Of a stretch of 64,000 nt of DNA, positions 1 to 64,000 are shown piece by piece. A program made the translations under genes and the position numbers. Numbering within the stretch: position 1 is the stretch's first letter; the number at the start of each line of letters is the position of its first letter. This stretch comes from a virus. Lineage: Duplodnaviria; Caudoviricetes. The stretch lies in IMG/VR virus record IMGVR_UViG_3300028833_000071, one strand, 5' to 3'. Under the pieces are notes generated by a model. It saw nothing but the letters and a program-made list of their open reading frames with translations, was not told where the DNA came from and did not search any database.

Positions 1-1
1 A

Positions 2-259
2 TTTTCAGCCGATTGGTGTCAGCCGTGTAAACTATTAGGCCAACGTTTGCAAAATCTTGATAACGAGAAGATTGGTAATGTGCTGTTTGGTGAGGTTGAA
101 ATCAGTGAAAATGAAGATTGTGAACAATTGGCTGAAATGTATGGCGTATCAAATATTCCATGTATGGCTTATTTCAAGAACAAAGAAATCGTTGATGTCA
201 GTACAGGTCTTGTGTCATTGGATGATGTATATAATCGTGTTAATAAATTGATTGGATAA
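2..259 (+). CDS. Thioredoxin (5'-truncated by window edge)
   Basis: Frame from position 2 reads FSADWCQPCK (WCxxC) and later YGVSNIP (cis-Pro motif). Confidence 0.9.
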   Translation, partial: FSADWCQPCKLLGQRLQNLDNEKIGNVLFGEVEISENEDCEQLAEMYGVSNIPCMAYFKNKEIVDVSTGLVSLDDVYNRVNKLIG

Positions 260-465
260 TGGTCTGGGTAATTGGAATTATTAAATTTTTATGCTCTGCA
301 ATCGCTTTATTTTGCACATGTGCATTTATATTAAGTTGTATAACAAGCGTAATAAACCCCAATTTTAAAATCGAAAAAGACAAGGTTGTTGATGGTAGTG
401 ATAATGTAAGATATATTTTGGTTATCATATTATCAATAATGTGGGGTGTTGTAATTGCATTGTAA
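259..465 (+). CDS. Small membrane protein
   Basis: Two hydrophobic segments; overlaps upstream stop. Confidence 0.65.
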   Translation: MVWVIGIIKFLCSAIALFCTCAFILSCITSVINPNFKIEKDKVVDGSDNVRYILVIILSIMWGVVIAL

Positions 466-466
466 C

Positions 467-748
467 ATGGAAAATGATAAAGAAAATGTTGAGTGGATGG
501 ATGAAAAAGTAACCAAAATAAAGGGGCATAATTTCTTTTATAAGGTTGTATGCTTTTTCTTGGGCCGATGGTGGAAAAAATTAACATATAAAGATTTATT
601 CCTATTATACTATGGCGTAAATAGAAAATCCATGGGTGAACATAACTCAAGAAAAAAAGCATTGCAATCAATACTTAAAATATATAAGCAAAATAATGGT
701 GATTACCCCCAAATGGTTTCGGAAAATAATAATGAGGAAAATGTTTAG
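467..748 (+). CDS. Hypothetical protein
   Basis: ATG at 467 follows previous stop; ends TAG in frame with next gene. Confidence 0.6.
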   Translation: MENDKENVEWMDEKVTKIKGHNFFYKVVCFFLGRWWKKLTYKDLFLLYYGVNRKSMGEHNSRKKALQSILKIYKQNNGDYPQMVSENNNEENV

Positions 749-751
749 ACT

Positions 752-1507
752 ATGATGAACGGTGATGATTACAGGCATTTTGTCTGTATAGCAGCAGGTG
801 ATAATTCATCAGAATTAATGGAATATTATAACAAAAACAGAAAAGTTGAGCCCTATGTGGTTTATAGGTATGCAGACGCTGAAAAATTAAGGCAGGAATA
901 TATTGCAAATTATCAAGCCATGTTAGAAAAAACAGATAATGAAACTGAGAAAGAATATATTAATAATAGCATTCTGGATTTAAAGGAAATGTCAAACGAT
1001 GATTTCTATTATGATATAACAGAAGATATGACAATTGACCCAAAAACAGGAAATGCAATATCTGATGTAAACAAAGACGGCAAATTTACATATTGCAATA
1101 TCGGTAAAATTTTTAGCGTACCTTTTTTAACAAAAGACGGTAGGGAAATATTTTCAGCCAAAAAAGGTGATATTGATTGGGAAAAAATTCATTTGGCAAA
1201 CGGATACATTTATGAAAGAGCATGGGATATGGTGATGAATGATTCAAAACCCCAAAATGAAGAAGAACAGAAAATTTTTGATAATATGGCTGACAAAAAA
1301 GCCTATTTCAAAAAATTTGAAACAAAAGAAAACTATGTAACGAGTAATACGGCTTTTTGGGGCTATGCTTTTGTGTCAGATAAAACAGGATGGGTTGAAG
1401 CAAGTGAGTGCGAGGACCAATTTTCATGGATGGCAAATTATTATGATGTTTTTATTCGTAATTTAAGTGATGATACATTACTAACAATATATGAATGTGT
1501 TAGATAA
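752..1507 (+). CDS. Hypothetical phage protein
   Basis: 251-aa ORF in operon. Confidence 0.75.
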   Translation: MMNGDDYRHFVCIAAGDNSSELMEYYNKNRKVEPYVVYRYADAEKLRQEYIANYQAMLEKTDNETEKEYINNSILDLKEMSNDDFYYDITEDMTIDPKTGNAISDVNKDGKFTYCNIGKIFSVPFLTKDGREIFSAKKGDIDWEKIHLANGYIYERAWDMVMNDSKPQNEEEQKIFDNMADKKAYFKKFETKENYVTSNTAFWGYAFVSDKTGWVEASECEDQFSWMANYYDVFIRNLSDDTLLTIYECVR

Positions 1508-1508
1508 G

Positions 1509-1534
1509 AAAAGGGAGTATTTAACTCCCTTTTT
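1509..1534. terminator. Bidirectional intrinsic terminator
   Basis: AAAAGGGAG-tatttaa-CTCCCTTTTT between convergent genes. Confidence 0.85.
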
Positions 1535-2996
1535 AAATATCCCATGTTCCACAATTAATATATAAGTCTTCGAAATCAAGTTGATTTTCAATAATTTTAA
1601 CGCCACTTTCATTACCTTCAACGATACCATTAATTGCTTTTTTAGAAATTGAGCATAATTCATTATTCTTAATTGTCCATAATATATAGTAATCTTCAAT
1701 ACCTTGATTGTAATTTCTTATAATTATTGAATCACCATCAACAAGTTCTTTTCTAATCCATTCATTGCCGTCCCATTCATTTATATAGAATTTAATTTCT
1801 TTTTCAGGACTTTCTTCAAATGGTTCAGAAATTGTATAATTTTTACGTCTACTGGAAGTATCCTCTTTACGTAAGCCTGGTATTACATCTTCGCCTACGG
1901 CTAAATTAGTTAACATCCAAACTTTATTACCGAATATTTTTGTCGTATAATCAGTTCCTAAAATGTTTTCAATAGGATTAAAATTATCATTATAATCTTT
2001 TACTAATCTTATTGAATAAAATTGATTTGATTCTTGTAATTTTTGTGCAACGCCATTTTTATTGTATGAAAAGTATTTTATATATTGAGAATCAGGTGTT
2101 TTTTCAGTAGAAGTCCAAAAATAAGCCTCTTCATTTCGTCTACGTATAAAGTAACTATTGCCACTTCTTAAATAATAGCCACATGGAAGTACATTAAAAT
2201 CGACTTCATCAAAACCGCAAGTGCCGTCTTCTGTTATTGCATTATCATTATAAAGCCAATATTGTTCTGATTTTAATATTTGGCCGGCAGAATATCCTAA
2301 AAATTCATTAAGTTCGTCAGAATCATGGTTTTTATGTTCTTCAGTTTCAAAACTATTTAACAAGGTATCCCATTCTTCTTTTGTTGGAATGTGCCATTCG
2401 CTTTCAATCTCAGACAAATAAGTCTTTATTGGTTTAATTGCGGCGAATTGGTATAAATTACCAGTAAATTCGCCAATAGGAGGCGGCAATGTTTCTTCTA
2501 CTTTAGTTAAAGCTCTATATCCAATTTGAGGATTAATAGGGAGTTCACCACCTTCTGTCAAATCCAAATAATCATCCGCAGGGGCATAAACGCCTGTTTT
2601 TTCTGTATTATTCAAGCCCAAAGGATTATTTATTGTGCCATCACCTTTAAGCGTATTATCAGTATATAAAGATGTTGTAAATCCTGAAACAGTTGTTTGT
2701 TCTCCATCGGGATATGTAATTGTGATTTCACCATTTGAAGGGTCATATTCAAATTTTAATGTATCGGGATTTGTTAAATTTAAATTTATAATAAAATCTT
2801 CACCATTTAAGCGTTTTAAAATCAATTTATTGCCTTCCAAGTCAAAAGAAAGAATATCATAGCCTCTAAGTGTATTAAAGTTTAAATCAATTTCTTTGGC
2901 TTTTAAAGCACAATTTTTATTTATATCACCTGGATATATTATACTTTCAGGCAAATCATAATAAGTTACACCGCTTGTTAATATTGTTGTATTCAT
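1533..2996 (-). CDS. Probable virion protein with FISUMP/Fib_succ_major-like (C-lectin fold) domain
   Basis: WHIPTKEEWDTL, FNVLPCGY, AYFWTST, SIRLVKD, VWMLTNL motifs; TLKGDGT..NPL repeat-like segment. Confidence 0.65.
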   Translation of the reverse strand: MNTTILTSGVTYYDLPESIIYPGDINKNCALKAKEIDLNFNTLRGYDILSFDLEGNKLILKRLNGEDFIINLNLTNPDTLKFEYDPSNGEITITYPDGEQTTVSGFTTSLYTDNTLKGDGTINNPLGLNNTEKTGVYAPADDYLDLTEGGELPINPQIGYRALTKVEETLPPPIGEFTGNLYQFAAIKPIKTYLSEIESEWHIPTKEEWDTLLNSFETEEHKNHDSDELNEFLGYSAGQILKSEQYWLYNDNAITEDGTCGFDEVDFNVLPCGYYLRSGNSYFIRRRNEEAYFWTSTEKTPDSQYIKYFSYNKNGVAQKLQESNQFYSIRLVKDYNDNFNPIENILGTDYTTKIFGNKVWMLTNLAVGEDVIPGLRKEDTSSRRKNYTISEPFEESPEKEIKFYINEWDGNEWIRKELVDGDSIIIRNYNQGIEDYYILWTIKNNELCSISKKAINGIVEGNESGVKIIENQLDFEDLYINCGTWDI

Positions 2997-3012
2997 GTTT
3001 GTTATTCTTTAT

Positions 3013-4587
3013 TTATGATAAATAGTTTTTTATTGCACAATAATTAATAACTCCTGAGTATATTTTAAATGATTTAATATCACCGATAAATGTTCCACAA
3101 AAATCTTGTTCAATAGGCCATGGATTTCTTACTTCAGGTCCTTCAAGTGAGAATAAATACTCTAATAAGCCGATAGAACCACCGCCGAGAGATATGTTAT
3201 ATGGAACACCTTCTTGCTTTTGACTGATTTCATCAAGTTCTTTAAATGAAAGCGCATTGAGTTCTCTGCTTATGAATTTCAAAAAGCCGTTGACATATAT
3301 CATTATTCTCATTTTTCTTGTTCTGTTGTCGCATTTGTTATCGGTTGGGTTTATAATTAAGAATCTAACATTGATTGAATTCCATTCATTGTCTTTTATC
3401 ATTCCTGGTTTGGAATACTCTTCAATTACACTATAATGGTTTTCGGCATCACAGTCCAATACGCCATATTTATATCCTATGGCACCTTCAGGTGTTACCC
3501 TTAAAGCAAAAACATTGTTTTTAACATCTTTCAATATGTTATTAACGATTTCTTCCATGATTTCTTCTTCGGTTTTACCCTCCAGTTCATCTATGTTTTC
3601 AATTAATTCGTCAATATTATTAATTGTAAAACCTGTTTCGGTCCTGTTAAGCCATGGAAAATAATTAATATTTTTTCTCTTTTTCCCCTTAACTCGTATT
3701 CTTGTACCTTCAATCCAATTATTAACAGTAAAGCCTGTTTTGGTACGGTTAAACATTAGAAACTTATTATCTGAATCATTGATAATATATTCCGTTTGCT
3801 CATCTATTGGATTACCATCAGAGTCGGTATATGGCGGGGTTATTGTAGAACAACTTTCAGCATCATTGTTGTAATAGCCATCGTCAAAATAATTTTCATC
3901 TTTAGGCGGTAATGGTAAAGTTTCTTCGCCTGAGTATAACTTCCAAAATTTATTTTCAGCTCTTGTACCGAGATAGAAGAAAATACCTGAGTTATCTGTA
4001 TGTGTATTGTTTACCGAGTTTTCAGCAATTTCATAATCACTTCTTGGCCTTAAATCAAAATGCAAAACAATATCATTGACAATCTTATCAGGAAATACTT
4101 GATAATCATATCCATGAAGTTTGAAAAAGCCTTGATAAAAGCCACCTTTAAATGACATATATTTCTTATCACCATCAGTAACTAATTCAGTATCATAAGA
4201 ATATAGCTTAGTATTGCTTTCAATCGGCGATAAAAACATTCTTGTATCACCTGATTCAATTTTATATGTTGATTTAAGAAATATATTGAGAAAATCATCA
4301 TCTGTTATGCGGTCCTTGTCAAAATGAATAAAACCATTATCAATGCCCGTCATACCAATATTATTCATTTCAACACCATTGTTTGTTGAACCACTCCACT
4401 CTATAGATGAATACCATTTACCATCATCAAATGAAAAGTCGGAAAAATCGGCAATTACCATGTCATTTAAATCCCCACTACACCCACAAAATGTCTCACC
4501 TTTGTAAATCATAAAATCATAATAATGCTGATTGTATAACTTAGAGTCTAATTGCTTGTCATATTTATTTTTAATGTTTTGATGCAT
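3013..4587 (-). CDS. Probable structural protein with C-terminal LamG/concanavalin-like segment
   Basis: 524 aa; IMIYVNG..ISLGGG..FIGDIKSFKIY pattern; upstream ACTATTTAT. Confidence 0.5.
   Translation of the reverse strand: MHQNIKNKYDKQLDSKLYNQHYYDFMIYKGETFCGCSGDLNDMVIADFSDFSFDDGKWYSSIEWSGSTNNGVEMNNIGMTGIDNGFIHFDKDRITDDDFLNIFLKSTYKIESGDTRMFLSPIESNTKLYSYDTELVTDGDKKYMSFKGGFYQGFFKLHGYDYQVFPDKIVNDIVLHFDLRPRSDYEIAENSVNNTHTDNSGIFFYLGTRAENKFWKLYSGEETLPLPPKDENYFDDGYYNNDAESCSTITPPYTDSDGNPIDEQTEYIINDSDNKFLMFNRTKTGFTVNNWIEGTRIRVKGKKRKNINYFPWLNRTETGFTINNIDELIENIDELEGKTEEEIMEEIVNNILKDVKNNVFALRVTPEGAIGYKYGVLDCDAENHYSVIEEYSKPGMIKDNEWNSINVRFLIINPTDNKCDNRTRKMRIMIYVNGFLKFISRELNALSFKELDEISQKQEGVPYNISLGGGSIGLLEYLFSLEGPEVRNPWPIEQDFCGTFIGDIKSFKIYSGVINYCAIKNYLS
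3018..3026 (-). promoter_or_regulatory. ACTATTTAT putative late promoter
   Basis: Same motif on the minus strand at 4619, 5315, 12608, 24936, 27430 and on plus at 36285, each just upstream of a co-oriented gene. Confidence 0.65.
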
Positions 4588-4618
4588 TACCGTATTTAAA
4601 TTAAAAATTATTCCATTT

Positions 4619-4627
4619 ATAAATAGT
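4619..4627 (-). promoter_or_regulatory. ACTATTTAT putative late promoter
   Basis: About 30 nt upstream of 3013..4587. Confidence 0.65.
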
Positions 4628-4679
4628 TTGGCTAATGCTTTTGTTTGAGCAATTCTATATCACTTAACATAAAAAAAGA

Positions 4680-4703
4680 AAAGCGTCCCAATCGGAACGC
4701 TTT
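4680..4703 (-). terminator. Intrinsic terminator
   Basis: AAAGCGT(C/T)C hairpin with T-run on minus strand downstream of 4772..5314. Confidence 0.65.
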
Positions 4704-4771
4704 CAGCGTATGTTTGAAACTTCAATCGGCTTGGTCAAACCGAATAGGGTGTTTGTGTTGTGCAGAGCGGC

Positions 4772-5314
4772 TTAAATACCCATATCCATAAGCTCACGGT
4801 TTGCACTTCCTTTACGATGTAAAAGACGAGAATCTGCTTGCTTTCCGTATTTTGCAGCCTCTTTTTGGCGTTTCCATTGTTTATCAAATTTCTGTTTTAG
4901 TAATGTGAATGGGTCGTCTACATCAACATCCTGTACATATTGTTTTGCTTTTTTACGATAATCTTGAGTAAAATCAACGGAACTATCTTTAGGATGTCTA
5001 ATTTCATATTCTTTTTCGAGAATCGAAAATCTATTAGATATGGCGTTGTAAATTTTAGTCCACGCATATTTGTCATAACCATATGAAGCTTCTAAGTCAG
5101 AAAACCAACCCATACCACTGTCGCCAAATTCACATATTTCTGCATCGTAATCGCCATTTATAATTTGAGAGCAAAAATTATCTATGTGATTGTATTTGTT
5201 TTCTCTCAGCACTTTTTTCACAGATTCATTGACGATTTGGTGTAATTGGCTTTCTGTAAGTCTAATAACTTGTTTTCTATTCATATTTTGAATTTTATTC
5301 ATCTTATTTTTCAT
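4772..5314 (-). CDS. Protein with N-terminal LTE-helix tag (putative head-packaged protein)
   Basis: QVIRLTESQLHQIVNESVKKVLRE; ATG directly follows ACTATTTAT (5315-5323). Confidence 0.65.
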   Translation of the reverse strand: MKNKMNKIQNMNRKQVIRLTESQLHQIVNESVKKVLRENKYNHIDNFCSQIINGDYDAEICEFGDSGMGWFSDLEASYGYDKYAWTKIYNAISNRFSILEKEYEIRHPKDSSVDFTQDYRKKAKQYVQDVDVDDPFTLLKQKFDKQWKRQKEAAKYGKQADSRLLHRKGSANRELMDMGI

Positions 5315-5386
5315 ATAAATAGTATGAAGTTTTGAATTTTTCAGATTTTTTTCGTATATTAAAAAAGGACATTTAAAAATTAAGCG

Positions 5387-5980
5387 ATGTTTAAAAATTT
5401 GACTATTGGTATTGATGTTGACGGAGTTTTGAGGGATAATCTTCAAATCATGGTTGACTTGTATAACAAGGAGTTTAATAGTTCTATGACTGTTGACGAT
5501 ATAAAAGATTATCGGACAGAGGTAACATTTCCATCCATAGAAACAACCACAGGAAAAACAGCAAGCGAATGGTTTTTTCAGGACCATTCCAAAGAAATAT
5601 TCTTAAATGCAAGCCCATTTCCAAATGTAGCTGATGATATTAAGAAACTTAGAGAATATGCAAATGTTATTATTATAACATATCAAAAATCGTTTAAAAA
5701 CAAGATGGAAACTCTATGTTGGCTTGAAAACAACGGGATAGAATATGACGGGATTATGTTTATAAAAGATAAAACAAGACTGTTGTGTGATTATTTGATT
5801 GACGACAATGATTGGAATTTTATTGATTCCAATGCTACACACGCTATTTTAATTAATGCGCCATATAATAAAAACAAAACCGTTATAAATATGCTTAAAA
5901 ATAGCGGTTGTGACGATATGAAAAGATATGATAGTTTTCACGAATTTGTTAATGATTTCTGCGAAGCACAAAAAATTTAA
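5387..5980 (+). CDS. HAD-family 5'(3')-deoxyribonucleotidase (NT5C-like)
   Basis: IGIDVDGVL motif I, LIDD motif, APYN. Confidence 0.85.
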   Translation: MFKNLTIGIDVDGVLRDNLQIMVDLYNKEFNSSMTVDDIKDYRTEVTFPSIETTTGKTASEWFFQDHSKEIFLNASPFPNVADDIKKLREYANVIIITYQKSFKNKMETLCWLENNGIEYDGIMFIKDKTRLLCDYLIDDNDWNFIDSNATHAILINAPYNKNKTVINMLKNSGCDDMKRYDSFHEFVNDFCEAQKI

Positions 5981-5985
5981 AAACA

Positions 5986-6945
5986 ATGGAAAACAATAAG
6001 TTAAGACAAAGATTCGTTAAGGATTATAATCTACCCATCAATGTATTTGATGAAAAAATTTTCAATTATTATTCAAATCTTTATGATTTTTTCCCAAAAG
6101 ATAAATGGGAGAATTTAAAAACAATGATTGACGAGAAATATGATGGCAATGTTGAGAAGTGGCTTGAATATTGCGCTTCAGTAAGAGATAATGCCATTTA
6201 TGGGGTTATTGAAACAGATAAGTATAAGGAGTTTAATAATTGTGATTTATCTCAATATAAAGTATCTTCTGTTGTTGGTGAGCATAGTTGTTATACCAAT
6301 GAGACTGATGGTTGTCTTTTTGTTTCAATTGATTTAAAGAAAGCAAATTTTCAGGCATTGAAGTATGTTGGTGTGCTTGATGATGAAGATTATGACCATT
6401 TTATTGAAAAGTATGATGGTGATGATTATATAAAGGGAAGCAAATACCTAAGACAGGTTATATTTGGCAAGATGAATCCTGGCCGAACTATAACAGTTGA
6501 AAAATATATAATGGGAAAGATAATGCCAATTGCTGATGAAATATTACCATTTGACTTTAAATTATATTTATATTCCCAAAATAGTGATGAACTTGTATAT
6601 AAGCAGTCTGATACATGGATATATCCCGATAAACTAAAAGAATTTTGTGAAAAAATTGAGGAAAGAGTTTTAAATGAACTTAACATTGAAGTTCGTGCTG
6701 AATACATTAAGGTTACAAAATTACCAATAGTTAATATAAATGGTAATAATGTTGATGCATTTGTCCGTGAGAATTTAATTACCAATGAGAAAGTTCTCAA
6801 AAAGGCTTCAACAACATTTTATCCACAGATATATAAATTATGGAAAAATCTTGCAATTGAGGATAATGACCTTATATTTTACTTTGAAGACCAATTAGCA
6901 CATTTTAATAATAAATTAATAAAAATCAATAATGGAAACAAATAA
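5986..6945 (+). CDS. Conserved phage protein with polymerase-palm-like motifs
   Basis: FVSIDLKKANFQAL and QNSDELV. Confidence 0.45.
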   Translation: MENNKLRQRFVKDYNLPINVFDEKIFNYYSNLYDFFPKDKWENLKTMIDEKYDGNVEKWLEYCASVRDNAIYGVIETDKYKEFNNCDLSQYKVSSVVGEHSCYTNETDGCLFVSIDLKKANFQALKYVGVLDDEDYDHFIEKYDGDDYIKGSKYLRQVIFGKMNPGRTITVEKYIMGKIMPIADEILPFDFKLYLYSQNSDELVYKQSDTWIYPDKLKEFCEKIEERVLNELNIEVRAEYIKVTKLPIVNINGNNVDAFVRENLITNEKVLKKASTTFYPQIYKLWKNLAIEDNDLIFYFEDQLAHFNNKLIKINNGNK

Positions 6946-7220
6946 TGACATAATAAAAAACGATGAAGGAAATAGGATTACTTGACGATTTATTTTTTGT
7001 TTATGGTGAAAAAGGTTTTAAATATAAGCATTGTCGTACACCAAGAATGTATACTTATATTGAAGTTAATTTTATAAAACAGCAAAATTTTTTTTCTAAA
7101 TTTCAAAATCCATGTAGACGCGACAAGACAAAAGTTAATTTGGTGATTGCAAAACAAAAAATTTAAAAAAATTGTATATTTAAGAAAAAAAATGTATATT
7201 AGTATAAAAAATAATTATTT

Positions 7221-8336
7221 ATGTTTAACGAATTCAAAATTTTTAAAAACATTAATCTACCATTTGACAAATCAAGCACATATGGTGATGTCGATGGTAT
7301 CTCATTACAAAATTTGTTTTATGCAAGGAATGGATGTTTTCCTGGGTGCTATCTGTTTGATTATGATTCAAGAACCAATGGTGATTATAAATTTAACACC
7401 AAGGAAATAGCGAAATATCTCTTGGAAAATACACCAAAAGATGAGGACATGGAATTTATTCCTTATTTTACTAATATTCTTGGCAGTAAAGATGATAAGA
7501 CAAATTTCGGTTTTTGCATTATACTTAACAAAAGTAATTTGTATGCAAGATTTGAAACTTCGGTGACTGAATCTTATATTTTGTTTGATAACAAGCATAT
7601 TGACGAGCTAAATAGTTTTGTTGAACACATTTTGCAGTTTTATATTGCTCCTGAGGAAGAGGAAAATAACATTTGGCGTTTGTGTCAAAGTTCTTCCGGA
7701 TTTTATCTTGACAAGGGAAAAGTTAAGGTATATCAGAACTTCGATATACATAAGTTATATAATGACGGTTTTGAGACCGAAGATGAAAAAATCAGCAAGT
7801 TTATTGCAGAAGACGATAAATCGGGCCTTGTTATTCTTCATGGAGAAAAGGGTACGGGCAAAACCTCTTATATTAAACATCTTGTCAACTCTTATCCTAA
7901 TAGGAAGTTCGTCTATGTACCTGCACATATGATTAATATTTTGAGTGAACCTGCATTTGGCTCATTCCTTATAACATTAAATAACCATGTTATTGTGCTT
8001 GAGGATTGTGAAAACGCCATAAGAGATAGACGTGCAAGTGGTTCAGCATCAGCAGTTTCCTTGCTGCTTAATATGACAGATGGATTGCTTTCTGATGACC
8101 TTGGAATTAAATTTATATGCACTTTCAATGAAGATATGAAAAATATAGACCCAGCACTTTTAAGAAAGGGTAGATTGATGGCTAAATATGAGTTTAAGGA
8201 ATTGGCTATTGATAAATCAGAAGCACTTCTTAGAGAGCGTGGTATCGAAACCAAACTTAATAAGCCCATTACACTTGCGGAAATATTCCATTATGGTGAG
8301 ACTGATTATGAAACTTCTAAAAAACCACTTATTTAA
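7221..8336 (+). CDS. AAA+ ATPase
   Basis: Walker A GEKGTGKT, Walker B IVLEDCE, SRH IDPALLRKGR. Confidence 0.9.
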   Translation: MFNEFKIFKNINLPFDKSSTYGDVDGISLQNLFYARNGCFPGCYLFDYDSRTNGDYKFNTKEIAKYLLENTPKDEDMEFIPYFTNILGSKDDKTNFGFCIILNKSNLYARFETSVTESYILFDNKHIDELNSFVEHILQFYIAPEEEENNIWRLCQSSSGFYLDKGKVKVYQNFDIHKLYNDGFETEDEKISKFIAEDDKSGLVILHGEKGTGKTSYIKHLVNSYPNRKFVYVPAHMINILSEPAFGSFLITLNNHVIVLEDCENAIRDRRASGSASAVSLLLNMTDGLLSDDLGIKFICTFNEDMKNIDPALLRKGRLMAKYEFKELAIDKSEALLRERGIETKLNKPITLAEIFHYGETDYETSKKPLI

Positions 8337-8339
8337 TAT

Positions 8340-8558
8340 ATGGCAAAGAAAGATTTAATTGTAGAAGAAGGTGTTGTCGTACAGGCACTTCCAAATGCAA
8401 TGTTTAAAGTTGAACTCGACAGTGCTGAAATAACACTTTTATGTGTTATCAGTGGAAAAATTAGACAAAATTATATCCGAATATTGGAAGGTGATAGGGT
8501 CCGTGTTGAAATTTCTCCTTATGACCTTACAAGAGGACGTATAGTAGCAAGATTATAA
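8340..8558 (+). CDS. infA: Translation initiation factor IF-1
   Basis: [58 protein letters not shown]. Confidence 0.97.
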
Positions 8559-8578
8559 TTTTAAAAAAAGTATAAAAT

Positions 8579-8965
8579 ATGTTAGAAAGTTTATTGAAAT
8601 TATTTGAAAGGCACCAAAGTATGCCTGATGGTTACGATGAGCAATTTGAAGATGATTTGGCTTCCGTATTTGGATTAAAGCCAATCCAGTTCTATATGCC
8701 ATCAACAATTGGAGATTATAGTTTTAAAACTAAAGATGATGGCTATGAATTCTCAATGGCTGTCGGTTTAAAGGCTACCTCTGATAATGTCAAGATTGAC
8801 CTTGATAAGAATAACAATCTTAGTGTTAAATATTCATTCAAGGATGACAATTCAGAACATATCACAAGTATAAAAAGAACGCTTCCGAAGGATGCTGACC
8901 TTGATACTCTTGATGCGGAAATTAGGCACGGACAGTTGATTATTACAGTTAAACGCAATGCTTAA
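8579..8965 (+). CDS. Small heat-shock protein (Hsp20/alpha-crystallin)
   Basis: KRTLPKDADLDTLDAEIRHGQLIITV C-terminal signature. Confidence 0.75.
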   Translation: MLESLLKLFERHQSMPDGYDEQFEDDLASVFGLKPIQFYMPSTIGDYSFKTKDDGYEFSMAVGLKATSDNVKIDLDKNNNLSVKYSFKDDNSEHITSIKRTLPKDADLDTLDAEIRHGQLIITVKRNA

Positions 8966-8970
8966 AAATG

Positions 8971-9004
8971 AAAAAGGGTGGCGAAATCGTCACCCTTTAT
9001 TTTT
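8971..9004. terminator. Bidirectional intrinsic terminator
   Basis: AAAAAGGGTGGCGA-aa-TCGTCACCCTTT between convergent genes. Confidence 0.85.
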
Positions 9005-9023
9005 GACAATCTATTAGGTTTTA

Positions 9024-9824
9024 TTAATAAAGTTCTATAACGACACTTCCATTACTTGTGTCGGCTTCTATAAATGTTCGTTCACTTTCAAGCGCTTGGG
9101 CTAACATTCTAACATTGATATAATTTTCAATTGTTTCTTTTGGCGCATTTTCAATATCACCATACATTTGGTTAATTATTTCTTCACCAAGGGCTTCGTC
9201 ATCATCTTCATCAACGCCAAATTCTTGATAAATACTTTCAGAGTCTTCATTATATGGGCCATCCCATGAACATTCACGCCCAAATCTTTCATAATCAAAA
9301 TAGTATTCAAGATTACTAAAGCTTTCAGGCCCTGATTCGTCAAGATATTGATATACAACATCTTCAACACTATCACAATTATAATGGACGGTATAATCTT
9401 GATTATTTAATATATTCATTGCTTCATTTGCATCGTCACAATAATCCGCAATGGCTTCTTTTATAGAATAATCTTCATCTATATTGATAAAATCCCAAAG
9501 TTCGTCTGAAATATAACTTTCACTAATAAATCCTTCAGGGATATTTTCCCAGTCTTGGAACATTAATTCGGCATCTCTTTCATCTGCATGAAGCGTTTCT
9601 CTACAATATTCAAGAAATTCTTCTCTTGAGTCAAAATTATCAAGATTAACCCATTCGCCTTTTAATGAACCTGAATTATACTTTCCATAAGTACCCACAT
9701 ATACAGCAGGACTATCATTTGAAGCCCTATATTGTTCTTTCAATATTTTAACGGCACGTTTTACCATGTACCTTATGTCTTGCTCTGTGATTTGCATTTT
9801 ATTGTTTTTCATTTTATATTGCAT
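9024..9824 (-). CDS. ardA: ArdA-family antirestriction DNA mimic with N-terminal helix tag
   Basis: AVYVGTYGKYNSGSLKGEW, ELMFQDWENIP, YFDYERFGRE; very acidic. Confidence 0.88.
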   Translation of the reverse strand: MQYKMKNNKMQITEQDIRYMVKRAVKILKEQYRASNDSPAVYVGTYGKYNSGSLKGEWVNLDNFDSREEFLEYCRETLHADERDAELMFQDWENIPEGFISESYISDELWDFINIDEDYSIKEAIADYCDDANEAMNILNNQDYTVHYNCDSVEDVVYQYLDESGPESFSNLEYYFDYERFGRECSWDGPYNEDSESIYQEFGVDEDDDEALGEEIINQMYGDIENAPKETIENYINVRMLAQALESERTFIEADTSNGSVVIELY

Positions 9825-10512
9825 TTAAATAATTTATTATTCCATCGACATGGGTCTTGATTACCATTTTACGGCCCTCATCCGAAAGTATGTATTTTAA
9901 ATCTTCAATATTGTCATAGAAGAAATTTTCTGTTAATACAGCGGGGCAATTTGTGTTCTTTAAAATATAAAAATCGCTTTCCCAATCTTTATCACCATCG
10001 GATTTGTCGGTCCTTATTTTTAACCCCTTAAAGTTCTTTTCGGCTTCAGCATATAAATATTCAGCCAATTTATCGCTTTTTGTTGTGCCTTTTGTTGTAT
10101 ATGCAGACCATCCTCTTGCGTCTTTCCATTCGCTTCCACTACCAGCAGCATTGGAATGTACTGAAACTAAGATAACCTTATCTTTACCGACTTGGGAACA
10201 CATTTTGTTTACACGGTTCACACGTTCTTTTAATGAGATATCGTTATCTTCAGTTACAAGTAATCTGACATCATAACCCATTCCTTTTAGGCTATTATAA
10301 ATCTCATTGGCTATTTCTCTATTCCATTTGTATTCATAAAAATCCAATTCAGGTTTTATTCCTTTTGATGAATAAGGACTTCTTTTACCTGGGGTATCAT
10401 TTCCATGACCATTGTCTATATATATAACAGTTTCAGGTATATTGTTTGTGCTTTCAGGCATAATTTCATTGTTATTATCATTATTTTCTAAAGTGTTATC
10501 TTCTTCTTGCAT
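9814..10512 (-). CDS. N-acetylmuramoyl-L-alanine amidase (Amidase_3), endolysin-like
   Basis: IDNGHG, E..WN, VSVHSNA, PAVLTENFF. Confidence 0.92.
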   Translation of the reverse strand: MQEEDNTLENNDNNNEIMPESTNNIPETVIYIDNGHGNDTPGKRSPYSSKGIKPELDFYEYKWNREIANEIYNSLKGMGYDVRLLVTEDNDISLKERVNRVNKMCSQVGKDKVILVSVHSNAAGSGSEWKDARGWSAYTTKGTTKSDKLAEYLYAEAEKNFKGLKIRTDKSDGDKDWESDFYILKNTNCPAVLTENFFYDNIEDLKYILSDEGRKMVIKTHVDGIINYLNAI

Positions 10513-10596
10513 ATTGTCAACATTTTCCTTTTGAATTTTTTTTTTAAAAAGATTAATTATATTTTCAAGTATTTTTTTTATTTTTAATTTTAATTA

Positions 10597-11142
10597 TCAT
10601 TTTATCTTTCTTGAATTTTCTTTAATTAGTCTAACAGCCTTTTTAACCATATCATAAATATCATTTTCAGTTAAATGAATTTTTTTATTTTCATATAAGT
10701 CATCATCATCACGGTCATAAGGGTCAAAATCATAGTCACTATTATACTCATCACGTTCACCAGCAAGAAATTCCAAGTCAAAATCCATTAAATCTGCTAT
10801 TTCACCATAAGTCTTACCATCAATTTTATTTATTATGTCTTCATATATTATGTCTTCATAAGGGCCATCCTCATTTACAACAGAAATCTTTGTTATTTCG
10901 AAATCAAAATCACTATCATCCAACTCAAATTCAGCCGGATAAGCGTAATCATTTGAACTATAATTGCCTCGTCTTGTACAATACCAACTTGGACATTCAG
11001 TTACCTTATATTCAACATAATATGTATGCAATTTACCTTGAGCTTCTATGCAACCTTCAGTATTACTAATACCGCGATTCTCTTTGGAATTTCTTAATGC
11101 TTCCTTTAAATCTTGTATTATATTTTCAAGTGTTTCTTTCAT
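10597..11142 (-). CDS. Acidic protein with C-terminal LTE-helix tag
   Basis: KKIHLTENDIYDMVKKAVRLIKE. Confidence 0.65.
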   Translation of the reverse strand: MKETLENIIQDLKEALRNSKENRGISNTEGCIEAQGKLHTYYVEYKVTECPSWYCTRRGNYSSNDYAYPAEFELDDSDFDFEITKISVVNEDGPYEDIIYEDIINKIDGKTYGEIADLMDFDLEFLAGERDEYNSDYDFDPYDRDDDDLYENKKIHLTENDIYDMVKKAVRLIKENSRKIK

Positions 11143-11161
11143 TGTTTTTTATTTTAATTTG

Positions 11162-12580
11162 TTATTTTATTGGTGAAGTCATATAATATTGATAATGATA
11201 CCATCCGTTAAGTAAGTTTATTGCGTCCTGTTGAACCATACTATTTGTTGACACTTTTAATGTTAAAGTACCGGTGTAGTTCATAGTAAAAATTACAGTT
11301 GTATCTGCTGAAGAATTGGCTGGTACACTAACAGTTTTAATAAGAGTATTATTACCATATATATTAACATCTACATCAGAATTTTGGCTATTTGTAAGAG
11401 TTGGTAGATGAAGCCCATATGTATTGACACTTTTAAAATTGTCTATACTAGCGAAATCTTTGGTGGATGAATTAATACTTACAGCAGAACAGTAGTAAGT
11501 TGGTTCTTGTATTTTTCCAATTTCAGGGTCATTAAATTCATATTTATATCCTGGCCTTATTGCTTTTGTGTTGTTAAATGTTAATATTTTATATTTTTTT
11601 TCAGTTAAAAAGCCACCTGAATCGTTAATTATACAAGGTGCCATTTGTCTTGTATTACCACTTAAGAGCAAATAAGGATTTAAATTTGTATAATAATCAC
11701 TATTTACTGCCGGAATCATACTGGAAGTTAAAGAATGGTTTATACTGTTATAAGTTCTTGCTGCAACTGTTTCAGCATCAGTTTCGCCTGTTGTAGCATT
11801 TACAACTAGTGGGGTATTAAAAGTTGCAGTAAAGCCCTGTGTTGCTCCGTTAAAAAAACCTTTTCTCTGTAAGGTTCCTGTGACAGTAGTTGAAGTATTA
11901 GAACTTGTAGAAAGGCAAATAAATCCGTCAGTGCCGGTATATAAGGTTTTTGGTTTACTTCCTTCTAATTGTGGAAAAATTGTTGTTTGATTATCTATTG
12001 CAACTTTTACGCCTTGTATTGGTTGACCATCATATACAACTTTTACACTTATTTCATTTTCTCGCACAAAATTATTGGTGTTAGTAATACCTATTCCTGA
12101 GCATACTTGGTTATAATCCTTAACACATGCAGATTCACTTGTATATGATTGGCCCCAAAGAGTAATCCAAGTCTCAAGGGAAGTATGTGTTGTTGTAGAT
12201 AAGACAATTGGAATATAGCCCACAATACTTTGGCTTGAAAGATTACCGACTTGTGGCGTTGATGCAGTATAACGTGCTTTATAATATAAATTAATTTTAG
12301 AAGCGCCACTAAGATTACGTAATTTAATTACATTATCTGCTACACTTTGAAATACGCTTGCATAACTATCAGCCATATTTCCCGAAAAACTACGATTCCT
12401 ATCAAAGTAACCATGTAATGAATTTAATGCATATGTATATCCGCCACCAGACCATCCCCAATTTACATTATTTATGTCAGACGGGTCAAATGTCCCTTCG
12501 GTAGTTGTGTTTGAATATGCATTGCTATAATATCCATAATTACGTAATTCAGCCGCTAACCAATAATAATAAGTAGCCAT
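11162..12580 (-). CDS. Ser/Thr/Asn-rich beta protein, probable virion/tail component
   Basis: 473 aa; GQPIQGVKV..TGTDG Ig-like segment; ACTATTTAT at 12608-12616. Confidence 0.55.
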   Translation of the reverse strand: MATYYYWLAAELRNYGYYSNAYSNTTTEGTFDPSDINNVNWGWSGGGYTYALNSLHGYFDRNRSFSGNMADSYASVFQSVADNVIKLRNLSGASKINLYYKARYTASTPQVGNLSSQSIVGYIPIVLSTTTHTSLETWITLWGQSYTSESACVKDYNQVCSGIGITNTNNFVRENEISVKVVYDGQPIQGVKVAIDNQTTIFPQLEGSKPKTLYTGTDGFICLSTSSNTSTTVTGTLQRKGFFNGATQGFTATFNTPLVVNATTGETDAETVAARTYNSINHSLTSSMIPAVNSDYYTNLNPYLLLSGNTRQMAPCIINDSGGFLTEKKYKILTFNNTKAIRPGYKYEFNDPEIGKIQEPTYYCSAVSINSSTKDFASIDNFKSVNTYGLHLPTLTNSQNSDVDVNIYGNNTLIKTVSVPANSSADTTVIFTMNYTGTLTLKVSTNSMVQQDAINLLNGWYHYQYYMTSPIK

Positions 12581-12660
12581 ATTAAAATCTTTTATCTTTA
12601 TTTCTTTATAAATAGTTACGACATTGAAAATTAACAATAAAATAAGTGTTTTCTTTTTTC

Positions 12661-12682
12661 TTTGGCATAATTTTTGTATATT
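12661..12682 (+). promoter_or_regulatory. sigma54-like -24/-12 motif fused to TTGTATATT
   Basis: TTTGGCATA-ATTT-TTGTATATT; one of 13 intergenic copies. Confidence 0.7.
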
Positions 12683-12712
12683 AAGTTCATGGAAATTTAA
12701 AAACTTGGAAAA

Positions 12713-14029
12713 ATGGAAATTAAGACTTATTACGACATTTTAACTTATTTAAAAGAAGTTATCAAAGGTACTGAATATGAGGGCCATGTATTTTCTGTTG
12801 GAGGCTGTGAGCGAGATAAGCATCTTGGTTCAGATACCATCAAGGATATTGATATTGTTGTTGACCTTATGGATGGTGGAATTCGTTTCGCAAAGTGGCT
12901 TGAATCTAACGGACACACTAAAGGTTCCGTAGTTGTGTACGAGAACTTTGGCACAGCCATGTTCAAACTCAAGGAATTTCCTGACGAGGAAATTGAAACC
13001 GTACACACAAGAAAGGAAACCTACAGGGACAAGAACAGCCGTAACCCTGAGACTGCATTCGGAACAATCAATGACGATTGTTTCCGTAGGGACTTTACCA
13101 TCAACTCATTATACCACAACATTTCAAAGGATGAAGACCTTGACTTGACTGGTAGAGGCTTTGATGACCTTGAAAAAGGACTTATCTACACTTGCTCTTC
13201 TCCTGATTTAATCTTCACCGAGGACCCATTAAGGCAATTAAGAGCCGCAAGGTTTTCTGCAAAACTTGGTTTCCTTATTGATAATGATGTTTTTGAATCA
13301 ATGAAAAGGAACATTGAACGCCTTAAAATCATTTCTCAGGAACGAATCACCGATGAATTCAATAAGATTCTGATGTCTGGCCATCCATATATTGGATTGA
13401 GCTATCTTAATGACATTGGCTTTTTCGATACTATTACCCCGTACCTGTTCACTTATGAAAACGGAGAAAGAAATGAGGCCGCAAAGGAAGGTGCATTTGA
13501 ATCTGTATTGGAGATTGTTGAAAAATACAACTACGACCTTGAAACCGTTCTTGGTGCATTTGTCCAGAATTGGTATTGTGAAAGTAAGCAGAGAAATAAG
13601 TTCCTAAAGGAATTCAAGTACTCAAACGATACTATTAACAAAGTAAACTTCTATGCAATGAAAGCATTTCCTCTTGAACTTGCTTGTAAGTGGAAACTTG
13701 GAAGCAAAATCCGTGAGATTGCTTATGAATGCAACACGATTGAAGATTTCAGCCACATTGTTGCAATTGCAAAATCATTCCCAAGACTAAAAGACGGAAT
13801 CTGTGTATTTAATTTTCTCAAAACAATTGATATTGATGAAATGATTGGGTATAAACTCCCCGTCAATGGTGACGATATTATGGAAATTCGTGGCATAGGC
13901 CCATGTAAAGAAGTAAAAACAATAATTGACCATTTGCTCGAATGCGCATTCATGAATCCAAAAATCACAAGAGACGAATGCGTTGAAATAATAAAAAATG
14001 TTAAACTAAAAAATATTGTAGTAAAATGA
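12713..14029 (+). CDS. cca: CCA-adding tRNA nucleotidyltransferase (class II)
   Basis: VGGCERD, DIDIVV, RRDFTINSL, EDPLRQLRAARF, SQERITDEF. Confidence 0.88.
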   Translation: MEIKTYYDILTYLKEVIKGTEYEGHVFSVGGCERDKHLGSDTIKDIDIVVDLMDGGIRFAKWLESNGHTKGSVVVYENFGTAMFKLKEFPDEEIETVHTRKETYRDKNSRNPETAFGTINDDCFRRDFTINSLYHNISKDEDLDLTGRGFDDLEKGLIYTCSSPDLIFTEDPLRQLRAARFSAKLGFLIDNDVFESMKRNIERLKIISQERITDEFNKILMSGHPYIGLSYLNDIGFFDTITPYLFTYENGERNEAAKEGAFESVLEIVEKYNYDLETVLGAFVQNWYCESKQRNKFLKEFKYSNDTINKVNFYAMKAFPLELACKWKLGSKIREIAYECNTIEDFSHIVAIAKSFPRLKDGICVFNFLKTIDIDEMIGYKLPVNGDDIMEIRGIGPCKEVKTIIDHLLECAFMNPKITRDECVEIIKNVKLKNIVVK

Positions 14030-14601
14030 GCGGAAAAGATGTTTTGACCCTTTTATTGTGTTCATTCGGGTATGATAGAAACATAAAAATCGAAGTGACA
14101 AATGTTGGCTATAGCGAGCCAATGTATGATGTATATGCTGAAAATAAAGATGGTGATGTATATGAGCAAATTGATAGTGAGGGGCTTATGTTTCATATAT
14201 ACGAAATCATTTCATATATGACAGAATATAATAAGTACATAAACGGTCCGTCAGAAAAAACTAAAAATTTTGATTTAAACAATTTGCATTTTGAAAGCAA
14301 ATGGTGGGGTGTTGCGCCAAAGCACATACTTAATGCGGAGACAAGAGAAAAAATAATAAAGGAAAATGACGAAAGGGATGAAAGAATAAAGCAAGAAATC
14401 GAAAGAATGAAACCATTTGATAAATGGGTCGAAGAGCATAATCCATGCAATTCTTGCACAGAAAAAGTTCCTTTGACATCACTTCCTTCAGGATGGCATC
14501 ACGATTGTGAAATATGTTATAATGGAAGATGCCCAAAAATGAGACATTTTTTGGATGTGGAGTATAAAGAAGAACTTAAAAAATATAGAGATGGAAAATA
14601 A
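14026..14601 (+). CDS. Hypothetical protein with C-terminal Cys cluster
   Basis: Coupled start; CxxC..CxxC. Confidence 0.65.
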   Translation: MSGKDVLTLLLCSFGYDRNIKIEVTNVGYSEPMYDVYAENKDGDVYEQIDSEGLMFHIYEIISYMTEYNKYINGPSEKTKNFDLNNLHFESKWWGVAPKHILNAETREKIIKENDERDERIKQEIERMKPFDKWVEEHNPCNSCTEKVPLTSLPSGWHHDCEICYNGRCPKMRHFLDVEYKEELKKYRDGK

Positions 14602-15415
14602 TTTTAAGTTCACGGAAGAGTATATCCAAAAGAAACTTGACGGATTCTTTGCTGATAGCACAAAGAAATATGTCATCGAAAATCTTTATGTTTTTAGTTG
14701 GGAATCCGACAAGCTGATTGAAACAAGGTCTGGACTTATATATGAATTTGAGATTAAGATAAGCAGGTCAGATTTCAAGAATGACTTCAAGAAAAAGGAC
14801 AGACATATCATACTTGAGGGCGGACAAACACATTTGCCAATATTTGAAACTTTAAATCCGATATACCAGAAAATGTACGAAAAGAATTATTTGGTCAGTA
14901 ATTTCAAAAAGCCTAATTACTTTTATTATGCGGTTCCTGAGGGCCTTATCACAGTAGATGAAGTACCTGAATACGCTGGCTTGATATATATTATTCCTGA
15001 TGACGGAGAATACCACTTTACATGGTTTCGGATTGCCAAGCAAGCGCCTAAATTGCACAATGTAAAATATTCAGACGATGACCTTAATCTTGGAGAAAAG
15101 TTCTATTACAATATGCTGTCATGGAAAGATAAGTTCCGTCAGGAAAGGGAAAAACAACTTCTTGCCGAAGGTGCTGACCAAAAAATGACATATGCTGAAT
15201 TGCTTGACAAATACAACAAATCAAAAAGAGAAATAAATGGCTACAAGGCCCTTATTAATCAATTAGACGAGCAAAAGAAACTCCATTTCGAGAATGAATT
15301 GAATGATAGGGAAATCATAAAAGCCTATAGAAAAAAAGTTAATGATTTTGACAAAAGTTTTAATCCCTTTGATTTTGAAAATAAAATAATTGAAGAATAT
15401 GAAAATTTGGCATAA
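14591..15415 (+). CDS. PD-(D/E)XK nuclease-like protein (MmcB-like)
   Basis: WESD..IYEFEIKISRSDFKND, PNYFYYAVP. Confidence 0.7.
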   Translation: MENNFKFTEEYIQKKLDGFFADSTKKYVIENLYVFSWESDKLIETRSGLIYEFEIKISRSDFKNDFKKKDRHIILEGGQTHLPIFETLNPIYQKMYEKNYLVSNFKKPNYFYYAVPEGLITVDEVPEYAGLIYIIPDDGEYHFTWFRIAKQAPKLHNVKYSDDDLNLGEKFYYNMLSWKDKFRQEREKQLLAEGADQKMTYAELLDKYNKSKREINGYKALINQLDEQKKLHFENELNDREIIKAYRKKVNDFDKSFNPFDFENKIIEEYENLA

Positions 15416-15427
15416 TTTTTGTATATT
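15406..15427 (+). promoter_or_regulatory. sigma54-like motif fused to TTGTATATT
   Basis: TTTGGCATAATTTTTGTATATT, identical to 12661. Confidence 0.7.
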
Positions 15428-15461
15428 ATAAAATAGAAATAAATTAAAAAAAAATTAAATT

Positions 15462-16286
15462 ATGGATTATCATTATACAGATATTTTTGAAATTGATGGG
15501 CAACTGATTGTTGCTGAAACGATTGAAGAGGCAATAAAATTGGCTTATGCTTTTAATGTATTGAATGATGGTTATGAGGTTACAAATATCAGACGTATAA
15601 CGGCTGATTATCCACATACATATTATGCAATTGAAGAAGAAAAGGAAAATTGTCCGGGTTTAGGAATAGGAATCTCATCTCATGAATATGTTGACCTTGG
15701 ATTGCCAAGTGGTACACTGTGGGCTACTTGCAATATAGGTGCTGAAAACCCCGAAGATGCTGGCTTGTACTTCCAATGGGGTGACACTCAAGGATATACC
15801 GCTGCACAAGTAGGTACTGACAAGGTATTTGATTGTGTACACTACAAATACAGCAACGCTGATGGCTCTGAAATGACCAAATACAATTCAACTGATGGCA
15901 AGACAGTCCTTGATAACGAGGATGACGCAGCCTATGTTAATTGGGGTAGTGATTGGAAGATGCCTACATTGGCTGATATAGAGGAATTGACTGCCAATAC
16001 CACTCACGAAGTCGTTACTGTCAACGGTGTATCTGGTATGAGTTTCACTAGTAAAAACGGTAATGGTAATAGTATTTTTGTTCCTTTTGCTGGCTGTGCT
16101 GGTGAGAATGATGTTCTTTATGTTGAAAAGATAAGAGTATGCTATTATTGGTCAAGTTCACTCAATAGTGAGTATAATAGTTTTGCTCATAAACTTTATG
16201 TTAAAAATAATGGGAACGTCTATATCCGCAGCGAGAATCGTTGTGTCGGCTTCCCTGTGCGTCCTGTGCGTGTTCAGAACCAATAA
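15462..16286 (+). CDS. Bacteroidetes-type C-lectin-fold protein (DUF1566/FISUMP-like)
   Basis: HEYVDLGLPSGTLWATCNIGA, WKMPT, YYWSSS, GFPVRPV. Confidence 0.75.
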   Translation: MDYHYTDIFEIDGQLIVAETIEEAIKLAYAFNVLNDGYEVTNIRRITADYPHTYYAIEEEKENCPGLGIGISSHEYVDLGLPSGTLWATCNIGAENPEDAGLYFQWGDTQGYTAAQVGTDKVFDCVHYKYSNADGSEMTKYNSTDGKTVLDNEDDAAYVNWGSDWKMPTLADIEELTANTTHEVVTVNGVSGMSFTSKNGNGNSIFVPFAGCAGENDVLYVEKIRVCYYWSSSLNSEYNSFAHKLYVKNNGNVYIRSENRCVGFPVRPVRVQNQ

Positions 16287-16329
16287 TAATCAAAAACAAA
16301 ATTAAAACTATATATAAAAAATTATCGTT

Positions 16330-16605
16330 ATGAAAAAAGAGTATAGTGTAAAAAGTGACCGTTATGGGCACACACATCATTTTGTTTTAACAACAAAGCC
16401 TAATTACATATTCAAACCAGCAGAATCATGGATGCCAATCTATATAACTACCGACTCTGCAACAAAAAAAATATTAGCCGTAGATACTGAAGGTGGCCCA
16501 TATTTGACTGTTGGATGGAGTAATGATGAAATTGAAATCAAAGAAATATACGAAGTTGGCACAAAGATATTTTTCATATTAGAAGAGAAAAAAGATGAAG
16601 AATAG
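16330..16605 (+). CDS. Hypothetical protein
   Basis: ORF in operon. Confidence 0.65.
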   Translation: MKKEYSVKSDRYGHTHHFVLTTKPNYIFKPAESWMPIYITTDSATKKILAVDTEGGPYLTVGWSNDEIEIKEIYEVGTKIFFILEEKKDEE

Positions 16606-17095
16606 TTTTATTGTTTATGATAAGCATGTGGCTTTTTGGGGTTCTGAGTTTTCAAATTTTTACCCATGCAAATTCACTTATTTGGGTAAAGAGTTTAAAT
16701 CTTCTGAGCAGGCTTTTATGTATGAGAAAGCATTGTTTTTCAAGGATAATAAAACAGCCGAATTAATACTTAATGCCAATACACCAAAAGAAGCCAAAGC
16801 ACTTGGAAGACAAGTTGCAAATTATGATGATGAAATATGGGCTGAAGCCCGTGAAGACATTATGTATAATGTGGTTTTGGCAAAATTTACACAAAATTCA
16901 GAATTGGGAAAATTAATAACAAAAGCAGATTTATCAGATAAGACTTTTGTTGAAGGAAGCTATTATGATGGTATATGGGGTGTTAAAATGGATTATAGGA
17001 ATCCTGATATTGATAATGAAGAAAATTGGAAAGGCCAAAATCTTTTGGGCAAAGTACTTAACAGAGTTAGAGAATTCATAATCAGATGCTTATAG
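16595..17095 (+). CDS. NADAR/YbiA family N-glycosidase
   Basis: FSNFY, SSEQAFMYEKA, AKFTQN, IWG, GQNLLGKVL. Confidence 0.92.
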   Translation: MKNSFIVYDKHVAFWGSEFSNFYPCKFTYLGKEFKSSEQAFMYEKALFFKDNKTAELILNANTPKEAKALGRQVANYDDEIWAEAREDIMYNVVLAKFTQNSELGKLITKADLSDKTFVEGSYYDGIWGVKMDYRNPDIDNEENWKGQNLLGKVLNRVREFIIRCL

Positions 17096-17115
17096 GAATA
17101 AATTTATAAAATATA

Positions 17116-17550
17116 ATGGATAAAACAAAAAACATAATGAAGTACGACGAATACATGGACAAAGAGTGCATTCCGATTTGCGATGCATTGAACGAGTTGC
17201 CTGGTGTGACCACATTCGAATCATGTTGTGGTCATCTTCAAAGACGATATGTTGTGTATCTTTATACCGACAACCCATATTCGATGGCTGTAATCGCAAG
17301 AGCATTGGACAGAAGATACCTTCCCGCAAAATCTACATGGAAAGTGACAATCGAAACAATTGATGTTGAAAGGATTCCACAGTTCTGCATCGGTATATAT
17401 TCTGAAGAACCATTCAAAGATTATGATACAATGATGCATGATGTAAACGAGGTTGTTGAATCAATAAATTATTGGAGACAACCTGAATTTTATGACTATT
17501 TCAAGTTCACTAAATACAATAAAGATGTAAGTGAATCTTTGTGCCAATAA
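17116..17550 (+). CDS. Hypothetical protein, near-identical paralog of 54066..54473
   Basis: Shared TFESCCGH..VVYLYTDNPYSMAVIARALDRRYLP. Confidence 0.75.
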   Translation: MDKTKNIMKYDEYMDKECIPICDALNELPGVTTFESCCGHLQRRYVVYLYTDNPYSMAVIARALDRRYLPAKSTWKVTIETIDVERIPQFCIGIYSEEPFKDYDTMMHDVNEVVESINYWRQPEFYDYFKFTKYNKDVSESLCQ

Positions 17551-17563
17551 GTATATAATTACC
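17540..17563 (-). mobile_element. Solo transposon terminal inverted repeat
   Basis: Reverse complement GGTAATTATATACTTATTGGCACA, followed by A8; matches TIRs at 36227 and 37489. Confidence 0.75.
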
Positions 17564-17571
17564 AAAAAAAA

Positions 17572-17640
17572 TTGTATATTTAGAATAGAGCAATTCATCC
17601 CCACCTGAAGGAAGGGGACTTCTTGCTTGATTAATTAAAA
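17572..17640 (-). mobile_element. IS200/IS605 left-end remnant with outward TTGTATATT promoter
   Basis: TTGTATATTTAG.ATAGAGCAATTCATCCC hairpin..TTCTTGCT matches 25002-25059. Confidence 0.8.
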
Positions 17641-17667
17641 CAAATATAATTTTAAAAAATTAAATAA

Positions 17668-18402
17668 ATGAATGAAAAACAAAAAAATATGGAGGAATTT
17701 TGTCAGAGGGAAAAAGGTACTAAGATAAAGACTTTTTTCACCTCTGACCTGTAGCTACATTTCAGTCATTCTTCCATCTTATATTTCCATCCAGAAAGAA
17801 GAGAAGCCTGTGGTATTACATTAGAAGAGTTGCGACAGGATAAAGATGCAGCAATTGAAAAACACGATGAATGGTTAATTCAATTATGGAATAATACTGT
17901 TAAAAAATGTGACAACATCTATATTCTTGGTGATTTTTGCCTTGGTAACAAAGAGCGTACCGAACAAATTCTTAAAAGATTAAAGGGTAATAAATACCTT
18001 ATCAGAGGAAACCATGACAAAAGTTGTAATGGTCTTGAAAATTATTTCAAATGGGTCGGTGATATTAAAGAGGTTAAATTTACCAATAATCAATATAAAT
18101 TTATTGACCCAAATGAGACCTTCTGTGTTGAAATATGCCATTATCCATTATTAACTTGGAATAGAAGACCACATGGTACTGTACACCTCCATGGGCATTG
18201 CCATGGTACTATCGAAGATTTTAATACAAATTCAAAGGAATTAAGGCTTGATGTTGGCCTTGATACCAAAATTGCCAATTATAATTTAATTGATTTGGAA
18301 ACAATTTATAAATATTTTATCGAAATTCGCAATAAATCAGGCGTTTCAACATTCAATGATTATAACGAATGGCTTATGAAAGAACAAGGCTTTAGAATGT
18401 GA
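17668..18402 (+). CDS. Calcineurin-like metallophosphoesterase interrupted by in-frame TAG (17752-17754)
   Basis: FFTSDL*LHFSH, ILGD, RGNHD, CHYP, HLHGHCH all in one frame. Confidence 0.85.
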
Positions 18403-18455
18403 TTTTTTGAAAAATTAAAATTATTTTTGTATATTTAAATTATAATTTTAATAAA

Positions 18456-18836
18456 ATGAAAAGAGGCAAGGCATATTATTTAATAAAAGAGTGCTTCGAT
18501 GAGGTAAAAAAACAAATACCGAATATCGAACTTGACCAATATAGGGATGGTGGTTCTCTTGCGATAACAATACCCACTGACACATATGATAACATTGTTA
18601 TGCTTGCACCAATTAGAAATGTGAAATTTAATGATAGAAACGAACATTTTATTGAATATGTGGTCACATTAAAAGAAGGGTGTACAAAGTTCGAAGACTT
18701 TTATAATAAAGAAAATACATTGGAAAGTGTTATGCTTGAAGATAGGCCTTATATGTTACCAAATCATAAATTTGACCAAAATAAATTAAAATCTGAAATC
18801 ATAAAAATTTTAAAAAATAGATTAAAAATAAATTAA
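18456..18836 (+). CDS. Hypothetical protein
   Basis: Follows TTGTATATT at 18427. Confidence 0.65.
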   Translation: MKRGKAYYLIKECFDEVKKQIPNIELDQYRDGGSLAITIPTDTYDNIVMLAPIRNVKFNDRNEHFIEYVVTLKEGCTKFEDFYNKENTLESVMLEDRPYMLPNHKFDQNKLKSEIIKILKNRLKIN

Positions 18837-18978
18837 AATTATGACACTTGATGAATTAATAACACATTTAACAAATCTTAGCCAAGCAGATTATGATAAT
18901 TATGAAGTTAATATCACTGAGATAAATATTGATGTTAATAATGAGAAAATAATAATCAGTTAAAAAAAAAAATAGTAT

Positions 18979-19350
18979 ATGAACATTTATTATTTGGGAT
19001 TTAAGTTTAAGGCTGATGTAATCGTATTAAAGGTCACAGCCAATCAATTGGCCAATGAATTGTTGGGCAATGCCGATAATATAATGGATTTGAAATGGAA
19101 CCATGAACACAAAGATACTGAATTTGGAATAAGTGAACAAGGGTATACCAATCATTTTTATATTGATGGAGAACGATATGTCGTTGAATTTTCAGATGAC
19201 CCACATTTCTTGAATTTGTATGAATATCATAAGGAAGACGATGGAACATGGTATGGTGAAAATAGAGTTGCTGAAAATATTCCATGGATTTGCCTCAAAA
19301 TAGAAGACGAAAACGGTAATGAAATTTATAATTTAAATAATGAAATATAA
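18979..19350 (+). CDS. Hypothetical protein, paralog of 19902..20279
   Basis: Shared KVTANQL..ELLGN..DDPHF..GNEIYNLNNEI. Confidence 0.75.
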   Translation: MNIYYLGFKFKADVIVLKVTANQLANELLGNADNIMDLKWNHEHKDTEFGISEQGYTNHFYIDGERYVVEFSDDPHFLNLYEYHKEDDGTWYGENRVAENIPWICLKIEDENGNEIYNLNNEI

Positions 19351-19352
19351 TT

Positions 19353-19637
19353 ATGATATATCCATTAACAAAAGAACATCTTACTAAAGACGATATTAAG
19401 GTTGTTAAACACCTAAATGCTATTAATAATCTTTTTAAAAAGGGTGACTTAACCGTATCATCTTTATTTGCTGATACTGGTTCATTAAAATTGTTAAAAA
19501 CTATAGATGGTATTGATTATGAAGTTGAATCTTATTGTCATATTATTTGTGATGGTGGTGACCCTGATTCGTCTGGATTTTTTGGTATACATTCTCAAGA
19601 AGAATTGGAAAATTTATACGAAGAAGAAAATGTTTAA
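19353..19637 (+). CDS. Hypothetical protein
   Basis: ORF in operon. Confidence 0.6.
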   Translation: MIYPLTKEHLTKDDIKVVKHLNAINNLFKKGDLTVSSLFADTGSLKLLKTIDGIDYEVESYCHIICDGGDPDSSGFFGIHSQEELENLYEEENV

Positions 19638-19671
19638 AATAAAAAAAAAAGAAAAATGTTTGTAATTTAAT

Positions 19672-19881
19672 ATGGATACAGTAAAGGTTTATATTCAGCA
19701 TTACCAATGTGGTCTTAGCGGCGAACTTATAGATTGCAGACATTATAAAGGAGAATGCAGGGAATGTTCAAACCATCATAAGAGTTTTGTCGAAGAAAAA
19801 AATGTGACAAAAGATGAACTTTTAGAATTAATAAATAACGCATCAGATTGGTATGATGTTTTAGAAAAATATGAAAAATAA
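19672..19881 (+). CDS. Small Cys-rich hypothetical protein
   Basis: ORF in operon. Confidence 0.55.
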   Translation: MDTVKVYIQHYQCGLSGELIDCRHYKGECRECSNHHKSFVEEKNVTKDELLELINNASDWYDVLEKYEK

Positions 19882-19901
19882 AAAGGTATTATTATAAATT
19901 A

Positions 19902-20279
19902 ATGAATGTTTATTATTTAGCGTTTAGATATGAAAAAGACGTAAATGTTGTAAAAGTTACTGCAAATCAATTGGGTAATGAATTATTAGGCAATACTGAT
20001 GATATTTTTGCCTTAAAATGGGATAAAGAACGTGAAGAAGACGAATTTGGTATTAGTGACCAAGGATTTACAAAACATTTATGGTTTGATGGTAAAGATT
20101 ATGTAATAGAGTTTGCTGATGACCCTCATTTCTTCAATATTTATGAATACGCTAAAGACGAAGAAGAGCCAAATAAATGGTATGGCGAACATATAGTAGC
20201 AAGAAACATTCCTTGGGTCTGTATTAAAATTGAAGATGAGGACGGAAATGAAATTTATAATTTGAATAATGAAATTTAA
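19902..20279 (+). CDS. Hypothetical protein, paralog of 18979..19350
   Basis: Colinear similarity. Confidence 0.75.
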   Translation: MNVYYLAFRYEKDVNVVKVTANQLGNELLGNTDDIFALKWDKEREEDEFGISDQGFTKHLWFDGKDYVIEFADDPHFFNIYEYAKDEEEPNKWYGEHIVARNIPWVCIKIEDEDGNEIYNLNNEI

Positions 20280-21045
20280 AATGGAAAAAAGCATAAAAGT
20301 ATTAATCATTCCTGATGTTCACGGAAGGGAATTTTGGCGTGAGCCGGTAAAAGAGATTTTAGAAAATACAGATGCGAGAATCGTTTTCTTAGGCGATTAC
20401 CTTGACCCTTATCCGTGGGACTTTGACCATAATCATTACCAACAACAAGCAATTGATGTTTTTAATGAAATAATCAATTTGAAAAAAGAAAACAAAGACA
20501 GAATTACTTTATTGCTTGGTAATCATGATATGGGATATAGATTCGGCCTTGATATATGTGATTGCCGTACTGACTATTATAATTTTGAAAAGATTAGGAA
20601 TACATTTATTGAGAATAAGGATTTGTTCCAACTTGCAGATGAAGAATACATTGAAGATAAGCACTATATTTTTAGTCATGCAGGAATACACAAAGGATAT
20701 GTGAAATATGCATTTCCCGATGAGTTTGATTCCATAACCGAAGAAAATGTTGTTGATTATTTTAATAATGCCTATTTTACTGAAGACCCTAAAGTCATTA
20801 ATTCACTTGGAATGTATGATGCTTATAGAGGATATGGAGCATATGATTATGGCTCTCTTGTATGGGCTGATATTCATAGCTGGCTTCATAGACTTTCAGA
20901 CGAAGAGGAATATGATGTATATCAAATATTTGGGCATACTCAAATGGAACACGGAAGTGGTGGTTTTTTTGCAAATACATTTGCTTGTTTAGATAGTGCT
21001 GAAGCATTTATAATTAATGATTTAGGAAAAATTGAACAATTTTAA
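20269..21045 (+). CDS. Calcineurin-like metallophosphoesterase
   Basis: PDVHG, LGDYLD, GNHD, SHAG, FGHT. Confidence 0.9.
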   Translation: MKFKMEKSIKVLIIPDVHGREFWREPVKEILENTDARIVFLGDYLDPYPWDFDHNHYQQQAIDVFNEIINLKKENKDRITLLLGNHDMGYRFGLDICDCRTDYYNFEKIRNTFIENKDLFQLADEEYIEDKHYIFSHAGIHKGYVKYAFPDEFDSITEENVVDYFNNAYFTEDPKVINSLGMYDAYRGYGAYDYGSLVWADIHSWLHRLSDEEEYDVYQIFGHTQMEHGSGGFFANTFACLDSAEAFIINDLGKIEQF

Positions 21046-21118
21046 AAATAAAATTTGTATATTTTAATTGAAGATAATTTTAAAAAAGAAAGATAAAACA
21101 TTAAATAAAGATTAGAAT

Positions 21119-21397
21119 ATGATTTGGATTAGACTTATTTTAACACTTGTCATCATGTTAATGGCAATTTACTATGTAATGCTTTTATTTCAATGTGTAA
21201 CAGATTGGTTCAAATTCACCAATAGGAAAATAACATTTAAGAGATGTTTGATACCTTTTTATTATTGGATTGCACCAATTAATGAAGGAAAAAAGAACAA
21301 ACCTGTTTCGGACTATGCTGATGAAGAAAGTCATGAAACTGAAACACGTGAAAAGAATATTAAAGAAAAAACTTCGTTTAAAAAAACTAAAAAATAA
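21119..21397 (+). CDS. Small membrane protein upstream of SPFH gene
   Basis: N-terminal TM helix. Confidence 0.65.
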   Translation: MIWIRLILTLVIMLMAIYYVMLLFQCVTDWFKFTNRKITFKRCLIPFYYWIAPINEGKKNKPVSDYADEESHETETREKNIKEKTSFKKTKK

Positions 21398-21426
21398 ATT
21401 TATTATTAATTAAAAATTAAAAAAAC

Positions 21427-21753
21427 ATGTTTAAAAATTCAAAAGAAGATGGCCCAATGACCATCAGTAAAAAAGTTATCATTGGTATTGTTAGTGTTGC
21501 AATCGCAATAATTATGATTTGTATTTGCGGTTCGCTTTTTGAAGATGCCGACAAATCAAAGAACTATGTATGCCAAATGCCTATTACAGGTGAGTACCAT
21601 GTATGGACCGAAGGCGGTTTGCAAATGCAAATGTTTGGTAATGTAGAGTCCTATAGCAAGACTTCTCAAGTTGAGTTTACAGGTATTGAGAAAAATGAAT
21701 TTGGCTATGTTGCTGTAGGAAAGAACCCAGCTGCTTCAGTCACGTTTAATGAT
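21427..21753 (+). CDS. SPFH/band-7 family membrane protein, exon 1
   Basis: TM helix; ends VTFND, in frame with exon 2 after intron removal. Confidence 0.8.
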
Positions 21754-22132
21754 AAAAAATTCTAAAATATTTTCCGTGTCATATTGATTTTTTGTTAATG
21801 TCGTGCTATTTATAAATAAAGATTCAACAATTTTTTTACAAAGAAAATATGACAAATATTTAGAATATTGTCGTCTTTACGAGAAATCATAAAGATTATC
21901 ACAGGGCAATATCGGTGAAGTTAGAAATGATAATACCGAGATAAACAACAAGATTGCGAAAGGCTTGTTGTCATCGTAACGAGTAGGAACTGAATAAATA
22001 TAATGTTCCCAAGAGTGTCCTGCCCTTAACACATAATGGTGAAGGTGAAAATGTACTCTGGACTATGCTAAAGAATAATCGGATAAAAAAGGCATAGATT
22101 TATGGGATAAAGAGCCCATAAGGTAACAAACG
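21754..22132 (+). ncRNA. Group I self-splicing intron, ORF-less (379 nt)
   Basis: Exon ends U, intron ends G. P1: ATGAT/GTCAT(21778). P10: TCCGT/ATGGA. P3: CAGGGCA/TGTCCTG. P7: CCAAGAGT/ACTCTGG. P9 hairpins present. Confidence 0.88.
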
Positions 22133-23035
22133 AATGGACGTGGTATGATAGTTGGCTCATTCCGTGTAGTTTTGCCGACAGACAAACAAAACATGGAAAA
22201 GATTCAGAGAGATTTCGGTTCAGAAGAGGCTTTGATTAACAACATCGTTAGACCTACACTTTATAAAGTTGTAACAGCGTGTGGCCCTCTTATGTCATCA
22301 CTGCAATCAGTATCTGAAACTCGTACAGACCTTATTGATTATATTACAGACCAATTGAATAACGGTGTGTACAAGACAAAGGCCGTTAAGACAGAGGTGC
22401 TTAACGAGATTACAGGTGAAAAGGAAATGAGAACCACTGCTCAAATTATAGAGGATAGTTTGGCACCTCGTGGTTATAAGAGACAAGAGGTTTCACCCTT
22501 TAGCCAATATGGTATTACTTGTGGTTTGGTGTCAATTACTGATATTAAGTATGATGCTGCAACACAAGACCAAATTGATGCTCAAAAGCAAGCTAATTTG
22601 GCTGTTATAACTTCAAAAACAAGGTCAATAGAAGCAATGCAAAAGACCATCCAAATTGCTGAGGAAGGTAAGGCAGCAACAGAAAAGGCTAAGTGGGAAC
22701 AAGAGCGTATAAAGATTGTCGAAGTCACTAAGGCTGAACAGGAACGAGAGGTTTCACGACTTGCAGCAGAAAAGGCCGAGTTCGATAAGAAACGAGTTAT
22801 TGCTGAAGGTGAGGCTAAGGCCGCAGCAAATAGAGCACTTGTTGCAGCAGGTCTTACTCCTATTGAAAAGGCAACAATTGAAAAGGAAACCAAGATTGGT
22901 GTTGCACAGGCTTTGAAAGATATTAGACTTCCAAAGATTGTTATGACAGGCAATAATGGCGGTGGTGGAAATACAGCATTTGATGCCATGGGCCTGAAAG
23001 CAATGACAGAACTTGTGGATAAAATGTCGGAGTAA
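22133..23035 (+). CDS. SPFH/band-7 family protein, exon 2
   Basis: NGRGMIVGSFRV; Ala/Glu/Lys coiled coil; LPKIVM..GGG tail. Confidence 0.8.
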   Translation, partial: NGRGMIVGSFRVVLPTDKQNMEKIQRDFGSEEALINNIVRPTLYKVVTACGPLMSSLQSVSETRTDLIDYITDQLNNGVYKTKAVKTEVLNEITGEKEMRTTAQIIEDSLAPRGYKRQEVSPFSQYGITCGLVSITDIKYDAATQDQIDAQKQANLAVITSKTRSIEAMQKTIQIAEEGKAATEKAKWEQERIKIVEVTKAEQEREVSRLAAEKAEFDKKRVIAEGEAKAAANRALVAAGLTPIEKATIEKETKIGVAQALKDIRLPKIVMTGNNGGGGNTAFDAMGLKAMTELVDKMSE

Positions 23036-23062
23036 ATAAAATTACTTTAATCAAAAATATGT

Positions 23063-23091
23063 GGGGCAATTATTAAAATTGTCCCTTTTTT
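23063..23091 (+). terminator. Intrinsic terminator
   Basis: GGGGCAATT..AATTGTCCC + T6. Confidence 0.75.
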
Positions 23092-23135
23092 GTTTTTAAA
23101 AAATAATTTTGTATATTTGTAATAAAAAACAGAAC

Positions 23136-23630
23136 ATGGAACCAAACATTAGTGAAGACATGATAAACGAGTTGCATCAGTTGACTGGCGCAGGCATGAT
23201 GCGGTGCAAGGAGTCACTATCTGCACTTGTAGAAGCGTTAAAGGCAAACATAAATAGACCGAGAAAAACGGACGTAGGATATAAAATTAAAATTGATTTT
23301 GAAGAATATCCTTTAAGGAAACCGCCAATAACACAGGCAGCGCCCAGCTTTATTAGATTTATTGGGGTGTGTGGTGATGAATTGCAACCATCATGCAAAC
23401 GAGAATGCACTTATTTTTCGTGCGATTACGAGTTTGGAGAACTTCCAGAGACTCTTAATAAAGTATATAATGCGTATCAAAAAGAAAATTTTAAGACATT
23501 TTCTGAACGAAATGATGATGTACTTACAGAATTAACAAGACAAATGTTTAAAGAGTTTGATGATTTCCTTAAGAAAGAATTTGGCAAAAAATTCGTTCAT
23601 ACGGAATATTTTACGACAACTTTTTCATAA
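23136..23630 (+). CDS. Protein with EF-Ts N-terminal (UBA-like) domain
   Basis: ISEDMINELHQLTGAGMMRCKESL resembles EF-Ts VKELRERTGAGMMDCKKAL. Confidence 0.65.
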   Translation: MEPNISEDMINELHQLTGAGMMRCKESLSALVEALKANINRPRKTDVGYKIKIDFEEYPLRKPPITQAAPSFIRFIGVCGDELQPSCKRECTYFSCDYEFGELPETLNKVYNAYQKENFKTFSERNDDVLTELTRQMFKEFDDFLKKEFGKKFVHTEYFTTTFS

Positions 23631-23640
23631 AAAAGTAAAG

Positions 23641-23661
23641 TTTGGCACAGTTTTTGTATAA
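23641..23661 (+). promoter_or_regulatory. sigma54-like promoter interrupted by IS insertion; also the TnpB guide-encoding flank
   Basis: TTTGGCACAGTTTTTGTATAA abuts IS right end. Confidence 0.7.
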
Positions 23662-25067
23662 CTGACATACTCCCACGATTGAAATCGTGGGGTTCTTAAT
23701 TTCTTAAGAACCTGTATTTATCAACAAGTTATTCTTGTTGACCACGCTTGACACATCAAGTGGCGCTGTCAGCAGCGCAAGGTGATTTTGTTCATATCGC
23801 TTCAATATGTTAATCGCAGCGTTTAAATCACGGTCTATTACTATGGAATCGGAAATCTGTACCGTCCTGTCGGACAGTCCAACCCTTTCCTCAAACAATT
23901 TGCCGGTCAGACAGTTTTGTTGTGTTGTCCATTTCTCGTTAATGGAAATAAGTTCAGTATTGCTGTTCTGACATTTGTATGACAAATATTCCATAAATGT
24001 GGCTATTGATGATTCACTGAAGTTGCGAGAATTCTTCGTTAACTTGTTGCTTCTCTTCTCCATCAGTGTCTTCACACTCAAGTCACCAACTACAATTGTC
24101 TTGTAGTTCATATTCACCAATTTCTTGCTCTGAATATGCAGAGTCTGTTTTATCTGTGCATTTTTCCTTTTATACAGTTTGTTCTTCACCTTCTTTAACT
24201 TGCAGTGACGGCTGCTGCCCTTTGTGCATTTATCCATTTTGGACTGAACTGACGATATCTGCTTGCGGAAATACTTGTTTATCCTTCTTGCTTTGTTCGG
24301 TATCGTGACAACATTGCCCAAATTATCGACACAGTTGCACAGGTTTTTAATGCCAAGGTCAATCGCAAGTACCTTGTTTTCAGTTGTCAACACCTCTTCT
24401 TCGTCAACATGGTTTGCTACACCTAAGTCAAGCAGATATTTTCCGTTGACCATCTTCAGTTTGACTTCCTTGACAGTTAAAGACTTGTAGTCAATATTCG
24501 GGATACCTTTATAAGTTACGGCAATACCATTTACTTTCAATGTGGTGTTATTTATGAATTTCCATCCCGATTGGTTGTACACAACAGTGTGAAATTTGTC
24601 AACATCGTTGATTTTATGGGGCGGTTTCGCTGTATGGTCTTTTTTAACCAAAGTGAAAAAAGACTTGTATGAGGAATAGATTTCCTTGGCAACCCTTTGG
24701 CTTGCCTTGGAGTTAAGGCAAGTTAAAAAGGGATTTTCTTTTCTGAGGAAGGTTATATCTCTGTCAAGGTCAAATTCGGTTTTTATCTTTCCTGTTGTTT
24801 CATAGGTTTGGTTTTCGATGTCGATAAGCAGGTTATACAAAAGGTTCCTTGCAAGGGACAGGTTTTTCAGTTCCTGCTCCTGCTGACCATTCGGGAAAAG
24901 TCTTAATGTATATGTCCTGTACTGTATCATCACTTATAAATAGTATAATTATTAAAAAAAGTCAAGAAATTAATAAAAAATTTTATTTATTTAATAAAAA
25001 AATTGTATATTTAGGATAGAGCAATTCATCCCACGACTAAAGTGGTGGGCTTTCTTGCTCGTTTATC
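23662..25067 (-). mobile_element. IS200/IS605-family element, tnpB only (IS1341-like)
   Basis: IS608-like ends on minus strand. LE: TTAC|14 nt-AAAG-hairpin. RE: GAAC-hairpin-AGTATGTCAG. Confidence 0.88.
23704..24933 (-). CDS. tnpB: TnpB RNA-guided endonuclease
   Basis: YTLRLFPN..Q N-terminus, LAIDLG, IVVGDL, INEKWTTQ, DRDLNAAINIL. Confidence 0.93.
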   Translation of the reverse strand: MMIQYRTYTLRLFPNGQQEQELKNLSLARNLLYNLLIDIENQTYETTGKIKTEFDLDRDITFLRKENPFLTCLNSKASQRVAKEIYSSYKSFFTLVKKDHTAKPPHKINDVDKFHTVVYNQSGWKFINNTTLKVNGIAVTYKGIPNIDYKSLTVKEVKLKMVNGKYLLDLGVANHVDEEEVLTTENKVLAIDLGIKNLCNCVDNLGNVVTIPNKARRINKYFRKQISSVQSKMDKCTKGSSRHCKLKKVKNKLYKRKNAQIKQTLHIQSKKLVNMNYKTIVVGDLSVKTLMEKRSNKLTKNSRNFSESSIATFMEYLSYKCQNSNTELISINEKWTTQQNCLTGKLFEERVGLSDRTVQISDSIVIDRDLNAAINILKRYEQNHLALLTAPLDVSSVVNKNNLLINTGS

Positions 25068-25103
25068 GTAAAAGAAATAGAAATTAATTAAAATTTAAAA
25101 AAC

Positions 25104-26612
25104 ATGAATAAAAGATTCGTATTAAGCAAAGAAAGTAACCCAAACTACCTTTGCAGTATTTGTAGACTTGGTGAAACATTCCCAATTGAGGGCGCTGATA
25201 AACTTGTTAAGACCGTGGTAAACGGTTATGATATTGTTATTGGCAAGGATTACAAGGAGGGGGATATTGTAGTTTATTTCCCCGTTGAAACCGCTATTAG
25301 CGAGATGTATCTTTCAGCAAACAATTTGTTTGAGCGTTCAGAATTTGAGCGTAATGCAAATGCTGACTCTGTAAAGGAATACCTTATTGAATTGGAGAAT
25401 GCTGATAATGAGAATGACACACAAAAGGCTGAAGAGTTGTCAGCTAAGATTAAATCAATGTGTGGATTTTTCAATAAACATGGACGTGTTCGTATTTTGA
25501 AACTTCGTGGACAATATTCCATGGGATTTATTGCAGGTGTTGATTCACTTGTTAACTATGACCCGACATTGAAAGATACTGATTGGGAGAGTCTTGTGGG
25601 AACACAATTTGACTATATTGATGACAAGGAGTTCTGCCATAAGTATATACCAATGATTAATGGAAGACGAGGACAAAATCAAAACCATGATTCAAAGGGC
25701 AAATCAATATGGAAGTGGAGAATGAGAAAATTGAAGAAATTCAATAGACTTGTTGATGGACAATTTGAATTTCATTATTCTACTAAAATGCTTCCAGAGC
25801 ATATTAATGAGTTCAAGCCTGATGATATTGTTGCCATAAGCACTAAAATTCATGGAACGAGTGTGATATTGTCTAACATCCTTGTTAATAGGAAACTTTC
25901 AATTTGGGAGAAAATCAAAAAGTTCTTTGGTTTTAAAGTACCTATGACTGAATATGGTAACATATATTCTTCAAGAAGTGTTATCAAGAATCAATACTTG
26001 GATAAAGATAGACGTGGTTTCTATGGCGTTGATATATGGGGTTGTGTAAACAGAGATTTTTCACCTTATCTATCTGAAGGTATGACCGTATATGGCGAAA
26101 TTGCAGGTTATCTTGAGAATTCAACTAAAATGATTCAAAAGCAGCACGATTATGGCTGCAAACCTGGCCATTGGAAATTTATGCCATATCGAATTACCGA
26201 GACTGATGTTGATGGTAATAAGAAAGAGTGGGAACTTGCAGAAGTTGATGCATGGACACATAAACTTGTCGAAGAGCACCCTGAACTTGCCGATAAGACC
26301 CTTTTCTTGGATATTATCTATCAAGGCCGTTTCGGTGATATGTACCCTGATGTTCCAGAAGATGAAAATTGGAACAAGAATATTCTTGCAAGAATGAAGG
26401 GTGATAGGGAACTTATCCTTATGGAGGAAGATGAACCTATGTGCAAAAACAAAGTTCCTCGTGAGGGTGTTGTTGTCAGACTTGTAAATGACCAATTTGC
26501 AAGGGCATGGAAATTAAAGAGTGCAAGACATTATTCACTAGAAGCTAAACAGCACGATAATGGTGAGGTTGATATGGAAGAGGCTGATTCCTCACAAGAA
26601 GAGAATGCTTAA
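25104..26612 (+). CDS. ATP-dependent RNA ligase (DRB0094/Rnl2-like with N-terminal OB domain)
   Basis: PIEGADKL, TKIHGTS (KxxG), YGEIAG, REGVVVR, WKLKS. Confidence 0.85.
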   Translation: MNKRFVLSKESNPNYLCSICRLGETFPIEGADKLVKTVVNGYDIVIGKDYKEGDIVVYFPVETAISEMYLSANNLFERSEFERNANADSVKEYLIELENADNENDTQKAEELSAKIKSMCGFFNKHGRVRILKLRGQYSMGFIAGVDSLVNYDPTLKDTDWESLVGTQFDYIDDKEFCHKYIPMINGRRGQNQNHDSKGKSIWKWRMRKLKKFNRLVDGQFEFHYSTKMLPEHINEFKPDDIVAISTKIHGTSVILSNILVNRKLSIWEKIKKFFGFKVPMTEYGNIYSSRSVIKNQYLDKDRRGFYGVDIWGCVNRDFSPYLSEGMTVYGEIAGYLENSTKMIQKQHDYGCKPGHWKFMPYRITETDVDGNKKEWELAEVDAWTHKLVEEHPELADKTLFLDIIYQGRFGDMYPDVPEDENWNKNILARMKGDRELILMEEDEPMCKNKVPREGVVVRLVNDQFARAWKLKSARHYSLEAKQHDNGEVDMEEADSSQEENA

Positions 26613-26619
26613 AAGGCAT

Positions 26620-26651
26620 AAAAAAAGGCTCTGAGTAACTCAGGGCCTTTT
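26620..26651. terminator. Bidirectional intrinsic terminator
   Basis: A7-GGCTCTGAG-taa-CTCAGGGCC-TTTT between convergent genes. Confidence 0.85.
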
Positions 26652-26657
26652 CTGTTT

Positions 26658-27413
26658 TCATAATGGTTTATATTCAAAATTTCGAACCTTAAATGGTGTA
26701 TAAAGTTCATTTGGCACTTTAGATGGGTCAGCCACATAAATATCAATTATAGCATCCATTAAATATCCGTGTTCAGGCGTTCTAAGATTTTCCGTTAACA
26801 TATGGGCATATTTTTTACCCACAGTACGATTTACTTTTCCATTGGCCTTGAATGTAATCTTATCAGGCTCCCAAATGCACTCATATTTAATCCAATTTTC
26901 AGTGGGGTCTAGTTTTTGTTTACAATAAGGAATATTTTTTGATTTAATATTCCTATGTATTAAATCCTCATCATTATAATGGACATTTGATGTTGTCAGC
27001 CATGATGGATTTATCCATGGGAATTCTTTTGTGAATATTTCCCAATAGTCTTTATTCTTTGACCATGCTTCACATATATCAATTTCAGGTGGCCAATTGC
27101 CATCGCCGCTTAACCAAAATGAAGCGCCTACATTTAATCCTTTAGGCATTAATGCTTCTACAGAGAAAGTGCCATAATCAAATGAGGTTAATGACCTTAT
27201 AAGACCTCTTTCTAATGAAGGATGATAAATTTTTCCATCCCAATATTTAACATCTTTGGGATTTGGCCTATAATACATTGAAATTTCATTGTTTTCGTTT
27301 ATTTTAACGACATCAGGTGTGTCACTAAGCCAATAATAAGGCTCGTCAGGATGTATTATCCTACCACCTTCCATTTTGCAGTCCCAATCATAACCGCACC
27401 AATTTATTACCAT
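26658..27413 (-). CDS. Glycoside hydrolase family 16
   Basis: FDYGTF, SFWL, WPPEIDICE (ExDxxE); ACTATTTAT at 27430-27438. Confidence 0.85.
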   Translation of the reverse strand: MVINWCGYDWDCKMEGGRIIHPDEPYYWLSDTPDVVKINENNEISMYYRPNPKDVKYWDGKIYHPSLERGLIRSLTSFDYGTFSVEALMPKGLNVGASFWLSGDGNWPPEIDICEAWSKNKDYWEIFTKEFPWINPSWLTTSNVHYNDEDLIHRNIKSKNIPYCKQKLDPTENWIKYECIWEPDKITFKANGKVNRTVGKKYAHMLTENLRTPEHGYLMDAIIDIYVADPSKVPNELYTPFKVRNFEYKPL

Positions 27414-27471
27414 AACATTTAATTTTATAATAAATAGTTTTTAAAAAAACTTTTTTGTATATTTGAATTAG

Positions 27472-27488
27472 TTTGGCATAGAATTTGA
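27472..27488 (+). promoter_or_regulatory. sigma54-like motif
   Basis: TTTGGCATA-GAAT-TTGA. Confidence 0.6.
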
Positions 27489-27515
27489 TGAAGAAAATAT
27501 ATAAATAATTAAAAC

Positions 27516-27686
27516 ATGAAAATCACGAAAGAAGAGTATAACTATTTTTGGACATGGATGGAAATACCATTGAAGGATGTACCTAATGATGCATTACTTT
27601 GGTGTTATAAACAGGATAAGCAAAATTCAATAATGTCAAAGTCCATTTGGAAAAGTGAAATAGATAGAAGAGGTTTAACAGTTTAA
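27516..27686 (+). CDS. Small hypothetical protein (56 aa, below ORF-track cutoff)
   Basis: MKITKEEYNYFWTW..; fills gap after promoter motifs. Confidence 0.55.
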   Translation: MKITKEEYNYFWTWMEIPLKDVPNDALLWCYKQDKQNSIMSKSIWKSEIDRRGLTV

Positions 27687-27697
27687 AATAATAAAAT

Positions 27698-29401
27698 ATG
27701 GCACAAAATATTAATAGACTAGAAGTTTTTAAAGCGATACAAACAATTTCCAATTACATTAAAAATGACGGAAAAAAATCAAAAAAAGTTAAAGAAGCAT
27801 TTCAATTGCTGTCTGATTTTTTTAATATAAATAATGAAAAAGAGATAAGTATATTGTCGGTAATTTATTATGATTTTATGAGCACTGATTTTGGGCGATA
27901 TTGCTCAAAGGACTATATATCTTTCCATTCACTATTAGAAGGTTTCGGTAAAAAGGACATTATTGGCTTATTTGAAATGCAGGCTGAAATTGATGATTTA
28001 TGTGCAAGACGGCTTATTTTTATTTATCCCATAAGAAAATATATAAAAAGTACATTTAAAAATTATTATCGGATATATCTTAAAGAAAAATCATTTTCTT
28101 CTTTTATAAATGATGACGAAAATAATATTTTTTTTGCTACTCTTCAAGATGATGAATTAATGGATTTGGGCGATTTTATTAAGGATTATGTATCAGTAAG
28201 TGATGATTCTTATTTTCTTTATTATAAAGATTGTTTAAAGGCTTGTTTTCCAGAAAATAAAGTTGCCTCGAAAATAATTGATTATATTAATAATAATGAT
28301 TTTTTAGTCCTTAGATGTCTTAAAAGATTAAGTGATGGCATTTATAACAACAATATAATGAAATTTAAATTATCTGATATATTAGGACAATATTATTGTA
28401 ATGCCGAAATAAGAAGATGTTTAAACAATTTAAAAAAAAGCAAAGGTAAATCACCATTAGAAACTTGTGGCTTATTCAATATAACAAAGGCCTCTCAAAT
28501 AGATAAAATAGAAATTTCTCTTCAGCCATGGGCGATAAAGGAATTATTTGGCATTGATGAAGAAATGCAAGCCAATCAGGAAATCAATGGTCCTGTTTCT
28601 TATATCAGCAATAGGAAGATTAAGAAAAAGGAACTCTTTTATAATAAAGAAAACGATAAAGACATTCAAAGATTATTTGAATTATTGGATGATAAGAACT
28701 ATAAAAAAGTAACAAAAAGATTAAATGACAAAGGTTATAAAAAGGGGCTAACATTAATACTACATGGTGGTCCTGGTACAGGCAAGACTGAAACTGTTTT
28801 ACAATTGGCCAAAAAGACAAATCGAGATATATTGAAACTTAATATTGACGAAATACGCTCGTGTTGGGTAGGCGAAAGTGAGAAGAATATGAAAAATGTC
28901 TTTGATATGTACAGAGAGTACATGGAAAAGGCAAAAAAGACCCCTATATTATTCTTAAATGAGGCTGATGCTATTATTTCAAAACGTACTGATATTGGTA
29001 CAAATGCAAGTGTTGATAAGATGGAAAATTCCCTTCAAAACATTTTATTGGATGAATTAGAAAATTTCGAGGGGATTCTTATTGCAACGACAAATCTAAT
29101 TAACAATATTGATAATGCTTTTGACCGTAGGTTTTTGTTCAAAGTTAAATTAGACAAACCTTCAATCGAAGTCAAAGAAAAAATTTGGAAATCAAAATTA
29201 AGTGATGTATCTGATGGTATAATAAAAGATATTGCGGTTAAATTTGATTTTTCAGGCGGACAAATAGACAACATTGTTAAAAAGATAAATATTGACAATA
29301 TTCTTTGGGGAAACAAGCCTAACAAGGAAATGCTTGAAGATTTCTGTTCTAAGGAATTGTTGATTGATACGAAAACAAAACCAATTGGTTTTCAAAAATA
29401 A
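27698..29401 (+). CDS. AAA+ ATPase with long N-terminal domain
   Basis: GGPGTGKT, LFLNEAD, ATTN, AFDRRF. Confidence 0.9.
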   Translation: MAQNINRLEVFKAIQTISNYIKNDGKKSKKVKEAFQLLSDFFNINNEKEISILSVIYYDFMSTDFGRYCSKDYISFHSLLEGFGKKDIIGLFEMQAEIDDLCARRLIFIYPIRKYIKSTFKNYYRIYLKEKSFSSFINDDENNIFFATLQDDELMDLGDFIKDYVSVSDDSYFLYYKDCLKACFPENKVASKIIDYINNNDFLVLRCLKRLSDGIYNNNIMKFKLSDILGQYYCNAEIRRCLNNLKKSKGKSPLETCGLFNITKASQIDKIEISLQPWAIKELFGIDEEMQANQEINGPVSYISNRKIKKKELFYNKENDKDIQRLFELLDDKNYKKVTKRLNDKGYKKGLTLILHGGPGTGKTETVLQLAKKTNRDILKLNIDEIRSCWVGESEKNMKNVFDMYREYMEKAKKTPILFLNEADAIISKRTDIGTNASVDKMENSLQNILLDELENFEGILIATTNLINNIDNAFDRRFLFKVKLDKPSIEVKEKIWKSKLSDVSDGIIKDIAVKFDFSGGQIDNIVKKINIDNILWGNKPNKEMLEDFCSKELLIDTKTKPIGFQK

Positions 29402-29429
29402 GAGTGAACAAATTTAAATTAATAAAAAT

Positions 29430-29867
29430 ATGGAATACAAAGGAAAACATATTGAAGATGTTAAATATATCACTATTGAAGAAGACCCGATTTTTGAATA
29501 TGATTCAAATTATGTTGATTTTGATTTGCAAGATTTAGAAAACCTTGCTGAACATTATAAGAAAAAGGAAAAAGAATTAAAAGAATTAGGCATTGATTTT
29601 AAAAATCTAAGGATTGTGTTTTGGGCACAAGATTATGATTATAATTCAAATGGTCCTGATGAATATGAGCAAGCAAAAATCTATTTTTCCTATGAAAGAA
29701 AAGAAGCCGAAACTGAGACTAAAAAAAGAATCCTAAATGAGAAGGAATTAATTGATTTTAAAATCGAAGAAGAAAAACATTTGGCAGAAGCAAAGGCTTG
29801 TATTAAACAATATGAAATAGAAAAAGCAATAAAATTGCTTGAAGAACATGGCTATAAAATCTTTTAA
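29430..29867 (+). CDS. Hypothetical protein
   Basis: ORF in operon. Confidence 0.65.
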   Translation: MEYKGKHIEDVKYITIEEDPIFEYDSNYVDFDLQDLENLAEHYKKKEKELKELGIDFKNLRIVFWAQDYDYNSNGPDEYEQAKIYFSYERKEAETETKKRILNEKELIDFKIEEEKHLAEAKACIKQYEIEKAIKLLEEHGYKIF

Positions 29868-29905
29868 AATTATTTTTTGTATATTTAAAATAAAAATATA
29901 ATATT

Positions 29906-30346
29906 ATGAAAAAGTTTATATTTATGACTCACTTTATGTTTTTTATGTTTATGCTTACTTCATGCATAACAGATGATGTTGTGGTATATAGAGAGGTGCC
30001 GACAAGGACTTATATAACCACACCGTATTATTACCCATATACCTATCACAATGTGCCAAGGTATTATTACAAGCCTTATGGATGGAATTATAATTATCAT
30101 CGTCCAAGACCATATGTATCACCAAGACCACATTATAATCATAATAATCAGCCTAATGGTCCTGGACATCATAACCCAGGTCATAATAATTCAGGCCATC
30201 ATTATAATAATACGCCTAATAACCATGGGCACAATAATGGCCATAATTCACAGGCTGTAGTTAGGCCTAATAGCAATAATAGACCAGGTTCAATGAGTGG
30301 CACTAATAGACCCACAACAAATCAAGGGCCAAGAGGAAGGAGATAA
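29906..30346 (+). CDS. Lipoprotein with Tyr/Pro/Asn/His-rich disordered tail
   Basis: MKK-hydrophobic-LTSC lipobox. Confidence 0.65.
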   Translation: MKKFIFMTHFMFFMFMLTSCITDDVVVYREVPTRTYITTPYYYPYTYHNVPRYYYKPYGWNYNYHRPRPYVSPRPHYNHNNQPNGPGHHNPGHNNSGHHYNNTPNNHGHNNGHNSQAVVRPNSNNRPGSMSGTNRPTTNQGPRGRR

Positions 30347-30349
30347 AAC

Positions 30350-30703
30350 ATGGAGATTGTGTTAACAGTTTTTATTATAGTAGTTTCATTTGTCTGTTTT
30401 GGATATCTTTTCTATGAAATGTTTCTGTTCGATAAACCGACTGTATTATTTCAAAACAAATATAAAAAATTTGAAACCGGTTTGATTTTAAAATATTATA
30501 GTAGCTGTTATCACGGGAAATTTAAGCAATACAAGATAATTGGGACTTATGAAATTTTAGACCGAGATGGTAAATATCTATGGATGAAGAGTTTAAAAAC
30601 GGGTAAAGAAGTTGAGACTAACTTATATCTTGACATTGAATTTGAAACAATGTCTCTTGAAACAAAAGATGGTATAATAATAAAAAAATATAATTTTGAT
30701 TAA
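30350..30703 (+). CDS. Membrane-anchored hypothetical protein
   Basis: N-terminal TM helix. Confidence 0.6.
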   Translation: MEIVLTVFIIVVSFVCFGYLFYEMFLFDKPTVLFQNKYKKFETGLILKYYSSCYHGKFKQYKIIGTYEILDRDGKYLWMKSLKTGKEVETNLYLDIEFETMSLETKDGIIIKKYNFD

Positions 30704-30705
30704 TT

Positions 30706-31002
30706 ATGACTTATAGACAACTTATTGAAACACTTGAAATTGTGGCCAAATATGATGGTGGCCTTGATAAAGAATGTTATAAAATGTGGGCTGAACACGA
30801 TGAACATGGAATTACATTTGATTCAAAATGGGAGGTTTCAGCCGAAGACATTAGAAAATTAGCAGCAATGAATTGGGGACTTGGTTGTGATGGCGACTAT
30901 GATGAAGAGACAGATGTACAATGGGAAAACTATGATAAACTTAGCGATGAAGAACTGATTAAACTTTTCAAAGAATATAATGGCATTTATACATATGAAT
31001 AA
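30706..31002 (+). CDS. Hypothetical protein
   Basis: ORF in operon (AEHD motif). Confidence 0.65.
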   Translation: MTYRQLIETLEIVAKYDGGLDKECYKMWAEHDEHGITFDSKWEVSAEDIRKLAAMNWGLGCDGDYDEETDVQWENYDKLSDEELIKLFKEYNGIYTYE

Positions 31003-31012
31003 AATTTGAATC

Positions 31013-31387
31013 ATGAAAGACCTAAAAGAGCCAATAGAATTATTTGGATATGAGTGTGGTAAAGGGTGGTTTCCTTATATTAAGGAGGCACAGGATTTAA
31101 TGGATGAGTACAACAAAGAACATCCTGACGAAGAAGAGGTGAAGTTTACACAGGTAAAAGAAAAATTCGGTACATTATGTTTATACTTAAACAGATATCC
31201 TGATGATTTTAGCGATAAAATATGGGAAATCGAGAAGAAAAGTTATGATACATGTGAATTTTGTGGTGCAAAGGGTGCTACTAATAAAGCAACACACGGA
31301 TGGTATATGACATTATGTGATAAATGCCGTCAGGAAGAAATTGTAAATTACAATAAAAGGTTTAATATTGATAACAATGGAAAATAA
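31013..31387 (+). CDS. Conserved phage protein with Zn-ribbon
   Basis: ECGKGW, QVKEKFGTL, CEFCG..GW..TLC. Confidence 0.75.
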   Translation: MKDLKEPIELFGYECGKGWFPYIKEAQDLMDEYNKEHPDEEEVKFTQVKEKFGTLCLYLNRYPDDFSDKIWEIEKKSYDTCEFCGAKGATNKATHGWYMTLCDKCRQEEIVNYNKRFNIDNNGK

Positions 31388-32483
31388 AATATGTGTCTAT
31401 GCTATTTGCAAAAATGAATCAAAGTTTGTTGAGCAATGGTATAAGAGTATGTCAGAAGCTGATAGCATTGTTGTTCTTGACACAGGTTCAACCGATGATA
31501 CTGTTGAAAAATTAAAAAAATTAGGTGTTAAAGTTGAACAAAAAATAATTGAACCGTGGGGATTTGGCGATGCAAGAAACGAATCAATGAAACTTATTCC
31601 TGACGACTGTAACATATTGGTTTGTACTGATTTAGATGAATATTTTGAAGAAGGATGGGCAAAACCATTGAGGGAAAAATGGGTCGAAGGCGTACATAAC
31701 AGATGTGTTTATACATATTATATACGACCAGACCATTTTATTTATTATGATAAAATCCATGGCCGTAATTATTATTGGAAATACCCGATACACGAAATGC
31801 TTTGCTGTGATAAAAGTGTTGGCTTAACGACTTTATATTTGCAAAATGAGATTGTTTTACACCACGATAGAGATGCTTCAAAAAGCAGAGAAAGTTATCT
31901 TAGATTGCTTGAACGTAGGGTTAAAGAAAATGAAAATGATTTTATTGGGATAATTTATCTTGTTGGTGAATATCAAGCAGTTGGAAGACACGAAGATGTT
32001 TTGTCCCTATTGGAAACAGTTGACCTTGATAAATGTGATAATGACCTTTATAGACTATCCATCGCAAAAATAAAAGCAGAAACATTATTACATTTTGGGC
32101 GTACAAAAGATTGTATTGGATGGATTAATTATTGTATGCGTATTAATAAATCATACCGAGAATTATATTATCTTTTGGCTAAATGTTTTGAGGAAAATAA
32201 TGACCTTATGTATTATACATTATTAAAAGGTATAGAAAATTCCACATATCATCAGGATTGGTTTGAGAAGGAATATTTGTGGAAAGGTGGTATGTACTAT
32301 GATTTATTGTCTTTAACTGCATATTATTCTGGGCATATAGCTGAAAGTTTGATTTATGCAGGAATGGCTTTAAAAATTGAACCTAATAATGATAGATATA
32401 AGCAAAATATCAATTCAATAATTAATAATTTAAGTGAAGAAGAAATAATAAAATATAGGCAAAATATCAAAGATGGAAAATAA
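31377..32483 (+). CDS. GT2 glycosyltransferase with TPR-like C-terminus
   Basis: ICKNE, DTGSTD, ARN, DLDE. Confidence 0.88.
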   Translation: MENKICVYAICKNESKFVEQWYKSMSEADSIVVLDTGSTDDTVEKLKKLGVKVEQKIIEPWGFGDARNESMKLIPDDCNILVCTDLDEYFEEGWAKPLREKWVEGVHNRCVYTYYIRPDHFIYYDKIHGRNYYWKYPIHEMLCCDKSVGLTTLYLQNEIVLHHDRDASKSRESYLRLLERRVKENENDFIGIIYLVGEYQAVGRHEDVLSLLETVDLDKCDNDLYRLSIAKIKAETLLHFGRTKDCIGWINYCMRINKSYRELYYLLAKCFEENNDLMYYTLLKGIENSTYHQDWFEKEYLWKGGMYYDLLSLTAYYSGHIAESLIYAGMALKIEPNNDRYKQNINSIINNLSEEEIIKYRQNIKDGK

Positions 32484-33612
32484 AATATGCGTTTATGCTA
32501 TTTGTAAAAACGAGTCACAATTCGTTGAGAAATGGGCCAAAAGTATGTTAGAGGCCGATAGCGTTGTTGTTCTTGATACAGGTTCAACTGATGATACAGT
32601 TGAAAGATTGAAAAGTTTTGGTATAACTGTTGAACAGAAAATAATTGAACCATGGCGTTTTGATGTGGCAAGAAATGAATCAATGAAACTAATACCCGAT
32701 GATTGCAACATATTAGTTTGCACTGATTTAGACGAAATATTAGAGCCAGGATGGGCTAAAGTTCTTAGGGAAAGATGGATTGACGGCGTTCATAAAAGAT
32801 GTTGGTATAAATATGTTTGGAGCCATATGCCCGATGGAAGTAATGGTAGAATATTTTGGTATAATAAAATCCATGTTAAAGGTTATGAATGGCAATATCC
32901 TGTTCATGAATTATTGACTCTTATACCAGGTTATGAGAAAAAAGTTGACGGGCTTAAAGACTTATATATTGATGAAGACGGTTTTAAACTCCATCATTAT
33001 CCTGCACCCAAGACAAGCAGAAGTACTTATTTACCGCTTTTAGAATTAAGAGTTAAAGAATACCCATTGGATGTTTCAGGATGGCATTATTTAACACATC
33101 AATATTTTTATGAGGCCAAATATGAAAATTGTATTGAATGCGGTAAGAAAACGCTCGAATTATTTGATAAAGAATTAACTCCAATTGACAAGTCCAATCT
33201 GTGTTTATTTATCGGTTATTCATATAAAGCATTGAAGCTATATGAAGAGGCTTTGCAATGGTTTTATAAAGGTATTACCGAAGATAAAACTTATATAGAA
33301 AATTATCTTGAAGTCGCTGATTTATATTTATTTAGTATTGATAAAAAAGATAAATACGATTTAGCATATAATATATTGAAAAAATGTTTTAAAAACAGTT
33401 ATAGGCATTACTCTTGGCTGGAAAAAGATGACTCATTTACTTATAGGCCGTATGATTTATTATCAATTGCTGCATATTATTCAGGCAAAAAGCAAGAATC
33501 ATTATATTATGCATTCTTGGCAAGAGAAAATAATAAAGCAGATAAACGTCTTGAAGATAATGTTAATATTATTATGGAAAATTTGGGGAAAAATAATAAT
33601 TTTATTTTATAA
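32473..33612 (+). CDS. GT2 glycosyltransferase with TPR-like C-terminus (tandem paralog)
   Basis: Same motifs; N-terminal about 100 aa nearly identical to upstream gene. Confidence 0.88.
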   Translation: MENKICVYAICKNESQFVEKWAKSMLEADSVVVLDTGSTDDTVERLKSFGITVEQKIIEPWRFDVARNESMKLIPDDCNILVCTDLDEILEPGWAKVLRERWIDGVHKRCWYKYVWSHMPDGSNGRIFWYNKIHVKGYEWQYPVHELLTLIPGYEKKVDGLKDLYIDEDGFKLHHYPAPKTSRSTYLPLLELRVKEYPLDVSGWHYLTHQYFYEAKYENCIECGKKTLELFDKELTPIDKSNLCLFIGYSYKALKLYEEALQWFYKGITEDKTYIENYLEVADLYLFSIDKKDKYDLAYNILKKCFKNSYRHYSWLEKDDSFTYRPYDLLSIAAYYSGKKQESLYYAFLARENNKADKRLEDNVNIIMENLGKNNNFIL

Positions 33613-33614
33613 TC

Positions 33615-34220
33615 ATGGAAACACAAAATAAGGCATTAGAAGGCTATATTAACCATTCAGGTGGCGCAATTGGCGCTGATTTTTATTGGGGTGAAACAGG
33701 TGCTAAATACGGTGTTGTTTCAAATCATTACTATCATGGAGAAAAAACACCTTATGGCAATTGTGAAATATCTGACGAGGTTTATGATGAGGGCCGATAT
33801 GAAGTGGCAAAAGCAGCTAATTATAATTATGGCTACAAATATAAAACGATGAAAAACAATCTTCTCATCAGAAATTGGGCACAAGTTAAATATTCTGATG
33901 CTATATTTGCAATCGGCCATTTAGCAAAACCAGGCGAGAAACTATTCCCAAATCAAAAAGAAGACACAAGAGTTGCCACAAATGCTGCGGTTCAAGGCGG
34001 AACTGGCTATGCTGTCGCAATGGCTATACTTAATAATAAGCCTGTCTATGTGTTTGATATGGAAAGAAATCAATGGTTTAGTTGTATTAACAATAAATGG
34101 GAGAAGACTGATACCCCAATATTAACCAAAAATTTTGCGGGTATTGGGTCACGAAATATTAATGATAATGGTATAAAAGCAATCGAAGAAGTTTATTTAA
34201 AAACAATTAATAATGGCTAA
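33615..34220 (+). CDS. SLOG-superfamily protein (DprA/Smf-like)
   Basis: HSGGAIGAD, RN, GGTGYAV, KPVYVF, FAGIGSR. Confidence 0.75.
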   Translation: METQNKALEGYINHSGGAIGADFYWGETGAKYGVVSNHYYHGEKTPYGNCEISDEVYDEGRYEVAKAANYNYGYKYKTMKNNLLIRNWAQVKYSDAIFAIGHLAKPGEKLFPNQKEDTRVATNAAVQGGTGYAVAMAILNNKPVYVFDMERNQWFSCINNKWEKTDTPILTKNFAGIGSRNINDNGIKAIEEVYLKTINNG

Positions 34221-34437
34221 AATACATATTTTTGACAATGATTTGGGTAAAGAAACATATTGTTTTGAAACACAATGCCCATTACCAATCAAAGTATTAT
34301 TCGTTAAAGATAGAATAACAAAGCAAAAGTATTTGATGGAAAGGACAGAAGATGAAGACCCTTTTACTGGTCATCACTTTTTGCATCCTTGTAATTATAA
34401 TCAATATGATAATGTCGAAGTAAAAATTGAAGAATAA
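34213..34437 (+). CDS. Hypothetical protein
   Basis: Coupled ORF. Confidence 0.55.
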   Translation: MAKIHIFDNDLGKETYCFETQCPLPIKVLFVKDRITKQKYLMERTEDEDPFTGHHFLHPCNYNQYDNVEVKIEE

Positions 34438-35092
34438 GATGGAAACAAACAAATTAAATGTAGCCGAATTAAAGACTAATGCCAAGACTGAAGAAAAACT
34501 TACAACTGAAGACTTCAAGGGCTTTATTAGCGGCGTTAAACAAGCGATGGAACTTAAAATAGAAGAATCCGTGGTATTTACAAATGCCAATGGAAAAATA
34601 CAATATCCTAATTTCTATAAAGTTATTGAAGAAAGAATGACACCAACAGGTAGAATTGAATATTGGACTTTACCATTATATGAACCAATAACAGAGGACG
34701 AAATTAATGGTAAACATTTATTTCAGGCTAAAGAAACCAGAACAGAAAAAATGTTAAAAAAGTTTAATTTAAATTCAGATAAAAAAGAAGAAAATTATAT
34801 TCATCTTTTCTTGGATTTAGAAACAGCAATGTCTTATGTTGAGAAACAGTTCAAGGGTTATCAATATACAAGGCCCGTAATTTATGAATGTGAATGTATG
34901 ACACCTGAGATTATAATTAACCCTGATAACACTGTTAAATGTGAAGCGATTAAGTTTATAAGACCTATTTCCCAATTTGTTAATTTTAAAAATTTTGAGT
35001 ATATTAAAATGGTATTGCCTGAAAAAAAGAAGTCATATGGAATACAGTATGATGAAAGCCAAATAAATGGTGATACAGACTATGTTGAATAA
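34427..35092 (+). CDS. Hypothetical protein
   Basis: ORF in operon. Confidence 0.65.
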   Translation: MKNKMETNKLNVAELKTNAKTEEKLTTEDFKGFISGVKQAMELKIEESVVFTNANGKIQYPNFYKVIEERMTPTGRIEYWTLPLYEPITEDEINGKHLFQAKETRTEKMLKKFNLNSDKKEENYIHLFLDLETAMSYVEKQFKGYQYTRPVIYECECMTPEIIINPDNTVKCEAIKFIRPISQFVNFKNFEYIKMVLPEKKKSYGIQYDESQINGDTDYVE

Positions 35093-35107
35093 TTAAAATC
35101 TTAAATT

Positions 35108-35680
35108 ATGTACGAAATAGAAGTTGAAAACAAAAATTTGATAATAACAGACCCATGTTATTTGGACAATGTTCTTGACAAGAATGATTTAACTCTTGCT
35201 CTCATGGATTATTGGGAAAAATTCATTGGAGGAATACGAGGGGATAATTATAGTTCAAAATTACAAAAATTTGGGTTCACAAATAATATATGCTGTAGTA
35301 CTTTATATGGTGATTGGTCTTGTACTGCATTTCATGTTAAAATTGACCCAAGAGAAATAAATACAGTTAAAGAGCTTGACAAGTTTGATAACTTAAAGGA
35401 AAGTATAGATAAATACCATATTGGAAAATTATGTGCTGACGCTGGTATGGTGTGTGTTGTAGATGCTGATGATGTTAAAAAGTTTAACCCACATTTTTTT
35501 GAATGGGCAATTTTTCATCAACATTGTGTAACAGCAATACCAAATTTTACTGGCACAATCGGTATTCATGATATTGACCCAAAATATGAAGATATGCCAC
35601 ATTATAGAATTAGAACCATATATGGCATTAGTAGTGTGAAAAAGAATGATAATTTCTTTATATATCAAACAGGCCTATGA
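35108..35680 (+). CDS. Conserved hypothetical protein
   Basis: IITDPCY, TLYGDWSC, CADAGMVCV motifs. Confidence 0.7.
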   Translation: MYEIEVENKNLIITDPCYLDNVLDKNDLTLALMDYWEKFIGGIRGDNYSSKLQKFGFTNNICCSTLYGDWSCTAFHVKIDPREINTVKELDKFDNLKESIDKYHIGKLCADAGMVCVVDADDVKKFNPHFFEWAIFHQHCVTAIPNFTGTIGIHDIDPKYEDMPHYRIRTIYGISSVKKNDNFFIYQTGL

Positions 35681-35931
35681 GCGTTTTTAAAAGTTGGGTA
35701 ATAGAATGCTATTGTTGTGGTGATATACGATTTAGCACTACATTTAACGGGCTTTGTAAATATCATACTGTTTATAAGAAAAAAAGTATAAACCCGCTTG
35801 CAGACGAACTGGCGGGTTTTGACAAAATGCCCAAATATATCGGTTTTTGCAACGATGAATGTGCTGATAAATATTTCACTGAAATTGAACCAAGAGATAA
35901 AGCATTTTACAAGAAAATCATAAAACAATGA
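35677..35931 (+). CDS. Small Cys-rich protein
   Basis: Coupled ORF. Confidence 0.55.
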   Translation: MSVFKSWVIECYCCGDIRFSTTFNGLCKYHTVYKKKSINPLADELAGFDKMPKYIGFCNDECADKYFTEIEPRDKAFYKKIIKQ

Positions 35932-36212
35932 TTAACGAAGAAAAAATATTAGGAAAACTAATAACAGAGGAATTAGGCGTTTTAGATGAAGTTGGTAATT
36001 GGACTAATAAAATTGCAAATGATTTTATTTTAAATTGCCCTAAGGAAACCCAAGAAATTGCTGAACATATATATTTTAAATCATCAAAATGGCTTAAAAG
36101 AATTGTATCAATGTCATTGAAATCTTGTAGGAGACAATTAAGCCGTGCCATTGCAAAAGTCAGAAAAGATTATGATTATACCCATGGCGGAAATACTTCG
36201 GTTACAGTTTAA
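35928..36212 (+). CDS. Hypothetical protein
   Basis: Coupled ORF. Confidence 0.55.
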   Translation: MINEEKILGKLITEELGVLDEVGNWTNKIANDFILNCPKETQEIAEHIYFKSSKWLKRIVSMSLKSCRRQLSRAIAKVRKDYDYTHGGNTSVTV

Positions 36213-36293
36213 TAAATAAAAAAAAAGGGAACTATATACTTGATGGCACAGGATTTTGAACAATAGGAAAATATTTGTGGTATAACTATTTAT

Positions 36294-36587
36294 GATTCGG
36301 CTGCGGGAAAACCCACTTCTTTAGATGTGGGATGAAAGCAGCCTTAACAAAATATTTTGTTTTTTCAAATATTTTTAGTATATTTGTACAGAAGTTCCGA
36401 GTTAGGGATAGTACTAACTACCACCAAGGGGTTTGCCTTGCAGAGATGGAAATGCATCTCAAAAAAATGGGGACAGAGAAGGACTATCTCTGTGTGGAGT
36501 TAAAGTAAGTGGTTGCACTATGCTTCCCCAAGCACTTCGGTGCTATGCTCCCAAGAACCCCACTATTTCAATAGTGGGAGTAGTCAG
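36294..36587 (+). mobile_element. Non-autonomous IS605-type element encoding only an omegaRNA-like RNA
   Basis: TTAT|14 nt-AAAA-hairpin LE; GAAC-hairpin-AGTAGTCAG RE; removal restores ACTATTTAT-AAGG. Confidence 0.8.
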
Positions 36588-36607
36588 AAGGAAACAGATG
36601 TTATGAA
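36392..36607 (+). ncRNA. Stand-alone TnpB omegaRNA-like RNA plus flanking guide
   Basis: Homologous to 61895-62062 with compensatory changes; GACTAT/GTAGTC pseudoknot potential; promoter motif at 36377. Confidence 0.7.
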
Positions 36608-37478
36608 ACAAGAAATAATAAAACTAAATAAAAATAATTTAGTAAATATTGTATGCAAAAGTATAAGACAAATCATTAATGAATCAAATTGTTTGAAATA
36701 TAATATTGACATTTCTAAAATTGACATTGGAGATTTAAAAAAGGCTTATAAAGATTTTAGACTTGTACCAACACAAGCGTGTTTTGATGATGTATTATAT
36801 AGGCCAACAACAATCAAAGAAGCTTTTGGTGATATTTTGCAACCAGACGATGTTGTTAACAAAATAATCAATAAATATGGCATACCATCAAGTTGTGTTC
36901 TTAAAAGAGAAGCTTACAATAAAATCTACATATATGTTGTCACGGCAGTAATTGGGATTAATGATAAACTTATAGAAAATGATATGTCAAAGATGGGTTA
37001 TTATTTGGGATTCAAAGGAAATATTCAGGATGTAGGTGGAATGCAATTTCAAACGCTTCAATTTGAACCATCAAGTCAATTACAGGATGATGAAACAGAA
37101 AACATAAAGTCAGCTTATAATATATTATATCATTGGACACCATCTTATTCATTAGATGGAATTATGCAAAATGGTTTAATACCAAGCAGTAAAAACAAAG
37201 TGTTTAATTATCCACCGAGAACATATTTAATGAAAGGAGATTGTAGTGATAGATATATATTAGGGTTGGGACAATCTTTATGCTCTTCAAATGATAACCC
37301 CAATAATAATGGTGAATATGCCTTGTTAGCAATAAATATTGAGAATATTGATGACGACATTAGATTCTATTACGATTCAAATAGTGAAATGGGAATATAT
37401 ACAGAGCAACCAATAGCCAAAGATAGAATTAAAATAATGAATACAGTGCAATTTGTAAAAAACATTAAAAATCAATAA
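36603..37478 (+). CDS. Helix-tagged protein with ADP-ribosyltransferase-like C-terminal domain
   Basis: N-terminal IIKLNKNNLVNIVCKSIRQIINES; LYHWT..IMQNGL..RTYL..YYD..IYT pattern. Confidence 0.6.
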   Translation: MKQEIIKLNKNNLVNIVCKSIRQIINESNCLKYNIDISKIDIGDLKKAYKDFRLVPTQACFDDVLYRPTTIKEAFGDILQPDDVVNKIINKYGIPSSCVLKREAYNKIYIYVVTAVIGINDKLIENDMSKMGYYLGFKGNIQDVGGMQFQTLQFEPSSQLQDDETENIKSAYNILYHWTPSYSLDGIMQNGLIPSSKNKVFNYPPRTYLMKGDCSDRYILGLGQSLCSSNDNPNNNGEYALLAINIENIDDDIRFYYDSNSEMGIYTEQPIAKDRIKIMNTVQFVKNIKNQ

Positions 37479-37645
37479 TTATATTATTTGTGCCGTTAGG
37501 TATATAATTGCCAAAAAAAAAACATAGAACATGTTCACAGAACTTTGTCAAAATTATCTCACTCAAGATAAGTGTAAATGTGGCTATTGCCAATGTTTTG
37601 GAGAAAAATGCCCTAATTATAATACCTTTTTAAATATTCAAGAAA

Positions 37646-38011
37646 ATGCAGATTGTCAATTATACAACATGGAAAAAGAAAAATAATCCCGAAATCCATA
37701 GCGTTAGAGATGGTGTTAAAGGGTGGGCCGTGCAAACAGTAGCCCCAACAATAGAATATTATGGTTGGAAACAGTGCATTTTCGATAGTTACTATAGAGT
37801 CTGGGATGGAACAAAGCCTAAAGACCACACAATACAATTATTAAAAGAAACTTGGGGGGACAATTGGTTAATTGGCAAAAAATTTGTATATTATGAGTAT
37901 CACGGTACTAACGGATACATGGATTGTATGTATGTATGGTATAAAGATGAAACTGAACCTGATTTAGATTTAGAATATTGGAAAAATAAATATAAAAATG
38001 AATTGGATTAA
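37646..38011 (+). CDS. Hypothetical protein
   Basis: ORF. Confidence 0.6.
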   Translation: MQIVNYTTWKKKNNPEIHSVRDGVKGWAVQTVAPTIEYYGWKQCIFDSYYRVWDGTKPKDHTIQLLKETWGDNWLIGKKFVYYEYHGTNGYMDCMYVWYKDETEPDLDLEYWKNKYKNELD

Positions 38012-38110
38012 ATTTTTTGAATTATGTTTTGTGGCTGATGCCTTTTGCAGATGGGCCCTTATTAACACTGAACTTTTAATAGAGTATATTAACCCTTTAA
38101 TTTATACACT

Positions 38111-38473
38111 ATGAAAAAAGTAATTAGAAAAACAGGCGAAATCATTGATGTAATTGCCTATAGTGGTGATGTGGAAAGAAGTGACCACGACAGCATTAGT
38201 TATGTCAATAAATTCGGTGAGGAAATACAAGAAAAATTAAATTATTATTGGGATTTAGCTGATTTAGAGAAAACAGATGAAGGCAAAGGTTATTGGGAAG
38301 ATTTTAGAAACAAAGCAGCATTGGCTATCTTTTGCTCAAAACTTCTTAATCCAAATAATAAGAAAAATGATGTTTGCGAAAGTACAGCATTATCAATACA
38401 TTATGCTGATTATTTGATAAAAAAACTTATTGAAAGTGCTAAATCAAAAGAAATTTTTGAAAAAAAAGAGTAA
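38111..38473 (+). CDS. Hypothetical protein
   Basis: YWEDFRNKAALA..ADYLIKKL small phage module. Confidence 0.65.
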   Translation: MKKVIRKTGEIIDVIAYSGDVERSDHDSISYVNKFGEEIQEKLNYYWDLADLEKTDEGKGYWEDFRNKAALAIFCSKLLNPNNKKNDVCESTALSIHYADYLIKKLIESAKSKEIFEKKE

Positions 38474-38488
38474 TTTATAAATTTTGGC

Positions 38489-38830
38489 ATGGTTTTTGGT
38501 AAAGAAAAGTATAAAAAAAATCTGAAAATGTTGGGATTTATAGAAAAAATAAAAAAACGTAAAGAATTCAATGCGGAAAACTGTCGTAAAAAACAACAAG
38601 TCATCGAAGACATTGATTTTTTGCAAAAAATAGATGACATAAAAGGAAGAATTGAATATGTTGTTGGTAATTCAACAAAAGAACACGCTGTAATCTATTG
38701 TATCAATCCTTCAAAGTATGATATGTATGTCAGAATTGCTGATTATTTTGAAAAAAAAGGTTTTATTACTATTATAACTGAAATTCAAGGACTTAGAGAT
38801 AAATATTTAATAATTAGTTGGGGGGAATAA
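38489..38830 (+). CDS. Hypothetical protein (true start probably near 38528)
   Basis: sigma54-like motif at 38483-38499 overlaps the listed start. Confidence 0.55.
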   Translation: MVFGKEKYKKNLKMLGFIEKIKKRKEFNAENCRKKQQVIEDIDFLQKIDDIKGRIEYVVGNSTKEHAVIYCINPSKYDMYVRIADYFEKKGFITIITEIQGLRDKYLIISWGE

Positions 38831-38834
38831 TAAT

Positions 38835-39206
38835 ATGCAATTATTTTTGTTACTTTATTTCATTAGTCTTGTTTTGGATTTTTCATTCCAAACGCCTTTT
38901 ATGTCAGAGCACAAATCTAAAAATGATTATGTACTTTTTGTCCATTGTGCCATATGGGGACTTGGTATATGGTTTGCATTGATACCTTTTGGTATGTTTG
39001 CATGGTGGAAATTAATAATGCTGGTCGGTGGCCATTTTCTTATCGACAGGTGGAAATGCCGTGAACATTATAAGTTATGGCCCATGAAAAAAACTTCTTT
39101 GCCTTATGGCGAAGGTTTTAAAAAAGAACCAATGATTTCTGATTGGATGTCATTATATATTGACCAAACATTGCATGTTATACAAATTTTATTATGCTTA
39201 ATATAA
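38835..39206 (+). CDS. DUF3307-like membrane protein
   Basis: DFSFQT, H..IW, HFLID..K, DQTLH. Confidence 0.75.
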   Translation: MQLFLLLYFISLVLDFSFQTPFMSEHKSKNDYVLFVHCAIWGLGIWFALIPFGMFAWWKLIMLVGGHFLIDRWKCREHYKLWPMKKTSLPYGEGFKKEPMISDWMSLYIDQTLHVIQILLCLI

Positions 39207-39230
39207 CAATGGTTTGAATTAACTGAATAA

Positions 39231-39247
39231 TTTGGCACGGTTTTTGT
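39231..39247 (+). promoter_or_regulatory. sigma54-like motif
   Basis: TTTGGCACG-GTTT-TTGT. Confidence 0.7.
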
Positions 39248-39262
39248 AATAACCATTTTGAA

Positions 39263-39312
39263 GTGAACTACCCCTCCCTAAAGTGAGGGGCTTCTTGCTT
39301 GATTAATTAAAA
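39263..39312 (-). mobile_element. Single-hairpin IS605-end mini-element
   Basis: GTGAACTACCCC hairpin GGGG + CTTCTTGCTTGATTAATTAAAA (tail identical to 17619-17640). Confidence 0.7.
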
Positions 39313-39323
39313 ATTAAATTAAA

Positions 39324-39656
39324 ATGACAAAAGCACAAATTGAAACTCTTTTGAGCGAAAAATCTAATGAGTTCAACAACAAAGTGTATGAACTAAAAAA
39401 GAATTATCAAGAATAAAGACAAAAATTATTGAATGAGTATGCTATTGAGTATTCAGAATTTAAAATTGGTGACATTCTTCAATGTAGTGATGTTTACATT
39501 AAAGTCGAAAAAATTTTAGGCGGTTATGACAATCATCAAGACTTATATTATCCAATATATGTTGGCCCTCAATTGACAAAGCGGCTTAAACCCAAAAAAG
39601 ATGGTTCCGCATTTACATTCTTTGGTTATGGTAGAGAAATAATTAAAATTAAATAA
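39324..39656 (+). pseudogene. Hypothetical gene with in-frame TAA at 39414-39416
   Basis: MTKAQIETLL..NYQE*RQKLLNEYA in one frame. Confidence 0.65.
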
Positions 39657-39658
39657 CA

Positions 39659-39916
39659 ATGACACAATTAGAAAGAGAATATTTCAGCACATTTACGCTT
39701 GAACGCCTTAAAGCCTTTTATAATGTGCTATCAAACAAAAAAGCCAACTTTTCAACAGAATATGATTGGCACAATGATTGCGTTGTACATAATGGATGGA
39801 GTTATGTAACAAGAAAATGGCTTAGACCCGGTGGAAAAGTGATTGAAATTAAAATCAATAAACGCAAAGTCCGTAATGCAATTAAAGAGCGTGAAATGCA
39901 ATTTGAAAACAAATAA
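39659..39916 (+). CDS. Hypothetical protein
   Basis: ORF in operon. Confidence 0.6.
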   Translation: MTQLEREYFSTFTLERLKAFYNVLSNKKANFSTEYDWHNDCVVHNGWSYVTRKWLRPGGKVIEIKINKRKVRNAIKEREMQFENK

Positions 39917-39931
39917 TTAAATTTAAATACA

Positions 39932-40744
39932 ATGTTTGATATTTTTGGAATCAGGGCCTATTTTAAGGCAAAAAAAGAAGCTAAAGAAGCTGAAAAACTT
40001 GCTATTGTACAAGAGCAAAAAAGAAAGTACCAAGAGCGCAAGAAAAAGATTAATGATTATCTTGAGGCTTATTATGAGGAAGAAGAGAAAAAATGCCGTG
40101 AAAAACGCAAAAAGGCAAAAAAAAATGCTGATACATTAAATTCTATTTGTCCTAAATGTTATTCAAAGAATATAATTCAAACTATTGTAAGGCAAAAAGG
40201 TGAATTACATGGCACGAATTATTCGTCAAGTTCAATTGACAATTCATTATTTGGCTTTTCTACTTATAGTTCAAGTCACGGAAAGATTGATGGCAATCTT
40301 GATACATATCCAATTAATAAGTGTAAGGATTGTGGCCATGAGTGGAATGTGGCAGTGCCTGAAAAAGTAGAGGAAAACGATATCTATCGTCCTTATTCTT
40401 CTTATATACCTGAATATTTGTACTATCGAATTGAGGAATATCTTGATATGACATATAATCCATATGATGAGAAAGAAGAATTTAATTCGTTGGAAGACAA
40501 ACAAAAATCATATTGTGAAAAGATGTCAAAATCTGGGCTTGTTGAATATTATCGAACTATCCCAAGATATATGGTTGAATATGCTCTCCATGAAGCTTTC
40601 GTTAGTAGCCCATATATAATTGAGGATTTACGAAAAATCTATAACTACCATAAGGATGATGACAAATATTCCTATACAATGTCTGATGAACTTTGGGAAA
40701 TTGTTAAAAAAATACTAAATTGGAAAGGAGAAGAAACAATATGA
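39932..40744 (+). CDS. Zn-ribbon-containing hypothetical protein
   Basis: CPKC..CKDCGHEW. Confidence 0.7.
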   Translation: MFDIFGIRAYFKAKKEAKEAEKLAIVQEQKRKYQERKKKINDYLEAYYEEEEKKCREKRKKAKKNADTLNSICPKCYSKNIIQTIVRQKGELHGTNYSSSSIDNSLFGFSTYSSSHGKIDGNLDTYPINKCKDCGHEWNVAVPEKVEENDIYRPYSSYIPEYLYYRIEEYLDMTYNPYDEKEEFNSLEDKQKSYCEKMSKSGLVEYYRTIPRYMVEYALHEAFVSSPYIIEDLRKIYNYHKDDDKYSYTMSDELWEIVKKILNWKGEETI

Positions 40745-40886
40745 AAACACAACAAGAAAAAGTAATGGAGTGGCTAAAAAAACACGAAATAGGTGGTTCT
40801 CAGGCATGGTGGGATGGCGAGATTTATTACTCCCTTACAGTGAAACAAATCATTAGTATCGCCAAATTTATTAAAAAGAAGGAAAT

Positions 40887-41525
40887 ATGAAAATATCTGA
40901 TTATTTAAAAAATGCCCCTTATGGCTTGGAATTATATTCAATATTACATGGATATGTGTACTTTGAAGAAGTATTTGATGATGTGGGAAAAAGAGATTTT
41001 ATTAAATGCCATACTAACAGTTATAAAACCATTGAATTTGATTCTGAAGGAAAATTATATCCCAGCGGAGAATGTGTACTATTCCCCGAAAAAAATGTTA
41101 CATGGGAAGACGAATGGCAAATTGTAATGTCAAAATCGCCTAAAAAAACTGTTGTAAAAGATTTAAATGGTGATTATTTTGTTTTTGATGGAGATAGATG
41201 GTTTCCTGAAAATCCATCTGAACCATTTTCAACAATTCGCTTTCATAAATTTCTATATGAAGATGCTGAATTTGCTTCAGAAGAAGACAGCAAAATTTTC
41301 TTTAAAAATCTTGAGGAAAACGGCTATTATTGGGATAATGCAAAACAAACCGTAGTAGCAAAAAACAAGAGTATGAATACAATTGATAGACTTAAAAGGT
41401 TGCAAAAAGAGATTGAAGGTTATTATAAACATTTGGAAAATTACACTTATAGCCCATATGAAAGGGTGAAAGAATTCTCCGAAACACTTAAAAAGATTAT
41501 TGAAGACTCTGAAAATTCAAATTAA
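40887..41525 (+). CDS. Hypothetical protein (Bacteroidetes phage type)
   Basis: LYS..HG..FDSEG..ECVLFP. Confidence 0.7.
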   Translation: MKISDYLKNAPYGLELYSILHGYVYFEEVFDDVGKRDFIKCHTNSYKTIEFDSEGKLYPSGECVLFPEKNVTWEDEWQIVMSKSPKKTVVKDLNGDYFVFDGDRWFPENPSEPFSTIRFHKFLYEDAEFASEEDSKIFFKNLEENGYYWDNAKQTVVAKNKSMNTIDRLKRLQKEIEGYYKHLENYTYSPYERVKEFSETLKKIIEDSENSN

Positions 41526-41554
41526 TTTTTGTATATTTAATTAAACTTAATAAA

Positions 41555-41827
41555 ATGACTGATTTAGAATTTGCATTAAAACACACAAGAAAGGCTTCTT
41601 ATGGTAAAGGTGTATTTCCTGATGTTATACCATTGGATTTTGGTATGGATTTTCACCTTGAAACAAAACCTGAACTTTACCCTGAAATACCTGAAAAACG
41701 CACTGTTAGACTGATTATTGAAACATTTCAAGGGTATTGTCCTGGTGCAGTACATTATTATGGCAAATTAGAGGCTGACGGTATTAGTATTATAAAAGAA
41801 GAAACTGATAATAATAAAAAAGAATGA
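41555..41827 (+). CDS. Hypothetical protein, possibly truncated
   Basis: Follows TTGTATATT at 41529. Confidence 0.55.
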   Translation: MTDLEFALKHTRKASYGKGVFPDVIPLDFGMDFHLETKPELYPEIPEKRTVRLIIETFQGYCPGAVHYYGKLEADGISIIKEETDNNKKE

Positions 41828-41830
41828 GGC

Positions 41831-42352
41831 ATGTATACTTATAAGAAAAAATCTGATTTAACTGCAATTGATTATGACATATATCGTAATTATAAATTAT
41901 GTATGGTGGAGTATTATAATTATGAAACGGATGAAGATAGATATATTGACAAAGGTTTTTTTACTTTAAATGATAAAGAACAAGAATGTGGGCAATATTT
42001 GTATCTGTACTTTACATCATTAGACTTAAAAAAACAATGGGGTGATGATTGGGACGATGTACCATATGAATTTAATGCAGGACACCCATATGACCATGAC
42101 GAAAATCAAAATGAAATCGAAATTTTAGTAATAATGGTGCCTAAAGATGGTGTTTCAAATCCTGAATTGCCAAATGATATGTTTTATGGACCTGGCGGAA
42201 CTTGTATATCAATGGCTCAAGTAAATAGCAAATGCTGTGCATGGATTTATATATTTGGGTCAGATAAAAAATGTGACGGTATATCAATACTGGCCGGAGA
42301 TAATCCATCTGAAGTAATAAGAAAACTTAAAATAGGAAATGTGATACTTTAA
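41831..42352 (+). CDS. Conserved phage protein
   Basis: QWGDDWDDVPYEFNAGHPY motif. Confidence 0.7.
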   Translation: MYTYKKKSDLTAIDYDIYRNYKLCMVEYYNYETDEDRYIDKGFFTLNDKEQECGQYLYLYFTSLDLKKQWGDDWDDVPYEFNAGHPYDHDENQNEIEILVIMVPKDGVSNPELPNDMFYGPGGTCISMAQVNSKCCAWIYIFGSDKKCDGISILAGDNPSEVIRKLKIGNVIL

Positions 42353-42424
42353 ATTATTTAAAAATAGATTTTTAGGAGAGCCATGGAAAAAGAAATTTTA
42401 ATTGAATTATCATAATTTAAAAAG

Positions 42425-42441
42425 TTTGGCACAGTTTTTGA
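42425..42441 (+). promoter_or_regulatory. sigma54-like motif
   Basis: TTTGGCACA-GTTT-TTGA. Confidence 0.7.
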
Positions 42442-42492
42442 TAAAGGTGAAAATAGAAATTAAAATTTAGATACATAACAAAAAGAGATTAT

Positions 42493-43029
42493 ATGATTGT
42501 TATTCATATTGACAATGGTTCATCTGATGCTGCAATTCTCTCAAGAATTTATGAGGGACTTGAAAATACAACTGTTTATTACAACAGAAACAAGAGTAAT
42601 ATCAAGAGGCTTCTTAGAATAACAGGCAATGAACCAGTTATGTTGTTGGGTCATGGTAATCCAAATGGTTTGTTTAATATAAGTCAAAATGGTTTTGCTG
42701 TTGGAAGTAATCATATAGAATGGCTTAGAAACAGACCGGTAATTGGTATATTTTGTTATGCTTCAGAATTTGCTGACAAGTATAATTTACACGGTTTTTT
42801 TACTTCTATGTTTATTTCAAATATGCAAGAAGCTATAATGGAACAGAGAGACCAAAATGCCACTGATGAAATAATAGCGGGCCAAACAAAATTATTTTGT
42901 GATAGAATTCGTGAATTAATCATTAACAATACACCTATGTCACAATGGGTTGAAATATTGCAGGGACAAGCCGATTTATCAATACCATTTGTAAGGTTTA
43001 ATTATGAAGCAATGACTTATTTTGAATAA
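42493..43029 (+). CDS. Caspase/gingipain-fold (His-Cys dyad) peptidase-like protein
   Basis: LLGHG and IFCYA motifs. Confidence 0.5.
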   Translation: MIVIHIDNGSSDAAILSRIYEGLENTTVYYNRNKSNIKRLLRITGNEPVMLLGHGNPNGLFNISQNGFAVGSNHIEWLRNRPVIGIFCYASEFADKYNLHGFFTSMFISNMQEAIMEQRDQNATDEIIAGQTKLFCDRIRELIINNTPMSQWVEILQGQADLSIPFVRFNYEAMTYFE

Positions 43030-43050
43030 TATATAAAAATAATAAATGAG

Positions 43051-43644
43051 ATGGAAGAGAAAGATTACAAGATGTCTGACAATCAATTAGCAGCAGAACT
43101 TGCAGAAAAGTTGTATGAGAACTTTTTCAACGAGTTGATGACTGCACTCGAAAATTCAGTAAAGAATTTTGAAAGTGCAATGTGGTCAACTTGTGATGGA
43201 AATGCAATCTCATACTACCAAGGAAAAATACACGCCTTTAAAGAAATATCAAAAAGACTTGTTAAAGAATATAATCTTGTATTAACTAATGAGTTAAAAT
43301 ATAACGGTAATTGTGAGAGAATATTACAGGAAATAAAAAATAGAAAAAATTTAGAAGTAGACTGTTTAATACCGTTTTATAAGTATCGTGGTTCTCGTTT
43401 TTATGATGTAGCAATGAGATTTAGAGGTAAACTTGCAGACCTCCTTGAAGCATTTTCATCAAAGGCATTTTTACTCGGTTTAAAACTTGGAAAGAGTGGA
43501 AAACCAGGCAAATTTAACCCAGTTACCTTCGAGCAACTCTGTGACGAAAAATTTATTGGTCAAGAATTTATGGATGCTGTGAGATATATGGAAGACTCGG
43601 AGTACAGGAAAGAGGTTGATGCAAAAAAATTATTGAAAGATTGA
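43051..43644 (+). CDS. Hypothetical protein
   Basis: ORF. Confidence 0.65.
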   Translation: MEEKDYKMSDNQLAAELAEKLYENFFNELMTALENSVKNFESAMWSTCDGNAISYYQGKIHAFKEISKRLVKEYNLVLTNELKYNGNCERILQEIKNRKNLEVDCLIPFYKYRGSRFYDVAMRFRGKLADLLEAFSSKAFLLGLKLGKSGKPGKFNPVTFEQLCDEKFIGQEFMDAVRYMEDSEYRKEVDAKKLLKD

Positions 43645-43698
43645 GAAAAAATAGTATCATTTCAAATGACGGAAGAATAATTTTAAAAAACAAATACT

Positions 43699-44121
43699 AT
43701 GCAGATAAACGAAATAAACAAACAGTTGTATGAGTCCGCTTTCATACAGAATGGAGAATATGGTTATCACGAGAACAGTTGGAAGCCATCCATCGATGAA
43801 CGTGAAATAGACACTATGTGTGAAGGTGATGACGGTAATTATATTCCGGCAACACCTCTCGGATACAGAGACTATGCAGAGTCAAGACTTATTGCCCTTA
43901 AAAACATTCTCGACCAAGTTCCTTGTGTTGATTTGACAAATGACAGACTTCACAATTTGAAGAGAGAAGACAACACCATCAAACAATATGACAAAATCAA
44001 GGCAGACAAAGGTGATTTCGTTGTTGTCGGTGATGACGAAAATATGTTCTACGTTGTTGGTGGAGACAACCATCTCTATTATGTGGAATATGTGAAAGAG
44101 GGTGTTACAGTAATAAGTTAA
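43699..44121 (+). CDS. Hypothetical protein
   Basis: ORF inside repeat-flanked insert. Confidence 0.65.
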   Translation: MQINEINKQLYESAFIQNGEYGYHENSWKPSIDEREIDTMCEGDDGNYIPATPLGYRDYAESRLIALKNILDQVPCVDLTNDRLHNLKREDNTIKQYDKIKADKGDFVVVGDDENMFYVVGGDNHLYYVEYVKEGVTVIS

Positions 44122-44125
44122 GGTT

Positions 44126-44488
44126 ATGACAATAGACATTGACTACGGAAGAGATACTTTGTTTGATATAGAATATTATCAGGCAAAGGATGAAACAAAG
44201 AAAGAAAAAGACTGTTGGTATTCCGAAATCGATTGTGTTGTATGTGTGAAAGGAATAACACATTTCCTAAAAGACAAATTGAACGACCCGACTTTCAATG
44301 TCGAGGAGTTCATCAACGATTCTGAAAAAATACAAGAAATTCGTGGGTGGCTTTGGGAGACACACGATAACAAACTGTGTGATTTGGATACAAGTTCACA
44401 AAGACACTATCACGTATTCAAACCAGAACTTGATGAAATCGTTAAGAGTTATTGTAGGAAATATGGATTTTCAATCAATATCGACTAA
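44126..44488 (+). CDS. Hypothetical protein
   Basis: ORF inside repeat-flanked insert. Confidence 0.65.
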   Translation: MTIDIDYGRDTLFDIEYYQAKDETKKEKDCWYSEIDCVVCVKGITHFLKDKLNDPTFNVEEFINDSEKIQEIRGWLWETHDNKLCDLDTSSQRHYHVFKPELDEIVKSYCRKYGFSINID

Positions 44489-44489
44489 T

Positions 44490-44627
44490 ATGTGTGACAA
44501 AGATTTCGTTGGTTTCGAAACAGCAAAACTCCTGAAGGAAAAGGGGTTTGATGGACATACCTATGCTTACTATGAAGACGAAGATAATCCCAATATTAGT
44601 CTTTACGCCGGTAAGGCTATAAAATAG
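44490..44627 (+). pseudogene. Truncated member of the FETAKLLKEKGF family
   Basis: N-terminus like 51046 and 59451; cut by the direct repeat. Confidence 0.65.
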
Positions 44628-44638
44628 TATCATTTCAA

Positions 44639-44932
44639 ATGACGGAAGAATTCATAGAAAAATTTTGTATAATTATGGAAATAGAAATGGTAGAAGGCTG
44701 TATGTGTGACAGTTTGACAATAGATGGTGTTGAAGAAATAAATCTGACAGACGAACAGCGTCAAAAATATATTGAAGAAATATGTGAAGGTCTTAAAAAA
44801 GTAATAACCCCAAGAGATTTGAATTATCTTTTACAGCATATTACTTACAATTACGGAAAATCGGAACGCTTATATGATGAACCATGTAGTTGTTGCGGTG
44901 ATTATATATATAGCTATAAACTTAAACTTTAA
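44639..44932 (+). CDS. Hypothetical protein
   Basis: Start lies within repeat; CSCCGD. Confidence 0.6.
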   Translation: MTEEFIEKFCIIMEIEMVEGCMCDSLTIDGVEEINLTDEQRQKYIEEICEGLKKVITPRDLNYLLQHITYNYGKSERLYDEPCSCCGDYIYSYKLKL

Positions 44933-44936
44933 TACA

Positions 44937-45203
44937 ATGACGCAAGAAGAATTAAAATTTAATAATGCCAAAATCAAAGAGGCAAATCTTTTACAGGCAG
45001 AGATTGAAGACCTTGATACTATTTTGTGTAAAATTAAAAGTAGATGGCCAATTTTAGATGTTCGTATATTAATGGATAAATTAGGTTTTAAAATAAATTG
45101 TTCATCTGAAACTTACATTGTTTCAAAGGAACAAGAAAAAGATTTGGTAGAACTGTTGGAAAAGTGGTTAGAAAAAGATAAGCAAAAGTTTTCAAAATTA
45201 TGA
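44937..45203 (+). CDS. Hypothetical protein
   Basis: ORF in operon. Confidence 0.55.
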   Translation: MTQEELKFNNAKIKEANLLQAEIEDLDTILCKIKSRWPILDVRILMDKLGFKINCSSETYIVSKEQEKDLVELLEKWLEKDKQKFSKL

Positions 45204-45262
45204 AAAAGATAATGTTTAATGAGGTTTGGAAAGACATCGATGGAAATTAAAATAAAAAGAAT

Positions 45263-45859
45263 ATGACTAAAAAAATAATGTTTTCAGATAGATTTGGCCT
45301 TACCGCTGCCGTGCTGAGTGGAAAAAAGACCATGACGAGAAGAGTAATTACCAATAAAAATGCACTTGATTCATTATATGAGCAAGAATATATGAAACAA
45401 TTGTGCATAGATTATTCATTTCTAGAAAAATATTCACGTTATCAAATCGGGGAAGTGATTGCTATTGCACAGTCTTATAAAGATTTGGGTTTTAGCGGTA
45501 ATGAAGTATATAGAGACCCTAAGACAAATGAAAGCAAAGGTAATTTATTAAATTCTCCTGCATGGAATAACAAGATGTTTGTAAGAGCAGAAGCCTGTAA
45601 ACATCATATCCGCATTACCAATATACGAATAGAACGTTTACAAGATATTACTGACGAAGATTGTTTGAGAGAAGGTATTTTAAAGCGCGAAATTCGACCT
45701 TTTAATACAATAGAGATTAAATACCAAGTACCTCTAACCACCATTTATAAAGATACACCACGCGAGGCTTTTGCTAATTTAATTGATAAAGTTTCTAAAA
45801 AAGGTACATGGAACTCTAATTCATTCGTTTTTGTTTATGAATTTGAATTAGTTGACTAA
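45263..45859 (+). CDS. ASCH/PUA-like phage protein
   Basis: AVLSGKKTMTRR, IERLQDITDEDCLREG, FVFVYEFEL. Confidence 0.75.
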   Translation: MTKKIMFSDRFGLTAAVLSGKKTMTRRVITNKNALDSLYEQEYMKQLCIDYSFLEKYSRYQIGEVIAIAQSYKDLGFSGNEVYRDPKTNESKGNLLNSPAWNNKMFVRAEACKHHIRITNIRIERLQDITDEDCLREGILKREIRPFNTIEIKYQVPLTTIYKDTPREAFANLIDKVSKKGTWNSNSFVFVYEFELVD

Positions 45860-45880
45860 TTTTTTCTCCCCATTTTATAG

Positions 45881-45897
45881 TTTGGCACGGTTTTTGA
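45881..45897 (+). promoter_or_regulatory. sigma54-like motif
   Basis: TTTGGCACG-GTTT-TTGA; identical copies at 46319, 49124, 50996. Confidence 0.75.
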
Positions 45898-45930
45898 TAA
45901 GATAAAAAAGTAACATTAAAAATTTAAATT

Positions 45931-46173
45931 ATGAACTACGTAATTGAACTTACTTGGAAAGATGATGAAGGCTATGAGTGCAAAGAGTACTTCAATAGTG
46001 TATATGCCGATGATTTTGGTATTCTCAGAGTAACAACTACACCCAATCCTTTGGACGCTAAAATGTTCGTTTTAGTTGAGCCTGAAAACAGAAATTCCAT
46101 TCTGTTGGCCATCAAAAACGTAATGAAACATGCCAAAATAAACGTGAAGAAATTGAACTACAGTCTTGAATAA
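45931..46173 (+). CDS. Hypothetical protein
   Basis: Directly behind sigma54-like motif. Confidence 0.65.
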   Translation: MNYVIELTWKDDEGYECKEYFNSVYADDFGILRVTTTPNPLDAKMFVLVEPENRNSILLAIKNVMKHAKINVKKLNYSLE

Positions 46174-46369
46174 TTGCGAAGAATATCCCGACTGTGAAGG
46201 GCCTTGTGATAAGCCTAACATGTTCACTGATGACGGTAGAATAAATAAAATGCTCAGAGAAGCCTATATTAAAGGCGCTAAGGAGTTTTGTTCCAAAATA
46301 TGAGCACAAATGTTTAAATTTGGCACGGTTTTTGATAAGGAGAATTTAAAAATAATTAAAATTTAAATT

Positions 46370-46573
46370 ATGAATAGCAACAATTCAAACACCCCAAAGT
46401 GGGTAAAGGTAAGCAAGGGTGAAACTTTCACCGAAGATGTTCTTTTTGCAACAAAGGAAGACCTGGAAAAAGGCCGTTTCTGCAACATTATCCACTCTAA
46501 AGGATGTAAAGCCCAAGAAGATGGTTATTATCTAAAATATGAATCATTAGTCAACCTCCCAATTGAACAATAA
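46370..46573 (+). CDS. Hypothetical protein
   Basis: Directly behind sigma54-like motif 46319. Confidence 0.65.
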   Translation: MNSNNSNTPKWVKVSKGETFTEDVLFATKEDLEKGRFCNIIHSKGCKAQEDGYYLKYESLVNLPIEQ

Positions 46574-46584
46574 AATTAAGAATT

Positions 46585-47205
46585 ATGCCTACAGGATTAA
46601 CTTCAAAAATTTATGAAGGCGAAGATACTTCTATAAGGGGATTCGCCTTGCAATGTGTAAGACAACTTGGTTATGGGTATTATGCGTCAAACTACGGAGA
46701 AAATGCACTTCCTTTAGACAAAGCCCCTGATATTAAGCCGAGTAACTACCATAAAGAAGAACTTGAAAAAGCAAACAAGGAACTTGAAGATTTTATGAAT
46801 CTTCAAAAGGACCCTGATGCTTTGCGTAAAAAGTATGAAAAATATTTAAAACAAATCAATGAAGATAAAGAAGAATCAAGAAAGCATAAAGAAAAAATAA
46901 AAGAAAACTATTTGTCGGTTCTTGATAAAGTAGAAAAATGGGATGCTCCAAGCGAATTTGACTCTTTGGTAAAGTTGATGAAAGACCAACTTAACGACTG
47001 CATTAAGTATGATTGCACAACATATGACTATGACAAGAAAGAACTATCAATTGAAGAATGGGCTGAGTCTGAAATCAGTTCAATTAAGTGGCGTATTGAA
47101 TACCATAAAAAAGAATATGAATTAGAAGTCAAACATGTAAAAGAATGTAACGAATATATCCATAAATTGTATGAAGAATTAGATAAAATTGAACCATTGA
47201 AATAA
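46585..47205 (+). CDS. Conserved phage coiled-coil protein
   Basis: MPTGLT..F...C..LG N-terminus. Confidence 0.7.
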   Translation: MPTGLTSKIYEGEDTSIRGFALQCVRQLGYGYYASNYGENALPLDKAPDIKPSNYHKEELEKANKELEDFMNLQKDPDALRKKYEKYLKQINEDKEESRKHKEKIKENYLSVLDKVEKWDAPSEFDSLVKLMKDQLNDCIKYDCTTYDYDKKELSIEEWAESEISSIKWRIEYHKKEYELEVKHVKECNEYIHKLYEELDKIEPLK

Positions 47206-47216
47206 TATATCGAAAT

Positions 47217-47483
47217 ATGAAAAAACTTAATATTCTTAAAAACGGATTTGGTAAAGTTGGCGAAAAATTTTACAATAAATTTACCAATTTCTTGTCTAAT
47301 GGAGGTGGCTATTCACTGTTCGTTATTGCTTTGGTTGGAATAGCACTGGCAATAATTGCTCATTATGGATTGCTTGGATTTAACATTTGGTGGTTCATCT
47401 TCTTTGAACTTCCGTTGTACATCTTTTGTACATGGGCTCTTTGGAAAGCTTACTTAATTTATTTATCGGACAAATTGTTGTAA
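47217..47483 (+). CDS. Membrane protein
   Basis: Two TM segments. Confidence 0.6.
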   Translation: MKKLNILKNGFGKVGEKFYNKFTNFLSNGGGYSLFVIALVGIALAIIAHYGLLGFNIWWFIFFELPLYIFCTWALWKAYLIYLSDKLL

Positions 47484-47496
47484 AATTTAAAAACTT

Positions 47497-47856
47497 ATGA
47501 AAAGCATAGAAATTGACATTAATCAAGACAAGATGGAATACAATGGCGTTGAATATGATTTGAGCTTCGCCATTAAAAAAGATAAAAAGACCATCTTTAA
47601 CGAAGCCATGAGTTCCCATGGTGATACTTTTGAAAAAGAGTATGACAAGGATACGTTCAGAACCGACAAGGTTAGAATCTATGTATCGGAAAGTGGAGAA
47701 TTGTTGTTTGGAATGATAATCTATAAGATTGATTATAAAGACCATAAAAATGGCCGTTATGCTTGCGGTAATTATTACCCATTCTATGAAGCAAAAGACG
47801 GTAAAGGAAAGAGTTTCATGGAATCACATTCATATCAAGGAAGTATTTGTTGGTAA
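47497..47856 (+). CDS. Hypothetical protein
   Basis: ORF. Confidence 0.6.
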   Translation: MKSIEIDINQDKMEYNGVEYDLSFAIKKDKKTIFNEAMSSHGDTFEKEYDKDTFRTDKVRIYVSESGELLFGMIIYKIDYKDHKNGRYACGNYYPFYEAKDGKGKSFMESHSYQGSICW

Positions 47857-47911
47857 TTGGATTTTTGGCATGATTTTTGTATATTTATAGTAAACCTCAA
47901 AAATTTGAATT

Positions 47912-48745
47912 ATGACAAAAGAAGAAATTATCAACAATTTATTTGAAGATTTTACTTGTAAGTTTTGGAAATTGCTAAAGGAAGAAAATCTTGAAGTTAC
48001 TGAAGTAACAAATGATGACATTAAGAACATCTTAGTTGAATTTTTCAACAAAGAAACACTTACACAGGCTGAAAGTTATTTTAGTGATGCGTTAGAGAAT
48101 TATATTGATGGAAGTTACGATAAAGTCAATGGCGAGCTTACCTATGAAGAAAAACAAAAGACACCCGAAAACGACATTGAATATGTTTGGTATAAATGCC
48201 GTATGGAACTTGAAATGGCTGAGAAATGGGTTGAAGCAAACGGTAAGGCCCATACTGACGAAGAGGCTGCAATAATTGCTGCCGACAAATGGTGTGAACT
48301 TCTTTTCGGTTGGCACTTACAAGACAATGGAGCTATTAACGAAGACCATCCTGGCGGCTTTACTGCCTGTGCTTTTGCAACTGTTCTTGCTGATGATGCT
48401 AAACAAGAAATTACCGAGGAAATGAAGCAAAAAGCACATGAACTGTTTAAGCAATACTATTTAAAATTTATTCATTTCAGTAATACTTTTGATTTGAGAG
48501 ATATAGAATGGCTTAGAACAACCTTTAAAAGTAGTGACGAAAAGAAATTCAATTGGGAACATGGATTTAACTATAACATGTATTGTGACTATGACCCAAG
48601 TTGGGCCTTATACACTATCCTTTACAATGCAGGTATTCCAGAAAAGAACATTGATTGTATCTGCCCATGGAAAACAGGAATTTCAATTAGAACCGTTGAC
48701 AACTCAGTTAGGTATCATACTTATCAACATGTAACTGACCTATGA
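47912..48745 (+). CDS. Hypothetical protein, paralog of 57314..58159
   Basis: Shared DKWCELLFGWHLQDNGA, MYCDY.P, CPWKTGISI; sigma54-like motif at 47864. Confidence 0.75.
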   Translation: MTKEEIINNLFEDFTCKFWKLLKEENLEVTEVTNDDIKNILVEFFNKETLTQAESYFSDALENYIDGSYDKVNGELTYEEKQKTPENDIEYVWYKCRMELEMAEKWVEANGKAHTDEEAAIIAADKWCELLFGWHLQDNGAINEDHPGGFTACAFATVLADDAKQEITEEMKQKAHELFKQYYLKFIHFSNTFDLRDIEWLRTTFKSSDEKKFNWEHGFNYNMYCDYDPSWALYTILYNAGIPEKNIDCICPWKTGISIRTVDNSVRYHTYQHVTDL

Positions 48746-48975
48746 AAAAGATTTTTTGTGTTGAAAGATGGCTTAACGAAACAAAACCATCAAGAGACGG
48801 ATGGTTCTACGGAAACGAATGGTGGAAAATCGGTAAGCTTTCATTCATTGAGGAATATGAAGACGAAGAATGTTTCAAAGAAACACTTACAAGAATGATT
48901 GACAGGGGCGAAATAGTAAGTAGAGTGTTTATCAAAATTGAACCTGATAATTATAAACCAAGAATAACACTTTAA
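48742..48975 (+). CDS. Hypothetical protein
   Basis: Coupled ORF. Confidence 0.55.
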   Translation: MKKIFCVERWLNETKPSRDGWFYGNEWWKIGKLSFIEEYEDEECFKETLTRMIDRGEIVSRVFIKIEPDNYKPRITL

Positions 48976-49175
48976 TCCATTTAATACTAATATAGCAATG
49001 AGTATGTTTTCAACATTGCTTGCACTTCAAACATTATATTTGATTGACAAGCACAAAAAAGAAGAAGAGGAAGAAGACAACAAAGAAAAAGACGATGATG
49101 ATTTTTTCTAATCCATAAAAAAGTTTGGCACGGTTTTTGATGTATATTGTTGTGTAAATTTTAATTTATCATATT

Positions 49176-49433
49176 ATGATTACAAGAGAAGAAGCAAGAC
49201 AAAAAGCAATTGAAAGTATCAACGACATCATCAGAAAAGAGGGCGGTGATGCCATAATGATGAAATCCCCAAGAATGGGAAAATGTTCATGGACCAACAA
49301 CGAGGTCAAACAAGCCATCCTTGACGATAGAAACCTGCTTGAATACGATGGTACTGAAGTCAAAGGAACCAACCCCGTTGACATGTACTACGATTATATG
49401 AAGTATGCCGAAGAACATCACCTTAATAATTAA
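49176..49433 (+). CDS. Hypothetical protein
   Basis: Behind sigma54-like motif 49124. Confidence 0.65.
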   Translation: MITREEARQKAIESINDIIRKEGGDAIMMKSPRMGKCSWTNNEVKQAILDDRNLLEYDGTEVKGTNPVDMYYDYMKYAEEHHLNN

Positions 49434-49437
49434 TTCC

Positions 49438-49854
49438 ATGAATAAAGACAACCTTAAAATTCAACTTAGAGCAGTGCCATTTGGAAATTACAGCAGAGCA
49501 CTCGAATATCGCATAGACCCCGAACAAGAACTTACCTACGAAAAAGAACCATCAAACTTCTTTGAACGTATCCTGAAGAAATTGGGGCTTAAACTCATCA
49601 GAACATACAACACAAGTTGGAAACAACCAAGAAAGTTCTCCAACCCATTAACCATGGAACTGTACGATTTCTATGATGATTTTAATTGGGGACCTATATG
49701 GTGCGATAACCAAGACAGCCTTGACTACTACAAAAGAATGTTCAAGACATATAAAGACCTCCAAGATTACCTTACGGAAGTCAATACCAAAGGATATGAA
49801 GAATGGAAAAAGGCAAGAACCGAATATTTGAACAAACATAAAACATTATATTAA
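49438..49854 (+). CDS. Hypothetical protein
   Basis: ORF in operon. Confidence 0.65.
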   Translation: MNKDNLKIQLRAVPFGNYSRALEYRIDPEQELTYEKEPSNFFERILKKLGLKLIRTYNTSWKQPRKFSNPLTMELYDFYDDFNWGPIWCDNQDSLDYYKRMFKTYKDLQDYLTEVNTKGYEEWKKARTEYLNKHKTLY

Positions 49855-49880
49855 CCATGTACATTTACAGAGACTGAAGT

Positions 49881-50339
49881 ATGAAAAACAATGAAAAGAA
49901 AATAACACCGTTAAGCAAGTTTCCAACAGAAGCGTTGGTTATGAACTATCGTAGGCATAGGGTATGCAGAACAAGAATGCCTTGGCTGTCATATAGAACC
50001 TACAATAAGATTACTTGTAATTACGATTATTGGGTTCCTGTTGAAGGCAAACTCGAAACCGATAAAGGTACTTTTGATTGCATCATATCATACAAAAAAG
50101 TGTCACTACAAGAGTTAAGAGACAATTTTACCGAAATCAAAGGCGACATTTGGAAAGTAAGCAATAACGGATGGTTCTCTTTTACAGATGAGTTAGAGTT
50201 CAATTTTAATGGAATGTATTGGAGAGGCACTATTGATGAAATTAAATCAGAACTGGCCAAACGACCCCATGTACCACTGAAAGGTAAAAAAGACTTCAGA
50301 CGATGGAAAATGAAATATAAAAAGTCATTAAAAAATTGA
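49881..50339 (+). CDS. Hypothetical protein
   Basis: ORF in operon. Confidence 0.65.
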   Translation: MKNNEKKITPLSKFPTEALVMNYRRHRVCRTRMPWLSYRTYNKITCNYDYWVPVEGKLETDKGTFDCIISYKKVSLQELRDNFTEIKGDIWKVSNNGWFSFTDELEFNFNGMYWRGTIDEIKSELAKRPHVPLKGKKDFRRWKMKYKKSLKN

Positions 50340-50343
50340 AATT

Positions 50344-50611
50344 ATGGGACAAAAAAAATATAAAGTAGGCGATACTTTCAAGCCTAAAAGAAGTAGAGTT
50401 GAATATACCGTTGTAGCAACTTTCCGAGGTGAGCTTTATCGCAAGAAACGATTACACATCGTATTGGAACGAGACAGGTGAAAAGACCTATGGCCGATTA
50501 AGAATTGAACAACTTGAAAAGGTTCTTAGCTCAGTGTTCCTCAAGGACACCCATATCAATCTCGAAGAAACACCTGAGTTGTACGGACTTACAATCAATG
50601 AAAATTATTAA
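50344..50611 (+). pseudogene. Probable frameshifted small gene
   Basis: MGQKKYKVGDTF..VVAT continues as EVSFIARND in the +1 frame at ACTTTCCGAG. Confidence 0.5.
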
Positions 50612-50613
50612 TT

Positions 50614-50889
50614 ATGAATTCACAAGAAAAATACGAAATAGACTGTGTTCTTCCAGAACTTGAAAAATTGAATGACTTTTTTAAGTATTCAATAACTGAG
50701 AAACTTCCGAATGCAACACATGGGTCATTTGGGCAGACAAGTACGTTTTTTGGTAATGTTATACAATATTGCCGTTTCAACATACCTGCATCAGCAATGA
50801 AACTTATATATGACCACAACAAAGAATCCATTGAATATAAAATAGAAGAATTGAGAGAATTGAAGAAAAAAAACGAAGAAACTAAATAA
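50614..50889 (+). CDS. Hypothetical protein
   Basis: ORF. Confidence 0.6.
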   Translation: MNSQEKYEIDCVLPELEKLNDFFKYSITEKLPNATHGSFGQTSTFFGNVIQYCRFNIPASAMKLIYDHNKESIEYKIEELRELKKKNEETK

Positions 50890-50907
50890 CTAACATTGGG
50901 GTGTGGT

Positions 50908-50967
50908 CTGACATACTCCCACGATTGAAATCGTGGGGTTCTTAACTTTTTTAAGAACTTGTATTTG
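50908..50967 (-). mobile_element. Solo right end of the tnpB element
   Basis: CTGACATACTCCCACGATTGAAATCGTGGGGTTCTTAA identical to 23662-23699, similarity continues about 20 nt. Confidence 0.85.
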
Positions 50968-51045
50968 TAAAAAATGGTTTGAGATACTTGAATAGTTTGG
51001 CACGGTTTTTGATAGGCTAAAAGTAGAATATTAAAAATTAAAATT

Positions 51046-51432
51046 ATGGAAGAAGCATTTGTAAAATTTGAAACGGCATTGTTGTTAAAAAGTAAGGGTT
51101 TTAACTGGCCAGTACAAAGGTTTTATGACAAAAATGGAAACATTTGTGCAAAATATTGTGATTATAGTGATGGAAAAGGTTGGGATTCGTTCATAAAATG
51201 TCCAACTCAGGAAATGGTCATGGATTGGTTTCGTACCAACTACAAAATTCATATTTCACCTTACTATACAAGTATTGGTTGGTATTATGAAATTTTTAAT
51301 TTGAACTGTTGCGACATCACTGGCTGTGAACCGTTTTATAGAGTTGGCATTCCTTCAAAGGAACTAACAAAAGAAACTTGTAAAGAAGCCATTGAAGAAG
51401 CTATTAAACATACGCTTGAACATTTAATTTAA
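51046..51432 (+). CDS. Phage protein, FETAxLLKxKGF family
   Basis: Paralog of 59451..59909. Confidence 0.7.
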   Translation: MEEAFVKFETALLLKSKGFNWPVQRFYDKNGNICAKYCDYSDGKGWDSFIKCPTQEMVMDWFRTNYKIHISPYYTSIGWYYEIFNLNCCDITGCEPFYRVGIPSKELTKETCKEAIEEAIKHTLEHLI

Positions 51433-51475
51433 CGGAACTGCACAAAATTAAATATAAATAATTAAAATTTGAATT

Positions 51476-52084
51476 ATGGTTACACTTGAAAACGTAAGAG
51501 AGCTTAACGATTTGCACAATCTACCAAAATACATTCTTGTCAATAAGAATATCCTGTTGGATTATAGATTAACTGATGCTCTTAAAGCGACAGAGAAAAA
51601 TCCAAGAAACCGTACATATGACTTTGATGTTTTTCTGCCAAAGTACGGAATTAACCTACAGCGTCCTTATGTGTGGGAACATTACCAACAGAGTGAGTTT
51701 ATTTTCTCTATTCTGTTCGAGAAGCCACTTGAGCCCGTTGTAATCGTTCAACACGCGTTTAACTACGATGTCAGAAGCGAAAGCATCAACTATGTTATTG
51801 ATGGTAAACAACGTCTTATGACTATTCAGAAATTCCTTAGAAATGAATTCTCAATCAATATCAATGGACAAGACTGCTATTTCAAGGATTTTGATGATAA
51901 ACTTCAACGGTTCTTTGAAACAAGGGCAAATAGTATGACCGCATTGGTTTATTATTCATATCCTGACATTCCTGTTACTGACGATATGAAGATTTACCTG
52001 TTTAATTTCTACAATTTCTCAGGTACACCACAAACCGAAGAACATAAAAACAAATTACAATCATTGTTAAATTCTAAAATTTAA
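51476..52084 (+). CDS. DUF262/ParB-like domain protein
   Basis: LQRPYVW, FIFSIL, VIDGKQRL. Confidence 0.8.
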   Translation: MVTLENVRELNDLHNLPKYILVNKNILLDYRLTDALKATEKNPRNRTYDFDVFLPKYGINLQRPYVWEHYQQSEFIFSILFEKPLEPVVIVQHAFNYDVRSESINYVIDGKQRLMTIQKFLRNEFSININGQDCYFKDFDDKLQRFFETRANSMTALVYYSYPDIPVTDDMKIYLFNFYNFSGTPQTEEHKNKLQSLLNSKI

Positions 52085-52265
52085 ATTAAAATGGAGACAA
52101 TTACTTTTAAAGAAGATTATGAAAGTATAAAATTAATCACAAATTATGGTGAATATGTGATTGTTCAAGAACCTGATGGTTTAAAAATTGTTGAAATTTC
52201 CAATAACTCTGTTATTTCAATAATGCCAAGAACAGCAAATAGTATAACAATTAAAAAAATATAGC

Positions 52266-52532
52266 ATGGAAAAATACATTGTTAAAATACCAAAAGTTGG
52301 TACTTTAATTGATAATGGCATAGGCGATTGTTATCTGTCTAAATGGCAGCAAGACTTAATGATTGAAAGTGCTAAACAACAATGGGAAGAAACTATACAA
52401 TGTCCCAAAACACTTATTAGTGAATTTAAGTGTGACAATAATCATATACCACCATGTTATATTGACTATCATCTCATTGATAATCCATATTATGGATGGA
52501 AGAAAGAACAACTTAAAATTATTATTGGTTAA
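52266..52532 (+). CDS. Hypothetical protein
   Basis: ORF. Confidence 0.5.
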   Translation: MEKYIVKIPKVGTLIDNGIGDCYLSKWQQDLMIESAKQQWEETIQCPKTLISEFKCDNNHIPPCYIDYHLIDNPYYGWKKEQLKIIIG

Positions 52533-52547
52533 TATAAAATTTTAAAC

Positions 52548-53009
52548 ATGGAAAATGATACTCAGATAACCGAATTGGCAAAAAAATTCATGGATGAAAT
52601 TCTGTATGATTGTTTTTTTGTTAATAAATACACCCCATTTGTTGAAAAAACGCATTATGGGCCATGGCTTAATAAATTAGAAGAAACATTAAAGCCATTA
52701 GTTGAAACATTAGGTATTGATTTTTTTGACGATGAAGTAATTGCTACTTTTTCGTGGGGTCATGAGATGGCTTGCCGAAAATATATTAGACAACATGAAT
52801 GCTTACGAGCATTAGCCAATGTTTTAAATGATTATTTTATTTATTTATGCAGCTTACCAGCATCTTCAGAAAATGAAAATTATAATCAAGATAAAAAACT
52901 TTTAATGGATTATACCGAATGGCTTAATAAAAGAGGTTTTTTTAACGATAATCTTCAATGTGACTTTGTGCATCAAATTGATACTTTTTTAAAACAATTT
53001 GCAGAATAA
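52548..53009 (+). CDS. Hypothetical protein
   Basis: ORF. Confidence 0.65.
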   Translation: MENDTQITELAKKFMDEILYDCFFVNKYTPFVEKTHYGPWLNKLEETLKPLVETLGIDFFDDEVIATFSWGHEMACRKYIRQHECLRALANVLNDYFIYLCSLPASSENENYNQDKKLLMDYTEWLNKRGFFNDNLQCDFVHQIDTFLKQFAE

Positions 53010-53016
53010 TTGAAAT

Positions 53017-53038
53017 TTTGGCATAGTTTTTGTATATT
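53017..53038 (+). promoter_or_regulatory. sigma54-like motif fused to TTGTATATT
   Basis: TTTGGCATA-GTTT-TTGTATATT. Confidence 0.7.
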
Positions 53039-53066
53039 AGAAATTAGAATTTAAAAATGTATATTT

Positions 53067-53276
53067 ATGAAAGAGTTTAAACATTTGTACAATTTTGGTG
53101 ATTTAGTAAAAATACAATTAAAAAAATCAACTCGTATAGGAATAATAGTCGGAATTGTTTTTTCCGCTAAGGAAGATGGTTATGAACCTGTATACAAATG
53201 CCATTCAGAAGACGACCAATTGGCATTTTATTTTAAAGATGTTAAAGAAGACCAAATAATTGAAAAACTTAATTAA
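53067..53276 (+). CDS. Small SH3/KOW-like protein
   Basis: YNFGDLV..GIIVGI. Confidence 0.55.
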   Translation: MKEFKHLYNFGDLVKIQLKKSTRIGIIVGIVFSAKEDGYEPVYKCHSEDDQLAFYFKDVKEDQIIEKLN

Positions 53277-53277
53277 C

Positions 53278-54006
53278 ATGAAACCATTTGATTTACAAGA
53301 ATACCTTGAGAATAAGGAACATAAGATTGCCACTAGAGACGGAAGACCTGTAAGAATTATATGTACCGATAGCCCCATACCTGATTATCCAATTGTTGGT
53401 TTTATTGGTGAAGAGTTATGTATATGGACACTTTATGGCCATTATTTTTGTAATACATTAAATAGTGAAAGCGATAAAGACCTTTTCTTTGTTGAAGATG
53501 AATATAAACTTTTACCTGAATGGACTCTTGAGGCTATAAGAGTTGCAATCAATAACCCTAATATACCATATGAGAGTAGAAAGATTTACTCCGAAAAAGT
53601 TCTTCCATTTGTGGAGTCTTTGTTATCTAATTCAACTGATAGTAAATCTGAAAATATTACAAAAATTGATGATGAATTGAAATTAATGATAGCAGACATC
53701 AAAAATGGTGATTTTGTTAAAGATGATTTTGAATTTTGGTATGCAAGACTTTTAGAATGTGCTAATAAAGACGAATGGGAGAATGGCCATGATGTTGGTT
53801 TTGAGGAAGGTAAAAATACAATTTTAAAGAATATACCAGAATGGAAATACAACAAAAACGGTGCTTTTGGCGTTGGTGGGTCAGTGCAGGACCTTTATTT
53901 AATCAGAACAAGTCCTGGATATTATTACTTATCATCCTGTGTAGGCCCTGATACAACTTACATTGAACTCGAAGAAATTGAAAAACTATTAAATAGAAAT
54001 AAATAA
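53278..54006 (+). CDS. Mosaic hypothetical protein
   Basis: MKPFDL..TRDGRPVRIICTD module. Confidence 0.7.
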   Translation: MKPFDLQEYLENKEHKIATRDGRPVRIICTDSPIPDYPIVGFIGEELCIWTLYGHYFCNTLNSESDKDLFFVEDEYKLLPEWTLEAIRVAINNPNIPYESRKIYSEKVLPFVESLLSNSTDSKSENITKIDDELKLMIADIKNGDFVKDDFEFWYARLLECANKDEWENGHDVGFEEGKNTILKNIPEWKYNKNGAFGVGGSVQDLYLIRTSPGYYYLSSCVGPDTTYIELEEIEKLLNRNK

Positions 54007-54065
54007 AACAAATTAGTGTGTAATTATAAAATTCAAAAATAAATGAAAAATTTAACAATTTGTGA

Positions 54066-54473
54066 GTGACTATGAAATACGATGAATATATGGATAAAGA
54101 ATGCATTCATGTCTGTGATGCATTGAATGAACTTCCAGATGTAAGAACATTCGAGTCTTGTTGCGGTCATCTGAAAAGAAGATATGTTGTGTATCTTTAC
54201 ACAGACAACCCATATTCAATGGCTGTCATTGCAAGAGCTTTAGATAGAAGGTATCTGCCAACAAAATTACGTTGGGAAACAACGATTGAAACAATAGATG
54301 TGGAGAGAACGCCGCAGTTCTGTATTGGCATATATTCGGAAGATACATTTGAAGATTATGAGACGATGATGCATGATGTCAATGAAGTGACTGATTCAAT
54401 AAGATATTGGGCACAACCAGAGTTTTATGAACACTTCAAGTTCAACAAGTACAATAAAAAAGATAAAGCATAA
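54066..54473 (+). CDS. Paralog of 17116..17550
   Basis: Near-identical sequence. Confidence 0.75.
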   Translation: MTMKYDEYMDKECIHVCDALNELPDVRTFESCCGHLKRRYVVYLYTDNPYSMAVIARALDRRYLPTKLRWETTIETIDVERTPQFCIGIYSEDTFEDYETMMHDVNEVTDSIRYWAQPEFYEHFKFNKYNKKDKA

Positions 54474-54477
54474 AAAA

Positions 54478-54654
54478 ATGAAATTCTATCATGGCACATC
54501 TATAGAAAACTATATTACTATCCAGAAAGAAGGTATGCTTTATGGAAGACGAGTTGGCATTAACGGCAAAGAGATTAATAGATGCACCTATCTTACTACA
54601 GATATTGATTCAGATGATTTGTCTTATGCTTTAACCAAAACAATGGAGGAATAA
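54478..54654 (+). pseudogene. Truncated ART/Tpt1-like domain
   Basis: FYHGTS..IQKEG..YLT, only 58 aa. Confidence 0.55.
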
Positions 54655-54657
54655 AAT

Positions 54658-54861
54658 ATGAGAGAATTAGGCTTATTTATGTTAGGAGCATTTCTTAGCA
54701 TATGCTTTGGAACACTTTTTTATGCATTAATTAATTTACATAATCCTTCTCCGATTGATTATGCCAATGAATTTATAAATTCAACAGAATACACAATAGA
54801 TACCACTATGATGATTCATAATAACGATACAATGTATTACTATAAATTTGTTAAGATATGA
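54658..54861 (+). CDS. Small membrane protein
   Basis: TM helix. Confidence 0.55.
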   Translation: MRELGLFMLGAFLSICFGTLFYALINLHNPSPIDYANEFINSTEYTIDTTMMIHNNDTMYYYKFVKI

Positions 54862-55551
54862 TAGTACTTTATGTGTTTTTAATATTATTAGGGACAATAG
54901 TATATTTATTTGGAATGTTTTACACGTTGGAAACAATGAGTGATAAGGATATTAAATCCGGTGCCATAGTGGTATTGTTTACTATGTTGCCCGTGTTTAA
55001 CATCATTTATCCATTTATATATGGAAACGAAATAAAAGAAGATTTTAAAAAAATGTTTAAAAAATGATGATGATATTTTTGTCAATAGTATTACTTGTTC
55101 TATATTTTATATTTGTTGTTTGGACCGCAAGTATATTGGTGGACTTGGAGGTTTCCGATTTTGTCTTGGTATTGTTCTCAATAATACCAATATTCAATGC
55201 CATTTATCCTTTTGCTGTTTTAGGCCGTGAAGGGTTAAAAGATTTATTTAAAACTATTAAAAATGATATATTAACCGTAATAATTAAAACTATTAAAAAT
55301 GATATATTAACCGTAATAAAAAGTTTAAAGAAATGACAGCAGATTTTATATTTTTATTGATTCTATTGATATTTGGTGTGGCAATATACATGGTCGGACT
55401 ACTTTCTACTTTGGACACAATATATGCAAAAAATGTCACATCATTTTTTGTTGCAATGATGTTCGCGGCGATTCCTGTGTTTAACATAGTGTATCCGCTT
55501 ATATACGGAATTGAATTAAAAGAAGAAATTAAAAAAGTATTCAAGAAATGA
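54858..55551 (+). other. Three tandem paralogous small membrane proteins (54858..55067, 55064..55336, 55333..55551)
   Basis: Shared P(V/I)FN.(I/V)YP motif; 36-bp tandem duplication near 55249-55319. Confidence 0.7.
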
Positions 55552-56261
55552 CGGACAAAGAAAAATTACAAAAAATTAAACATGAACTTGAAGTGAGATT
55601 GGATGTTCTTCTTGAAAGAAGACAAGATTTAAGCATAAATCAAGATTTTCTAACGGGTTCTATTGATGCCTATGAAGCATTGCTTAGATTCTTAAATTCA
55701 CTTTTATATGAACCCAAATTCAAAGTGGGTGATAAATTAATTAGCACCAAAAACCCTCATTTAACTTACGATGTATTAGAAGTTGGTCATGTCAATGTAT
55801 TAGGTAATATCGAATATAAAGTAGAAATATTTGAAGATGGCAAATCTGGTATTCAATTTGCGAATACCTTTGAGGAACATAATATTCAATTAATAGAATG
55901 CAAAAAGATTGATAAATGGGCCCAACTCATATCAGAACATAATTTTGACTTGGAAGAAGAAATCAAGAAATGGATAAGACATTACATAAATGTTTTGGAT
56001 AATAATTTAACGATTGATTTAAGGGATATTGATGTGGTAGCTCGGCACTTCGCTAAATGGCAGAAAAAGAAAGACCAAGAGGAAATGCTGAAAGGTGCTG
56101 TTCTTGAAACAAAAGTAATGATGGATTGTGATGGTGATGGAATTGATACGCCTTATGAAGAATGGCTTACATTGGAAAACACTGAGATACCGTTTATTCC
56201 AAATAACTTTGGATTAAAAGAAGGGGATAAAGTAAAAATCATAATAGTAAAGGAGGATTAA
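55548..56261 (+). CDS. Mosaic hypothetical protein
   Basis: MTDKEKLQ start shared with 56265; PKFKVGD module. Confidence 0.7.
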   Translation: MTDKEKLQKIKHELEVRLDVLLERRQDLSINQDFLTGSIDAYEALLRFLNSLLYEPKFKVGDKLISTKNPHLTYDVLEVGHVNVLGNIEYKVEIFEDGKSGIQFANTFEEHNIQLIECKKIDKWAQLISEHNFDLEEEIKKWIRHYINVLDNNLTIDLRDIDVVARHFAKWQKKKDQEEMLKGAVLETKVMMDCDGDGIDTPYEEWLTLENTEIPFIPNNFGLKEGDKVKIIIVKED

Positions 56262-56264
56262 ACT

Positions 56265-56645
56265 ATGACGGACAAAGAAAAATTACAAGCAATCAAAGAA
56301 GAAATTGAAAAAGAGATTGAAAAAGGAAATCTGAAATGCCAGCAATCTCAGAAAAATTATGACTATGAAAGTTATGTAGCTTGGTCGGAACATATTGCCA
56401 CTTGCGGCAAGATGTTGATTTTCATCAACTCACTTACAGAAGAACCCGCAAGTGAAGATTTAAAAGAAAAAGCAAACGATAAAGAAAACACAAGTTTTTA
56501 TACGGTTTCAAATATTGAAACTTCCCATGAGCCAACAGAGCGGTCTAATGATGAAATACTTAGAATCTTCAATAAAAGAAGACCTTACTGCCCCTCGGAC
56601 TTTAAGAAGCAGCATTTTATTGAAAAATTACCAAAAGATATATAA
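56265..56645 (+). CDS. Hypothetical protein
   Basis: MTDKEKLQ start. Confidence 0.65.
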   Translation: MTDKEKLQAIKEEIEKEIEKGNLKCQQSQKNYDYESYVAWSEHIATCGKMLIFINSLTEEPASEDLKEKANDKENTSFYTVSNIETSHEPTERSNDEILRIFNKRRPYCPSDFKKQHFIEKLPKDI

Positions 56646-56657
56646 AAAAACTAAATT

Positions 56658-56933
56658 ATAGGAAAAAGAACAATTAAAATAAATGAGGAAGACATAAGAA
56701 ATATTGTTGCAGAAAGAAAGGAATTAATTTCTGAAATGGCAACTTTAAGAATGAAAGATAGTAATTTGCCAATGGATGTATGGCTTGATGAAGGTGCAAC
56801 TTATGTTGGTCACGCACCAAGACTTAAATTTAGAGCAAGCAATGGCCAAAGAACTACAAGAGAATTTTCATCCATGTTGCTAACAAATCCACCAAATATG
56901 ATAATTGACACAACCACCTCTAAACAATCTTGA
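56658..56933 (+). pseudogene. Decayed helix-tagged gene next to a TIR
   Basis: ATA (for ATG) GKRTIKINEEDIRNIVAE..LISE in frame with MATLRMKDSNLP; ends early. Confidence 0.6.
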
Positions 56934-56956
56934 CATATTTTTGCAGGTGGTTTTAT

Positions 56957-56980
56957 TGTGCCATCAAATATATAATCTCC
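56957..56980 (-). mobile_element. Solo TIR
   Basis: Reverse complement GGAGATTATATATTTGATGGCACA followed by A-run. Confidence 0.7.
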
Positions 56981-56999
56981 AAAAATAAACTTTTAAACG

Positions 57000-57308
57000 A
57001 TGGAAAACATTTATATAGACCCCTTATCCTCAGATGCACATAATCCAATACAAAATTATGATACTTTAATTGAAAGAATGTGCTCCGTTCTTGAATATGA
57101 AGATAAAAAACGAGAAGAATCCCGAAAAAGAAAGCAAAATAACATAAAGGCTTTTAAAGAAATAGAGGAAAAACTATCTTGCCCGCCATCCAAAGCATTT
57201 GAATATTTTGCCCTGAAAGCCATAAATGATATACCATTCGGCTCAACAGAATATGATAACATTGTTAATGATTTAACAGAAGAAGAAAGAAATTTATTAA
57301 AATTATAA
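57000..57308 (+). CDS. Hypothetical protein
   Basis: ORF. Confidence 0.6.
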   Translation: MENIYIDPLSSDAHNPIQNYDTLIERMCSVLEYEDKKREESRKRKQNNIKAFKEIEEKLSCPPSKAFEYFALKAINDIPFGSTEYDNIVNDLTEEERNLLKL

Positions 57309-57313
57309 TTACA

Positions 57314-58159
57314 ATGGAAAAACTGATACAAAACACGATTGAAGATTTCCTTGCAGATTTTCATAATCTGGAAATAGAAAATGACATTAAAATCAATGAA
57401 CTTAATAATGATATTATTAAGGAAATTTTAATTGAATTCTTTAATAAGAAAACATTTTCAGAAGCGGATGAATACTATTATCAATCATTAGATGATTATG
57501 TGACGGGTAAAAATGAGCATATCAATTGGAATCTTGATAGAAAAGAAGTTGAGCAAACAATTGAATATAAGAGATGGAAAAGATACAGCACAATTTCAAG
57601 AATTTGGTATGTATGCCGTAGGAATAATAATCTATCACAATGTTGGACTAAAATAAATGGCAAAACGCATACAGATGAAGAAGCGGCTAAAATAGCATCT
57701 GACAAATGGTGTGAATTGCTATTTGGATGGCATCTTCAAGACAATGGGGCCCTGAATGAAACACATGGTGGCGGCTTTCCTGCTTGTGCTCTTGGAACAA
57801 TCCTTGCCGAGGAATCTAAAAAAAATATAACCGAGGATATGAAACAAAAAGCCCATGAACTTCTTCAAGAATACTATAAAAGATTAATCCACTACAGTAA
57901 TACAGGAGATTATAAAGACATTGAATGGCTTAAAACAACCCTGAAACCAATAAAGGAAGAATATGATTGGAAATTTGGATTTGACGACGATATGTATTGT
58001 GACTATAATCCATGTTGGGCCCTCTACATAATCCTCGAAAATGCAGGAATACCCGAAAGAGTTATTGACAATATCTGTCCATGGAAAACGGGAATATCCA
58101 TAAGAATTGACGATAATGCTGTTATGTATAATACATATCAATCTCGTAAAGAATTATGA
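57314..58159 (+). CDS. Paralog of 47912..48745
   Basis: Colinear similarity. Confidence 0.75.
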   Translation: MEKLIQNTIEDFLADFHNLEIENDIKINELNNDIIKEILIEFFNKKTFSEADEYYYQSLDDYVTGKNEHINWNLDRKEVEQTIEYKRWKRYSTISRIWYVCRRNNNLSQCWTKINGKTHTDEEAAKIASDKWCELLFGWHLQDNGALNETHGGGFPACALGTILAEESKKNITEDMKQKAHELLQEYYKRLIHYSNTGDYKDIEWLKTTLKPIKEEYDWKFGFDDDMYCDYNPCWALYIILENAGIPERVIDNICPWKTGISIRIDDNAVMYNTYQSRKEL

Positions 58160-58238
58160 TTAACGTTTAATAATATATTCTATATCTAAATAATTAAAAT
58201 ATTTTTTGTATATTTTATCTAAACAAATAATTTAAATT

Positions 58239-58691
58239 ATGAAAATAACTACTTGCGCATTGGTAATAATTAACAAGGACGGTGATATACTCGCTTGCCA
58301 TGGATATGGAAAACCAAAAGAAAACGGTTACGATTTTCCTAAAGGCTGTTATGACGAAAATACAGATAAAGACCACCTTTCAACAGCCCTCAGAGAACTT
58401 AAAGAAGAAACCGGCATAATATTAAATCCATGTAATGATAATATATCAATAATAGACGCAGGTATACACCCTCATACCAAGCATAAAGATATACATATAT
58501 TCATTTACAAAACAGATACCTTTCCCGATATTAATGCCCTTAAATGTACTTCCTTCTTCATAGATAAACACGGAAACCAAAAACCTGAAATGGATTACTT
58601 CTCCATCATACATAAACAAGATAGAAATAAATATTTCTACCATGTACTACAAAATAAATTTCAACTAATTGATAACTTAAACGAAAAATAA
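58239..58691 (+). CDS. Nudix hydrolase
   Basis: FPKG..TALRELKEETG Nudix box. Confidence 0.9.
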   Translation: MKITTCALVIINKDGDILACHGYGKPKENGYDFPKGCYDENTDKDHLSTALRELKEETGIILNPCNDNISIIDAGIHPHTKHKDIHIFIYKTDTFPDINALKCTSFFIDKHGNQKPEMDYFSIIHKQDRNKYFYHVLQNKFQLIDNLNEK

Positions 58692-58844
58692 CAATGAATA
58701 TACTTGTAACATTTTTAACACTATTTTTTGTACAAATAATAATCGGAATGATTGCAGTCATTAATGATGATTCTGATTCTATAGATGATGATTATTATTG
58801 GAAAAATTAAGAAAACTTTATACTTGATAATACAAAAATAATTT

Positions 58845-59042
58845 ATGACAGTCGAAAAAGAAAGATACAATAGAGAAACATACGGAACTGAATATCCAGT
58901 TTGCGGAAATTGCGAGCATATCAGAGAGATTGCTGGAAAACTTATGTGTGAGAAATATTTGGATTTCAGAGATTTTAATGATGTGAAATGTACTGAGTAT
59001 ATATTTTCACAGCACATGAAACTTATGAATATTAAACATTAG
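58845..59042 (+). CDS. Small Cys-rich protein
   Basis: CGNC..C..C. Confidence 0.55.
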   Translation: MTVEKERYNRETYGTEYPVCGNCEHIREIAGKLMCEKYLDFRDFNDVKCTEYIFSQHMKLMNIKH

Positions 59043-59047
59043 TAATT

Positions 59048-59425
59048 ATGACTCAAAAAGAAAAAAAAGAGCTTTTAACAAAAGACCTTGGTGGACGTTT
59101 GCTTTATGGAGTTATTTGTAAAACTTCTATAGGTGATTATAAACTTTTGGGTATTGATGATGACCTTATTCATCTAGATGCCCCTGTATATGAAGTAGGG
59201 GACGATTATTTTCATTTTTATGAAGATATTAAGCCATATCTCCGTCCGATGACTTCAATGACTGATGAAGAGTTTAAGACATATAAATATTTCTTCGATG
59301 AAGATGGATTATTTGATTGTTCTGTTGATGTATATGTCGATTGGCTCCTTTCTTGTCATTTCGATTTTCGTGGACTGATTAAGAGAGGTCTTGCTATAGA
59401 AGCGCCTGAAGATATGTATATTTAA
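59048..59425 (+). CDS. Conserved Bacteroidetes-phage protein
   Basis: IKPYLRPMTSMT..HFDFRGLI..GLA. Confidence 0.7.
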   Translation: MTQKEKKELLTKDLGGRLLYGVICKTSIGDYKLLGIDDDLIHLDAPVYEVGDDYFHFYEDIKPYLRPMTSMTDEEFKTYKYFFDEDGLFDCSVDVYVDWLLSCHFDFRGLIKRGLAIEAPEDMYI

Positions 59426-59450
59426 AAATCGTATTTAAATATAAAAAAAG

Positions 59451-59909
59451 ATGATTACAGAAGATTATGTTAGTTTTGAAGTTGCCAAACTTCTAAAAGA
59501 AAAAGGGTTTGGAGAAAAGTTTGATGAGTTTTGTCCTTATAGTTATTCTACTATTCTCCCTAATTCTCCTTATTTTGGAGAAACTGATTTGAGAAAAGGA
59601 AGTTTAGAACATCAAATTTATGCTCCAACGCTTCAAATGGCAATGAAGTGGTTGAGGGAAATGCATAATATTGTTATAGAAATCAACATGGATGATTATA
59701 TGATAACAACTGATGGCAAATTAAAAGTTACATATAGTTACACAATTTGGACTTTTATTAAACATCTTCGACATCTTGAAGAAAATGGTCTTCTTACAGA
59801 TGCAAGGTATGACGATAGAGCATTTTGGCAAGAAAATGTAAAAGTTGGGCAATCTTATGAACAAGCTGTCAAGGCAGCGATTGAATATTGTTTAACCAAT
59901 TTAATATAA
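59451..59909 (+). CDS. Phage protein, FEVAKLLKEKGF family
   Basis: APTLQMAMKWLRE. Confidence 0.7.
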   Translation: MITEDYVSFEVAKLLKEKGFGEKFDEFCPYSYSTILPNSPYFGETDLRKGSLEHQIYAPTLQMAMKWLREMHNIVIEINMDDYMITTDGKLKVTYSYTIWTFIKHLRHLEENGLLTDARYDDRAFWQENVKVGQSYEQAVKAAIEYCLTNLI

Positions 59910-59917
59910 ATATAACT

Positions 59918-61420
59918 ATGGATTACAAAGAAAAATACGAAAAATTAGAAAAGTTTATCAAGGACTTATATCCTTTTATGTCAGACTACTACAAAGAAAA
60001 GACAGAAGGAATGATTCCAGAACTCAAAGAGAGCAATGATGAGTTGATAATAAAAGATATTATAAGTTATTTAAAGTATAAACACTCCGACCCGGATGTG
60101 GCTTATCGTAAATATGACAAGTGGATTGCGTGGCTCGAAAAGCAAGGTAAAGAAACAAGTTGGAACCCCTCTTATGAGGATATATTTCCTAATACAGAAG
60201 ATGGCGTAAGACGTAGAAGTACAATACAGGTGCTTGAATATGCAAGAAGTCTTGATGCTTATAATCAATATGGCAAAGAAAGTATTGACAAGGATATTGC
60301 TTGGCTTGAAAAGCAAGGTGAATCAAAGGAAAAACCAACAAAAAGACAAGTGTGGGATTATTGCAATAAAATATCACACGAGTGGTGGCAGATAACTATG
60401 GATAAATGGAACACTCTTACTGATGAAGATAAAAACAAATATAATCAATTTATCGGTTTTAATGATTTTAGTGATACGTTAATGAACATCACAGCAGGTG
60501 CATTGTTTCAATTAATAGACACAGGTAAATTGGAATATGAAGAAGGAAGTTTACTGCTTGAAAAACCAGATGATACACCAAAGCACGTTGAATTTATGAC
60601 TGTTCCAGAAAAAAGTCAACGCGAACAAAAGCCTACTTGTTTATCAGACAACTTGGTGCACAACGTTAAATTTGCATTTCCATTTAAAGCTAAAGTAAAA
60701 TCGAATGGCAAAATTGTTACAATTCTTAATGGACAGTTAAGTATGGATTGTAAAGAATGGATAAAATACCAATCTGACGTAGAAGATGGATATACAGTTT
60801 ATGCGCCTGAGGAATTAGTTAATATTGAGCAGAAGCCTGCCGATAAAGTTAAACCAAAGTTCAAGGTTGGTGATTGGGTTGTTGAAAATATCACAAATGG
60901 CATTTTTGTTGGAAAAATTACTTCTATTAACACGTATTTTTATGGAGTAGACGGATTAGACGGAAACTGGTATCACATTGATTTATTCGAGGAACAGCAG
61001 ATGCATCTCTGGACCATCGAAGATGCAAAAGATGGTGATATACTTAGTAAAGATAGTATTCCATTCATTTTTAAAAGCCGGGATAATAATTGTATAGCGT
61101 ATTGTGGTATTACAGATTTCGGATTATTTAAAGTTGTTGAAGATGGCTTTTCTTGGTGTAATGATATTAATGTTACTCCAGCAACCAAAAAACAACGTGG
61201 CCTGTTATTTCAAAAGATGAAAGAAGCGGGGTATGGCTGGGATGCTGAGAAGAAAGAGCTAAAGGAGATTGAACCAAAGTTGACAGAGTTTGAGAAAGAA
61301 GTTGCAGAAGCATACGAATGGGCTAAAACAACTGAAAGAGAAGATTTCGTAAATGAGTTTGCCCCTAAATTTCTCGACTTGGCAAGAAAGGAAATTGAAA
61401 AACTATTAAATAGAAAATAA
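59918..61420 (+). CDS. Modular mosaic protein
   Basis: Repeated IAWLEKQG, PKFKVGDW, HLWTIEDAKDGDIL modules. Confidence 0.7.
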   Translation: MDYKEKYEKLEKFIKDLYPFMSDYYKEKTEGMIPELKESNDELIIKDIISYLKYKHSDPDVAYRKYDKWIAWLEKQGKETSWNPSYEDIFPNTEDGVRRRSTIQVLEYARSLDAYNQYGKESIDKDIAWLEKQGESKEKPTKRQVWDYCNKISHEWWQITMDKWNTLTDEDKNKYNQFIGFNDFSDTLMNITAGALFQLIDTGKLEYEEGSLLLEKPDDTPKHVEFMTVPEKSQREQKPTCLSDNLVHNVKFAFPFKAKVKSNGKIVTILNGQLSMDCKEWIKYQSDVEDGYTVYAPEELVNIEQKPADKVKPKFKVGDWVVENITNGIFVGKITSINTYFYGVDGLDGNWYHIDLFEEQQMHLWTIEDAKDGDILSKDSIPFIFKSRDNNCIAYCGITDFGLFKVVEDGFSWCNDINVTPATKKQRGLLFQKMKEAGYGWDAEKKELKEIEPKLTEFEKEVAEAYEWAKTTEREDFVNEFAPKFLDLARKEIEKLLNRK

Positions 61421-61439
61421 AGAAAATAAATTACAAATC

Positions 61440-61841
61440 ATGGAAAAAATATATATTTTAGAAGAAGAAAATTTACAAGAAAATTCTTGTTCAAATGTGG
61501 GTGATAAAATGAATTTTGTTAATCAATACATACATATACAAGAACTGAATGCACAAAAACGATTGATTGATAGTATTCTTGAAGATTATAAAAAGGAAGT
61601 TGTACGAATAATGACAAGTGAAGATTCTATGACAACTGAAGATTATCATTATCTTTTTACACTTAAGGAAGTTAAAAATTATCTATTAAGAGAGCGGCTT
61701 TCGATAAACAACTCTCTTTCGGAATGGAATACATTTGATAAATGTACATTAAACCAAATCATTGATTATATTAACTCATTCAAAAACGATTCTATAATTC
61801 AATGCGAAGAGAAAAGTCTCAAACCACAATTAAACCTTTAA
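61440..61841 (+). CDS. Hypothetical protein
   Basis: ORF. Confidence 0.55.
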   Translation: MEKIYILEEENLQENSCSNVGDKMNFVNQYIHIQELNAQKRLIDSILEDYKKEVVRIMTSEDSMTTEDYHYLFTLKEVKNYLLRERLSINNSLSEWNTFDKCTLNQIIDYINSFKNDSIIQCEEKSLKPQLNL

Positions 61842-62082
61842 CAAAATATTTTGTTTTTGGGGAATATTTTTGTATATTAATGGTAGAAAATCAAAGTTCC
61901 GGGTTGGGGACAGTACCAACTGCCAAGGTGGGGCTTGCCACCATTGGGACAGGGGTGGACTACTCCTGTGTGGAGTTAAAGTAAACGAATGGGCTATGCT
62001 TCCCAAAAGCACAATGTGCTTGCTCCCAAGGACCCCACGATTTTAACTGTGGGAGTAGTCAGGGCCAATATCTTGACCCACA
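61838..62082 (+). ncRNA. Second stand-alone omegaRNA-like locus (promoter, scaffold, RE, guide), no left end
   Basis: TTAACAAAATATTTTGTTTTT + TTGTATATT, scaffold homologous to 36392-36587, ends GGGAGTAGTCAG at 62062. Confidence 0.7.
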
Positions 62083-62157
62083 AATAGAACTATGAATATG
62101 TTTAGAATGCCTTTCAAGACAAAACAAATTAGTGTGTAATTATAAAATTCAAAAATA

Positions 62158-62391
62158 ATGACAAGAGAAGAATTGATTTATTTAGGGGCAGTACAAATAT
62201 ATGCCGCATTTGAATCCAATCCGCCAAAAGTAGGCGGAGAACCTTTACCAACAAGAGGATTAGTAGAGGAAGAAGCACTTGAAATTGCTGCTGATATGTA
62301 TGGAAGACTTCCGAAATATGTAAAGTATGCAAAGAAACAATACAAAAAAGAGAAAGAATATCATCAAATAACTGATGAAGAAATAGCATAA
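62158..62391 (+). CDS. Hypothetical protein
   Basis: ORF. Confidence 0.6.
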   Translation: MTREELIYLGAVQIYAAFESNPPKVGGEPLPTRGLVEEEALEIAADMYGRLPKYVKYAKKQYKKEKEYHQITDEEIA

Positions 62392-62436
62392 GCGTTATCT
62401 TTAATTGAACGAATAGAGAACTTATAATAAGTTGTT

Positions 62437-62460
62437 TGTGTCAACAAGTATATAATTACC
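62437..62460 (-). mobile_element. Solo TIR
   Basis: Reverse complement GGTAATTATATACTTGTTGACACA followed by A7. Confidence 0.75.
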
Positions 62461-62474
62461 AAAAAAATTAATTT

Positions 62475-62990
62475 ATGGAAGATTATAAGCAAAAATATAA
62501 TGAATTAGTTGAGGGTTTTAAAACAATATTAAATACAAATGATGCCAAAACTAATGGCGTAATACCTGTTGATGATATTAAAAAACTCGTACCAGAATTA
62601 AAAGAACATGAAAGAGAAGCCATAACAAAGTTTTTAATAAATTATAATAATGGCTATTGTAAGAAACCAAAAGAAGAAACAATAGACACATGGCTTAAAT
62701 GGCTTGATAAACAAAAAGAGGCTACTTGTGTCGCTGATATCATAGACCGTCTTACAGAAAAAGAACAAGAAATTTTGTTTAAAGAGTTAGAGATACAGAA
62801 AGAGTTCAATACTGATAGATGGAGTGAAGAGGATAATAGAATGCTTGAGGCATCTATACTTTTTGTAGAACGTAGTCTATATTCTTATTGTGGAGATACA
62901 CTAAGAGGTGAGATAAGCAGAACTGATGTACAAAAATGGCTTAAATCTCTCAAAGACCGTGTACAACTACAACCAACAATGTGGTGGTAA
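62475..62990 (+). CDS. Modular phage protein related to 59918..61420
   Basis: MEDYKQKY, LVPELKE, WSEED..WLKSLKDRV. Confidence 0.7.
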   Translation: MEDYKQKYNELVEGFKTILNTNDAKTNGVIPVDDIKKLVPELKEHEREAITKFLINYNNGYCKKPKEETIDTWLKWLDKQKEATCVADIIDRLTEKEQEILFKELEIQKEFNTDRWSEEDNRMLEASILFVERSLYSYCGDTLRGEISRTDVQKWLKSLKDRVQLQPTMWW

Positions 62991-63299
62991 ATATTCTGCT
63001 AAGAAAAATGGATGCGCCACTTACCAAAAGATTATGCAAATGGCTAAATGGAAAGACGAACAAACAGGAGTACTTAACGGTCAAATAGAAGCATTAAAGA
63101 AGCAGTTGAAAAAATCACAAGATGCTAATGTATTTTATTTCGACAAAGCTAATATGGCAGAAAGTAAAATTAAACAGATTGTTAATTATGCCGATGCAAT
63201 GTATGATGCAACCTTTAATCTTGACTTAGTAGGTAGTGGTGAAAAATTACATAAGGCAATGGAAGATTATAAAAATTTCAAATTCAAAGAGATAACACA

Positions 63300-63884
63300 A
63301 TGAAAAGAGTATTTAAATTCAGGGGCAAATCATTATATGACAACGAATGGGTATATGGCAATCTTCAAATAGTTGGTGATTATGATTCACAAGCATATAT
63401 AAATCCGTATAATGACTATGATAAATTTATTGAGGTAGATAAAAATACTGTTGGACAAGCAACTGGGTTATTTGATATTAATGGCAATGAATTTTATGAA
63501 GACCATATAGTAAAAACAGCATTTAGTGATAAACCTTTCGGTGTTATAACATGGCATTCAAATGGCTATTTCTTTATCGACTGCAATTTTGGCCAATATC
63601 CGTTAAGTTCTAATGGATATAGACCACTTGGTGAAATGCTTTCTGAGAAAATTGACGGGAAAAAAATTGATATTGAAATAATTGGAAATATCCATGATAA
63701 TTCAGAATTATTAAATATCCATGATAATTCAGAATTATTAAAAGAATATCTTTGGGAACAATGGAAATTTTGTAACCATCCAAAATACTATCAATATTTT
63801 GATGAATGGTATAGTAATATTACCGACATACAGAAAATGTATTTCAAATGTTGGTCTGAAGGAAAAAAAACACCATATTGTTAA
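63300..63884 (+). CDS. YopX family protein with C-terminal extension
   Basis: FKFRGK, WVYG, TVGQATGLFD.NG.E.YE, EIIGNIHDN duplicated as a 27-bp tandem repeat. Confidence 0.85.
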   Translation: MKRVFKFRGKSLYDNEWVYGNLQIVGDYDSQAYINPYNDYDKFIEVDKNTVGQATGLFDINGNEFYEDHIVKTAFSDKPFGVITWHSNGYFFIDCNFGQYPLSSNGYRPLGEMLSEKIDGKKIDIEIIGNIHDNSELLNIHDNSELLKEYLWEQWKFCNHPKYYQYFDEWYSNITDIQKMYFKCWSEGKKTPYC

Positions 63885-64000
63885 ATTAAATTTTTAATCT
63901 TATGAAAAAAATACTTTTTATTTTAATTTTATTCTTTATGGCTTCTTGTACTATTAATACCATAGAGGATAAAACCGATAGTTATATAAAGTCTCGTTTC

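Follow-up and report, generated by a model that had tools for sequence, protein, structure and literature searches.

A terminal peptide of 25 residues is shared by otherwise unrelated proteins encoded in the analysed stretch of viral DNA (64,000 nucleotides, hereafter the window): it is common to three strong carriers, namely P1, the anti-restriction protein ArdA and P3, and to one gene remnant. Since this tag ends in the motif cut by T4-type head proteases, its most likely role is to load proteins into the capsid, and we regard it as fairly probable that the tag is a capsid-loading propeptide, far longer and better conserved than the T4 capsid targeting sequence. The following features were mapped in the first part of the window:

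4679..4704, minus strand: terminator-like hairpin 3' of P1
4772..5284, minus strand: P1, 170 aa, canonical N-terminal tag (tag HMM 50-54 bits)
5201..5275, minus strand: P1 tag KQVIRLTESQLHQIVNESVKKVLRE, ending in L-R-E (pattern and HMM)
5315..5323, minus strand: ACTATTTAT, late-promoter-like, ahead of P1; the motif also precedes structural genes of the relative G001
8973..8998, unstranded: two-way terminator-like hairpin where the ArdA operon and the converging plus-strand unit both end
9024..9812, minus strand: ArdA anti-restriction protein, N-terminal tag
9252-9704, minus strand: ArdA domain, the cargo (Pfam, 87.9 bits)
9735..9806, minus strand: ArdA tag NNKMQITEQDIRYMVKRAVKILKE, then the linker QYRASNDSP, then the core AVYVGTYGKYN...
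9814..10512, minus strand: N-acetylmuramoyl-L-alanine amidase (endolysin), untagged (Pfam Amidase_3 95.6 bits, PHROG endolysin)
10597..11142, minus strand: P3, 181 aa, acidic, C-terminal tag
10618..10689, minus strand: P3 C-terminal tag NKKIHLTENDIYDMVKKAVRLIKE (pattern and HMM)
10690..10698, minus strand: L-Y-E abutting the P3 tag on its upstream side (from the translation)
11162..12580, minus strand: opening gene of the operon (472 aa); its sole match, to DUF4198, is weak
12608..12616, minus strand: ACTATTTAT at the head of the operon 11162-12580 / P3 / amidase / ArdA

The tag has the consensus MKKxIRLTESDLHRIVKESVKRILKE, with a predicted short strand leading into a capped amphipathic helix. 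For the P1 tag AlphaFold2 places the strand at residues 5-8 and the helix at residues 11-28 with a pLDDT of about 68. The conserved stretch reaches from Met-Lys-Lys through Glu25 and conservation is lost abruptly beyond this residue. About 90% of the tags have L or I at position 23 and 92-94% have E at position 25, followed directly by mainly G, A, N or S. The [LI]xE end was found in 241 of 274 database tags, a count which is partly circular because the profile used to find the tags itself includes [LI]xE. Within the window the tags end in LRE, LKE and IKE. The tag sequence was not found in a literature search, which also yielded no description of a tag of this kind from metagenomic jumbo phages.

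We searched all six frames of the window with a strict regular expression of the motif and obtained exactly four matches, all located within real ORFs (5216-5260, 9747-9791 and 10630-10674 on the minus strand, 36624-36668 on the plus strand); a looser pattern gave one extra match (56673-56708, plus strand). Two tag HMMs were used, one built from tags of the window and its relatives (HMM 1) and one from database proteins only (HMM 2). HMM 1 scored P1 at 53.8, ArdA at 47.6, P3 at 44.7, the remnant at 56658 at 16.2 and P4 at 11.6 bits, with a top match of 4.2 bits on reversed window ORFs as control. With HMM 2 the scores were 50.3 bits for P1, 20.3 for the remnant, 18.4 for P3, 11.2 for ArdA (iE 0.013) and 9.1 for P4 (iE 0.057). 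Overall, tag HMM matches numbered five in the window ORFs versus none on the reversed ORFs. Judged by these scores, the P1 tag is canonical, the ArdA and P3 tags represent a diverged subtype and P4 is marginal. The subtype common to ArdA and P3 has one residue fewer before the final Glu, and the sole significant pair in a BLASTP comparison among the carriers was formed by these two tags (ArdA 2-29 versus P3 151-178, 50% identity, E 1.8e-6).

A preliminary description of this DNA had proposed the same motif on otherwise unrelated proteins and had called for an HMM of it. The highly significant matches in P1, ArdA and P3, strong with HMM 1, bear this out, including the C-terminal position of the tag in P3. 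Of the five carriers named there these three stand, the tag of the gene at 36603 proved marginal and 56658 is a pseudogene remnant rather than a carrier. These latter two loci comprise the following features:

36285..36293, plus strand: ACTATTTAT, 310 nt upstream of P4
36603..37478, plus strand: P4, 291 aa, marginal tag-like N-terminus (9-12 bits, iE 0.009-0.057)
36615-36683, plus strand: tag-like segment of P4, IIKLNKNNLVNIVCKSIRQIINE
56658..56933, plus strand: remnant of a 260-aa tagged family (compared with P0005-P0019)

The homologue of P4 in G001 has an N-terminus that is comparably weak as a tag, and P4 has no Pfam family match. The remnant retains the first 17 tag residues (56664-56714; 16-20 bits over HMM positions 1-17), shows ATA at the position of the start ATG of its homologues and lacks two internal stretches. 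A tblastn search with the 260-aa tagged family gave no match in GenBank phages, nor did the window DNA from 4000 to 12700. P1 was previously assumed to extend to 5314. The ATG at this position abuts the promoter motif and the one at 5284 gives the usual spacing between Met and tag (MNRKQVIRLTE...), therefore 5284 is the likelier start. P1 has no Pfam or PHROG family match, and its sole metagenome match is a homologue with 93% identity on a 48-kb rumen contig. A single-sequence AlphaFold2 model of P1 is weak (pLDDT 62).

Beyond the window, the tag profile matched 6,699 protein clusters at E<=1e-3, 201 of them at E<=1e-10. Among the best 150 of the 6,699 clusters we counted 137 N-terminal, 118 internal and 21 C-terminal tags, and proteins with two or three tags are common. 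The portability suggested earlier is thus seen in both the number of clusters and the variety of positions. The tagged proteins of these best 150 are mostly without family, a few having unrelated Pfam domains. At the DNA level the window tags have 39-61% nucleotide identity, identical residues being mostly encoded by different codons. These values argue against a DNA-level recombination handle or a translation-start context without peptide function, and so does the existence of C-terminal and internal tags, although most copies do lie at gene starts behind a common promoter. Chance resemblance is opposed by the empty reversed-sequence controls and by the number of clusters. We rejected both the handle and the chance readings, which together appear hardly credible.

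The window comes from an uncultured T4-like gut/rumen phage, with a T4-type head judging from its relatives. The hosts of this phage group are probably Prevotella or other Bacteroidales, an assignment based only on MAG bins from a GTDB scan with a 4-sequence alignment. The complete relative G001 contains 13-14 tag matches versus none on reversed sequences. All six complete tag-bearing IMG/VR genomes tested (339-412 kb) encode Gp23 and Peptidase_S77 with scores exceeding the Pfam cut-offs, a co-occurrence that may be due simply to descent, since the tag-bearing genomes all come from a single phage group. The S77 protease homologue in G021 is intein-free. Tagged genes in these complete genomes are located no more than a few kb from protease or capsid genes, and G001 has the order late motif, tagged gene, scaffold-like gene and capsid gene. 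The scaffold-like protein of G001 has a tag-like helix with suggestive key positions that is not significant in hhalign (probability 2%, E 0.023).

The intact carriers had been described as lying behind a common motif, directly or through an operon, and we found ACTATTTAT ahead of P1 and ahead of the operon containing P3 and ArdA. This sequence occurs seven times in the window versus 2.2 expected. CTATTTAT heads every minus-strand unit of the window, including the endolysin operon. In G001 it is found ahead of 6 of 13 tagged genes (hypergeometric p = 2e-5) and also ahead of the head operon and of the genes for the protease and the tail sheath (PHROG). The co-occurrence of motif and tag, proposed as a check beforehand, holds in this relative. 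Because it precedes tagged genes as well as the head operon, protease and tail sheath genes of the relative, CTATTTAT is read as a late promoter; this is a prediction from motif positions, and the link to tagged genes is strong.

The predicted strand-plus-helix form would also fit a general self-association or partner-binding helix acting outside the virion, either as half of a ribbon-helix-helix dimerisation element or as a degron recognised by an unfoldase of phage or host, for instance the ClpX of G001. A ClpX-like gene, recognised only by reading its N-terminal sequence, adjoins a tagged gene in G001, and one tag shows a weak likeness to the first half of Pfam RelB_like_antitoxin (12.8 bits), with E 2e-5 on three multi-tag proteins. 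However, 12.8 bits is below the cut-off of 27 for PF25734 and the match covers only model positions 2-23 of 43, and no second helix is conserved after the tag. Such a helix would also leave the late-promoter link, the placement near head genes and the restriction to phages with T4-type heads unexplained. Identity with a ribbon-helix-helix or RelB-like antitoxin was rejected as subthreshold and limited to half the model, and we judge the wider possibility of a non-virion binding helix to be quite unlikely.

Within the ArdA operon, the product of the first gene is probably a virion protein, given its position behind the late motif. P3 has a pI of 4.05 without its tag and no Pfam or PHROG family match; its single-sequence AlphaFold2 model was unusable (pLDDT 38). 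ArdA matches Pfam PF07275 over residues 41-191 of the 266-aa ORF, above the cut-off of 27, and the PHROG anti-restriction protein, and the tag was present in 34 of 120 ArdA homologues examined. The closest homologues (42-78% identity) have the tag and a linker of about 10 residues ahead of an intact VYVGTYGKYN core; distant homologues start at the core. As read from the sequences, this homologue series displays the modularity of the tag. The ArdA query gave no match in IMG/VR.

Taking the internal proteins and Alt of T4 as a model (PMC9026906, PMC3012670), we infer that the tag would act through docking, cleavage, packaging and injection. Tagged proteins would be made late from CTATTTAT promoters, and their strand and amphipathic helix would dock on the scaffolding core during prohead assembly. 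The S77 (gp21-type) prohead protease would then cut after the Glu of L/I-x-E, at the end of N-terminal tags and just upstream of C-terminal and internal ones. From work on T4, an exchange of this Glu for Asp would be expected to stop processing and to leave targeting unaffected (PMC9026906). The freed cargo, in the window ArdA, P1 and the acidic P3, would remain in the head and enter the host with the DNA, so that ArdA, an inhibitor of type I restriction, would act ahead of any phage gene expression.

A hydrophobic-x-E within 12 residues upstream was found for 59% of internal and C-terminal tags versus 18% of background windows, figures that refer to related sequences and to acid-rich linker as background. 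One such site is LYE before the P3 tag, which a Glu-specific protease would need to cleave for cargo release; another is LRE before the C-terminal tag in G001. This tendency of a Glu site to precede C-terminal and internal tags speaks against a virion-targeting anchor that is never removed, tethering proteins to the inside of the capsid, the portal, the DNA or the tail with the terminal Glu as part of the binding helix. So does the sharp stop of conservation at L-x-E before a small residue, which corresponds to S77 specificity, and permanent attachment would hinder ArdA, which needs the host cytoplasm. Conversely, the conservation and the polar residues T7, E8, S9, E17, S18 and E25 exceed the needs of a cleavage leader, and tagged genes cluster beside head genes. 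We consider a permanent anchor unlikely. Against capsid loading itself counts that a tag of 25 residues, so many of them polar and conserved, may just as well denote a different binding partner.

A cleaved, capsid-loading tag resembles several known systems. Like the T4 targeting sequence of IPI, IPII and IPIII and the propeptides of Alt, which the prohead protease gp21 removes (PMC9026906, PMC3012670), the tag is a terminal peptide common to fast-evolving proteins that are otherwise unrelated. Its last residues are L/I-x-E, relatives encode a Gp23-type capsid and an S77 protease, late expression is predicted and the cargo includes an anti-restriction function. T-even internal proteins comprise diverse anti-restriction cargo with only the targeting sequence conserved in common (PMC3012670). 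The protease gp21 cleaves its substrates after L/I-x-E, and propeptides are present at both ends of T4 Alt, N-terminal and C-terminal, providing a precedent for a C-terminal propeptide (PMC9026906). The T4 targeting sequence has a length of 10 residues (PMC9026906), whereas the tag has about 25 in a strand-helix arrangement. By inspection the two are without sequence similarity: the T4 sequence, MKTYQEFIAE (residues 1-10 of IPIII), has no more in common with the tag than the initial Met-Lys and the final I/L-x-E. Also unlike T4 are the multi-tag proteins, the at least 13 carriers in G001 (the sole complete genome counted) and the thousands of clusters in gut/rumen jumbo phages.

Another comparable case is that of the propeptides of head and ejection proteins in the giant phages phiKZ and SPN3US, which are cut by gp21-like proteases (see PMC5694885 and PMC10052503). 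In these phages the maturation of many head-internal proteins proceeds by cleavage after Glu in short motifs (specificity: PMC9026906). Their propeptides have several cut sites each, and their lineage differs from the T4-type genomes seen here. To our knowledge, no single conserved portable sequence is common to these propeptides. Encapsulation peptides of bacterial microcompartments and cargo-loading peptides of encapsulins bring unrelated enzymes into a shell by a terminal amphipathic helix and a poorly conserved linker. The tag is similar to them as a short amphipathic helix at either terminus; in contrast, those systems are cellular compartments, their peptides are not known to be cut off by a maturation protease and no sequence relation to the tag is known. 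The cargo domain is clearly an ArdA, the family known from conjugative elements (PF07275, 87.9 bits), from which the window protein differs by its N-terminal tag and its predicted late operon with the endolysin. Classical ArdA is an early product, made soon after DNA entry.

Extending the capsid-loading reading, we propose, with somewhat less than even confidence, that the tag may be a two-ended cargo-loading module (N-terminal, C-terminal or interdomain) by which the injected proteome of a large group of gut/rumen T4-like jumbo phages could be recognised from sequence alone. Multi-tag proteins would then be polyproteins that the head protease divides into several cargoes, and ArdA would be delivered ready-made together with the phage DNA, a delivery we know of no previous description for. 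If the tag does load heads, thousands of uncharacterised gut/rumen virome proteins would become identifiable as virion-delivered effectors, and these would be the first phage products met by the host cell. ArdA would join IPI* and DarB among the co-injected anti-restriction proteins. A conserved, self-contained 25-residue tag working at either terminus would also be of practical use for bringing foreign proteins into the particles of phages that infect Bacteroidales-type hosts (host assignment by MAG binning only).

The window is AT-rich (G+C about 31%); its small genes form a long block on the plus strand, and it also carries a few minus-strand units. A strict motif pattern, run over all six frames of the window, gave four matches, each within a real ORF.

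Strict pattern matches of the tag in the window
4772-5284, minus strand: P1
9024-9812, minus strand: ArdA
10597-11142, minus strand: P3, match at the C-terminus
36603-37478, plus strand: P4

The ORF at 56658 (plus strand) was picked up only with a looser pattern. A profile built from the tags of the window and its relatives returned all five, with 53.8 bits for P1, 47.6 for ArdA, 44.7 for P3, 16.2 for the ORF at 56658 and 11.6 for P4, against a best score of 4.2 bits on the reversed ORFs of the window. The motif proposed in the preliminary description is thus confirmed on P1, ArdA and P3, proteins which, like P4, are unrelated outside the tag. With a second profile, built from database proteins only, P1 remains canonical at 50.3 bits; ArdA and P3 reach only 11–18 bits and share a diverged subtype with one residue fewer before the last Glu. 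P4, also named as a carrier, matches the pattern and is marginal by profile (9 bits, iE 0.057 with the database profile).

The tag trace at 56658 stands as well, but not in an intact gene: 56658-56933 (+) is a pseudogene, the remains of a member of a tagged 260-aa family (database proteins P0005-P0019). ATA replaces the start ATG of the homologues and two internal stretches are lost, one between two VAE repeats, the other comprising about 45 residues near the C-terminus. The family, for which Pfam gave no match, has two similar halves, LNVDIFVDDGGSY..HNH and LPMDVWLDEGATY.GHAPRLKF. Its member in the complete related phage genome G001 (20527-21282, minus strand) lacks the tag and keeps the late motif; the tag was therefore gained and lost within the family.

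That the shared segment acts as a handle in the DNA itself is very unlikely. As nucleotide sequence the tags share just 39–61% identity and encode their common residues by different codons, so selection acts on the peptide. The ArdA assignment is secure from its Pfam match (87.9 bits, residues 41-191), and the gene upstream encodes an Amidase_3 endolysin. No family membership was found for P1 or P3; P3 without the tag is very acidic (pI 4.05). Nearby, 8340-8558 (+) encodes a homologue of translation initiation factor IF-1 (Pfam eIF-1a, 83.7 bits), adjoining an Hsp20-like gene (8579-8965) and an AAA ATPase gene (7221-8336).

Among the best 120 of 249 ArdA homologues passing the threshold, 34 carry the tag, including almost all close relatives (42–78% identity). 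These tags vary between the canonical form (MNKKQVIRLTESQFRKIIKESVKYIINE) and short versions; all end in [LIM]xE, and about 10 linker residues separate them from the VYVGTYGKYN core. Distant homologues of 160–180 aa start at this core, so the tag has been bolted onto an intact ArdA.

A word-based search found the tag on the 260-aa family, on a two-tag protein and on unrelated small proteins; an exhaustive profile search reached 6,699 clusters at E≤1e-3, of which 201 also passed E≤1e-10. The best 150 profile matches, a set biased towards multi-tag proteins, hold two tags in 113 cases and three in 7, at N-terminal (137), internal (118) and C-terminal (21) positions. The few Pfam domains on tag carriers are diverse. 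The logo reads M-K-K-x-I-R-L-T-E-S-D-L-H-R-I-[IV]-K-E-S-V-K-R-[IV]-L-K-E; conservation ends abruptly after Glu25, and the next residue is usually G, A, N or S. In the top database matches (e.g. P0025, P0033 and P0078), internal tags often follow an x-E-S site and retain a Met with a Lys-rich stretch ahead of them, as though polyproteins had arisen by fusion of entire tagged genes. In the AlphaFold2 model of P1, residues 5-8 form a strand and residues 11-28 a helix. A less likely function of the tag is that of a helix for general binding or dimerisation, or of a degron; a RelB-like match of the tag lies below threshold, and a weak tag-like helix occurs in a scaffold-like protein of G001, both leads only.

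The late-promoter-like motif ACTATTTAT occurs 7 times in the window versus 2.2 expected, and six of the seven copies lie on the minus strand, 5–33 nt upstream of minus-strand starts.

Transcription units of the intact carriers
4679-4704: terminator-like hairpin bounding the P1 unit
8973-8998: terminator-like hairpin bounding the ArdA operon
Unit 1: motif at 5315, then P1
Unit 2: motif at 12608, then 11162-12580, P3, amidase and ArdA

As previously described, the intact carriers lie behind the motif, P1 directly and P3 and ArdA through the operon. P1 itself had been drawn as 4772..5314 and needs correction: the ATG at 5314 directly adjoins the motif, and a predicted start at 5284 fits both the motif spacing elsewhere and the usual Met-to-tag distance. 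The motif also precedes a GH16 glycoside hydrolase (26658-27413, minus strand) and a Fib_succ_major domain protein (1533-2996, minus strand), likely virion-borne depolymerase or receptor-binding proteins. A TnpB-like gene (23704-24930, minus strand) lies directly behind the copy at 24936-24944 (minus strand).

G001 (339,287 bp, direct terminal repeats, 100% complete) matches 27 of 103 window genes at 24–83%, mostly 30–50%, identity. It contains 13–14 tags, nearly all directly after the start Met, against zero in the reversed control. N-termini that look like degenerate tags but score under the HMM threshold occur at 82691-83047 (+), 70979-71323 (+) and 290736-291758 (−), one just upstream of the portal gene and two behind CTATTTAT, the motif in G001; the tag count is therefore a lower bound. 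About 24 of the 36 copies of CTATTTAT lie 6–40 nt upstream of gene starts in sense orientation. Among the genes they precede are those for the S77 prohead protease and the tail sheath (PHROG), as well as the counterparts of the window genes at 1533-2996 and 3013-4587; a copy also heads an operon in which a tagged gene is followed by a scaffold-like gene and the capsid gene. The suggested co-occurrence of tag and motif is found here, with the motif directly upstream of 6 of 13 tagged genes (hypergeometric p = 2e-5). Its position before protease, sheath, head operon and tagged genes suggests that it serves this phage group as a late promoter, with which the tag goes. The protease gene (22353-24155; L006:2353-4155, +) is interrupted by an intein: the S77 match is in two parts, and the Intein_splicing match (26.4 bits) is below the Pfam cut-off of 35.8.

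An IMG/VR scan gave 28 tagged loci on 27 contigs, many of 195–412 kb. A Gp23-type capsid gene and a Peptidase_S77 match above the Pfam cut-off are present in all five complete tag-bearing records and in G001 (intein-split in the latter), and tagged loci lie within a few kb of these genes. A scan of GTDB located 24 tagged loci in MAGs from gut and rumen, most of them placed in Bacteroidales or Prevotella bins; one 286-kb contig among them also carries Gp23, so these loci are mis-binned phage contigs. The tag carriers all come from one phage group.

Pfam holds no model for the tag, our literature search found neither its sequence nor a description of such a tag, and its logic follows the known T4 targeting signal. 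T4 gp21, an S77 protease, cleaves after L/I-x-E, and the 10 N-terminal residues of IPIII direct proteins to the prohead core before being cut off (PMC9026906). The tag likewise has [LI]xE as its end (241 of 274 tags, a partly circular count) and a second L-T-E near its start. Upstream of internal and C-terminal tags a hydrophobic-x-E lies within 12 residues in 59%, versus 18% of background windows; LYE precedes the tag of P3 and LRE the C-terminal tag in G001. T4 Alt loses propeptides from both ends (PMC9026906), a precedent for one at the C-terminus. A less likely alternative is that the tag is an uncleaved virion anchor. Because the three cleavage-like features fit the T4 logic, we consider it probable that the tag is a capsid-loading propeptide and that ArdA, P1 and P3 are injected cargo. 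The internal proteins of T-even phages are diverse anti-restriction cargo with the targeting signal as their sole common part (PMC3012670); by analogy, the tag would be the common signal of unrelated cargo, and ArdA its anti-restriction member.

Follow-up and report, generated by a model that had tools for sequence, protein, structure and literature searches.

The window, i.e., the whole 64,000-nucleotide stretch of the viral record IMGVR_UViG_3300028833_000071 (Caudoviricetes) analysed here, carries at positions 23662-25067 on the minus strand a 1406-bp element of the IS200/IS605 family that contains tnpB and lacks tnpA. We propose, with a probability of about 0.75, that this is a tnpB-only element whose guide is derived from a phage promoter and whose TnpB would cut the empty allele of its own insertion site, leading to homing of the element into that allele or to its retention there.

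The boundaries of the element were defined by comparing eight independent insertions, 1383-1406 bp in length: the one in the window and those at L011, L012/13, L014, L016, L017/18, L019 and L029. In all eight, the left flank ends in TTAC and is followed by GA(T/A)(A/T)A..GCAAGAAAGCCCAC and an imperfect hairpin, and the right end reads CGTG(G/T)GAGTATGTCAG, after which the next 21 nt are unrelated among the loci. The right ends of the seven other insertions terminate in GTATGTCAG, followed by unrelated DNA. Because these seven insertions share their ends with that of the window, both ends, the TTAC and the position of the guide template are fixed. Contigs from other runs end exactly at 23662 and at 25071, and the ends claimed in the first-pass annotation, TCAG at 23662 and TTAC at 25068-25071, are confirmed by both the eight insertions and the contig breaks. 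The element was inserted 3' of the fixed TTAC (25068..25071, minus strand, read 25071->25068), the target and putative TAM, which flanks the left end outside the element in 8/8 insertions; no target duplication is found. The left end (24931..25067, minus strand) includes the subterminal imperfect hairpin at 25030-25049 and a family-conserved ACTATTTAT box just before the tnpB start codon. The right end (23662..23835, minus strand), about 174 nt long and possibly reaching 23879, comprises an omegaRNA-type scaffold, within which lies the second subterminal imperfect hairpin (23672-23691, minus strand), and ends with GGGAGTATGTCAG. A gene for the Y1 transposase TnpA is absent from the 1406 bp, in which tnpB is the sole open reading frame, and from every neighbourhood seen; given its absence from the element, the latter is filed as non-autonomous and IS1341-like. 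The closest other insertion (L011) is 92% identical at the DNA level and occupies a different site, which indicates that the family moved recently.

The tnpB gene (23704..24930, minus strand, read 24930->23704) encodes 408 amino acids with the Pfam domains OrfB_IS605 (PF01385, 1.6e-15), Cas12f1-like TNB (PF07282, 2.3e-9) and HTH_OrfB_IS605 (PF12323), and its residues 1-377 match the structures of ISDra2 TnpB (8BF8, 8EXA and 8H1J; E 4.6e-10). The reading frame is intact and shows 100% identity between contigs of several samples, and most of the 2458 homologous matches are exactly 408 amino acids long. Throughout the family, D191 of RuvC-I and D368 of RuvC-III (in DRDLN) are invariant and one of the four zinc-finger cysteines is left, while the position of the RuvC-II glutamate is taken by G282, followed by D283 (Glu in a single family member). 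Exactly this Glu-to-Gly change in RuvC-II characterizes large TnpB clades that are conserved and predicted to be active through a relocated glutamate, and TnpB branches without the zinc finger as well as virus-specific rearranged branches are also described (Altae-Tran et al., 2023; PMC10691335). A TnpB with a RuvC-II glycine and no zinc finger is plausibly of this published type, and its activity is predicted on the strength of those clades. Conserved glutamates that could compensate for the lost one are E306, E326, E332 and E380. The AF2 model, built with 15 close homologues, has a pLDDT of 71 overall and below 50 for residues 332-408. Phages often carry TnpB genes: a tblastn search found TnpBs in 210 of 50,697 phage records, all at less than 60% identity, and TnpB is also found in epsilon crAss-like phages (PMC11054128).

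The core of the scaffold (23835->23662) is a multi-stem structure that runs up to the right end of the element and shares ~130 nt with the 3' end of tnpB, an overlap typical of omegaRNA scaffolds. Nine family members, including one relative at 55% identity, were aligned over the 220 nt that precede the right end (alignment A2), and the resulting fold consists of 62 pairs with 96% of cells paired. In this alignment, 18 pairs are changed on both sides, compared to 7.7 +/- 1.9 in shuffled alignments, none of 500 of which reached 18, and to 2-7 in controls with slid partners. Covariation in the scaffold is thus strong. Searches of Rfam retrieved no family that matches the scaffold and nothing else relevant. 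OmegaRNA is generated by TnpB from its own mRNA (PMC10278001), and the continuation of the transcript into the right flank is a rule of the family (PMC10278001, PMC10055086). None of the contigs assembled from two RNA and two DNA runs spans position 23662, so that these contigs are uninformative on both omegaRNA extension and excision.

The DNA that directly abuts the right end is a copy of a repeated promoter-like motif. This motif, TGGCAYRNTTTTTG, is found 12 times in strict form in the window, against an expectation of 1.1, always on the plus strand and 27-47 nt upstream of a start codon save where an IS-derived piece intervenes, and once more in a degenerate 13th copy at 27472; the 12 other promoter copies counted in the first-pass annotation are consequently 11 strict ones plus the degenerate one. 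Its copy number, strand and position suggest that the motif functions as a promoter. The 12 sites, at 12661-53037, resemble sigma-54 promoters (TGGCAC-N5-TTG) but have T or A for the C of the -12 GC. The copy adjacent to the element, TTTGGCACAGTTTTTGTATAA (23641..23661, plus strand), is the reverse complement of the 21 nt directly 3' of the right end. On the other side of the element lies a gene (25104..26612, plus strand) for an RNA-ligase-like protein of 502 amino acids with a PHA02142 OB-fold domain, which the insertion separates from the promoter-like motif. When the element is removed by joining 23661 to 25068, the promoter-leader junction quoted in the first-pass annotation is obtained, with the motif 36 nt upstream of the ligase start codon, inside the range of the other copies and with a leader like theirs. 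In relatives without the element, i.e., L032, which has the nearest non-identical ligase (81% identity) and the motif TATGGCACAGTTTTTGATTAG, and L002 (57% identity), a promoter-like motif is found directly upstream of the ligase gene. Since both keep the motif before the ligase, the promoter-ligase arrangement is ancestral and was split by the element. The window derives from a virus-like contig of the sheep rumen. Contigs that encode the same proteins reach 164 kb, and the window stretch is present in both DNA and RNA libraries from sheep gut; megablast of the window against cultured phages returned no match and no near relative.

The insertion also brings potential expression signals between promoter and ligase. 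Directly after the split promoter, the right-end stems, read on the opposite strand, form two terminator-like hairpins (23671-23713, plus strand), and the left end contains an outward-facing TTGTATATTTAG box (25003-25014, plus strand) that points at the ligase gene. At its other sites, too, the family carries this box and these hairpins, which were therefore not made for this site but may make the insertion tolerable.

Nothing indicates that the promoter was targeted by the insertion. The seven other family insertions lie in unrelated contexts. Recurrent targeting of promoters by the family was considered and rejected, as the TTTGGCAC in the guide of L016 is coding sequence and the other guides are unrelated. 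The window contains about 66 intergenic TTAC/GTAA sites, of which five, including the occupied one, are in an interval between promoter and start codon, and the position of the insertion is consequently not statistically striking. In a tightly packed phage genome, the sites where insertions are tolerated are mostly such intervals, and the guide matches a promoter because the element happened to land there.

Several other IS605-derived pieces are present in the genome, beside at least three other promoter-like sites. At 50908-50966 (minus strand) is a solo right end that corresponds to the last 59 nt of the same scaffold at 95% identity. With GTAA at 50967-50970, it stands on the minus strand directly after TTAC and is followed by ACCACACCCCAATGTTAGTT, and 29 nt separate it from the promoter copy at 50996, which lies downstream of it; it is apparently the remnant of a second insertion of this family from which tnpB and the left end are gone. 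The region 17565-17640 holds a solo left end in the minus orientation, which is 97% identical over 37 nt, has a hairpin with compensated stem changes, keeps the outward TTGTATATTTAG and lies directly upstream of a gene that starts at 17669. Downstream of the promoter copy at 39231, the leader up to the start codon at 39326 is lengthened from ~30 to 74 nt by a hairpin-only IS605-like piece (39254-39312), in which the hairpin is flanked by a left-end-like GCAAGAAG and a right-end-like TAGTTCAC. Two copies of a protein-free IS605-like element of ~290 nt were also found at 36294-36588 and ~61790-62063 (plus strand), with the layout TTAT, left-end hairpin, structured middle and terminal GGGAGTAGTCAG. 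The last ~35 nt of this element resemble the right end of the tnpB element, while the rest of its scaffold differs, for which reason another TnpB, encoded elsewhere in the genome, may be the one that uses it. A second intergenic motif, TTGTGCCA-N5-6-TATATAAT with a subsequent A-run, is present in four plus-strand copies (17538, 37487, 56955 and 62435) and may be another class of promoter. Several pairs of diverged direct repeats of 200-300 nt with 70-80% identity (31377-32772, 18979-20279, 48227-48754 / 57644-58168 and 17137-17436 / 54072-54371) indicate paralogous gene pairs in the phage.

The predicted guide template of the tnpB element is the 21-nt right flank (23661->23641, minus strand). 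Compared to the 11 other strict copies of the promoter motif, it has 2, 3, 3, 3, 3, 4, 5, 5, 5, 5 and 6 mismatches, and it has 6 to the degenerate copy at 27472. Nine of these 11 copies have at least two mismatches in the 12 TTAC-proximal nt, whereas the copy at 53037 has one. As claimed earlier, no other copy has an adjacent TTAC (0/12 in the window), the bases at the TAM position being TCTA, CACC, TGGT, TATA, CTTA, ATAA, AATA, TCTC, TTAT, TTTC, TTAG and TTTC. At a GTAA frequency of 0.004 per position, only ~0.05 TTAC neighbours are expected for 12 sites; the absence of TTAC is thus what chance predicts and is evidence of neither avoidance nor design. Among the ~30 promoter-like sites in the 327 kb of the window and its relatives, none has TTAC, including a site of L033 that matches the guide at 20 of 21 positions. 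The scan for TTAC plus guide matches suggested by the first-pass annotation returned none in the window, its relatives or the public collections: the exact rejoined 25-mer and TTAC with an 11-nt seed and promoter were not found in IMG/VR, TTAC with a 12-nt seed and promoter was not found in metagenome contigs of JGI, and TTAC with 16 nt of the guide was not found in 185,579 prokaryotic genomes. Nor was an empty allele found in IMG/VR, the JGI metagenome contigs, the prokaryotic genomes or the contigs that encode an identical ligase. The last-named are either occupied or end inside the left-end hairpin, and every contig that shows DNA upstream of the identical ligase (four of the five places described) is occupied. 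The contigs from the two RNA and two DNA runs contain no joint across the element.

Based on this anatomy and the properties of characterized TnpBs, we propose the following sequence of events. The element was inserted 3' of the bottom-strand TTAC, exactly at the downstream edge of the RNA-ligase promoter. The 3' region of the tnpB mRNA may then be processed into an omegaRNA that consists of the scaffold (23835->23662) and a 16-21-nt guide from the flank (23661->23641). The complex of TnpB and this putative omegaRNA would recognize TTAC plus the 21-mer, a combination that would exist only in the uninterrupted allele; the other promoter copies, without TTAC and with different TAM-proximal bases, would not be targets. 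During co-infection with an element-free phage, TnpB would cut the empty allele, whose repair would use the occupied genome as template (homing), and after TnpA-mediated excision, the empty site would be cut and the element restored (retention). TnpB is known to cut where a TAM adjoins a match to the flank-derived guide and thereby to drive the retention and spread of transposons (PMC10055086, PMC10690162), and a 2026 review (PMC13565253, Table 1) already names transposon homing between phages in the same cell among the modes to be expected. The processing of the omegaRNA, its extension into the flank, the nuclease activity and the homing itself are all predictions for the window element.

The first-pass annotation had inferred homing against empty alleles together with potential multi-site cutting or repression at the promoters of competing phages. 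The former fits the anatomy of the element and the rules of its family, whereas the latter is unsupported, as the 2-6 mismatches of the other copies are mostly TTAC-proximal and TTAC was found at none of them. Only the uninterrupted version of this site looks cuttable. A ribonucleoprotein that cuts or blocks several promoters of competing relatives, or tunes those of its own phage, is in our estimate very unlikely. The guide is indeed near the promoter consensus, with 2-3 mismatches to five of the phage's own copies and a single one to the L033 site; the Glu-to-Gly change and the loss of the zinc finger would leave a binding-only TnpB possible; and TAM-dependent promoter repressors derived from TnpB, the TldRs, are known (PMC10705468). 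Against these points stand the lack of TTAC at all ~30 sites, the seed mismatches in nine of the 11 strict copies and the absence of TTAC-plus-guide patterns from IMG/VR, the JGI contigs and prokaryotic genomes; in one TnpB system, a single mismatch is compatible with TnpB action only if the TAM is the cognate one and otherwise abolishes it (PMC11043419). The element is also mobile with typical ends, unlike the immobilized TldRs. A form of this reading with promoter-directed exclusion, in which the guide represents the consensus promoter of a rumen phage group, promoter copies of co-infecting relatives that are followed by GTAA would be cut, or silenced by a binding-only TnpB, and the IS605 pieces could record repeated invasions of promoter edges, is very improbable, too.

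Two further explanations dispense with promoter targeting. The element could be an inert passenger, stranded without tnpA and with a TnpB that is inactive or irrelevant, at a site that merely tolerates the insertion. The missing tnpA and the loss of the RuvC-II glutamate and the zinc finger agree with this, as does the occupied state of all contigs that show DNA upstream of the identical ligase, which would be expected of a fixed neutral insertion; the solo right end and the solo left end further indicate that such insertions do rot in this phage. However, tnpB is intact and identical across contigs from several samples, the family is under clear purifying selection that includes compensatory changes in the scaffold, and the TnpB clades with the same RuvC-II change are conserved and predicted to be active (PMC10691335), all of which make an inert passenger unlikely. 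Alternatively, the element could have been kept as a co-opted expression cassette because its ends rewire the ligase gene: transcription from the split promoter would end at the hairpins of the right end, and the promoter-like box that faces outward from the left end would drive the ligase. The two hairpins do stand directly after the split promoter, and the left-end unit with its outward box also stands alone before the gene at 17669, but box and hairpins occur family-wide in unrelated contexts and are not adaptations to this site. We regard such a cassette as quite unlikely; it would in any case be compatible with homing.

Among known systems, the window element is close to ISDra2- and IS608-type elements (Karvelis 2021, cited in PMC11054128; Meers 2023, PMC10055086). 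Like them, it encodes the domains of TnpB, has an imperfect hairpin near each end and is inserted 3' of a fixed tetranucleotide, which is TTAC in IS608 as well, without duplicating it; a structured RNA extends from the 3' end of tnpB to the right end, and the predicted guide equals the right flank. Unlike them, the window element has no tnpA, its RuvC-II Glu is changed to Gly, its zinc finger is lost, and it is lodged in a promoter of an uncultured rumen phage; its TnpB has only 23-28% protein identity to characterized TnpBs. The RIIr TnpB clades (PMC10691335) are alike in the RuvC-II Glu-to-Gly change, the retention of DRDxN in RuvC-III and, in some branches, the loss of the zinc finger, and some rearranged branches are virus-specific; the likeness of the window TnpB to them is one of motifs. 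With TldRs (Wiegand et al., PMC10705468), the window protein shares membership in the TnpB family and a guide that matches a promoter. TldRs, however, are immobilized, lack RuvC residues or the C-terminus and act on the TAM-flanked promoter of another gene, whereas the window element is mobile and has both RuvC-I and RuvC-III, and a promoter target with an adjacent TAM was not found. Identity as a TldR-type repressor was accordingly rejected: the family is mobile and retains RuvC-I and RuvC-III, and no TTAC-flanked promoter was found in the window, its relatives or public collections. The free-standing T-even homing endonucleases SegF, SegB and Mob (PMC13565253) provide a functional parallel, in that the allele of a rival phage is cut during co-infection and the gene is copied in by repair, with marker exclusion as a result, which is what would be expected here. 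They differ in that they recognize their sites as proteins, whereas the window element would do so by a guide RNA and a TAM, and it would owe its self-immunity to the insertion, which parts the TAM from the target.

For an element of this kind, homing and retention are the textbook expectation, which fits the anatomy and is partly supported; the element looks like a phage TnpB homing element of the ordinary kind, if a neat one, and reveals no new mechanism. It contributes a compact 408-amino-acid TnpB with a TTAC TAM, a RuvC-II glycine and no zinc finger, a published type that is predicted to be active. As a transposase-less TnpB element of a large uncultured rumen phage that is fully delimited, with its ends, TAM, scaffold and guide all legible by comparison, it lends itself to tests of RNA-guided homing between phages.

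Follow-up and report, generated by a model that had tools for sequence, protein, structure and literature searches.

The segment at positions 36227-37512 of the window, by which we mean the whole 64,000-nt stretch of viral DNA analysed here, is very probably a non-autonomous derivative, namely a mobile insertion cassette (MIC), of an insertion sequence (IS) of the IS1595 family that circulates in large uncultured phages. It can be placed in the IS1595-family lineage because the same ends bound an IS1595 transposase in another phage contig, and it can be assigned as a mobile insertion cassette because it has no transposase of its own. The only long ORF between its ends is a 291-aa gene resembling ADP-ribosyltransferases (ART), which has no Pfam match, and a scan of 74 window ORFs, none shorter than 100 aa, detected no IS1595 domain. 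An earlier, sequence-only reading of this DNA had described a transposase-less element with 24-bp inverted repeats identical at 19/24 positions, A9 and A10 flanks, an internal motif and a single ORF. This description, including all its coordinates and the lack of a transposase, was borne out on re-check. The features of the cassette and the related features of the window are listed in Table 1.

Table 1. Features of the cassette and of related elements in the window (positions are those of the whole 64,000-nt stretch).
Feature	Position	Strand	Remarks
Solo right-type end	17540..17563	-	overlaps stop codon of 17116..17550
TnpB (IS605 OrfB) element	23662..25060	-	tnpB = 23704..24933; end hairpins match those of the nested element
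Left target duplication copy (AAAAAAAA, 8 bp)	36219..36226	.	within A9 tract
Left terminal inverted repeat	36227..36250	+	GGGAACTATATACTTGATGGCACA; 0 mismatches at 16 scored core positions of family consensus
Subterminal promoter-like module	36251..36293	+	ends in ACTATTTAT, 36285-36293
Nested IS200/IS605-type miniature element, 294 nt	36294..36587	+	left hairpin 36299-36343, structured scaffold, right hairpin 36559-36578
Terminal GTCAG of nested element	36583-36587	+	3' end
Leader, 15 nt (AAGGAAACAGATGTT)	36588..36602	+	matches 15-nt leaders after ACTATTTA(T/A) in L001 and L003
Cargo gene, 291 aa	36603..37478	+	tag, ferredoxin-like domain, ART fold
Helical tag, residues 1-27, ends I-N-E	36603-36683	+	helix 10-29 in model
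Ferredoxin-like domain, residues about 77-159	within 36603..37478	+	matches S6 and EpsM/PulM-type domains
Predicted ART fold, residues about 160-288	37080-37466	+	nearest Tpt1/KptA NAD lobe
Right terminal inverted repeat	37489..37512	-	+ strand sequence = TGTGCCGTTAGGTATATAATTGCC
Right target duplication copy (AAAAAAAA, 8 bp)	37513..37520	.	within A10 tract
Solo right-type end	56957..56980	-	directly after tagged gene about 56658..56930
Solo right-type end	62437..62460	-	after scaffold RNA copy 61838-62062 and 77-aa ORF 62158..62391

The two 24-nt terminal inverted repeats (TIRs) of the window cassette (36227-36250 and 37489-37512) are 79% complementary, read GGCAATTAT and GGGAACTAT at their GG-terminated ends, and differ at 5/24 positions, all of which belong to the variable spacer or are unscored. 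The flanking A-tracts (A9, 36218-36226; A10, 37513-37522) contain an exact 8-bp duplication, AAAAAAAA, on both sides of the cassette. Its target was an A-tract in the 22-nt spacer separating two plus-strand genes: the A9 tract begins 6 nt past the stop codon of 35928..36212, the gene upstream, and the right AAAAAAAA copy lies 11 nt ahead of the ATG of 37531..37686. In the AT-rich window other inverted pairs of 24-25 nt reach 71-80% complementarity, and in this respect the pair taken alone is unremarkable. The TIR consensus of the sequence-only reading, with up to three mismatches allowed, has five matches in the window vs. 0.00 expected (100 shuffles). In view of this excess and of the target duplications found in the family, a chance inverted repeat was rejected.

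The same ends form 13 distinct pairs in the window, its two close relatives (L001 and L003) and IMG/VR phage contigs. In nine of the 13 pairs they are bordered by perfect 8-bp AT-rich target duplications, the duplicated 8-mers being A8, ATAATAAA, T8, TTTATTTT, TTTTTTAA, TAAAGTTA, TTTTTATA, A8 and AAAAAATA. Identical 8-mers at the same spacing occur in the background with a frequency of 1.4e-4 (26/179,815), and in a control with mismatched left and right flank pairings they were found in 2/156 cases. The homopolymeric duplication of the window copy is weak evidence when taken alone; the strength of the argument comes from the whole family, especially from ATAATAAA, TAAAGTTA and TTTATTTT, and it is in this wider setting that the earlier proposal of a target duplication in an A-tract is supported. 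The lack of a duplication in the four remaining pairs, the transposase-bearing pair included, indicates that recombination between copies also reshuffles the ends.

The assignment to the IS1595 family, to which the sequence-only reading had pointed, is supported by a 302-kb phage contig (L096). A left end without mismatches (301-324) and a right end with one mismatch (2437-2460) enclose there a complete 311-aa transposase (1399-2334, minus strand) with the domains Zn_ribbon_IS1595 (PF12760, 7.8e-09) and DDE_Tnp_IS1595 (PF12762, 3.1e-44), as well as two passenger genes, and at least five ends of this type are present on the contig. This is the one case in which our search revealed an IS1595-like transposase bounded by the TIR consensus. 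The ggnnatTAT sequence, which we take to be the end consensus of the ISNwi1 subgroup, fits GGCAATTAT and GGGAACTAT and is treated here as a lead only; a search of the literature on ISNwi1, and on IS1595 elements with phage passengers, returned nothing specific.

The L096 passengers share both the ACTATTTAT motif and the N-terminal tag with the window cargo, in agreement with one part of the earlier proposal, according to which the element is a phage-internal shuttle for modules of promoter, packaging tag and effector. The remainder of that proposal was not supported. The cargo of the other TIR pairs is varied, comprising lipoprotein-like proteins, a GHKL ATPase and untagged small genes (searches of the cargo of the other cassettes against Pfam and PHROGs gave only the GHKL ATPase, in L039, and marginal matches), and this heterogeneity indicates that the element does not serve as a shuttle for effectors alone. 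Nor need it be phage-internal: IS1595 transposases related to that of L096 were found in 35 of the 301 genomes sampled from the order to which the L001 MAG belongs (Bacteroidales according to its record). Their identity to the L096 transposase does not exceed 46%, and their ends are related to those described here but distinct, being similar and not identical (e.g., GGCAATGATATAC).

Comparison of the window with its close relatives suggests that the cassette has moved. L001 and L003 retain the inverted pair around the same cargo gene, and their nucleotide identity to the window is 82% over a span that opens with the ATG and closes at the right repeat's outer edge. The homology to L003 stops exactly at the 37489..37512 repeat, and the flanks of the cassette in L003 have no similarity to the window. 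In L001, the flanks are homologues (~46% amino acid identity) of window genes 27698..29401 and 42493..43029, which lie 13 kb apart in the window. The same cargo with the same ends is thus present at three unrelated sites, and the edges of homology are sharp. The empty-site alleles with a single A-tract that the sequence-only reading anticipated were not found for the window site or for three other insertions in searches of the IMG/VR relatives of the upstream gene 35108..35680, of the exact window junction pattern and of the L036 and L026 junction patterns. In INPHARED phages nothing matched region 35900-37900 by blastn, no relatives of the cargo protein were confirmed in IMG/VR, and the five IMG/VR records with the TIRs do not encode it.

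Three solo right-type ends are also present in the window. No partners for them were found within 4 kb at up to eight mismatches, except for one candidate of poor quality at 58811 that lacks a duplication. The tagged gene that precedes the second of them (about 56658..56930) resembles, as judged by eye, gene X of L001. The three solo copies, like several of those in L001, have the sequence TGTGCC..TATATAAT and stop 15-21 nt short of a plus-strand ATG, the 24-nt motif includes a TATAAT-like box, and the innermost part of the left repeat forms, with the adjacent bases, a sigma-54-type-like sequence (TGGCAC-N5-TTTG). These features would suit a recurrent intergenic promoter or regulatory site of the phage, the inverted pair being a regulatory arrangement, but we consider such an explanation very unlikely. 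A promoter cannot generate the exact and varied 8-bp direct repeats of nine pairs, and it has no reason to bracket an IS1595 transposase or to coincide with the sharp edge of 82% identity between unrelated contexts. The motif is also rare, with 5 copies per 64 kb and about 100 genes. The ends of ISs often bear outward or inward promoters, so a regulatory side effect of the motif is compatible with the mobile cassette reading.

Equally improbable in our opinion is the movement of the cassette by homologous recombination between dispersed repeats instead of transposition, in a manner similar to that of promoter-stem-loop (PeSL) cassettes, which have been proposed for T4-type phages. The pairs without target duplications and the tandem and nested ends of L001 are in line with it. 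So is the match of the window left end and promoter module to the module that drives gene X in L001 (92% identity between window 36227-36278 and the left end of the L001 gene-X cassette), which indicates that ends and cargo have been recombined. However, recombination between repeats makes no target duplications, and those at the nine pairs are exact and lie at unrelated sites; moreover, an autonomous, transposase-bearing member of the family exists in L096. Probably, recombination acts besides transposition and not in place of it. A phase-variable inverton, with the inverted repeats serving as sites of a site-specific invertase around a promoter and a gene, could be thought of in view of the invertons for which Bacteroidales, the probable hosts here according to the L001 record label, are known, but it can be practically dismissed, given that the orientation of the gene relative to the two distinguishable ends is the same in the window, L001 and L003, that the list of Pfam families for the window ORFs contains no recombinase domain, and that target duplications and the transposase would be left unexplained.

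According to the mobile cassette reading, an IS1595 DDE transposase supplied in trans would bind both ends, excise or copy the segment, and insert it with staggered cuts 8 bp apart into AT-rich tracts, often terminator T-tracts. The transposase might be provided by a full copy elsewhere in this genome, by a co-infecting phage or by the host.

A second element has been inserted into the cassette. In L001 and L003, the 15-nt leader comes without interruption after ACTATTTA(T/A) and runs up to the ATG, and in the window the same motif and leader are separated by 294 nt that are absent from both relatives. The features of this region (36294-36587) are those of an IS200/IS605-type miniature element, inserted after the capture of the gene just 3' of TTTAT, between ACTATTTAT and the leader. 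The promoter motif noticed in the sequence-only reading is present, but because of this insertion, missed at that time, it no longer adjoins the cargo gene. The end hairpins match those at 25019-25060(-) and 23662-23697(-), which flank tnpB, and the outer stem is fully compensated. A 69%-identical paralogue of the nested element is located at 61838-62062. The sequences flanking the nested element, TTTAT and AAGG, are not repeated, i.e., there is no target duplication, and the insertion lies just 3' of a TTTAY word (as derived from two cases). Neither tnpA nor tnpB is present inside, and no alignment could be made between the scaffold and the 3' part of tnpB. Relatives of the scaffold RNA at three IMG/VR loci (L097, L098 and L100) all stop at GTAGTCAG and then diverge; compensatory changes concern 9/35 predicted pairs of the nested RNA. 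A riboswitch or leader RNA was considered and dropped, given the absence of this region from L001 and L003, its transposon-like end hairpins and the copy beside an unrelated ORF. No Rfam family matches the 36294-36587 region or any other part of the window, and no tRNAs were found in the window. As a consequence of the nested insertion, transcripts of the cargo gene must cross, or start within, a structured RNA.

The cargo gene belongs to a family of 118 homologues that is widespread outside the cassettes, and its protein is encoded on contigs of up to 164 kb. Its product has no counterpart in Pfam and only a marginal PHROG match (E 0.033). Results of the structure modelling (AF2, mean pLDDT 79.8) indicate that it is a phage-family protein with a predicted ART-fold, NAD-binding-type domain of the Tpt1/KptA/DarT type. 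A Foldseek search with the model, of the kind advised in the sequence-only reading, gave 19 top matches that were all Tpt1/KptA, followed by DarT1. The VIA-align superposition on the KptA NAD lobe has a Z of 9.9 and an rmsd of 2.3-2.4 Å over 94-95 residues (23% identity), and the Z values for the pertussis and cholera toxin A subunits and DarT are 6-8. The HxT..GL motif by which an ART-like domain had earlier been recognized aligns, in the family profile, as LYHWTP..NGL with LYHGTP..EGL of KptA, and H177 corresponds to the His of KptA HGT. Besides H177, residues R206, Y208, Y239 and E268 are invariant among 34 homologues, in which no invariant Arg or His was found upstream of residue 177. The protein departs from the RNA 2'-phosphotransferases Tpt1/KptA in that the RNA lobe is absent and its catalytic R-H-R has no counterpart. 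Its probable role is the NAD+-dependent modification of a target that is either a host component or a nucleic acid.

The N-terminal tag of the cargo protein, as had been noted before, is shared: an HMM built on the 32 N-terminal residues of the family members detects it in at least four other window ORFs, and it also occurs on passengers of other cassettes. The tag ends with [LIV]xE in 22/34 homologues (I-N-E, residues 25-27, in the window cargo). T4 internal proteins have capsid-targeting sequences that are cleaved by gp21 at (L/I)-x-E. If the tag is by analogy a capsid-targeting and protease-release signal of the T4 type, the enzyme would enter the cell with the DNA. The ART-fold family and the leader resembling a capsid-loading signal make the cargo a candidate injected host-modifying enzyme, from an uncharacterised family of more than 100 members.

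To our knowledge, ISs are thought to be rare in the genomes of virulent phages, and the turnover of accessory genes there is usually credited to recombination. Our sequence evidence indicates that single-gene cassettes enter intergenic A/T tracts of phages through a DDE transposon family, which appears to have placed one cargo gene at unrelated positions in diverged phages, and that two transposon families are layered within one 1.3-kb segment. We offer as a speculation, and an unlikely one, that a phage-adapted IS1595 vehicle trades modules of promoter, capsid-loading tag and effector, and that a TnpB-associated element then colonises the leader of the module. If true, such modules, including that of an injected NAD-using ART-like enzyme, would be traded between large phages probably infecting Bacteroidales, the nested element would couple the expression or retention of the effector to an RNA-guided system, and a two-layer transposon system would shape the injected-protein arsenal of these phages.

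Several known systems resemble parts of this arrangement. Miniature elements of the IS200/IS605 family are known as PATEs, and TnpB omega-RNA scaffolds have been described. The nested 294 nt share with them the hairpin ends, structured RNA, sharp 3' boundary and lack of target duplication, although unlike a TnpB omega-RNA the scaffold cannot be aligned to the 3' part of tnpB, and the target word comes from two cases. As in Tpt1/KptA, the 130 C-terminal residues of the modelled cargo protein superpose on the NAD+ lobe and share LYH(G/W)TP..GL(I/K)P and, probably, the following Arg-x-Tyr strand. In contrast to Tpt1/KptA, the winged-helix RNA lobe with Arg-His-Arg of the catalytic tetrad is replaced by the ferredoxin-like domain, and a Glu of the kind typical of transferase-type ARTs (E268) is invariant. 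Phage T4 Alt is an ADP-ribosyltransferase packaged in the virion. The putative ART-fold cargo with its N-terminal amphipathic leader ending in (L/I/V)-x-E may be compared to Alt and to the T4 internal proteins, and the sharing of the leader by unrelated proteins of the phage to T4 capsid-targeting sequences, although no sequence similarity to Alt was detected and the fold of the cargo is nearest to Tpt1/KptA and not to R-S-E toxins.

The cassette as a whole is closest to the MICs, such as the IS231-derived MIC231 of Bacillus cereus and the qnrD/qnrS2 MICs (PMC3913671, PMC2600179). Like them, it has IS-type inverted repeats, passenger gene(s), no transposase, a target duplication and a presumed mobilisation in trans by a related IS. 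Its parent, however, belongs to the IS1595 family and not, as that of MIC231, to IS231/IS4, and unlike known MICs it sits in a large, lytic-type phage genome and carries, instead of a resistance or metabolic gene, a phage gene equipped with a promoter motif and tag of its own. Members of the IS1595 family with passenger genes have been termed transporter IS, or tIS (Siguier, Gagnevin & Chandler 2009, cited in PMC7986276). The L096 relative resembles them in its Zn-ribbon and DDE_Tnp_IS1595 domains, GG ends, 8-bp duplication and internal passengers, and the window copy differs in lacking the transposase. MICs and passenger-carrying IS1595 elements are already known kinds, and what is unusual here is their location in phages.

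The sequence-only reading had described two 24-nt arms with A tracts outward of them, a ACTATTTAT motif and one open reading frame, all of which were recovered with the sequences and positions that it had given (see the table). A lone 24-nt inverted pair matching at 79% is not unusual for the window DNA (32% G+C), in which several similar pairs were listed. The consensus of the ends proposed in that reading is non-random, being present at five window sites vs. 0.00 expected, three of which are solo copies.

The cargo protein has 118 homologues, and two close ones lie on readable contigs, namely in a MAG labelled Bacteroidales (L001, 83% amino-acid identity) and in a JGI metagenome contig (L003, 82%). 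In both, the same inverted motif brackets the cargo homologue. The nucleotide identity of about 82% between the window and these relatives begins at the ATG of the cargo gene and, in the case of L003, breaks off precisely where the right repeat has its outermost base; the flanks are unrelated between the sites, and L003 has otherwise nothing in common with the window. Neighbours of the L001 cassette resemble, at about 46% amino-acid identity, the window genes 27698..29401 (AAA ATPase) and 42493..43029, between which there are 13 kb in the window. No IS1595-type ends were found near the more distant cargo homologues (L006-L017), which argues that the cargo is an ordinary phage gene captured by this IS1595 lineage. 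Two of these distant phage loci, L012 and L017, each carry two tandem ART-like paralogues.

A pattern scan of IMG/VR phage contigs identified further inverted pairs, and together with those of the window and its relatives their number reached 13 distinct pairs of 355 to 2,160 bp. A perfect 8-bp direct repeat lies directly outside the ends in nine of them (A8, ATAATAAA, T8, TTTATTTT, TTTTTTAA, TAAAGTTA, TTTTTATA, A8, and AAAAAATA). The background of identical 8-mers at equal spacings in the same DNA is 1.4e-4, and left and right flanks from mismatched combinations, used as a control, were identical in 2 of 156. Nearly all duplicated bases (71 of 72) are A or T, and a terminator-hairpin T-tract was the target of several insertions. 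In the right flank of the 355-bp L026 cassette, a degenerate end-like sequence, TGTGCCATATGACGCATATAGTTCGCC, directly follows the target duplication, which suggests repeated insertion at one hot spot. The L036 cassette (502 bp, 40% G+C) has a non-homopolymer duplication, TAAAGTTA, and its 95-aa ORF resembles, as judged by eye only, a TnpB-type protein fragment (AWSEFVRQLEYKS...).

A transposase bounded by such ends had been anticipated, and a search for PF12762 in five IMG/VR records carrying the ends matched one of them, IMGVR_UViG_3300028591_000072 (302 kb), which contains at least five good ends. Two passenger genes of its element (locus L096) are convergent with the transposase gene; the first lies 17 nt downstream of ACTATTTAT, and both start with the helical tag (MKKEFEDIIKESVRSVLYE and MNKKQRIRINENQLRQIVSESVKRILRE). 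Since L096 combines the same ends with a transposase, and the IS1595 domain is absent from the 74 window ORFs scanned (all of at least 100 aa), the window cassette is a transposase-less member of this family. Related IS1595 transposases, with identity up to 46%, occur in 35 of 301 sampled genomes of the order to which the L001 MAG is assigned (Bacteroidales by its record label). The ends of these elements are similar, not identical, to the phage type (e.g., GGCAATGATATAC...ACA), and this sample of 301 yielded no ends exactly of the phage type. As related transposases and similar ends occur in the host order, the lineage is probably of host origin.

Recombination between copies does contribute to the observed pattern. 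The four pairs without duplications also fit it, and the match of the window left end and promoter region (36227-36278) to the gene X module of L001 (92% identity), and not to the module before the ART gene in L003, indicates that it also reassorted ends and cargo. Shuffling of cassettes by recombination only, however, leaves both the exact, varied 8-bp duplications and the transposase-bearing member unexplained. In the solo copies, 15-21 nt separate the motif end from the downstream start codon, a position from which IS1595-type ends may also have promoter activity, yet a purely regulatory repeat would account for neither of these two observations. An inverton fails on both as well.

The cargo of these IS1595-type cassettes is varied. 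It is an ART-like gene in the window and L003, the tagged 152-aa gene X and an ART-like gene with tandem ends between the two in L001, and a 240-aa protein behind ACTATTTAT with a tagged 164-aa protein in L029. Proteins with signal-peptide or lipoprotein-like N-termini (L043, L060), a 517-aa GHKL ATPase (L039), small ORFs (L026, L036, L087), and proteins of 377 aa and 295 aa (L037 and L079, respectively) are carried by others. The module of promoter plus tag is common in the family but not universal. Gene X, the window copy of which was recognised by eye, represents another cargo type of this cassette family; in both the window and L001 a right-type IS1595 end follows it directly, and the left end of the window copy is lost.

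The motif ACTATTTA precedes several minus-strand genes by 15-40 nt and is also present upstream of tnpB; its sole intergenic occurrence on the plus strand is at the window cassette, a distribution consistent with the earlier remark on a different promoter class. Another intergenic repeat, the sigma-54-like TGGCACG-N4-TTTG, is shared by the window and L003 with about 83% identity.

Coordinates of features in the window (plain numbers) and in related loci
Feature	Position	Strand	Remarks
Cassette arms	36227-36250 and 37489-37512		24 nt, 19/24 complementary; A9 and A10 outward
ACTATTTAT	36285-36293
Cargo ORF	36603..37478		291 codons
Solo end copies	17540, 56957, 62437
Leader HMM matches	4775-5602, 9027-9824	minus
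Leader HMM match	56655-56930	plus
Leader HMM match	10600-11148	minus	at C-terminus
Gene X	56658-56930; L001:7444-7902		leader, then ELxxEMA and HxPxhH
Nested element	36294-36587		294 nt; 5' hairpin 36299-36343
Nested-element paralogue	61838-62062	plus	5'-truncated
3' hairpin remnant	50907-50943	minus	right end only
TnpB gene	23704..24933	minus	409 aa; HTH_OrfB_IS605, OrfB_IS605, Cas12f1-like_TNB
TnpB element	23662-25060	minus	left-end hairpin 25019-25060; right-end hairpin and GTCAG ending at 23662
IS1595 transposase	L096:1399-2334	minus	311 aa; Zn_ribbon_IS1595, DDE_Tnp_IS1595
Repeats around transposase	L096:301-324 and 2437-2460		left perfect; right with one core mismatch
TGGCACG-N4-TTTG	42420-42472, 45877-45933, 50991-51051	plus
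TGGCACG-N4-TTTG	L003:8925-8945, 9008-9025, 16496-16555
Tandem ART-like paralogues	L012:8001-8867 and 8982-9725; L017:7331-8170 and about 9200-9700
Right flank of cassette	L026:436-490
502-bp cassette	L036:8073-8574

The cargo protein has no match in Pfam and a marginal one in PHROG, to RNA 2'-phosphotransferase. Its AF2 model, built on 34 homologues (mean pLDDT 79.8), gave Tpt1/KptA as the best 19 Foldseek matches in the PDB, followed by DarT1. In VIA-align, residues 161-280 matched the NAD lobe of KptA (Z 9.9, rmsd 2.3 A, 94 residues, 23% identity), and CC0527, DarT, and the A subunits of pertussis, cholera, and typhoid toxins scored Z 6-8; the ART-like C-terminal domain that had been read from the sequence is thereby borne out. 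The family profile aligns LYHWTP..NGLIP of the cargo to LYHGTP..EGLKP of KptA, and H177, P180, G191, R206, Y208, N235, Y239, D258, G264, and E268 are invariant in the domain. Tpt1 identity was rejected: in place of the winged-helix lobe of Tpt1, residues 77-159 form a ferredoxin-like domain, in which no Arg-His pair is conserved. On the model, therefore, the cargo is a member of the ART superfamily, of the Tpt1/KptA/DarT branch, and not a Tpt1; it is predicted to modify a macromolecule with NAD+. The N-terminal 27 residues are helical, with I-N-E at the end of the helix, and [LIV]xE is present at the same point in 22 of the 34 homologues. The capsid-targeting leaders of phage T4 have this form of helix ending, and by analogy the cargo leader is a candidate packaging signal. 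Pfam domains in the window ORFs with 100 aa or more include NADAR (4e-42), NUDIX, ArdA, GmrSD_N, NT5C, and a head domain of the poly(A) polymerase/CCA-adding type; of these, NADAR and NUDIX suggest more ADP-ribose/NAD-related functions in the same phage.

In the 390-nt gap upstream of the cargo gene, G+C content reaches 45% and folding is better than that of shuffled sequences (z -3.3). The junction order is ACTATTTAT, AATGAAACGGTTATT, ATG in L001 and ACTATTTAA, ATGAAAATAAGTGTT, ATG in L003, and it is ACTATTTAT, 294 nt, AAGGAAACAGATGTT, ATG in the window. The uninterrupted junctions of the relatives, the hairpins and the paralogue identify the 294 nt as an insertion, directly 3' of TTTAT and with no duplication. 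Its 5' hairpin matches the one upstream of tnpB, with the inner sequence conserved and the outer stem fully compensated (GGCTGC/GCAGCC vs. GAGCAA/TTGCTC). The 3' hairpin with GTCAG has a second instance directly after the tnpB stop codon, and the hairpin is also present in a remnant resembling the tnpB 3' end; ACTATTTAT lies just upstream of the tnpB start codon. Downstream of the paralogue, a second copy 69% identical to 36344-36587, lie a 77-aa ORF and then a solo IS1595-type end. Three IMG/VR loci (L097, L098, and L100) carry related scaffold RNAs, all of which end at GTAGTCAG and are divergent beyond it, and no tnpB was found upstream of those in L097 and L100, the two checked. The consensus fold has compensatory changes in 9 of 35 pairs. 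Judged by its sequence, the nested segment behaves like an IS200/IS605-type miniature element.

Additional points of interest are the ART-fold cargo, an uncharacterised protein with a tag that resembles a capsid leader, and the second transposon nested in the cargo-gene leader. The literature searched, the coverage of which was incomplete, contained no account of IS1595 cassettes in phages. Among described systems, the window element comes closest to mobile insertion cassettes (PMC3913671) and to those IS1595 elements that carry passenger genes (Siguier et al. 2009, as cited in PMC7986276). At the sequence level, the window element has every feature of an IS1595-derived mobile insertion cassette; it is a real element and another case of a known kind.

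What the first reader, a model, noticed from the sequence alone, without database searches (positions are those of the whole stretch)
36294..36607. Protein-free IS605-type element that is only a promoter plus omegaRNA
Seen: a 294-bp element with IS608-like left-end geometry (TTAT|14 nt-AAAA-hairpin) and right end GAAC-hairpin-AGTAGTCAG. It contains a phage-type promoter (TAGTATATTTG) and about 195 nt of structured RNA, but no real ORF. Removing it restores ACTATTTAT-AAGGAAAC, so it inserted at the late promoter using its TTAT. The predicted guide is AAGGAAACAGATGTTATGAA. Inference: a non-autonomous element expressing its own guide RNA for a TnpB supplied in trans.
Basis: partly seen in the sequence, partly recalled or inferred. 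Interest (0 to 1): 0.75.

Follow-up and report, generated by a model that had tools for sequence, protein, structure and literature searches.

The report
Gene-less guide-RNA mini-transposon in phage
The flagged 294 bases are a protein-less miniature of an IS608-type jumping gene in a large rumen or gut phage. It keeps only its two hairpin ends, a promoter and a conserved folded RNA built like a TnpB guide RNA, which is an already described kind of element, though no nuclease gene carrying this RNA scaffold was found.

Summary
Window 36294-36587 is a 294-bp element with IS608-like ends. It lies 3' of TTAT, with AAAA in front of the left hairpin, GAAC in front of the right hairpin, and the end ...AGTAGTCAG. 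The same end design flanks an intact tnpB element at 23662-25067(-) in this window.

I found 13 distinct copies of its RNA in rumen phage and metagenome contigs. All 8 copies with a left end sit 3' of TTAT, in unrelated flanks. All 8 carry a Bacteroidota-type promoter (TTTG-N19-TAnnTTTG) reading towards the right end.

The last ~124 nt fold into a structure with 13 base pairs that change on both sides across copies. Its layout mirrors the ISDra2 TnpB omegaRNA: a terminal hairpin with its tetraloop at -21..-18, and a 5' loop complementary to -8..-3.

It is a PATE-type, omegaRNA-only IS200/IS605 element. This kind is already noted by Meers et al. 2023, and this scan has found it repeatedly in other phages.

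One point remains unresolved. The scaffold matches no tnpB 3' end found. The window's own TnpB uses TTAC rather than TTAT, has a different scaffold, and has Gly at the RuvC-II Glu. The partner nuclease is therefore unidentified. Interest is moderate to low.

The parts
36290..36293 (+). TTAT target/TAM-like tetranucleotide in the left flank. It is the last 4 nt of the late-promoter-like motif ACTATTTAT (36285-36293).
   Evidence: All 8 copies that have a left end are preceded by TTAT.
36294..36587 (+). Whole mini-element (PATE copy A), 294 bp.
   Evidence: Boundaries come from comparing copies in unrelated flanks.
36294..36343 (+). Left end: 14 nt, then the guide tetranucleotide AAAA (36308-36311), then the inner hairpin 36312-36331, nested in the outer stem 36299-36304 / 36338-36343.
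   Evidence: It is 89-93% identical to left ends in G001 and G002. The design matches the tnpB element's left end.
36356..36386 (+). Promoter TTTG-N19-TAtaTTTG (Bacteroidota sigma-A type) facing the right end.
   Evidence: It is conserved in the other copies.
36393..36587 (+). Predicted structured RNA (omegaRNA-like scaffold). The 5' start is inferred from the promoter. The variable 5' domain is about 36393-36462.
   Evidence: Two 5'-domain variants exist among the copies.
36463..36587 (+). Conserved 3' module of the RNA: closing stem P1, hairpins a, b and c, and the right-end hairpin. A candidate pseudoknot pairs loop GACUAU (-106..-101) with GUAGUC (-8..-3).
36555..36587 (+). Right end: guide tetranucleotide GAAC, hairpin 36559-36578, 9-nt tail ending in the cleavage site TCAG.
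   Evidence: It is 93% complementary to the right ends at 23668-23697 and 50914-50943.
36588..36607 (+). Predicted guide (flank read by the RNA). It overlaps the RBS and start codon (36603) of the downstream 291-aa gene.
   Evidence: Position only. No second match in the window.
61838..62062 (+). Copy B: promoter, RNA and right end, but no left-end hairpin. The predicted guide is 62063-62082.
23662..25067 (-). Sister IS605-type element carrying tnpB (23704-24933, 409 aa). It has left flank TTAC, guide AAAG, and right end ...GTATGTCAG.
50908..50961 (-). Solo right end of the tnpB-type element.

Best explanation
Window 36294-36587 is a PATE-type (palindrome-associated, protein-less) member of an IS608-like group of IS200/IS605 elements that circulates in rumen/gut phages.

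Shown:
- It has the single-strand-transposon end design: subterminal hairpins, a 4-nt guide 5' of each hairpin that matches the cleavage tetranucleotide, and insertion 3' of TTAT without duplication.
- It carries a host-type promoter.
- It carries a ~195-nt RNA whose 3' 124 nt are conserved in structure across 13 copies.

Inferred:
- The promoter transcribes the RNA through the right end into the flank. This would give a TnpB-type omegaRNA whose guide is the ~16-20 nt after ...GTCAG (AAGGAAACAGATGTTA...).
- A TnpB made elsewhere loads this RNA. Candidates are a TTAT-type TnpB of a co-infecting phage or of the host, or less likely the window's own TTAC-type TnpB.
- The loaded TnpB cuts genomes that have the uninterrupted site TTAT+guide, that is the intact late promoter-gene junction.
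- Recombinational repair then copies the cassette in (homing), or restores it after excision.
- A Y1 TnpA supplied in trans would account for jumps to new TTAT sites. Copies that lost the left end (copy B and others) could still spread by homing alone.
- Because it landed between the late motif and the RBS of the 291-aa gene, its own outward-reading promoter or read-through probably keeps that gene expressed.
For: Ends:
- Left end: TTAT | 14 nt | AAAA | hairpin. Right end: GAAC | hairpin | 9 nt ending TCAG.
- IS608 has its left cleavage site CL 19 nt from the left hairpin foot and its right cleavage site CR 10 nt after the right hairpin foot, each read by 4-nt guides placed 5' of the hairpins, with left guide GL = AAAG for TTAC (PMC3201880). 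Here the distances are 18 and 9 nt.
- Guide and cleavage site change together across three sister element types. PATE and TnpB2-type elements have AAAA with TTAT. TnpB1-type elements have AAAG with TTAC. The right ends pair GAAC with TCAG (PATE, TnpB1) and GAAG with TCAC (TnpB2).

Mobility:
- There are 13 distinct copies. 8 have left ends, all 3' of TTAT, and the flanks are unrelated. 11 of the 13 copies end AGTAGTCAG; L099 ends AGTAGTTAG and L087 AGAAGTCAG.
- Two diverged orthologues of the downstream gene lack the element. One of them has an uninterrupted ...TTATTTAT 16 nt before its ATG.

RNA:
- RNAalifold gives 12 of 35 pairs with compensatory changes in 6 sequences.
- On 13 copies, 97.1% of cells are paired, against 35-51% when partners are slid. 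13 pairs change on both sides, and 0 of 500 shuffles reach this.
- The ORFs are not conserved.

Likeness to an omegaRNA:
- The promoter faces the right end and the RNA abuts the element boundary.
- The terminal 8-bp hairpin has a UUUA/UUCA tetraloop at -21..-18. ISDra2 has a UUUA tetraloop at -20..-17.
- The loop of the 5' hairpin (-106..-101) is complementary to -8..-3. The ISDra2 pseudoknot pairs -105..-103 with -5..-3.
- A 4-bp GGAG/CUCC long-range pair sits just 5' of the terminal hairpin, like ISDra2 stem 2.

Promoter: TTTG-N19-TAnnTTTG is kept in the copies.

Precedent: PATEs 'often encode omegaRNAs' to be used in trans (PMC10055086). Homing into co-infecting phage genomes is discussed in PMC13565253.
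Against: - No tnpB gene with this scaffold was found. All real copies in IMG/VR and JGI metagenomes lack an adjacent tnpB. There were none in GTDB species genomes.
- The 3' ends of TnpB1 and TnpB2 match the RNA model only over the right-end hairpin, at 17-27 bits.
- No TnpB tail matches the pseudo-translation, and no coding relic is detectable.
- The candidate pseudoknot and the GGAG/CUCC pair are invariant or vary on one side only, so covariation does not test them. GGAG/CUCC would also cross the well-supported stem P1.
- The right-end hairpin is needed by TnpA in any case, so sharing it says little about TnpB.
- Complete 33-38 kb phages (G002, G006) carry the RNA but no TnpB.
- The window's TnpB1 has TTAC rather than TTAT, a different scaffold of five serial hairpins, and Gly at the canonical RuvC-II Glu.
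- No Y1 transposase was found in the window or in four related phage records.
- No transcript data exist.
Confidence: 0.6

Rival explanations
1. It is a PATE whose RNA cargo works without TnpB. The RNA could be a phage or element regulatory RNA, an RNA decoy that soaks up TnpB or another protein, or simply the structured leader of a mobile promoter cassette that drives the gene downstream of each insertion.
For: - There is no cognate tnpB anywhere (57/58, 65, 92).
- Complete small phages without any TnpB keep one or two copies.
- 5 of 13 copies lack the left end yet keep the RNA with compensatory changes.
- Several copies lie just upstream of co-oriented gene starts.
- Both tnpB element types also carry internal promoters.
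Against: - The RNA always abuts the right end in the omegaRNA orientation.
- Its last ~30 nt, and the loop-to-tail complementarity, reproduce the TnpB/Cas12 guide-RNA plan at almost the same nucleotide positions.
- Rfam has no alternative family for it.
- A promoter cassette would not need 124 nt of covarying structure.
Confidence: 0.2
2. The RNA is a trans-acting extra guide for the window's own TnpB (23704-24933). The phage TnpB then serves three or more guides: its own, copy A and copy B.
For: - The TnpB and two RNA copies sit in the same genome.
- The right-end hairpin and tail are 87-93% alike.
- Both RNAs have a 5' hairpin loop complementary to their own tail: GACUAC with GUAGUC here, and CUGACA with UGUCAG in TnpB1.
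- TnpB1 relatives are very abundant on large phage contigs.
Against: - The target motif differs (TTAC versus TTAT).
- The scaffold architecture differs: five serial hairpins versus a multi-branch fold.
- The model match is limited to the end hairpin.
- TnpB1 has Gly at the RuvC-II Glu, so its nuclease activity is uncertain.
- G004 has TnpB1 but no such RNA, and G002, G006 and G003 have the RNA but no TnpB1.
Confidence: 0.15
3. It is an inert decay product of a tnpB element that is no longer expressed or used.
For: No TnpA or cognate TnpB was found. Some copies lack the left end.
Against: - 13 pairs keep pairing through changes on both sides across 13 copies.
- Copies A and B in one genome are only 77% identical yet preserve every helix.
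- The promoter is conserved.
- No coding relic remains.
Confidence: 0.05

Closest known systems
PATE-like minimal IS200/IS605 elements that encode omegaRNAs (Geobacillus stearothermophilus ISGst families; Meers et al. 2023, PMC10055086)
   Same: Both keep left and right ends with TnpA-type hairpins and have no protein gene. Both retain a right-end guide-RNA region that must be used in trans by a TnpB encoded elsewhere. Both share ends with full-length tnpB elements in the same genome.
   Different: - Here the host replicon is a phage.
- The element carries a dedicated, conserved host-type promoter.
- The RNA body is not recognisably the scaffold of any tnpB element found with it. Only the last ~35 nt are shared.
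- Its left end resembles one tnpB lineage (TTAT/AAAA) and its right end another (GAAC/TCAG).
IS608 of Helicobacter pylori (IS200/IS605 family; He et al. 2011, PMC3201880)
   Same: Both have subterminal hairpins and insert 3' of a tetranucleotide (TTAC in IS608; TTAC in the window's tnpB element; TTAT here). In both, 4-nt guides 5' of the hairpins match the cleavage sites. The spacings are 18-19 nt at the left and 9-10 nt at the right.
   Different: There is no tnpA and no tnpB. The cleavage sites are TTAT/TCAG instead of TTAC/TCAA, with matching changes in the guides.
ISDra2 TnpB omegaRNA (Nakagawa et al. 2023, PMC10097598)
   Same: - The scaffold before the guide is about 116-120 nt.
- A terminal stem carries a UUUA-type tetraloop about 20 nt from the guide.
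- A 5' stem-loop has a loop complementary to the nucleotides just before the guide (pseudoknot).
- A short long-range helix lies 5' of the terminal stem.
   Different: There is no sequence similarity. An extra covarying closing stem (P1) is present, and the middle part is two hairpins instead of one stem 3. The RNA does not overlap a tnpB ORF. Protein binding is untested.
Earlier notes of this scan on phage omegaRNA-only minis (e.g. e1-5482605 in a 355-kb rumen phage; e1-5688275 in a cattle-gut phage)
   Same: They describe the same kind of object: ends, a promoter and a scaffold, with no protein, in large phages.
   Different: Those notes report that the scaffold matches a tnpB elsewhere in the same phage, which is not the case here. 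I did not check those notes.

Membership tests
IS200/IS605 family, IS608-like, non-autonomous (PATE) | Subterminal imperfect-palindrome hairpins at both ends, related to those of full-length elements. | tested here: met
   Hairpins lie at 36312-36331 and 36559-36578. The same design occurs in the tnpB element 23662-25067 and in TnpB2-type elements of related phages.
IS200/IS605 family, IS608-like, non-autonomous (PATE) | Insertion 3' of a conserved tetranucleotide, with no target duplication and no terminal inverted repeats. | tested here: met
   TTAT precedes all 8 copies that have a left end. The right flanks are unrelated and no duplication is seen.
IS200/IS605 family, IS608-like, non-autonomous (PATE) | 4-nt guides 5' of each hairpin match the cleavage sites, with IS608-like spacing. 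| tested here: met
   The observed pairs are AAAA/TTAT, AAAG/TTAC, GAAC/TCAG and GAAG/TCAC, and they change together across the three element types. Spacings are 18 and 9 nt, against 19 and 10 nt in IS608.
IS200/IS605 family, IS608-like, non-autonomous (PATE) | No protein-coding gene inside. | tested here: met
   The internal ORFs of 58 aa or less are interrupted in the homologues. There is no similarity to TnpB proteins.
IS200/IS605 family, IS608-like, non-autonomous (PATE) | Mobilised by a Y1 (HUH) TnpA supplied in trans. | not testable with these tools
   There is no Y1_Tnp in four related phage records and no HUH-type ORF in the window by motif scan. The host genome is unknown.
IS200/IS605 family, IS608-like, non-autonomous (PATE) | An empty site exists in a near-identical genome. 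| tested here: inconclusive
   All near-identical contigs are filled, with the same 391-nt spacer. The exact empty junctions were not found in IMG/VR. Two diverged orthologous genes lack the element.
TnpB omegaRNA (right-end guide RNA) | Lies at the right end, is transcribed towards it, and its scaffold ends at the element boundary so that the flank supplies the guide. | tested here: met
   The promoter at 36356-36386 faces the right end. The conserved structure runs to -1, and there is no T-run terminator after the hairpin. The transcript itself was not observed.
TnpB omegaRNA (right-end guide RNA) | Conserved secondary structure. | tested here: met
   13 pairs change on both sides, 97% of cells are paired, and 0 of 500 shuffles reach this.
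TnpB omegaRNA (right-end guide RNA) | Pseudoknot between a 5' stem-loop and the nucleotides just 5' of the guide (conserved in TnpB/Cas12 guide RNAs). | tested here: inconclusive
   GACUAY at -106..-101 is complementary to GUAGUC at -8..-3, and 94% of cells are paired. There are no changes on both sides.
TnpB omegaRNA (right-end guide RNA) | The scaffold is homologous to the 3' end or downstream region of a tnpB gene. | tested here: not met
   Only the right-end hairpin is shared with the TnpB1 and TnpB2 elements. There was no tnpB-linked copy in IMG/VR, JGI metagenomes or GTDB genomes by pattern plus model. No matching TnpB tail was found.
TnpB omegaRNA (right-end guide RNA) | Bound by TnpB and directs cleavage next to the TAM. 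| not testable with these tools
   This needs biochemistry or genetics.

The most novel reading that the evidence does not exclude
This RNA family may be a free-living guide-RNA parasite with no tnpB of its own anywhere. It would be a promoter-plus-scaffold cassette that moves among unrelated rumen phages, from 33-kb phages to T4-like phages of more than 160 kb. It would borrow whatever compatible TnpB is present in a co-infected cell. It would persist even after losing its left end, because RNA-guided homing alone copies it. Alternatively, the scaffold may have been taken over for a TnpB-independent role.
Probability: 0.2. Interest if true: 0.6.

Novelty: new member of a known kind. Interest (0 to 1): 0.38.

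Why it matters
This is a clean natural example of how IS200/IS605 elements can shrink to 'ends + promoter + guide RNA' and still spread. Here they do so among phages, where late promoters ending in TTAT offer ready-made target sites. The guide/cleavage-site changes across three sister element types are a tidy natural confirmation of the IS608 base-pairing rule. The one open point with wider interest is the orphan scaffold. If the RNA works with a TnpB whose own scaffold is different, TnpB-RNA pairing would be looser than assumed. That bears on how tracrRNA-like, separately encoded guide RNAs of Cas12 systems could have arisen.

Tried and rejected
- Rfam (gathering threshold on the whole window; E up to 10 on 35900-37000): no family. 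tRNA/tmRNA scan: none.
- blastn of the element against INPHARED phages: no match.
- Whole-genome searches of the window's own genome: not possible, because no genome is held.
- Search for a cognate tnpB, all negative beyond the end hairpin:
  - model R1 on TnpB1, TnpB2 and other TnpB loci;
  - pattern scans of the viral, metagenome and genome collections (the 6 genome hits were chance);
  - pseudo-translation of the RNA against 5.8 billion proteins;
  - blastp of the three-frame translations against five TnpB-locus ORFs, of which two (G004_c, G004_d) were short spurious ORFs, so three were real TnpBs.
- A TnpB-like gene 7.8 kb from the copy in L088 has no left end and is cut off by the end of the locus, and I could not extend the record.
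- Empty sites: near-identical contigs are all filled. The exact junction searches for copy A and for the G002 copy found nothing.
- The copy B guide gave only chance 18-mer hits in unrelated GC-rich phages with no TTAT.
- Second targets of the guides inside the window: none.
- A sample of 401 Bacteroidota genomes had no right end of the TnpB1 type. The pattern I used there does not match the PATE tail, so that search says nothing about the PATE itself.
- I first thought the stretch TGGAG..AGTAAG shared with the TnpB2 3' end showed homology. The model search with filters off did not support this.

Full report
**What is there.** The window is AT-rich (~30% GC) phage DNA. At 36290-36293 lies TTAT, the end of the motif ACTATTTAT. 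From G36294 the sequence reads as follows:
- 14 nt, then AAAA, then a hairpin CCCAC-N10-GTGGG (36312-36331) nested in an outer stem (36299-36304 / 36338-36343);
- a promoter TTTG-N19-TATATTTG (36356-36386);
- about 195 nt that are GC-richer than the surroundings (0.40-0.45 against ~0.30);
- GAAC, a second hairpin (36559-36578) and the tail AGTAGTCAG, ending at 36587.

The downstream 291-aa gene starts at 36603.

**It is one of a family, and the family has IS608-type ends.** The repeat search found three related sequences in the window:
- a second copy at 61838-62062, 77% identical, which keeps the promoter, RNA and right end but has no left hairpin;
- two reverse-strand copies of the right-end hairpin, one closing an intact 409-aa tnpB gene (23704-24933; Pfam OrfB_IS605, Cas12f1-like TNB and HTH domains);
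- and the other hairpin copy standing alone at 50908-50961.

The tnpB element has the same nested left-end hairpin.

Three sister element types can be compared:
- the protein-less element;
- the window's TnpB1 type, also seen in L065 and L066;
- a TnpB2 type found in related phages (27% identical protein), seen in L081 and L113-L115.

Across these types, the 4 nt in front of each hairpin and the cleavage tetranucleotide change together. At the left end the pairs are AAAA with flank TTAT (PATE, TnpB2) and AAAG with TTAC (TnpB1; the same pair as IS608). At the right end they are GAAC with end TCAG (PATE, TnpB1) and GAAG with TCAC (TnpB2).

The spacings are 18 nt at the left and 9-10 nt at the right. 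IS608 has 19 and 10 nt, and its cleavage sites are read by base pairing with such guides (PMC3201880). This is strong sequence evidence that all three types are substrates of a Y1 TnpA-type single-strand transposase.

I found no such transposase in the window (motif scan) or in four related phage records. Mobilisation must therefore come from outside.

**Mobility.** Pattern scans followed by a covariance model (R1) recovered 13 distinct copies of the RNA. They lie in IMG/VR records of 302 kb, 195 kb, 38 kb and 33 kb, and in rumen-type JGI or ENA metagenome contigs.
- Eight copies have the left end. All eight are preceded by TTAT.
- Eleven of the 13 end AGTAGTCAG. L099 ends AGTAGTTAG and L087 ends AGAAGTCAG.
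- The flanks are unrelated.

At the window's own locus, every near-identical contig is filled, and I found no exact empty junction. Two diverged orthologues of the downstream gene lack the element. One of them carries an uninterrupted ...TTATTTAT 16 nt before its ATG, which is the geometry that excision of the element would restore here.

**The RNA is real.** With six copies, RNAalifold predicts 35 pairs, 12 of them with compensatory changes. On an independent MAFFT alignment of 13 copies:
- a structure of five nested helices plus two candidate tertiary pairings is 97.1% paired, against 35-51% when partners are slid by 1-3 columns;
- 13 pairs change on both sides, and 0 of 500 shuffles reach the observed values.

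The ORFs inside are not conserved, and translations show no relic of TnpB. The 5' domain comes in a short form (copies A and B) and a long form. The promoter is kept in almost all copies.

**Is it an omegaRNA?** The evidence in favour is as follows.
- The RNA sits exactly where a TnpB guide RNA sits. It is transcribed towards the right end, and its conserved structure runs to the last base of the element.
- Counted from that base, its layout parallels the ISDra2 omegaRNA solved by cryo-EM (PMC10097598).
- The terminal 8-bp hairpin is at -29..-10 with a UUCA/UUUA tetraloop at -21..-18. ISDra2 has a UUUA tetraloop at -20..-17.
- The loop of the 5' hairpin, GACUAY at -106..-101, is complementary to GUAGUC at -8..-3. 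The ISDra2 pseudoknot pairs -105..-103 with -5..-3.
- GGAG (-92..-89) can pair with CUCC (-40..-37) just 5' of the terminal hairpin, like ISDra2 stem 2.

I tested it, and it is compatible (94% paired) but varies on one side only, so covariation neither supports nor refutes it.

The evidence against is as follows.
- Beyond the right-end hairpin, the RNA has no detectable similarity to the 3' ends of TnpB1 or TnpB2 (17-27 bits).
- TnpB1's own right-end RNA is a row of five hairpins with its own covariation.
- None of the copies found in the viral and metagenome collections has a tnpB next to it.
- The GTDB genome scan gave only chance hits.
- No TnpB in the 5.8-billion-protein set has a tail like the RNA's reading frame.
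- Rfam has no family for the RNA.

**Who would supply the nuclease?** The window's TnpB1 aligns end to end with ISDra2 TnpB (E = 3e-10). However, it has Gly where the RuvC-II Glu should be, its element targets TTAC, and its scaffold differs. The protein-less element shares its left end and TTAT target with TnpB2-type elements, which I saw only in other phages (G001). Complete small phages (G002, G006) carry the RNA with no TnpB at all. The partner is therefore unidentified. A TTAT-type TnpB from a co-infecting phage or the host is my best guess, and the phage's own TnpB1 is a weaker one.

**Comparison with what is known.** Meers et al. [quoted passage not shown] Copying of such elements into co-infecting phage genomes by cleavage of the empty site is discussed as 'non-restorative homing' (PMC13565253). 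This scan has also recorded several phage examples of omegaRNA-only minis (not checked by me). The present element is another member of that kind. Its particular features are:
- a conserved host-type promoter;
- a left end of one lineage and a right end of another;
- five of 13 copies without a left end but with an intact RNA;
- a scaffold with no known tnpB parent.

**Verdict.**
- Observation: confirmed.
- Interpretation: partly supported. The element and the RNA are real and guide-RNA-like, but use by a TnpB is inferred and no supplier is identified.
- Novelty: a new member of a known kind.
- Interest: moderate to low. The orphan scaffold is the only point worth a bench test.

Noticed in passing
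window 23615-23656, 39205-39246, 45855-45896, 49098-49139, 50970-51011 (and 42421, 46319): A repeated intergenic motif TTTGGCAC(G/A)GTTTTTGATA fits the sigma-54 type consensus TGGCAC-N5-TTGC/A. A second family, TTTGGCATAATTTTTGTATATT, occurs at 15380, 47854, 53007 and other sites. These are probably phage promoter classes. The tnpB element's right flank (23641-23661) is one of them, split by the insertion.
   Followed up: no
window 23704-24933 (-): The TnpB has Gly (VVGDLS) at the position that aligns with the RuvC-II catalytic Glu of ISDra2-type TnpB. RuvC-I (IDLG) and RuvC-III (DRDLNAA) are intact. More than 1100 relatives occur in metagenomes, many on 150-400 kb contigs.
   Followed up: partly
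window 24935-24943 (-) and L081 ~1474-1482: Both tnpB types carry the late-promoter-like motif ACTATTTAT just upstream of their start codon, inside the element. The transposon genes therefore look wired to phage late transcription.
   Followed up: no
window 17599-17640 and 39271-39312: Two further left-end-like units, CCCC(A/T)C..GGGG-CTTCTTGCTTGATTAATTAAAA, resemble the plus-strand reading of the tnpB element's left end (25031-25072). They may be solo ends of a related IS605-type element.
   Followed up: no
L047 (G003:48900-49200, minus) and L045:1241-1300 (G001): RNA copies in two related phages lie directly after tRNA-like or tmRNA-like sequences (T-arm GGTTCGAATCC; ...GGAGTTCGACTCTCC...ACCA). 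In G001 a truncated TnpB1 right end abuts such a fragment.
   Followed up: no
L088:13025-13783: A third TnpB-like gene (33% identical to TnpB2) lies 7.8 kb from a mini-element in a 34.8-kb metagenome contig. It has no recognisable left end upstream, and its 3' end lies beyond the fetched locus.
   Followed up: partly
window 31368-32483 and 32473-33612: Two tandem paralogous family-2 glycosyltransferase genes, with their first 300 nt 80% identical.
   Followed up: no
window 12713-14029: A gene of the poly(A) polymerase / CCA-adding enzyme family (PolyA_pol head plus RNA-binding domain), although no tRNA genes were found in the window.
   Followed up: no
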